A stretch of 20,713 bases of DNA from an uncultured bacterium (GCA_964534375.1 CAZHPN010000101.1:1-20713), one strand, 5' to 3'. Shown: positions 1-20,713, numbered from the stretch's first letter. Notes: generated from the letters alone by a model not told the origin. Made by a program: numbers and translations.

Positions 1-2
1 CC

Positions 3-2114
3 CTCGACGGTTACCTGGACGGCTACATATTCAACATTCTGCCGTTCAACGGCGGGCCGGGCATGCTCAACCCGCCGGTGTTCCTGTACACGACAGACGA
101 CGTGGCATCGCTCGATTCCGGGGTCGACGTGACGCAAGCCGCGACCGCCGGCGTGCTCTGGGGCGCCGCCATGTGGACCTCCGGCGGCAACGTCGGCGGC
201 GGCGTCGGCTGCGCGACGTTGGCGACGACGCCAGCGTCGACGACGGCGTATTACGGCCTGCCCGCAAATCCGCTGGCGGCCGAGACCGGCTCCAGCAATA
301 ACTTCGATTTCAACTTTTTCAACGTTCCTCCCGGCGCGTACAACGTCGTGGCGACCGTCGGCGACGACGACCAGCAGGCGTCGCAGGCAGCGTGGGTCGG
401 CGCCGGCGGGTTCACCGTGGCGTTGGTGATTTATGAATCCGGGAATCCGACGCCGGCGGATTGTTCCCCGCCGGTCGTGATCTCGGGACTGGTCTATGCG
501 GCGACGCAGCCGTCGCCAACGCCGGTGGCGGGCGCGGCGGTCGAACTGCTGGTCAACGCGACGGGGGCGCCTTTCGCGCCCGACTTGGCCGGCACGACCA
601 ACAGTTCCGGCGAGTTTTTCCTGGCCGCCCCGGCCGGCACGATGACGGTTGGCCTGAAGGTCACGGCCGCGGGTTACATCGATAGTTACGTGTTCAATCT
701 GCCGACGCAAGGAAACATGCAGCCGGTCCCGTTGTTTCCGGGTACTTTCGCGGAACTTTCGCAAATGGCGGCCTCATCATTCGGCGTGACGTTGGACGCC
801 GACGACGGGCAAGTTTTTGGGTCGGTCGTCTGGCTGGACGCGAACGGCAATCAACTGCCCGTGGGTTGCGCCGCGGTGACCGAAACGCCAAGCTCCGGGG
901 CTCTGATCTATGGCGACGCCAACGGAAATCCGACGCCTGGTTTGACCCAGACGGACCCGAACAGCGGCCAGTTCTTCGGCTTCAATCTGACCGCGGCCGA
1001 ATCGTGCGTTTTTTCCACGACGCTCGGCGGACAGCCGGCCTCGGCGACCGTGCCCTACGTTTATCCTGGGGCGCTGACCTGGATCAACCTGCCGTTCGGC
1101 GGCGCGGCCAATCCGACGCCGGCGAATTGCCAGTCGGGCGACGACGATTCCTCGCCCGACGACGATTCCTCGCCCGACGACGATTCCTCGCCCGATGACG
1201 ACGACAGTGTGGGCGGACCAGGGCCGGGGCCCTCCTGGTCGCTGCTGACGACCGGGAATTGGCCGGATTTGTACGGGGTTTGGGGATTTTCCGCTTCGGA
1301 CGTGTACGCCGTGGGTTACCGTGGCGCCGTATTGCACTACGACGGCGCCTCGGTGTCGGAGATGACGATCGGCGGCGATGTCAACTTCTATTTCTACGGC
1401 ATTTGGGGAAGCTCCGACTCGGATCTTTACGCCGTGGGCGACCTCGAAACGATTCTGCACTTCGACGGCTCTACGTGGTTGCAGGAGAGAGGCGGGGCCG
1501 GCGCTACGTTGTTCCACGTTTGGGGAACAGGCGCCTCGGACGTTTTCGCCGTGGGCGCCGGCGGCCTAATTATGCACTACGATGGAGCATCCTGGTCGAT
1601 GAACACGAGCATAACAAGCGAGACGTTGTACGGAGTTTGGGGAAGCTCACCCTCGAACGTTTTCGCCGTGGGAACCGACAGCTACATATTTCACTACGAT
1701 GGCAATTCGTGGTCGTCGACCAGAACCGGCGGCCCATTCGAGACGTTGTACGGAGTTTGGGGAAACACCTCGGACGTAATCGCCGTGGGGTTCGAGTACC
1801 TGCTGGGGGCCGGCGTGATTCTGGACGATCCCGCGAACGGTTCCAGTTGGTCGGTAATGACGCTGCCGTCGGAGGCGTCGCGGGCGCAGCTAAACAGCGT
1901 CTGGGGAACCGCGTCCTCTTCGAATTTCTTTGCGATCGGGTGGAACGAAAACGAAGGCGCCGGCGTGATTCTCAACTACAGCGGCGCTTCATGGGCAATC
2001 ATGCGACAGCCGTTTGAGTTGCCGAATTTGTACGGCATCTGGGGAACCAGCGCATCGAACTTGTTCGTCGTGGGCTGGTGGGGCACAATCCTGGAGTATG
2101 GCGGCGGCGATTAG
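3..2114 (+). CDS. Large exported repeat protein, 5'-truncated by the window edge: two ~221-aa tandem beta-sandwich-like modules, Asp-rich linker, 7-repeat beta-propeller
   Basis: The frame is open from base 3 (LDGYLDGYIFNILP...) before the ATG at 63. GYLDGYIFNI...VGCA...NPTPADC is repeated as GYIDSYVFNL...VGCA...NPTPANC. A (DDDSSP)3 linker follows, then seven [LF]YG[VI]WGxSxSD[VL]FAVG...ILHYDGxxW repeats. Stop TAG at 2112-2114. Confidence 0.85.
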   Translation, partial: LDGYLDGYIFNILPFNGGPGMLNPPVFLYTTDDVASLDSGVDVTQAATAGVLWGAAMWTSGGNVGGGVGCATLATTPASTTAYYGLPANPLAAETGSSNNFDFNFFNVPPGAYNVVATVGDDDQQASQAAWVGAGGFTVALVIYESGNPTPADCSPPVVISGLVYAATQPSPTPVAGAAVELLVNATGAPFAPDLAGTTNSSGEFFLAAPAGTMTVGLKVTAAGYIDSYVFNLPTQGNMQPVPLFPGTFAELSQMAASSFGVTLDADDGQVFGSVVWLDANGNQLPVGCAAVTETPSSGALIYGDANGNPTPGLTQTDPNSGQFFGFNLTAAESCVFSTTLGGQPASATVPYVYPGALTWINLPFGGAANPTPANCQSGDDDSSPDDDSSPDDDSSPDDDDSVGGPGPGPSWSLLTTGNWPDLYGVWGFSASDVYAVGYRGAVLHYDGASVSEMTIGGDVNFYFYGIWGSSDSDLYAVGDLETILHFDGSTWLQERGGAGATLFHVWGTGASDVFAVGAGGLIMHYDGASWSMNTSITSETLYGVWGSSPSNVFAVGTDSYIFHYDGNSWSSTRTGGPFETLYGVWGNTSDVIAVGFEYLLGAGVILDDPANGSSWSVMTLPSEASRAQLNSVWGTASSSNFFAIGWNENEGAGVILNYSGASWAIMRQPFELPNLYGIWGTSASNLFVVGWWGTILEYGGGD
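1140..1193 (+). repeat. Perfect 18-bp tandem repeat x3 (GACGACGATTCCTCGCCC) encoding DDDSSP
   Basis: Read directly; copies at 1140, 1158 and 1176. Confidence 0.95.
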
Positions 2115-2179
2115 GGCCTCGTCGGGCAGATGCCCTGGCGCCCGCCGGCGAGACCGCCGGGCGGTCAAGCGGAGCCTGC

Positions 2180-2209
2180 TTGACGGTTATGACGCATCGC
2201 ATCTATAAT
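2180..2209 (+). promoter_or_regulatory. Sigma70-type promoter for the hydrolase/acyl-CoA ligase operon
   Basis: TTGACG (2180-2185), 18-nt spacer, TATAAT (2204-2209), ~35 nt before ATG 2244. Confidence 0.65.
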
Positions 2210-2243
2210 TTCCGTCCTAAATTGCACGATTTCGAGGCTGGCC

Positions 2244-3089
2244 ATGAACGGAATCAAACCGCTGGAAGAAACCCTGACCGCGCCCGACCGCACGAAGATA
2301 TTCCTGCGGCGCTGGCCGGTCGCCGATCCGAAAGCCGTGCTCGTCATCTGCCACGGGCTGGGCGAACACGGCGGCCGCTACGGCAACCTCGTGAACGTGC
2401 TGGTTCCGGCCGGCTACGCGTGCTTCGCGCACGATCACCGCGGGCACGGCCGCACCGAAGGCAAACGCGGGCATGTGGATCGTTTCGACCAGTTTCTCGA
2501 CGACGTGCACCTGGTCGTGACCAACGCCCGTGACGCTTATCCGGGGAAGAAAGTTTTTCTGTTCGGGCACTCGATGGGCGGCCTGATCGCCCTCTCGTAC
2601 GCGCTGCACCGGCCCCACGCGGTCGACGGCGTCATCGCCTCGGGCGCCGCGTTGCGGCTGCAAGTAGAGGTGCCGAAGGTCAAGGCGACATTCGGCCGGC
2701 TGGTAGCGTCGCTCGCGCCGACGTTGGCCCTCGGCAACGGCCTGGACCCGAAATGGCTGTCGCACGACCCGGCGGTGGTGCAGGCCTACCTCGAGGATCC
2801 GCTGGTGCACGATCGCGTGACGGCGAAGTTCTTCGTCGAATTCACGGCGGCCATGCGCCGGGCGCTGTTCGCCGCGGGCGCCCTCCAGATGCCGGCGCTG
2901 ATCTATCACGGCGGCGACGACCCGATCTGCGCGCCGCAGGGCTCCGCGGATTTCTACGAACGCGCGGCCTCGCCGGACAAGACCTTCCGCGTGTTCGAGG
3001 GTCAATTCCACGAAACGCACAACGATACGGCCAAGGAACAGGCTGTCGACATGATTCGAGAATGGCTGGATAAACACGCAGCCGTCTAG
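2244..3089 (+). CDS. Alpha/beta-hydrolase, lysophospholipase/monoacylglycerol lipase family
   Basis: HGLGEHGGRY, DHRGHGRT, nucleophile elbow GHSMGG, HGGDDPI (Asp) and GQFHE (His). Confidence 0.93.
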   Translation: MNGIKPLEETLTAPDRTKIFLRRWPVADPKAVLVICHGLGEHGGRYGNLVNVLVPAGYACFAHDHRGHGRTEGKRGHVDRFDQFLDDVHLVVTNARDAYPGKKVFLFGHSMGGLIALSYALHRPHAVDGVIASGAALRLQVEVPKVKATFGRLVASLAPTLALGNGLDPKWLSHDPAVVQAYLEDPLVHDRVTAKFFVEFTAAMRRALFAAGALQMPALIYHGGDDPICAPQGSADFYERAASPDKTFRVFEGQFHETHNDTAKEQAVDMIREWLDKHAAV

Positions 3090-3100
3090 CGGAGGATCGC

Positions 3101-4606
3101 GTGAAGACTCTGAGTTCGTTGCTGACCGAACAGGGCGCAAAATGCGGCGACCAGACGTTCTGCTTTTATGAGAACGAGGAACTGAGTTACGCCTCGTTCG
3201 AAGCCACCTCCAACGCGCTCGCCCATGGCTTGCTCGCCCGCAAAATCAAAAAAGGCGCGGTGGTCGCCTTCCTGCTGCCCAATATCCCGGAGTGGCTGCT
3301 GACGTTCTACGCCGTGATCAAAACCGGGGCCGCGGCGGCGCCGATCAACAGCCTGCTGAAGGCGGAAGAGATCCGCTTCATCCTGGAGAACAGCGAAGCG
3401 CGGATTTTGATCACCATTCCGCAATTCGTGGAGATGGTCCGCGAGATGCAATTGGAACTGCCGGAATTGCGCGAGGTCTACGTGCTGGGCGACGAAGCCC
3501 CGCGCGGCATGTTCGTTTTCGACAAGCTGCTCTCGGACAACGCCGAGGCGCCCGACGTGGCCATCGACCCCAACGACCCGGCCTGCATCATCTACACCTC
3601 GGGCATGACGGGCCGCCCCAAGGGCGCGGTGCTGACGCACAAGAACTATCTGGCGAACGCCCAGCAGATCGTGCAGGCTCTCGATATCACCGCGCGCGAC
3701 CGGCTGCTGAACATCCTGCCGATGTTCCACGTCAACGCCCAACTCGTGACGTTCATCGCGCCGCTGCTCGCCGGCGCGTCGATGGTGCTGATGCGCGGTT
3801 TTTCGCCGCGTCAATTCCTGCCCGCCCTCGACCGCTACAAGGCAACGGCCTTCACCGGCGTGCCGACGGTGTACGCGATCCTGAACGAGTTGCCCGACGC
3901 CGAGGATTACGACCTGTCGATGCTGCGCTTTTGCATTTGCGGCGCCGCCCCGATGCCGATGGACGTGTTCGAGCGGTTCGAGATCAAGTACAAAACAAAG
4001 ATCATCGAGGGCTACGGGCTGTCGGAGGCCACCTGCGCGAGCAGCATCAATCCGATCCGCGGCAAACGCAAGGTCGGCTCGATCGGCCGGCCGCTGCCCG
4101 GCATCGAGATGAAGCTCGTCGACGAAAGCGGCAAAGAGGTCGCGACCGGCGCCGAGGGCGAGATCATCGTCCGCGGCGACACGGTGATGCTCGGCTATCT
4201 GAACGACGCGGCGGCCACCGCCGACACGTTGCGCAACGGCTGGCTGTTCACCGGCGACATCGGCTACGTCGACGAAGACGGCTTTTTCTTCATTCGCGGC
4301 CGCAAGAAAGACATGATCATCCGCGGCGGCGAGAACATCTATCCGCGCGAAGTCGAAGACGTGCTGATCAAGCACCCGCAAATCAAGGAAGTCGCGGTGG
4401 TCGGCAAACCCGATCCGATCTGGGGCGAAGAGGTCACGGCCTACATCGTCGTCGAGGGCCAGGAACGCCCCAGCCGCACCCAACTGATGGAATTCGCCCG
4501 CCAGCACCTGGCCGACTACAAATGCCCGACCAGCATGGTCTTCGTCGAAAGCCTGCCGAAAACCGCGATGATGAAAGTCCGGCGGTGGGCGCTGCGCGAA
4601 GAGTGA
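3101..4606 (+). CDS. Long-chain fatty acid--CoA ligase (ANL adenylating enzyme, FadD/LcfB-like)
   Basis: GGAGG RBS then GTG start. Motifs IIYTSGMTGRPKG, EGYGLSE, TGDIG, GRKKDMIIRGGENIYPREVE and LPKT. Confidence 0.93.
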   Translation: MKTLSSLLTEQGAKCGDQTFCFYENEELSYASFEATSNALAHGLLARKIKKGAVVAFLLPNIPEWLLTFYAVIKTGAAAAPINSLLKAEEIRFILENSEARILITIPQFVEMVREMQLELPELREVYVLGDEAPRGMFVFDKLLSDNAEAPDVAIDPNDPACIIYTSGMTGRPKGAVLTHKNYLANAQQIVQALDITARDRLLNILPMFHVNAQLVTFIAPLLAGASMVLMRGFSPRQFLPALDRYKATAFTGVPTVYAILNELPDAEDYDLSMLRFCICGAAPMPMDVFERFEIKYKTKIIEGYGLSEATCASSINPIRGKRKVGSIGRPLPGIEMKLVDESGKEVATGAEGEIIVRGDTVMLGYLNDAAATADTLRNGWLFTGDIGYVDEDGFFFIRGRKKDMIIRGGENIYPREVEDVLIKHPQIKEVAVVGKPDPIWGEEVTAYIVVEGQERPSRTQLMEFARQHLADYKCPTSMVFVESLPKTAMMKVRRWALREE

Positions 4607-4636
4607 GCATGATGATGCGGCCGGCCGATATGCGTC

Positions 4637-4708
4637 CTCGACCACCTCGCCGACGAGCCAGGTCGTTTCCGGGTCGCGCTCGATCACGATGGCCCAAGTT
4701 CGCTTCAT
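4637..4708 (-). pseudogene. Truncated HicB-like antitoxin remnant (N-terminal 24 aa only)
   Basis: GGGAGG RBS plus ATG at 4708 give MKRTWAIVIERDPETTWLVGEVVE, matching the HicB N-terminal pattern. The expected LPGCxTxG continuation is absent. Confidence 0.6.
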
Positions 4709-4822
4709 GACGCCTCCCTGCGACAATATGCCGACGACGCGCCGGGGCGCGCAAGGGCGCGGAGGGGCGATTTGGCCGGGGTTCGGGCCATCGCCGCCGA
4801 TGAAGTCGACTTCGGCGAACCG

Positions 4823-4851
4823 TTGACAGCGCCAGGCGGAGGCGGGACACT
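4823..4851 (+). promoter_or_regulatory. Possible sigma70 promoter for the Cys-rich lipoprotein
   Basis: TTGACA (4823-4828), 17-nt spacer, GACACT. GAGGAGG RBS precedes ATG 4900. Confidence 0.4.
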
Positions 4852-4899
4852 AAGTATCTCTGGAAATCGCCTTGTTGATTTTGAAGAGGAGGCGTCGCC

Positions 4900-5781
4900 A
4901 TGAACCGCAGTCGTTGGGTGCTGTTCCTCCTGTTGACGATCGTCGTGGTCGCTGGCGCGACGATCGCCTGCAGCGGTTCCAGCAGCAGCAAGAGCGGCGG
5001 CAAGGCCGCTGGTGACGACGACGACACGGCGCTCGGCGCCTGTTGCTACGACGGCGTCTGCGCGTCTCAGACCCGCGCGGCCTGCAGCGCCGAATGGCAG
5101 GGCGCGGGAACCGATTGCGCCGACAACCCCTGCTCGCCGACGCCGAGCGACGATGACTCTTCGCCGGACGACGACGACGACAATGACAACGACGACGACG
5201 CGACGCCGCCGCTCGGGGCGTGTTGCCAGGGCGCCGCGTGCGCCGTGAAGCCCTACGCCGATTGCGCGGGATCCTGGATGGGCGCGGACACGATTTGCGT
5301 GCCGAACCCGTGCGTCGACGATGACGACGACAACGACGACAACGACGACAACGATAACGATAACGACAACGACGACTCGTGGGGCGCCTGCTGCCAGGGC
5401 GAATACTGTCTTTCGGCGACCGAAACGCGGTGCGGCGCGATGGGCGGGGCCTGGCACGGCGGCGAGGTCTGCGCCGGCAACCCCAACCCCTGCGGCTTCG
5501 CCGACGGCGCGTGCTGCGCGCCCATTTCCGGGGGCGGCGACGAGTGCATCGACACGACGTCGAGCGCCTGCTCGGCCATCACCGGCGGCCAGTACGTCGC
5601 CGGCGCGCCGTGCTCGCAGTTGCCTTGCTCGTGGATCGGCGGAGCCTGCTGCGGCAACGGCGAATGTTACGACGGCACGGACCAGGCCGGTTGCCAAACC
5701 CAGGGTGGAACCTTTTTCAACGAGCAGACCTGCGCCGCCGTCGAGTCGCAGTGCGCCGCGCAGCAGTCGCTCGCGCAATAG
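4900..5781 (+). CDS. Cys-rich lipoprotein with five GACC modules and Asp/Asn-rich linkers
   Basis: Signal peptide with lipobox-like TIAC. Five GACC-initiated modules of 6 Cys each. Linkers such as DDDSSPDDDDDNDNDDD. Strong RBS. Confidence 0.88.
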   Translation: MNRSRWVLFLLLTIVVVAGATIACSGSSSSKSGGKAAGDDDDTALGACCYDGVCASQTRAACSAEWQGAGTDCADNPCSPTPSDDDSSPDDDDDNDNDDDATPPLGACCQGAACAVKPYADCAGSWMGADTICVPNPCVDDDDDNDDNDDNDNDNDNDDSWGACCQGEYCLSATETRCGAMGGAWHGGEVCAGNPNPCGFADGACCAPISGGGDECIDTTSSACSAITGGQYVAGAPCSQLPCSWIGGACCGNGECYDGTDQAGCQTQGGTFFNEQTCAAVESQCAAQQSLAQ

Positions 5782-5940
5782 CCGGCGGCCGGCGGGCGCC
5801 GCTGGCGGGCGCGCATCACCGGACCGGACGCCGTTGGCCAACCGCCCCTATATTTTGCCGGCCTGATCGCGTATATTTACATATCTGCTTTTTGGACTTT
5901 TGACGAAAAAAGGGACATGTCCTGCGAAAGGAGACGGCAA

Positions 5941-7092
5941 ATGAAGCTGGCTCATTGGTCGATCGCATTCCTGGCGTTGGCGCTGGCGGTGTTCCTGACG
6001 GCGGCGTGCGGCAGTTCGAGCACGAGCAGCAGCGCCGCGGCGGACGACGACAACGACGCGTCGCCCGATGACGACGATGACGATGTCTCGCCCGATGACG
6101 ACGACAACGACGACAACGACGCCTCGCCGGACGACGACGACAATGACGACGACGACACGCGGCCGCCGCTCGCCGGGGTTTGGGGAAGCTCGGACTCCGA
6201 CGTGTTCGCCGTAGGAACCAAGGTCTTTTTCATGGACCAGCAGCCGCGCACCGAAGGCGTGATCCTGCACTACGACGGCTCGACGTGGTCGACGATGCTT
6301 GGCGGCGACGTGCTCATCCAGGCCACGGGGATTTGGGGCGCGTCGCCGAGCGACGTGTACGCCGTGGGCTATTACGGGATCCTGCACTATGACGGCTCAA
6401 CGTGGTCGAGCGCCGCAACCAGCGACGAAGCGCTGCTCGGCGTTTGGGGAAGCTCGTCCACCGATGTGTTCGCCGTCGGCTACGAGAACACGATCCTGCA
6501 TGACGACGGTTCCGCGTGGTCGACGATGCCGGGCGGGAACGGAGACTTCGCGTATCGGGGCGTGTGGGGCGCCTCGCCGTCCGACGTTTTCGCCGTCGGG
6601 ATCGCGGTCAACAACCTCACCGCCGCCAGCGTCATCATGAACTACAATGGCTCGTCGTGGTCGAGCGCCTGGGCAGGGGTCAAGGTCGTCTTGCTCGGCA
6701 TTTGGGGGACCTCGGCGTCCGACGCGTTCGCCGTGGGCGACGATGTTCAAAACGCGGATGTCGCCGCCGTTTTGCACTACGACGGTTCGACGTGGTCGGC
6801 GACCGCCGGCCCGGGCAACGTACTGCAGATCGAGAGCGTCTGGGGCGCCTCGCCTTCCGCCGTGTTCGGCGTGGGTTGCGGCAGCTTTGCCGCGAACGGC
6901 GGTTGCACCGAAGGCGCGATCGCGCAGTACGATGGCTCGGCGTGGTCGGCGATGCCGGGCGCGGCGGCGACGACGAACCTCAACGGCGTGTGGGGGACCT
7001 CCGGCTCCGCCGCGTTCGCCGTGGGCTGCGAGCTGAATTGCAACTACGGCGTGATTCTGCGTTACGACGGATCGGCCTGGTCGGCGATGTGA
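5941..7092 (+). CDS. Lipoprotein with Asp-rich linker and 7-repeat beta-propeller
   Basis: AGGAGA RBS favours ATG 5941 (MKLAHWS...). Lipobox LTAAC, a DDDNDASPDDD linker, then seven GVWGxSxSDVFAVG...LHYDGSxWS repeats paralogous to the first gene. Confidence 0.9.
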   Translation: MKLAHWSIAFLALALAVFLTAACGSSSTSSSAAADDDNDASPDDDDDDVSPDDDDNDDNDASPDDDDNDDDDTRPPLAGVWGSSDSDVFAVGTKVFFMDQQPRTEGVILHYDGSTWSTMLGGDVLIQATGIWGASPSDVYAVGYYGILHYDGSTWSSAATSDEALLGVWGSSSTDVFAVGYENTILHDDGSAWSTMPGGNGDFAYRGVWGASPSDVFAVGIAVNNLTAASVIMNYNGSSWSSAWAGVKVVLLGIWGTSASDAFAVGDDVQNADVAAVLHYDGSTWSATAGPGNVLQIESVWGASPSAVFGVGCGSFAANGGCTEGAIAQYDGSAWSAMPGAAATTNLNGVWGTSGSAAFAVGCELNCNYGVILRYDGSAWSAM

Positions 7093-7235
7093 GGCCGGGC
7101 CGCAAAACCCTTCTTGCGCGAACTTCAACTATTATGCGAATGTCTCTCGTCGCGGCCGACGCCGGCAAAGAATTCGCCGCCGCGGCGAACGTCGGGCGGC
7201 GGTCGCGGCCGTCGCTTTGCAGGGGATCTGACATC

Positions 7236-8036
7236 ATGATCGAGACCATTTGCCGCTATATCCAGAAGCATCGCCGCCGCGCGATGCCTCTGATCGACAA
7301 GCTCGTCGCGGCCGATCTGCGGTCGGTCGCCCGCCGCCCGGGCGAGACGTTCGACGTCCTGGCGCATCTCGACGATTTGCAGGACGACCCCGACGCGTTC
7401 GCCGCGACGATGGCGCGGTTCGTCCGCGGGCGCGAGGGCGAGTTGGCGACGACATTCGGCGGCCAGTCGGTGACGCGCATCGCCTACGACGACGCGAAGT
7501 GGCAGGCCGTCGTCGCGATCGATTTCATCGGCAACAATCGGTTCGATCTGGCCGGCCTGCAGGAGCGGCTCGTTCCGGCGTTCGAGCCGGCCGATCTGGA
7601 GACGCTGATCGAATTGGCCGCCGGCTTTCTCGCCGAAAACGTCGGCCGGCCGTTCGGCTACGAATTGCACGCGGACGGCGCCGCGTTTCTCGCCGGCCGG
7701 CTGCAGGGCCGATCGGTGACCGTGCAGGTGCTCGACGTGCGGGCCTGCCTCAAAGCCCTCGTGTTTCTGATGCGCAAAAGCGAGGCGAGCGTGCTGGTCC
7801 GTTCGGCGGCGGACGTGCTGGCGCTGGCCGAGCAGGGACAAGATCTGTTGTGCTTCGCGGCCGAGGCCTACGAAGAGCGCGACCTGACGGTGACGGTGGA
7901 TTTCCGCGGCGAAAATATCTTTCGCTGCGGCAAGGGCGTGAAATCGAACTTGGGTTCCCGTTTCGGCCCGACGGCGTTGCAATTGGATGCGGTGGTGCGC
8001 ATGATGATGTCGGCCATGCCAGGGAGAGGTAAATGA
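7236..8036 (+). CDS. Hypothetical protein (~266 aa), coupled to the rhomboid gene
   Basis: Only the 3' part of the 6516..8036 ORF reads as protein-like. Start is uncertain (7236 or 7284). The stop overlaps the next start (ATGA 8033-8036). Confidence 0.7.
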   Translation: MIETICRYIQKHRRRAMPLIDKLVAADLRSVARRPGETFDVLAHLDDLQDDPDAFAATMARFVRGREGELATTFGGQSVTRIAYDDAKWQAVVAIDFIGNNRFDLAGLQERLVPAFEPADLETLIELAAGFLAENVGRPFGYELHADGAAFLAGRLQGRSVTVQVLDVRACLKALVFLMRKSEASVLVRSAADVLALAEQGQDLLCFAAEAYEERDLTVTVDFRGENIFRCGKGVKSNLGSRFGPTALQLDAVVRMMMSAMPGRGK

Positions 8037-8773
8037 GTTCGTATCCGGGCGGCGGCTATGAAGGCCGGCCGCAATTCCGTTTCGGCGGCCCGCTGACGCC
8101 GGTGGTCAAGGGTTTCATGATCGCTTGCGCGGCGGTGTTCGCCGTGCAGTTCTTCTGGCGCGGCTGGGGCGGCGGCGGCGACTTCGATCGCCTCTTCGGC
8201 CTGTACACGCCGTGGTTCTGGCGCGGCGCTTTCTTTCAACTGCTGACCTTCCACTTTTTGCACGGGTCGATCTGGCACCTCGCCTTCAACATGCTGACGA
8301 TGTGGATGTTCGCCGGCGAACTGGAGCAACTCTGGGGCGCCAAAAAATTCGTCATTTATCTCTTCGTCGTCGGCCTCGGGGCCGGCGCCTGCCAACTGCT
8401 CTCGGCGCCATTCCTCGACGTTCCGGTGATCGGCGCGTCGGGCATCGTCTACGGCATTTTGCTCGCGTTCGGCATGACGTATCCGAACCGCGTGGTGCTG
8501 CTGTATTTTCTGATTCCGCTGAAGGTGAAGTGGCTCGTCATCGGCATGGGCGTGATCGAGTTTTCGATGGCCTTCGATCCGTCGGGCCCGATGAAGATCG
8601 CGCACTTCGCCCACCTCGGCGGCATGCTGTTCGGCTTCCTGTTCCTGCGCTGGGACGGCTTGTTCCTGCGGCTGCGCGGCGCCTATTATCGGCGCAAGCT
8701 TGAACGGCAGCGCAAAAAGCGGAAAATCTACGTGGTGCGCGGCGACGGCGACGAGCCGCCGTTCGTGCACTGA
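8033..8773 (+). CDS. Rhomboid family intramembrane serine protease
   Basis: QLLTFHFLHGSIWHLAFNM, catalytic GASG and AHFAHLGG, with multiple TM helices. Confidence 0.95.
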   Translation: MSSYPGGGYEGRPQFRFGGPLTPVVKGFMIACAAVFAVQFFWRGWGGGGDFDRLFGLYTPWFWRGAFFQLLTFHFLHGSIWHLAFNMLTMWMFAGELEQLWGAKKFVIYLFVVGLGAGACQLLSAPFLDVPVIGASGIVYGILLAFGMTYPNRVVLLYFLIPLKVKWLVIGMGVIEFSMAFDPSGPMKIAHFAHLGGMLFGFLFLRWDGLFLRLRGAYYRRKLERQRKKRKIYVVRGDGDEPPFVH

Positions 8774-8815
8774 GCCGGCGGACGCGCGAGCAACGACAAC
8801 GGACGGGACCATTTC

Positions 8816-10612
8816 ATGAAGCGGCTGGGCCGGATCGTCTTGGCGGCGGCGATCGCGATTTGCGTCGCGGCCCCGTTCGCGACAGCCGCGCCGCTGCAGT
8901 ATTCGCTCTCGATCTTCCACTTCGACATCGAGTCGGTCATCGGCGGGTTGTACGGCTTCGTGCCGGCGCCGGGCGACTGGCCGACATGGGACATCAGCCC
9001 CGAAGCCGTCGAAGATATGATCGTAACCGAGAGTTTCGCGCCGCTGCTCGCGCTGCTGCAAGCGCACCCGGAGTGGACGTTCACCATCGAGATGCAGGCG
9101 TACATGGTCGAGGTGCTGGCGGCGCGGCACGCGGACGTTCTCGCGGCGTTGCAAAAGTTGACGGCCGCGGGCCAGGTCGAATTGGTGTCGTTTCACTACG
9201 CCGGCCAGTTTTTCATCGCGCACCCCTATGACGATTGGAAGCAGAGCCTCGCCCTCGCCCAGCAGGTTTTCGCGGCCAACAACCTCAAGCTTTCCGGCGT
9301 CGTCTTCTGCCAGGACGGCCAGGCGGCCGAGGGCATCGCCTCGCACATGAGCGAGGAAGGCTACACGGTCATGGCCTGGCCAGCCGACCTGTGGACCTAT
9401 CAGCACGGCGCCTTCGACGCCGCGCCGTATTACGAATTCGGCGACGCGCGGCTGGTCGTCGCCGGGCAATCGGTTGCCGACGCGGTTGACGGCGTTTACG
9501 TCAGTTGGAGCTACATGGGCGACGGCGAATTGCTGGCCACCGGCGGCGTCAGTCCGTACTTCCCGTGGTTTTTCCACGACCGGTCCGAGGCAGTCGCGAA
9601 TTTCGCCGCCGCGGTCGAGCAGCAAGAGGAGCAGGGCTACCTGATCAGTTCGATCGCCGGCTACGTGCAAGCCCTTCAGACGGCCGGCATCGCGGCCGCG
9701 CAGCCGCCGCCGCTGCTCGACGGCGCGTGGCAGCCCGCGACGACCGACGGCAATTCCCGCTGGCTCGGCGGCATCGGCGTCTGGGCGGCGGCCGAGCGCG
9801 ACAACCACGTGCGCACGCTGGCGGCGATGGCGCATCGCGAAATCCTGGCGGCGCAGACGATCGCCGCCGCCGCGGGCCTCGACAGCACGGCCGTCCTCGC
9901 CGAAGCGTGGCGCCAGCTTGCCCTCGGCGAGGTCTCGAACGGCACGGGCGTCAATCCGTATCTCGGCGAGGTCGACTTCTGCATCGCCAGTTCGGCCGAG
10001 GCGTTCCGCATCGCGCGGGCCGTGATTTACGAAGCGAAGGCGACGCTCGGCTTGGGCGGCGCGCTGATCGACACGGCGACCGGCGCCGTGACCCCCGGCG
10101 AGTTCGCCTGGCCTGGCGCGCCGACCGGCAAGGCGCCGCTGCAACTGACCGTCGCGGCGGACGGCCGGAGCGCGCAGGTCAGTTGGTTCGCGGAAAGTCA
10201 AAGCCCGCCGACGTGGCGCGTGGAAATCGCGTTCTCCGCCAGTCTCGTCGCGACCGCGCGCACGCTGTCCGTGACGTTCCCGGGAACGGGCGACGAGATT
10301 CAAACGACGACGGCGCTGGTCGACGACGCCGTGCAAACGTACGCGCGCTCGGACTTCTCGTTCGACCACTGGTATCTCCCCGCGCCGATCGGCCTCGTCG
10401 GCCTCGGCGGCGGCTGGTGGGTCGTCAAGGACCAGGCCAACGTCCACGTCGCGGCGCGGATCGAGACCGCCGACAGCGACGTGCAGTTCGTCGACAACAC
10501 CGCGCCGTGGTTCGAGACGATCACCTGGATCTTCCACGTCGTCCAAGGCGCCGACGCCGACGCGTTGGCGCTGGCGGACCGCATCAACGTCCACCCGACG
10601 TTGGCGCGGTGA
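8816..10612 (+). CDS. Secreted GH57-like (beta/alpha)7-barrel protein
   Basis: Signal peptide. FHFD, SFAPLL, GQVELV, FCQDGQ, MGDGEL and GEVSN line up in order with GH57 conserved regions. C-terminal region is beta-rich. Confidence 0.7.
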   Translation: MKRLGRIVLAAAIAICVAAPFATAAPLQYSLSIFHFDIESVIGGLYGFVPAPGDWPTWDISPEAVEDMIVTESFAPLLALLQAHPEWTFTIEMQAYMVEVLAARHADVLAALQKLTAAGQVELVSFHYAGQFFIAHPYDDWKQSLALAQQVFAANNLKLSGVVFCQDGQAAEGIASHMSEEGYTVMAWPADLWTYQHGAFDAAPYYEFGDARLVVAGQSVADAVDGVYVSWSYMGDGELLATGGVSPYFPWFFHDRSEAVANFAAAVEQQEEQGYLISSIAGYVQALQTAGIAAAQPPPLLDGAWQPATTDGNSRWLGGIGVWAAAERDNHVRTLAAMAHREILAAQTIAAAAGLDSTAVLAEAWRQLALGEVSNGTGVNPYLGEVDFCIASSAEAFRIARAVIYEAKATLGLGGALIDTATGAVTPGEFAWPGAPTGKAPLQLTVAADGRSAQVSWFAESQSPPTWRVEIAFSASLVATARTLSVTFPGTGDEIQTTTALVDDAVQTYARSDFSFDHWYLPAPIGLVGLGGGWWVVKDQANVHVAARIETADSDVQFVDNTAPWFETITWIFHVVQGADADALALADRINVHPTLAR

Positions 10613-10622
10613 GGAGGCGGCC

Positions 10623-11192
10623 GTGAGTAAAATCCCCTGGCTGCTCGCGGCGCTCGCGGCCCTGGGTTTGCTCGCGGCCTGCCAGTCCGCGCGGCATCAC
10701 GCCTCGCCCGCGCCCGCTCCGGCCGACGACGACGCCGCCGACGACGATTCCTCGCCCGACGACGACGCGACGGCGGCCGACGACGATTCCGCGCCGCCGT
10801 ACGTTCAGAAATATCAGTTTGCCTTGGCGATCGAGGTCCAATTCCAGGCGACTTTGAAATTGGCGCAGAACCCGAATGGCAATTTGACGGCCGCCTTCAT
10901 CCCGCAACAGGGCTTCGACGTGCTGCTGGCCGGCACGACGCTGCTCGGCTCGGGCCAACTGTGGAGCATCCCGGAAGCGAACGGCCGCATGGTGATGCTG
11001 CGGCTCAACGGCCCGGCGGCGCCGAACGGCCCCTGCGGCAACAATCCGATTTCGTACGCCGTGTCGCTGACCGCCAAAGCAAGCAACGCCTACATGGTCG
11101 GCGGCTTGACCGCGTATTGCGGCGCGAACACGTTCACCGGTTCGCCCGCGCGCGTCATGCGCCTCGCCGGCTGGCAAACGAAGGTCGAGTAA
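10623..11192 (+). CDS. Lipoprotein with Asp-rich linker and unknown beta-rich domain
   Basis: GAGGAGG RBS, GTG start, lipobox LLAAC and linker DDDAADDDSSPDDDATAADDDS. Confidence 0.85.
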   Translation: MSKIPWLLAALAALGLLAACQSARHHASPAPAPADDDAADDDSSPDDDATAADDDSAPPYVQKYQFALAIEVQFQATLKLAQNPNGNLTAAFIPQQGFDVLLAGTTLLGSGQLWSIPEANGRMVMLRLNGPAAPNGPCGNNPISYAVSLTAKASNAYMVGGLTAYCGANTFTGSPARVMRLAGWQTKVE

Positions 11193-11233
11193 CGTCCTGC
11201 CGAGTCGCCCCTGGGCGCACTGCCGGCGTTTCC

Positions 11234-11704
11234 TCACGCTTCCGCTTTGCGCCGCGCGGCTTCCTCGGCGACGGCCTCCGCCAGCGATTGCAGCGGATTC
11301 AGACCGGCGAGAATTTCCTCTTCGCCGAAATATGACTTCTGATTGCCATAGATTTCGCGATAGATGATTTTGACGACGCCCGCGCCGAGCAGGAGTTTGA
11401 GGCACGACAGGCACGGCTTGAAGGTGCAATAGCACACCGCGCCGGCCAGGCTGATGCCGAAGCGCGCGGCCTGCAGCACGGCGTTGGCCTCGGCGTGGAT
11501 CGTGCGCACGCAGTGGCCGTCTTTGAGCACGTGCCCGGCCTCGTCGCAATGCGGCGTGCCCGGCAGCGAGCCGTTGTAGCCGGTGGTCAGGATGCGGTTG
11601 TCCTTGACGATCACCGCGCCGACCGTCAGCCGATCGCAGGTCGCGCGCGTCGAAACGTCTTCGGCGATTGTCATAAAATATTCGTGCCAGCTAGCGCGAG
11701 GCAT
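11234..11704 (-). CDS. dCMP deaminase (ComEB-like cytidine/deoxycytidylate deaminase family)
   Basis: RASWHEYFM, RATCDR, VGAVIV, TGYNG, zinc motifs HAEANA and KPCLSC. AGGAGG RBS before ATG 11704. Confidence 0.93.
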   Translation of the reverse strand: MPRASWHEYFMTIAEDVSTRATCDRLTVGAVIVKDNRILTTGYNGSLPGTPHCDEAGHVLKDGHCVRTIHAEANAVLQAARFGISLAGAVCYCTFKPCLSCLKLLLGAGVVKIIYREIYGNQKSYFGEEEILAGLNPLQSLAEAVAEEAARRKAEA

Positions 11705-11740
11705 TTGGAACCTCCTGCGGAGGTTGAGGTTTAGCTTTGA

Positions 11741-11778
11741 GCACCGAGAGCACAGAGAATCCGCAGAGGGCACAGAGA
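11741..11778. repeat. Degenerate 9-mer array (GCACAGAGA-like x4)
   Basis: gcaccgaga gcacagaga at ccgcagagg gcacagaga. Confidence 0.8.
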
Positions 11779-11796
11779 TGATGGCTTGTCAGGCTG

Positions 11797-11831
11797 GCAT
11801 TCCGCATTCGGCATTCCACATTCCGCATTTC
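11797..11831. repeat. 7-mer array (GCATTCC x5) abutting the nrdJ stop codon
   Basis: gcattcc gcattcg gcattcc acattcc gcatttc; the last base is shared with the TAG stop. Confidence 0.9.
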
Positions 11832-14800
11832 TACGAGCATCCCGTCGTTTCGCCGCACGTCACGCACTTCAGGCACGTGCCGTTGCGCACCATTGTCATC
11901 TGGCCGCACGACGAACAAATGTCGCCCGTGTAGCCCTTTTGCTTGGCCTCGCGGACCAGATTGCGGGGCCCGCCCGCCGCCGAACCGGCCCCGGTCGCCG
12001 CGGCGTCGGTTTTGCGATGATTCGTCTTTCGCCGGCCGTTCTGTCCGGGCCGGGGGTCGCCGGGGTCGTCCTGCGGCAACCCTTCGGCGACATGCGCCAA
12101 ATCGTAGCGGCCCAGATAATTGATCGCCAGATCCCGGAAGATGTAATCGATGACCGAGGTGCTCATCTTGATGTGCGGGTGGCCGTTGACCACGCCCGAC
12201 GGATCGAACCGCGTGAACAGGAACGCGTCGGCGAACTCGTGCAGCGGCACGCCGTATTGCAGCCCGAGGCTGATGGCGATCGCGAAACAGTTCATCAAAC
12301 TGCGGAACGCCGCGCCCTCTTTGTGCATGTCGAGAAAAATCTCGCCGACCGACCCGTCGCTGTACTCGCCCGTGTGCAGGTAAATGGTGTGCCCGCCGAT
12401 GTTTGCCTTTTGCCGATAACCCTCGCACCGCGCCGGCAGCCGCCGCCGATCGCCCAGCCCGCGCCGGACGCTTTGCTCGGCCAGCGCCCGCGCGGCGGCC
12501 TCGACGCCCCCCTCGTCCGCATCGGCGCCGGCGTCGTCGCGTTGGGAGACCATGACCTGCGAAAGTTTGCTGCCGTCGCGGTAGATCGCCACGGCCTTCA
12601 GCATCAGCCGCCACGCTTTTTCGTACGCGCCGCGCACGTCCGCGACCGTCGCCTCAGGCGGCAGGTTGACCGTTTTGCTGATCGCGCCCGACAAAAACGG
12701 CTGCACGGCGGCCATCATCAGCAAGTGGCCGTCGAGCGAAATGTGGCGTGTGCCGAGCCGCCCGCAGCGATTGGCGCAATCGAAGATCGGCAGGTGCTCG
12801 GGCGCCAGCCGCTCGTCGCCCTCGACGGTCATCGCGCCGCAGATGAACTGTTCGGCCTCGCGGATCTGCGATTCGTCGAACCCGAGCGCCGGCAGCACGC
12901 GGAAGCCGGGCGCCGCCGCTTCCGGCCCGACGCCCAGCGCCGCCAGGAATTCCGCGCCGAGCACGAACGGGCTGAACGCGTCGTCGAGCGCGAACGCCGT
13001 CGGCAGGCGCGTCTCGATGCGGTCGAGCAATTCCGCGGAAAAGCCCTTCGCCGCCAGCGTCTCGCGGTTGATGTGCGGCGCGCCGGCCAGCGTTTGGCGG
13101 CCCGCGGCGTGCGCCACGATCGCCTCGAGGTCCGCCGGCGCGTAGCCCAGGCGCCGCAACGCCGCCGGAATCGCCTGGTTGATGATTTTGAAATAGCCGC
13201 CGCCGGCCAACCGCTTGAATTTGACCAGCGCGTAATCCGGCTCGACGCCGGTCGTGTCGCAATCCATCACCAGGCCGATCGTGCCCGTCGGCGCCAGCAC
13301 CGTCGTCAGCGCGTTGCGGTAGCCGTGCGCCTCGCCCAGCGCCAGCGCCCGGTCCCACGCCTCGCGCGCGGCGTCGGCGAGGTAGGCCGGGCAGCGCGCC
13401 GCGTCCAGGCCGCGCGGCGCGACCGTCAGCTCCTCGTAATCCTCGGCGGGCGCGTTGAACGCGGCGCGGCGGTGATTGCGGATGACCCGCAGCATCGCCT
13501 CGCGGTTGGCGGCGAAGCGCGGGAACGGCCCGAGCGCGGCGGCCATTTCGGCGCTCGCGGCGTACGCCTCGCCGGTGAGGATGGCGGTGATCGCGGCGGC
13601 GATGCCGCGGCCGGCGTCGGAATCGTAGGCCAGGCCCATCGACATCAACAGGGCGCCGAGGTTGGCGTAGCCGAGGCCGAGCGTGCGAAACTCCCAACTG
13701 CGCTTCGCCATTTCGACGCTCGGGAACGACGCCATCAGCACCGAGATTTCCAGCGTGATCGTCCACAAGCGGCACGCATGGCGGAACGCCGGCACGTCGA
13801 ATTCGCCGTCGTCGCGCAGAAAGCGCACCAGGTTCAGCGACGCGAGGTTGCAGGCCGTGTCGTCGAGAAACATGTATTCCGAACACGGGTTGCTGGCGTT
13901 GATGCGCCCGTCCGCCGGGCAGGTGTGCCACTCGTTGATCGTCGTGTCGAATTGCACGCCCGGGTCGGCGCTCGCCCAGGCCGCCGCCGCGATCTTGTCC
14001 CACAGTTCCGCCGCCGGGACGCGCCGCACGACCTCGTGGGTCAAGCGGTCGCGCAGCGGCCAGTCGCCGCCCTCGGCCAGCGCGGCAAAAAACTCGTTGG
14101 GCACGCGCACGGTGTTGTTCGAGTTCTGGCCCGAAACGGTCTGATACGCCTCGGCGTTCCAGTCGACGTCGAATTCGGCGAGTTCGATGGCGGTCACGCC
14201 CTGCTGCGCCAGGCCGAGCACGCGCTGAATGCAGCCTTCCGGAATCCGCGCCTGCCGCGCCTCGAAGAGCGCCCGGCCCAGTTCCGCGGCGGCGCTGGGA
14301 TCGGCCGCGGTCGCGACGATCGCCGCCAGCTTTCTCTTCATCAGCCGCGAGCCCGCCACTAGCGCCGCGACCTTTTCCTCCTCGCGCGCTTTCCACATCA
14401 CAAAATCCTCGATCTCCGGGTGATCGAGATCGAGAATGACCATCTTCGCCGCGCGCCGCGTCGTGCCGCCCGATTTGATCGCGCCGGCCGCGCGATCGCC
14501 GATTTTCAGGAACGACATCAGGCCGCTGCTGCGCCCGCCGCCGGACAGCGTCTCGCCCGCCGCGCGGATGTTCGAAAAATTCGACCCCGTGCCGCTGCCG
14601 TATTTGAAGACCCGCGCCTCGCGGGTCCACAGGTCCATGATGCCGCCCTCATTGACGAGGTCGTCGGCGACCGACTGAATGAAGCAGGCGTGCGCCTGCG
14701 GCCGCTCGTAAGCGGTGTCGGAGCGCTTTACCCGCTTCGTTTCCGGATCGAACCAGCAATGCCCCTGCGACCGGCCTTTGATGCCGTACACGTGAAAGAG

Positions 14801-15232
14801 GCCCGTGTTGAACCACTGCGGACTATTCGGCGCGCCGATCTGCGCCGCCAACATGCAGCTCATTTCGTCGGCGTAGGCCTGCGCGTCCGCCGTGCCGTCG
14901 AAGTAGCCGTGCCGCGCGCCCCAATCGGCCCAGGTTTTGGCCAGTCGGTCGAACACCTGGCGCGCGTCCGTCTCGGGGCCGAGCACCGGCTCGCCGTTGG
15001 CGTCGCGGCGGATCTCGCCGGCCTCATCGCGTTGCGGCACGCCGGTCTTGCGAAAATATTTTTGCGCAAGGATGTCGCTGGCTATGGCCGACCAATGCTC
15101 GGGCACGGTCGCCGGCATCGGCTGCCCGACGCGGCTGCCGTCGGGGTTCGTGATTTGGCTGGAACGCGTTTCAAACCGGAAGTCCGCGTACGGGCTCCGG
15201 CCCTCCTGCGTGAAACGGCGTGGGATCTTCAT
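11831..15232 (-). CDS. nrdJ: Vitamin B12-dependent class II ribonucleotide reductase (1133 aa)
   Basis: [47 protein letters not shown] (thiyl Cys), [24 protein letters not shown], a TSCPD-like C-terminal domain and a CxxC...CxxC...GCS tail. GGAG spacing favours MKIPRRF at 15232. Confidence 0.97.
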
Positions 15233-15298
15233 GCGCATAACTCCGCCGGAGCGCCGGGGCTCCGCGAGGCTGATCGATCGCAAAGAAAAGTCTCGAAC

Positions 15299-15345
15299 GA
15301 ACTGTCTATTGTATTCGAGTTTTTCACGAACACAATATATGGATT
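15299..15345 (-). promoter_or_regulatory. Tandem NrdR boxes overlapping the nrdJ promoter
   Basis: ACACAATATATGGATT (15330-15345) and the weaker GAACTGTCTATTGTAT (15299-15314) lie 31 bp apart and resemble acaCwAtATaTwGtgt. A minus-strand TTGTGT-16-TACAAT overlaps both. Confidence 0.75.
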
Positions 15346-15667
15346 GACGAAAAAATTTTGTCCGCGAAATTTTCTTTGCGGCGCTGGCGATGGCGGTCTC
15401 AGAAAATAACCGATTCGAACCGAAATGAACCTCTTGTTTTCTCTGGAAGATCGCCTGCCCATTTGCAAAATCGACCAATCCCGGAGAATCTGGGACCACT
15501 CGGCAAGGCGCTTGAATGAAGCGCCGCGGAGCCGAATATTGACGTAGGAGAGAAAATCGCGTAGTCATGGTGACGGCAGCCGGACTAAAGAAAACAACGA
15601 CGGAACATTGCGCCTTCTCCGCGAGGGGCAACTGTAGGTTTCCACGGGCGGGACGGGAGAAAAACTA

Positions 15668-16621
15668 GTGGTGCAGGGAGATCCGCAGGCGACAAGGGCG
15701 ATCAGGCGGGGGCTGGTGCTTCCCGGGGGCGCGGCGCTCGGGGCTTTTCAGGCGGGCGCGCTCAAGGCGATCCGCGAGGCCGGCATCGAATTTCACATCA
15801 TCGCGGCGACGTCGATCGGCCTGGTGCACGCGCTGGCGTGGAACCGCGGCGAGGAATTCGTCGCGCGGCTCGACGGGCGCTGGCGCAAAGACGCGGCGGA
15901 ATTCGCGCCCTTCGACCCGAAACGCCTCCTGCGCCTGAAAAATCCGTTCAGCTTCGGCAAATCGTTGGACAAACTCTTCAGCCAATACCGCAGCACGCAG
16001 CCGAACGTCGGCGATAAAGGCACGATCCCGATCCTGATCTCGCTGACCGAGGCGGCGACCGGCCGCAACGTCGCGTTTTCGGTGTCCGAGCCGGGGCTCT
16101 CCGCCGCCGTGCGCACCGACGCGTACCGCGCGGCCACGACGATTCCGGTGCTCGGCGACGCACCCATCGAAATTCGCGGCAAACGCTACTACGACGGCGG
16201 TTTCTCCAACAACGTGCCGATCGATTATTTCGCTGACGCGGACCTCGACGAAATCTGGATCGTCGACCCGATTCCGAGCCTGCCCGCGCGGGTCTGGCAT
16301 GCGCCGTTGTGGCGTGTCGCCAAAGCGTTGCGCAGCGCGACGAAGAATCCGTGGTTCCTGGGGGCCGCTGGCGTCGCCCTCCAATATTTCGGCCCGCGGG
16401 AAAAGACGGTTCCGGGCAAGAAGTTGGTGACGATCCAACTCGAACTCAAAGGCTCGTTCCGTTATGCCGCGCTCGCCGGCGCACTGACCTTCGCGCCGAA
16501 ACAGATCGATCTGCTATTGTCGCTGGGTTACCGTCAGGCGCGGCGCACCTGCCGCGACTACCTGGAAAATCAGGCGACCGCGCCCAGCCGCACGGCTGCG
16601 CCGGCTGCTGCGATCGCCTGA
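15668..16621 (+). CDS. Patatin-like phospholipase
   Basis: GLVLPGGAALGAFQAG, ATSIG nucleophile elbow and YYDGGFSNNVP. GGGAG RBS before GTG. Confidence 0.88.
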   Translation: MVQGDPQATRAIRRGLVLPGGAALGAFQAGALKAIREAGIEFHIIAATSIGLVHALAWNRGEEFVARLDGRWRKDAAEFAPFDPKRLLRLKNPFSFGKSLDKLFSQYRSTQPNVGDKGTIPILISLTEAATGRNVAFSVSEPGLSAAVRTDAYRAATTIPVLGDAPIEIRGKRYYDGGFSNNVPIDYFADADLDEIWIVDPIPSLPARVWHAPLWRVAKALRSATKNPWFLGAAGVALQYFGPREKTVPGKKLVTIQLELKGSFRYAALAGALTFAPKQIDLLLSLGYRQARRTCRDYLENQATAPSRTAAPAAAIA

Positions 16622-16635
16622 CGTCCGACTGAAAC

Positions 16636-17457
16636 TCAGATCACGCCCATATAGCGGAATGTGTGCCGGCTCGGCTGCGGTTTGAGCCGTTGGAGCGCGG
16701 CGCCAACCGTCCGCGTAACCGTCGCGCGCGCCACCAGGCCGTCTGCCAGCCGCAGGCTTTTCGCCCGCGGGTCCGGCAGGAACGACTTCGCCGCCGCCCT
16801 CGCGGAGCGGCCGATTTTTTCCCAGACCAACGACCCGCGCTGGAATTCGGCATTGGCCCGCTGATCGGCCGGGTTCAATTCGAAGGCCCGTTTGAAACAG
16901 CGGCGGGCGCCGATGAGGTTGTCTTGTTGCTCGAGGACCTTGCCAAGAATGAAGTAATTTTCCCAGTCGCTGTGGTCCAACTCAATCGCCTGCTCGATGG
17001 TCTGCGCGGCGAATTTAATCTCACCGGCGTTCCAGTAAGCTCTCGCTAACCGCTTCAGCAGGTAGGGATTGGCCTTGTCCTGTTGCAGCACTTTGCGGAA
17101 GCACACCGCCGCCGTCGAGTAGCCGCCAAGTCGCATATGCCGCAGGCCATCGCGGTAGATGGCCTCGGCGGAACTGGTGTTGCCGGCGTATCTGGACGGG
17201 CCTTCCGGCCCCGCGACCTGTTGCGGGTCGTCGCCGAGCAGTTGGTCGAACTCCGCGCGCTTTTGCTCGTCGCCGAGCGTCAAAAACGCCTCTTCGAGCG
17301 CGCGAATTCGCTCTTCGACCTCTTTGTCGGGACGATCGGTGTCCAGTTCGAGTTTCGCCTTGTATTTCGCCGCCGCGTAGGCCTCTTTGATTTTGCCCGC
17401 GCTGGCGAATTCAGACACGCCTAACACCTTGTAGTAATTGGGAACCTTGGTTGACAT
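16636..17457 (-). CDS. J-domain-like + TPR protein
   Basis: NYYKVLGVS...IKEAY...EAFLTLGDEQKRAEFD, followed by about three TPR repeats (e.g. FILGKVLEQQDNLIGARRCFKRAFELNP). Purine-rich RBS before ATG 17457. Confidence 0.85.
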   Translation of the reverse strand: MSTKVPNYYKVLGVSEFASAGKIKEAYAAAKYKAKLELDTDRPDKEVEERIRALEEAFLTLGDEQKRAEFDQLLGDDPQQVAGPEGPSRYAGNTSSAEAIYRDGLRHMRLGGYSTAAVCFRKVLQQDKANPYLLKRLARAYWNAGEIKFAAQTIEQAIELDHSDWENYFILGKVLEQQDNLIGARRCFKRAFELNPADQRANAEFQRGSLVWEKIGRSARAAAKSFLPDPRAKSLRLADGLVARATVTRTVGAALQRLKPQPSRHTFRYMGVI

Positions 17458-17571
17458 GTTCCTTCTTTCCTTCTTTCTCCGGCAGCCGACCCGACCCATA
17501 ATGCTGGTTGGCCGCCTGCATCCATGCATCGCAACGACATCCGTCCGCTCCACTCACGACGGACGATAATC

Positions 17572-17600
17572 AGTATACCTGAACCTGGGATCAATTCCAA
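17572..17600 (-). promoter_or_regulatory. Sigma70-type promoter for the J/TPR gene
   Basis: Minus strand TTGGAA, 17-nt spacer, TATACT. Confidence 0.6.
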
Positions 17601-17620
17601 GCAAATGCAACCAGATCTCG

Positions 17621-17648
17621 AAAAAAAATCCGCGGGCCGCGCGGCCCG
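17621..17648 (-). terminator. Intrinsic terminator-like hairpin
   Basis: Perfect palindrome CGGGCCGCGCGGCCCG (17633-17648), followed 4 nt later on the minus strand by T8. Confidence 0.5.
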
Positions 17649-17938
17649 TCGAACGACGGGTTCCACGGTGGGATCGACCACGGTAGGGACTCAAATTGAG
17701 AGGAGCGCCTCCTGCACAAAATTGCAGCACGATAATTGGCGTTTCGAATTGACATCTCCGCGCCGAAGAGGGGACGGGGAGAGGCTGTGCCTGGCGGCAG
17801 CCAAACCCATGTTTTTCACGCAGGCGCAGCCGGCTTTTTCGCCGCCCGGGGCCGTGATACCGTCGGCCGCGTCGCCGAGCCGCCGTTCCCGTGCTGGGAC
17901 CTTGTTTGACGGTGCGGCTGGGTCAGAAGAGGTTGCGC

Positions 17939-18745
17939 TTGAACGGCGATAAGTTGCCACTCGAAGATTTGCCGAACGCGGCGCCCCCGCCCGCGAAACG
18001 CCCGGGCGCGTTGCGCGTCGCGGCGGGTTGGGCGTTTTGCGGCTGCTTGATGCTGTCGGGGCCGATCGCCCTCGCCGCCGGACAGGCGATCGTCGCGGCG
18101 GCGTTTGTCGTGGGTGCGGCGCTTTTCTGCCCGCCGTTGGCCATGGTCGTCAAGCGAAAGCATCGTTTCGTCGCCAGTTGGCCGGCGCGGCTCGCGCTGG
18201 CCGCGGCGCTCCTGAGAATCGCGATCTACGCCGAACCGCTGACGGCGCCGCGCCGGCCGCCGCCGGATTCCGCAACGGCGCAGGCATCCGCCGGCGAACA
18301 GTGGACCGATCCGGCGTCCGGGCTGACGTGGCAGGTGAATCCGACCGGCGGGTCAATGCTCTGGATCCAGGCGAAAATGCACTGTCAGCGTTTGTCGTTG
18401 GGCGGACGCCGCGACTGGCGGCTGCCGACGATTTCGGAATATCGCGGCCTGATCCGCGGCTGCCCCGCCACGCAGACCGGCGGCGCCTGCGCGGTGACGG
18501 ATTCGTGCCGGAAGGACGCGGGCTGCATGAACGAACCGTGCTTCGCCAACGAGTGCGCATTTGCGGCCGGGCCGGGCCGCGGCGGCGCCTATTGGCCGCC
18601 CGAGCTGGCGGGCGACGCCGACGCCTATTGGTCCGGCTCGCACGTCGCGGACATCGAGTACGGCGCGTGGCTGGTCGCGTTCGGCGACGGCAACATCGTC
18701 ACGGATTTCGTCGGCAACCCGAGCGCCGTGCGCTGCGTGCGGTAG
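17939..18745 (+). CDS. Membrane-anchored DUF1566 (Lcl C-terminal, CLec-like) domain protein
   Basis: WTDPASGLTWQ, LWIQAKMHCQRLSLGGRRDWRLPTISE, YWSGS, AWLVAF and VRCVR-stop, with hydrophobic N-terminal segments. Start is uncertain (TTG 17939 after AGAGG, or GTG 17891). Confidence 0.82.
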   Translation: MNGDKLPLEDLPNAAPPPAKRPGALRVAAGWAFCGCLMLSGPIALAAGQAIVAAAFVVGAALFCPPLAMVVKRKHRFVASWPARLALAAALLRIAIYAEPLTAPRRPPPDSATAQASAGEQWTDPASGLTWQVNPTGGSMLWIQAKMHCQRLSLGGRRDWRLPTISEYRGLIRGCPATQTGGACAVTDSCRKDAGCMNEPCFANECAFAAGPGRGGAYWPPELAGDADAYWSGSHVADIEYGAWLVAFGDGNIVTDFVGNPSAVRCVR

Positions 18746-18810
18746 CGGCCGCGCTGCTTTTCGCCGGCGGCGATTTGTCGTATAGCTAGGCGCATTTTTG
18801 ACGGTGGGCG

Positions 18811-20319
18811 ATGAACGAAAACACTCCGCAGCCGGCGGCTGACAAGTGGCCGCGAACGATCCTGGTCGTCGCGATTGCGGCGTTTCCGCTGGCGAAATTT
18901 CTCTTCGCGGCAATCTCCCGGATGCGTTACCCGTGGGATCTGGAGTGGCTCGAGTGCCAGTGCATGGAAATGGCCGGCCGGTTTGTGCAGGGCCTGCCGC
19001 TATACACGCCGCCGACGATCCGCCATGCGCCGCTGCCGTATTTCCCGCTGTATTTCGTCGTCACCGGGCTGCTGTACCGCGCGACGGGCGTCGTCTATTG
19101 GGCCGGGCGGCTCGTTTCCCTGGCGGCGACGGTCGCGACGGGCGCCATTGTCTTTTGGGTCGTGCGGCGCACGGTCAAACAACTGGCGCCGGCGGCGGTC
19201 GCGGCGGGTTTGTGGTTCGCGACGTACGGCTTCAGCGGCTTTTTCTCCGATTTGAATCGCGTCGATGCGCTGGCCGTGTTCTTCCTCGCGGCGGCGGCCG
19301 CGGCGGCGTTCACGCGCGCCGGCGCCGGGGCCGGCCTGGCGGCCGGCGCCTTGCTCGCCGCCTCGGCGCTGACCAAACAAAACCACCTGCTCTTTCTCGG
19401 CCCGCTCGTCCTCGTGCAACTCGTGCGCGGCGACCGGCGCGGCGCCCTCGCCGCCGCAGCGATGTTCGTCGCCCTCTTCGGCGGCGTGGCGTTGGTTTGG
19501 AACCGCGCGTCCGACGGCTGGTTGTGGCGCATGACCATGCAGTTCGTGACCTTCGGGCCGTCGCCGGTGCGCATCATCGGCTTCGCGCTCGTTTATCTGC
19601 GGCGGTTGCCCGTGCCCGGCGTGATTCTGATTTCCTGCGTCGTGCGGCTGCTGCGCCGGCGCCAATGGCGGGAACTATTCGGCGATCCGTGGCTGGTGTT
19701 CTGGGCGGCGTCGTCGGCGATCTCGCTGACGATGTTTCTCGGGCTGGGCGCGTTTTCCAATGCCGGCATGCCCGCGGCGCTCGGCGTCGCAATCGCCACC
19801 GGCATGAAGTTGCCCGATTTCGCCCGCCGGCTCGAGGCGCGCTTCGCGCGCGGCCGGGCCCGCGCCCCGCGCTGGGTGCTGCCGGCGCTCGCCGCGGCGA
19901 TCGTTTTCGCCGCGTATGTGCCGGTCGCGGGGCAGATTCCGAAGCCCGCGCAATGGACCGCGGCCGAGAAATTGCACGCCTTGATCCGCGCACAACCGGG
20001 CCCGGTGCTGATCCCGGAATTCATGTCAACGGAGCCGAACGTCGTGCCGTTTCACGAAATGAGTTACTTCGATCTGCGGGTGATCCCGCGCGACACCTGG
20101 CGCGAGCCGTGGCTCCGGCAAGTGGAAACCGACCTGCGGAACCTGCATCCGTCGATGGTCCTCGCCAGCGACGACTTTCGCAAAAACCGCCAATATCATC
20201 TCGCGGTGGCCGGCATGACCCTCGCGCCGCTGCCCGACGATCTGCGCGTGCGCACCTTCACCGGCCGCGCGGCGACGCTGACGGACGTCTTCCGGCGAGA
20301 CGCCGGCGGTGAGCAGTGA
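18811..20319 (+). CDS. Polytopic GT-C fold glycosyltransferase (ArnT/PMT-like)
   Basis: YPWDLEWLE first loop, YFPLY, GRLVSL, RVD and LTKQN motifs, many TM helices and a soluble C-terminal domain. Confidence 0.78.
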   Translation: MNENTPQPAADKWPRTILVVAIAAFPLAKFLFAAISRMRYPWDLEWLECQCMEMAGRFVQGLPLYTPPTIRHAPLPYFPLYFVVTGLLYRATGVVYWAGRLVSLAATVATGAIVFWVVRRTVKQLAPAAVAAGLWFATYGFSGFFSDLNRVDALAVFFLAAAAAAAFTRAGAGAGLAAGALLAASALTKQNHLLFLGPLVLVQLVRGDRRGALAAAAMFVALFGGVALVWNRASDGWLWRMTMQFVTFGPSPVRIIGFALVYLRRLPVPGVILISCVVRLLRRRQWRELFGDPWLVFWAASSAISLTMFLGLGAFSNAGMPAALGVAIATGMKLPDFARRLEARFARGRARAPRWVLPALAAAIVFAAYVPVAGQIPKPAQWTAAEKLHALIRAQPGPVLIPEFMSTEPNVVPFHEMSYFDLRVIPRDTWREPWLRQVETDLRNLHPSMVLASDDFRKNRQYHLAVAGMTLAPLPDDLRVRTFTGRAATLTDVFRRDAGGEQ

Positions 20320-20450
20320 GCAGTGAACAATGAACAGTGACCAATGAGCGGCGTGGCGCCGAATTCGCTTGCCGCGCTGCCGCCGCGCATTGTTCATTAT
20401 TCATTGTTCATTATTCACTGTTCATTGTTCAGCGTTCGCCGTTCACCGTT
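20307..20450. repeat. Pair of inverted 7-mer arrays (CARTGAR x6; CAYTRTT-like x9) around a 39-nt spacer
   Basis: cggtgag cagtgag cagtgaa caatgaa cagtgac caatgag (20307-20348) and cattgtt cattatt cattgtt cattatt cactgtt cattgtt cagcgtt cgccgtt caccgtt (20388-20450). Confidence 0.9.
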
Positions 20451-20453
20451 ATT

Positions 20454-20477
20454 CGCCCGCGAACGGGCGGCCTTTTT
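20454..20477 (+). terminator. Possible intrinsic terminator
   Basis: CGCCCG-CGAA-CGGGCG followed by GCC and T5. Confidence 0.45.
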
Positions 20478-20531
20478 GCCGCCGCCCGCCAGCGCGCCGG
20501 TTGGTTGCCAGTTCGCCGTCGCCGACGTCCC

Positions 20532-20695
20532 GAAACTGGAGTTCCCGAAACTGGTGCCCCGAAACTGGTGCCGGAAACTGGTGCTGCCGGAAACTGGTGC
20601 CAGCCACTTCGGAGACGACCTCCAACGCCCGCCCCCGAAACTGGTGCCAGCCGAAACTGGTGCCAGCCACTTCGGAGAAGACCTCCAACGCCCGC
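20532..20695. repeat. Cluster of seven GAAACTGG(TGCC) units including a 63-bp-period duplication
   Basis: Cores at 20532, 20547, 20561, 20574, 20590, 20637 and 20653. The 43-nt blocks 20590-20632 and 20653-20695 differ at one base. Confidence 0.92.
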
Positions 20696-20713
20696 AAAGT
20701 GGGGCGTCAGCGT

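Follow-up and report, generated by a model that had tools for sequence, protein, structure and literature searches.

What is the Asp-rich segment that recurs in four exported proteins encoded within one 20,713-nucleotide stretch of DNA from an uncultured bacterium (here the window, meaning that whole stretch), and what might it do for the proteins that carry it? The initial annotation had taken the four genes as a modular surface-display system, with one acidic tether serving different heads and its DNA possibly acting as a handle for exchanging them.

The four window genes and their predicted structures

Gene 1 (<3..2114, plus strand; 3..2114 in-window), read from its ORF and translation, has its 5′ end truncated by the contig edge. 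It is a multi-domain exported protein with an N-terminal beta-sandwich-like region, an internal Asp-rich linker and a C-terminal propeller (~1239-2111); against Pfam it gave a weak CarboxypepD_reg match (E 1.2e-4) under the Pfam cut-off. In translation the linker (1140..1211, plus strand) reads CQSG-DDDSSPDDDSSPDDDSSPDDDD-SVGGPGPGP, with three DDDSSP units followed by DDDD. It is an interdomain linker, and a lipobox cannot be judged as the start of the gene is off the contig.

Genes 2, 3 and 4, all on the plus strand, are predicted lipoproteins by the marks of Lgt/LspA substrates, namely a signal peptide whose n-region is basic and whose core is hydrophobic, ending in a lipobox ([LVI][ASTVI][GAS]-C) around residue 15-35. 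In gene 2 (4900..5781; called from ORF, translation and lipobox), the lipobox ...GATIAC places Cys24 at 4969-4971, and SGSSSSKSGGKAAG-DDDD follows, a G/S-rich spacer with a short DDDD at +16. The head consists of four or five Cys-rich GACC...NPC modules, matches no Pfam family, and is divided by two further D/N linkers delimited by their D-tract coordinates: one at 5143..5208 (plus strand; SDDDSSPDDDDDNDNDDDA), containing a (GAC)n array at 5167-5205, and a (DDN)n linker at 5305..5379 (plus strand) with a 9-nt tandem array at 5316-5376. Pieces 4947-5210 and 5572-5822 of this gene region are present exactly in contigs of a metatranscriptome run. Gene 3 (5941..7092; alternative upstream ATG at 5917) has the lipobox ...LTAAC with Cys23 at 6007-6009, followed by GSSSTSSSAAA, a tether of ~43 residues (DDDNDASPDDDDDDVSPDDDDNDDND...; 6040..6168, plus strand; period-27 and period-36 tandem arrays at 6043-6156) and a predicted 7-bladed beta-propeller (~6169-7089). 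Gene 4 (10623..11192, GTG start) has the lipobox ...GLLAAC with Cys20 at 10680-10682, then QSARHHASPAPAPA-DDDAADDDSSPDDDATAADDDS, of which DDDAADDDSSPDDDATAADDDS forms the Asp-rich tether (10725..10790, plus strand; tandem arrays of period 12-18 at 10722-10786), and a predicted 8-stranded beta barrel (~10806-11183). The first DD after the Cys stands at +16, +13 and +16 in genes 2, 3 and 4 respectively. Translation thus bears out the earlier observation of D-rich linkers in all four genes, with a lipobox ahead of the acidic tract in three.

Predicted structures are consistent with a division into tether and head. In the AF2 model of gene 3, residues 1-72 have block-mean pLDDT values of 39-56, while residues 77-383 form 28 strands, mostly at pLDDT >90; in that of gene 4, residues 15-58 fall below 50 and the 8-stranded barrel exceeds 90. 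The segment from the lipobox Cys to the first strand spans 53 residues in gene 3 (Cys23 to 77) and 41 in gene 4 (Cys20 to 62), with low pLDDT throughout, and both proteins are predicted to be a folded head on a disordered tether. The best Foldseek matches of the gene 3 model are 7-bladed Ycf48 propellers (E 3e-9, TM (target) 0.66). For the propellers of genes 1 and 3, sequence searches matched no solved structure and no Pfam family above cut-off; the 28 strands and the structural match suggest a Ycf48-like 7-bladed propeller in both, a common fold that does not imply family membership. The gene 4 barrel gave weak avidin/lipocalin-like matches (best E 0.014, avidins with TM (target) 0.6-0.7), none of which reaches 0.001. 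As to the heads said to differ, the propellers of genes 1 and 3 are paralogous to each other, at 41-43% identity (E 1e-48).

Repeat-encoded linker DNA and the 26-nt identity

A 26-nt stretch of identical DNA in genes 1 (1140-1165) and 4 (10740-10765) had been pointed out, and we recovered it together with a further exact copy at 1158-1183 and a one-mismatch copy at 1176-1201, so that the gene 1 linker holds three copies, starting at 1140, 1158 and 1176. None of 100 dinucleotide-preserving shuffles matched. In gene 1 the 26-mer lies in an 18-nt tandem array (1139-1201; 3.5 copies, 97% match). Taken as a sign of exchange, the identity does not hold up: the flanks differ at once, the match stops at the unit edges in all 9 genomic copies, and the 26-mer is the most frequent coding of DDDSSPDDD. 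A codon-pair model predicts that two independent codings of this peptide will coincide in 1.0-1.5% of cases; the figure observed for all between-gene pairs is 2.6%. Codon-pair bias is genome-wide, 62% of Asp codons being GAT when the next codon starts with T versus 13% when it starts with A or G, and the 26-nt identity is largely expected from codon and codon-pair bias given the same peptide.

All window linkers are encoded by short in-frame tandem repeats, with periods of 3, 9, 18, 27 and 36 nt, and therefore their length and sequence can change fast by slippage. We propose that slippage would alter both quickly while selection maintains composition. The same repeats have practical consequences. 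Window linkers have 249-1,313 BLASTN matches elsewhere in the genome at 75-91% identity, and metatranscriptome contigs identical to the window end at 1168/1177, 5199/5338 and 6072/6120-6165. Poly-Asp linkers break short-read assemblies and draw spurious similarity matches, which matters for the annotation of such genomes.

Could the linker DNA nonetheless be a dispersed low-complexity recombination substrate, by way of which lipoprotein genes that differ in their heads copy or exchange a 5′ cassette made up of ribosome-binding region, signal peptide and tether? We regard this as a serious possibility, though we lean against it. In its favour, 11 gene pairs are 86-96% identical over 84-128 nt of the signal-peptide region; the heads could be assessed in 8 of these pairs, being just 32-56% identical in 6 and unrelated in 2. 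For a pair on contig C234, with Lcl_C/propeller and PA-IL-like heads, identity sets in ~20 nt before the start codon, spans the signal peptide and ends inside the D-linker; in a pair on contigs C66 and C142 it decays in the linker too. The many BLASTN matches point the same way, as does a modest excess of identical DDDxSPDDD units between genes (70 versus 45 ± 9, a value reached by 5 of 500 column shuffles). Codon-pair bias, however, accounts for most of the excess identity, base-by-base reading covers two breakpoints only, 5′-end gene conversion requires no special role of the linker, and homologues of gene 4 keep their head while the linker drifts, the heads not being swapped (see below). 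The earlier notion of a ‘recombination handle’ is therefore plausible for certain gene pairs elsewhere in the genome, where near-identical 5′ DNA breaks off within a D-linker, whereas no such signature was seen for the four window genes, none of which belongs to such a pair.

Distribution, composition and layout of the linkers

The host genome (G000; 6.3 Mb, 94%-complete, ~4,294 roughly called genes) was scanned with our own rough rules for gene and lipobox calls, with a PROSITE-like lipobox regex applied genome-wide and a D-tract taken as at least 7 Asp in 12 residues. The motif D{3,}.SPD{3,}, proposed earlier for such a scan, is present in 129 stop-to-stop ORFs. D-tracts were found in 320 of 4,294 genes, 208 of which also have a lipobox (OR 23, p 9e-130), and conversely a D-tract is present in 41.6% of 500 lipobox proteins. 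The carriers contain 386 acidic blocks, comprising 208 N-terminal tethers, 98 internal linkers, 64 C-terminal tails and 16 unclassifiable blocks. The window genes are thus ordinary members of a genome-wide class of ~320 proteins, and the idea of a self-contained four-gene system is abandoned.

The predicted tie to export is strong. Where N-terminal tethers lack a regex lipobox, a lipobox-like Cys could be read by eye in 29 of 31. Of D-tract proteins without a regex lipobox and not cut by a contig edge, 80/88 have a signal-peptide-like N-terminus, versus 31% of other proteins; the remaining 8 include five with an evident lipobox, two ambiguous cases and one clearly cytoplasmic protein, whose Glu/Asp-rich tail is of a different kind. 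No clear cytoplasmic carrier of the DDDxSP/DDN type was found among the D-tract genes of this genome. The linker is also lineage-specific, as had been suspected: at the DNA level, a pattern encoding DDDx[S/T]PDDD is present in 17/17 genomes of the window's class (this one included) and in 0/184 of other lineages, some of them comparably large, in a comparison that takes no account of base composition, whereas the same pattern written backwards as a control gave one match in all 201 genomes. On balance, DDDxSPDDD and DDN stretches probably represent one lineage-wide linker type, confined to exported proteins in this bacterium and its class.

The acidic tracts are ~58% Asp, interrupted by Asn, Ser/Thr-Pro and Ala, and the longest reaches 184 residues. 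Of 784 Pro residues, 65% follow a Ser and 11% a Thr, and the genera agree in having a hydroxy residue at this place, which is Ser in G000 and mostly Thr in two other genera, represented by genomes G005 and G006. Poly-Asp peptides bind calcium and calcium minerals, and with this composition it could be argued that the tracts would serve chiefly to bind minerals or divalent cations (Ca2+/Mg2+), or to carry O-glycans at Ser/Thr-Pro, fastening proteins to lipopolysaccharide, exopolymer or particles. While [ST]P is present in 265 of the 386 blocks, it is absent from the other 121, and the O-glycosylation sequon of Bacteroidota, D-(S/T)-(A/I/L/V/M/T), is not matched by the linker units; we consider this role as the chief one improbable.

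Tethered lipoproteins share a common layout: a predicted lipidated Cys, an uncharged, mostly Gly/Ser-rich spacer of ~13 residues, an acidic tract that starts near +15 and has a median of ~38 residues, and a folded head. In G000 the median position of the first DD is +15 (interquartile range 13-16), S/G/T account for 63-70% at +3 to +8, and D+E make up 1-6% at +2 to +8 among 176 tethered lipoproteins. A G/S-rich run (≥5 of 7 at +2 to +8) is present in 94 of these 176 and in 16 of 292 untethered lipoproteins (OR 20, p 1e-32). Between genera the flavours of the repeat unit differ, and so does the distance from Cys to acid, which is ~+4 in G005 (acid beginning at +2 to +5), +5 to +15 in G006 and +15 in G000.

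Relatives of gene 4 allow the history of one tether to be followed. Best-matching homologues, taken as orthologues, were found in 7/7 family genomes and in 8/9 class relatives. The eight aligned homologues are 32-53% identical, yet all keep the lipobox and an acidic tether of ~35-50 residues in the same place, while its sequence, length and unit type vary; the head is constant and the linker drifts. Selection would appear from these homologues to act on the composition of the tether, not its sequence. They also bear on the view that poly-Asp tracts are neutral by-products of GAC-repeat slippage, tolerated without function in disordered exported segments. The free variation in tether length and sequence, the unit flavours that differ by genus and the tandem-repeat encoding of every window linker are what this view would predict. 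It is nevertheless very improbable, as it would have to accommodate the near-complete lack of tracts in cytoplasmic proteins, the tight positioning of the tract start within a genome, the retention of an acidic tether in such distant homologues, and the confinement of the pattern to one class among the 201 genomes scanned.

A proposed stalk that may double as a sorting signal

What is established is how the linker is distributed, that it is restricted to exported proteins, that it is predicted to be disordered and that orthologues retain an acidic tether as its sequence changes. The best reading of these facts, to which we give a fair but not high degree of confidence, is a disordered, polyanionic module used throughout the lineage as a stalk or linker. 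Its main use would be as an N-terminal lipoprotein tether, and the same material would join domains (as in genes 1 and 2) and form C-terminal tails. Self-repulsion of the charged chain and stiffening by Pro would keep it extended, and because an anionic membrane surface would repel it, we propose that the heads, among them enzymes, lectin-like domains and propellers, may be kept clear of the membrane by a stalk some 10 nm long or longer. Counting against a pure spacer, the Cys-to-acid distance is uniform within a genome yet differs by genus, and by analogy with the Bacteroidota lipoprotein export signal (LES) or the T2SS (type II secretion system) lipoprotein motif of Acinetobacter the module possibly doubles as a surface-sorting signal.

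Repeated-unit disordered spacers between modules have counterparts elsewhere. Cellulases and other secreted multidomain enzymes have Pro/Thr/Ser-rich low-complexity linkers, neutral and often glycosylated; those of genes 1 and 2 likewise separate modules of exported proteins, as such spacers do in carbohydrate-active ones, but are dominated by Asp. A long disordered N-terminal linker may also aid Lol-type lipoprotein handling. In E. coli, such linkers are described as needed for proper Lol sorting, with >22 unstructured residues between the Cys and the first folded element in RcsF, NlpD and Pal and in about half of lipoproteins (El Rayes et al., 10.1101/2021.01.05.425367). The 41 and 53 residues of genes 4 and 3 both exceed this length, ~42% of lipobox proteins carry the acidic tract, and two LolA-family matches above cut-off together with BamD make an outer membrane and a Lol pathway likely in G000. 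The E. coli linkers, as that work presents them, have no common composition, whereas those of G000 are of one stereotyped polyanionic, tandem-repeat-encoded type up to 184 residues long, which serves also as interdomain linker and C-terminal tail.

It is less likely, though worth a tentative hearing, that the acidic tract and its Gly/Ser-rich lead-in are primarily a sorting signal, steering lipoproteins out to the surface or into vesicles, or past the default Lol route; such a role is compatible with a stalk. Lipobox proteins fall into two classes, ~42% with the tract and the rest without, the G/S-rich run goes with the tether, and the start of the tract is tightly placed within the genome. 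In Capnocytophaga the LES consensus is Q-K-D-D-E at +2 to +6 and in B. fragilis SDDDD (Lauber et al. 2016, PMC5080379), the signal being 4-5 residues long, position-critical at +2 to +6, and carried by surface lipoproteins that are largely glycan-degrading or -binding (Lauber et al. 2016, PMC5080379; Valguarnera et al. 2018, PMC6222051). The G005 tethers, with acid at +2 to +5, and the gene 4 homologues of relatives, which start C-[D/Q]-K-x-[D/N]-[D/N], resemble these motifs in having an acidic run downstream of the +1 Cys after a polar residue. G000 itself does not place K-(D/E)2, Q-A-(D/E)2 or S-D-D-D-D at +2 to +6: acid begins near +15 (+13 to +16 in the window genes), well away from the Cys beside which the Bacteroidota signal is position-critical, and the tract is roughly ten times longer and belongs to another lineage.

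The second comparison is with T2SS-dependent lipoproteins of A. baumannii, for which G/S-rich or N/D-rich motifs at P2′-P8′ are reported as required for surface localisation, the T2SS/GspN-dependent motif being known from Acinetobacter baumannii, Burkholderia and Klebsiella (PMC12802150). Scored as ≥5/7 G/S at +2 to +8, the motif (>4 G/S or N/D within P2′-P8′) is present in the 94 of 176 tethered lipoproteins noted above; genes 2 (CSGSSSSK) and 3 (CGSSSTSS) fit and gene 4 (CQSARHHA) does not. G000 tethers combine C-G-S-S-S-S-S... with a following D/N tract, and the genome has two secretins, a GspL-like match over cut-off, scoring 32.6 bits, and an AsmA-like match. The motif described for those species is, however, confined to P2′-P8′, and GspN (PF01203) was not found in 94%-complete G000, while control genomes gave matches. 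A search for Slam (PF04575) gave no match in G000 and none in any control genome either, and is uninformative. The 98 internal linkers and 64 C-terminal tails of the same material cannot be N-terminal signals.

The types of head suit extracellular polymer use. In a survey of 74 tethered and 90 untethered lipoproteins, drawn from 40 tiles picked for lipoprotein density and not at random, with an untethered sample that includes false lipoproteins (DctM, DsbD, a histidine kinase and an acyltransferase), the tethered heads were mostly polymer-degrading or -binding: GH92 (three), GH5 (two), GH59, FGE-sulfatase-like (five), arylsulfotransferase (three) and Lcl_C (seven), with PA-IL, LamG, Kelch, FG-GAP, C11 and C1 peptidases, PNGase F and propellers besides. 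Housekeeping periplasmic types (BamD, ApbE, L,D-transpeptidase, PBP-type binding protein, TAtT, LemA and LPP20) were all seen untethered. The split is not clean, which counts against both the stalk and a sorting signal: Lcl_C heads occur 7 times with and 4 times without a tether, FGE-sulfatase-like heads 5 and 2 times, and ceramidase-like proteins and some glycoside hydrolases in both sets; two redoxins and one cupredoxin are tethered.

The choice of surface lipoproteins in diderms has been solved for few groups (Bacteroidota LES, Slam, Borrelia and T2SS/GspN). An uncultured polymer-degrading lineage in which ~40% of lipoproteins bear one stereotyped segment offers a clean two-class data set, which lets one ask if negative charge near the lipid anchor is a general surface-routing code. 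The natural, highly charged, repeat-encoded stalk has potential use in surface display. At its most far-reaching, and in our view unlikely as a whole, this would be a candidate phylum with charge-coded routing and anchoring of its exoproteome: a Gly/Ser lead-in and poly-Asp would send about two fifths of lipoproteins to the surface, possibly by a T2SS or AsmA-like route, and then act as a stalk, a second exported set would be anchored through poly-Asp ahead of a bare C-terminal Gly-Cys-Gly-Cys, and linker DNA would move export cassettes between heads. If such a scheme is true, surface lipoproteins would follow a broader and possibly ancient acidic code, of which the short acidic signals of Bacteroidota and Acinetobacter would be particular instances.

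Linker genes of the window and their heads

The source metagenome-assembled genome comprises 6.30 Mb in 381 contigs (64% G+C, 94% complete), and the window is one complete contig of 20.7 kb. The four window genes with Asp-rich linkers, all on the + strand, are true open frames whose third-position G+C of 0.79-0.87 matches the coding signature of the genome. Gene 1 (<3..2114), cut at its 5′ end by the contig edge, encodes an N-terminal region with a weak CarboxypepD_reg match under the Pfam cut-off, the linker CQSG-(DDDSSP)3-DDDD-SVGGPGPGP and then a propeller. The other three encode predicted lipoproteins. In gene 2 (4900..5781), Cys24 is followed by SGSSSSKSGGKAAG-DDDD and by four or five Cys-rich GACC...NPC modules with two D/N linkers between them; in gene 3 (5941..7092), Cys23 leads into GSSSTSSSAAA, an acidic tract of ~43 residues and a propeller; and in gene 4 (10623..11192), Cys20 precedes QSARHHASPAPAPA, DDDAADDDSSPDDDATAADDDS and a small beta domain. 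Every window linker is an in-frame tandem DNA repeat with a period of 3, 9, 18, 27 or 36. The 26-nt repeat encoding DDDSSPDDD that genes 1 and 4 have in common (the 26-mer) has exact copies at 1140, 1158 and 10740 and another with a single mismatch at 1176, and was matched in 0 of 100 shuffles of the DNA. The Asp-rich linkers in four genes and the 26-nt identity described in the initial annotation are thus confirmed, far beyond chance.

The same annotation held that the heads differ, which is correct for three kinds of head rather than four, because the propellers of genes 1 and 3 are paralogues (41-43% identical, E 1e-48). In an AlphaFold2 model of gene 3, built with nine paralogues as input, tether residues 1-72 are low-confidence (block-mean pLDDT 39-56) and the remainder is a 28-strand domain, mostly with pLDDT >90. 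The best solved-structure matches of this modelled head are 7-bladed Ycf48 propellers (E 3e-9); by sequence, the propeller had no match to solved structures at E ≤ 0.01 and no Pfam family above cut-off. The gene 4 model, built with eight homologues, has residues 15-58 at pLDDT <50 and an 8-stranded barrel at >90, with weak fold matches to avidins and lipocalin-like barrels (best E 0.014).

The row of linker genes is interrupted between genes 1 and 2, where 2244-4606 encodes two enzymes with no signal peptide noted in their N-termini as translated: an alpha/beta hydrolase (Hydrolase_4, E 3e-82) and an acyl-CoA ligase-type enzyme of the AMP-binding kind (E 5e-98). Gene 4 is the last of three genes arranged head to tail, after one of the rhomboid family (8033-8773; Pfam Rhomboid, E 8e-24) and one for an exported protein of 598 aa without a Pfam family (8816-10612). 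The locus around the gene 4 homologue of a class relative (G016, locus L130) also holds a homologue of the 598-aa protein, suggesting that this linkage is conserved. A neighbouring class II ribonucleotide reductase is 50-61% identical to at least 80 loci from many phyla and gives no placement. Intergenic tandem arrays occur at 11797-11829, 20309-20349, 20388-20431 and 20527-20695, with 7-nt units (GCATTCC x4.7, GTGAGCA x5.9, CATTGTT x6.3) and others of 13-16 nt (CCGAAACTGGTGC-like); on contig C234 of the source genome, similar runs of CAGTGA-type heptamers immediately precede lipoprotein genes.

Acidic tracts across the genome and their restriction to exported proteins

A six-frame scan of the source genome found 129 open frames with D{3,}.SPD{3,}. 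For a broader census we used a rough set of 4,294 genes (frames ≥90 aa with third-position G+C ≥0.72 and highest of the three, overlaps settled by length), which misses some genes, gene 4 included. With a tract defined as ≥7 Asp in 12 residues and a lipobox by a PROSITE-like regex, 320 of the 4,294 carry a tract, 500 a lipobox and 208 both (odds ratio 23, p 9e-130), so that 41.6% of lipobox proteins bear a tract. The proposal of a four-gene system does not survive this count. Among the 112 tract-bearing proteins outside the regex class, 24 are 5′-cut by a contig edge, and 80 of the 88 uncut ones have an N-terminus resembling a signal peptide by a lenient criterion, which 31% of ordinary proteins also satisfy. 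The remaining eight include five with an evident lipobox missed by the regex, two ambiguous cases and one Glu/Asp-rich C-terminal tail; its carrier, presumably the RNA polymerase beta′ subunit from sequence type, has another kind of acidic tail. By eye, a lipobox-like Cys is visible in 29 of the 31 N-terminal tethers that lack a regex lipobox. Given these export-linked N-termini and lipoboxes, equal occurrence of the motif in cytoplasmic proteins, which would have spoken against an export role, is clearly refuted.

The tracts merge into 386 blocks: 208 N-terminal tethers, 98 internal blocks (among them the gene 1 linker and the second and third linkers of gene 2), 64 C-terminal blocks (≤45 residues from the C-terminus) and 16 unclassed. 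C-terminal blocks typically precede a bare ...GCGC end. Such an end stands right before the stop codon in 32 roughly called proteins of the source genome (e.g. on contigs C11, C17, C22, C28, C49, C53 and C232), with an Asp-rich tract just upstream in 28 and TGA as the stop in 27, compared with about half of all genes. Relatives often have ...DDDDGCGC tails as well (G005 and G006, loci L131-L190), and no window gene has a GCGC end.

In the rough gene set, the median distance from the lipidated Cys (+1) to the tract start is 14 residues, and merged acidic blocks are 37.5 residues long at the median (5-95% range 14-97, maximum 184). Asp dominates the blocks (58%), ahead of N (11.6%), S (7.3%), A (6.9%), P (6.5%) and T (3.4%), and the residue before Pro is Ser in 65% and Thr in 11% of 784 cases. 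The layout is stereotyped among 176 tethered lipoproteins: 88% have G/A/S at +2, S/G/T account for 63-70% at +3 to +8, and D+E stays at ≤10% up to +12, reaches 60-68% at +15 to +17, falls back over +18 to +20, where the first unit has its x-S-P, and climbs again. The first DD falls at a median of +15 (interquartile 13-16, 10-90% range 10-17.5), and at +16, +13 and +16 in genes 2, 3 and 4. A G/S-rich lead-in (≥5/7 residues at +2 to +8) is present in 94 of 176 tethered versus 16 of 292 untethered lipoproteins.

Heads were compared by a Pfam scan of 40 tiles (≤20 kb) picked for lipoprotein density, not at random. The tethered sample (n=74) contains enzymes (GH92 x3, GH5 x2, GH59, melibiase, FGE-sulfatase-like x5, arylsulfotransferase x3), binding modules (Lcl_C x7, PA-IL, LamG, Kelch, FG-GAP/ASPIC), clostripain-like, papain-like, PNGase F-like and ceramidase-like proteins, two redoxins, a cupredoxin, nine weak propeller matches and 25 proteins without a family. 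The untethered sample (n=90) contains BamD, ApbE, L,D-transpeptidase, a PBP-type binding protein, TAtT, LemA, LPP20, multihaem cytochrome, TPR, Sel1, penicillin amidase x3, several peptidases, Lcl_C x4, FGE-sulfatase-like x2, a sulfatase and some glycoside hydrolases, and includes a few obvious false lipoproteins (DctM, DsbD, histidine kinase, acyltransferase). By family assignment, the housekeeping periplasmic types seen in these tiles are all untethered. The tethered sample has the look of an exoproteome that binds and degrades polymers, without a sharp division between the two samples. Head family counts by single-linkage BLASTP were discarded, as one cluster of 122 was chained via multidomain and repeat proteins.

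Linker DNA, codon habits and possible exchange

The initial annotation read the shared 26-mer as a possible trace of exchange. It occurs in nine copies in seven genes of the raw source genome, and the flanks diverge immediately in all. In the rough gene set it is the most frequent coding of DDDSSPDDD, accounting for 8 of 51 instances and occurring in 6 of the 34 genes encoding that peptide. Its probability given the peptide is 0.0013-0.0022 under plain codon usage, and 0.016 or 0.039 under a codon-pair model trained outside linkers or on linkers, respectively; the models part because GAT choice depends on the next codon. Outside linkers, GAT is the Asp codon in 62% of cases when the following codon starts with T, in 39% when it starts with C and in 13% when it starts with A or G (13,940 codons for T and 53,972 for A or G; 13,940 to 38,807 per class). 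Two independent codings are expected to match over 26 nt in 1.0-1.5% of cases, and 32 of 1,253 between-gene pairs (2.6%) do so. Across all 231 DDDxSPDDD units, 70 between-gene pairs are identical versus 45 ± 9 under column shuffling, with 5 of 500 shuffles reaching 70. Genome-wide, linker DNA identity thus shows a modest, about two-fold excess over codon bias, compatible with some shared descent of units; the window identity itself is readily produced by an identical peptide and the codon habits of the genome, and its reading as a sign of exchange is not borne out.

Could 5′ cassettes nevertheless have been copied or exchanged between lipoprotein genes at their linkers? When DNA from start codon to first acidic tract was compared among the 176 tethered genes, 11 gene pairs were 86-96% identical over 84-128 nt. 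Heads were comparable in eight of these, six with 32-56% protein identity and two without detectable similarity. In an adjacent pair on C234, near-identity begins ~20 nt before the start codon, spans the signal peptide and ends inside the linker, leading to an Lcl_C/propeller head in one gene and a PA-IL-like head in the other; identity likewise decays in the linker of a pair on contigs C66 and C142. Such breaks beside different heads favour copying or exchange of 5′ cassettes with junctions in the linker, and to that extent the suggested recombination handle is plausible for pairs elsewhere in the genome, but it does not extend to the window genes, none of which is among the 11 pairs. Window linkers have 249-1,313 BLASTN matches in the rest of the genome, at only 75-91% identity over 60-175 nt.

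The gene 4 family also argues against exchange. A best-matching homologue, treated as the orthologue, is present in 7/7 family genomes (48-56% identity) and 8/9 other class genomes (28-38%). All eight aligned homologues (32-53% identical to gene 4) have a lipobox and an acidic tether of ~35-50 residues; the tethers differ in sequence, length and units, several start C-D-K-N-D-D-D or C-Q-K-x-N-N-x-D-D-D, and DDDSSPDDD occurs only in the window copy. To judge from the alignment, the head is constant and tether composition is retained while tether sequence drifts, and hence no head swapping is seen among these eight. Overall, we regard cassette exchange at linkers as a tentative explanation, with the odds somewhat against it.

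Over window 900-7200 we also compared public sequencing runs, kept as contigs: three wetland metagenomes (X1-X3) and a metatranscriptome (X5). Identical contigs of the source organism stop at linkers (1168/1177, 5199/5338 and 6072/6120-6165), and linker bins have a summed contig depth hundreds of times that of their neighbours, e.g. 3,325 versus ~7 beside in X1. This depth stems from many other loci or organisms; linker-like DNA is therefore common in these communities, where it interrupts assembly from short reads. Apparent 'joints' between linkers in public contigs proved to be repeat artefacts at 90% likeness. The only indel listed over 900-7200 is of 3 nt at 1168-1170 in one X3 contig of depth 4. 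Exact pieces of genes 2 and 3 occur in contigs of one metatranscriptome run, compatible with expression but no proof of it, since such a library may contain DNA.

Lineage distribution and relation to known lipoprotein linkers

A DDDx[S/T]PDDD DNA pattern has 303 matches in the source genome, 1 to 165 in each of 7/7 genomes of the same family and 1 to 10 in each of 9/9 from the remainder of the class, versus 0/184 genomes of other lineages (174 families, sizes up to 8.4 Mb); the backwards control pattern has one match across 201 genomes. Together with the odds ratio of 23 for tract and lipobox, this bears out the proposed lineage-specific acidic stalk tied to export. In the kinship listing of compared genomes the next rank after 'same class' is 'same domain', a gap that fits a small candidate phylum. 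Units are of the x-S-P flavour in the source genome and mostly x-T-P in G005 and G006. In family f3 (G013, G015, G011, G009), many of the few pattern matches encode DDD-[F/Y/H/L/T]-W-P-DDD, with TGG at the S/T position, and may reflect one protein family's conserved motif instead of a linker unit.

An outer membrane and a Lol route are likely in the source organism, since its genome has BamD, and two LolA-family matches score over cut-off. The genome also has two secretins, a GspL-like match (32.6 bits, over cut-off; control positive only in E. coli and Caulobacter) and an AsmA-like match in a very long open frame of 1567 aa on contig C9 (about 32831-37531, minus strand). Residues 897-930 of that frame form an internal Asp-rich tract. 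One weak T2SSK match (PF03934) carries no information, because the control was positive in 10/14 genomes, including Gram-positives. No GspN (PF01203) came up in this 94% complete genome, with control genomes positive. Slam (PF04575) had no match, which is equally uninformative because none of 14 control genomes had one either.

The acidic tract could itself be a sorting signal, compatible with a stalk role. In make-up, the tether is closest to the G/S-rich or N/D-rich Cys-adjacent motifs of Acinetobacter T2SS/GspN-dependent surface lipoproteins (PMC12802150). Like the lipoprotein export signal (LES) of Bacteroidota it is acidic and near Cys, but in the source genome it misses the LES-defining position (PMC5080379), to which relatives come closer. 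Cys-to-acid distance is +2 to +5 in G005 (six distinct genes, one duplicate and one false lipobox dropped), +5 to +15 in G006 (eight distinct genes) and +15 in the source genome. A sorting role seems to us rather unlikely; this reading and cassette exchange are both live, and neither excludes a stalk.

We think it reasonably probable that the tether is a polyanionic stalk or linker module, disordered and self-repelling. Such a chain would hold itself extended by self-repulsion, and its turnover would be repeat-driven, with composition under selection. In the literature searched, we found no description of poly-Asp lipoprotein tethers or of the trait in Lernaellota, and 'lipoprotein' and 'acidic' are absent from the main text of the paper describing the phylum (PMC9324843). 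By definition the tether counts as a long disordered N-terminal lipoprotein linker of the kind that E. coli requires for proper Lol sorting (10.1101/2021.01.05.425367); it differs from those linkers in being one stereotyped polyanionic sequence used proteome-wide.
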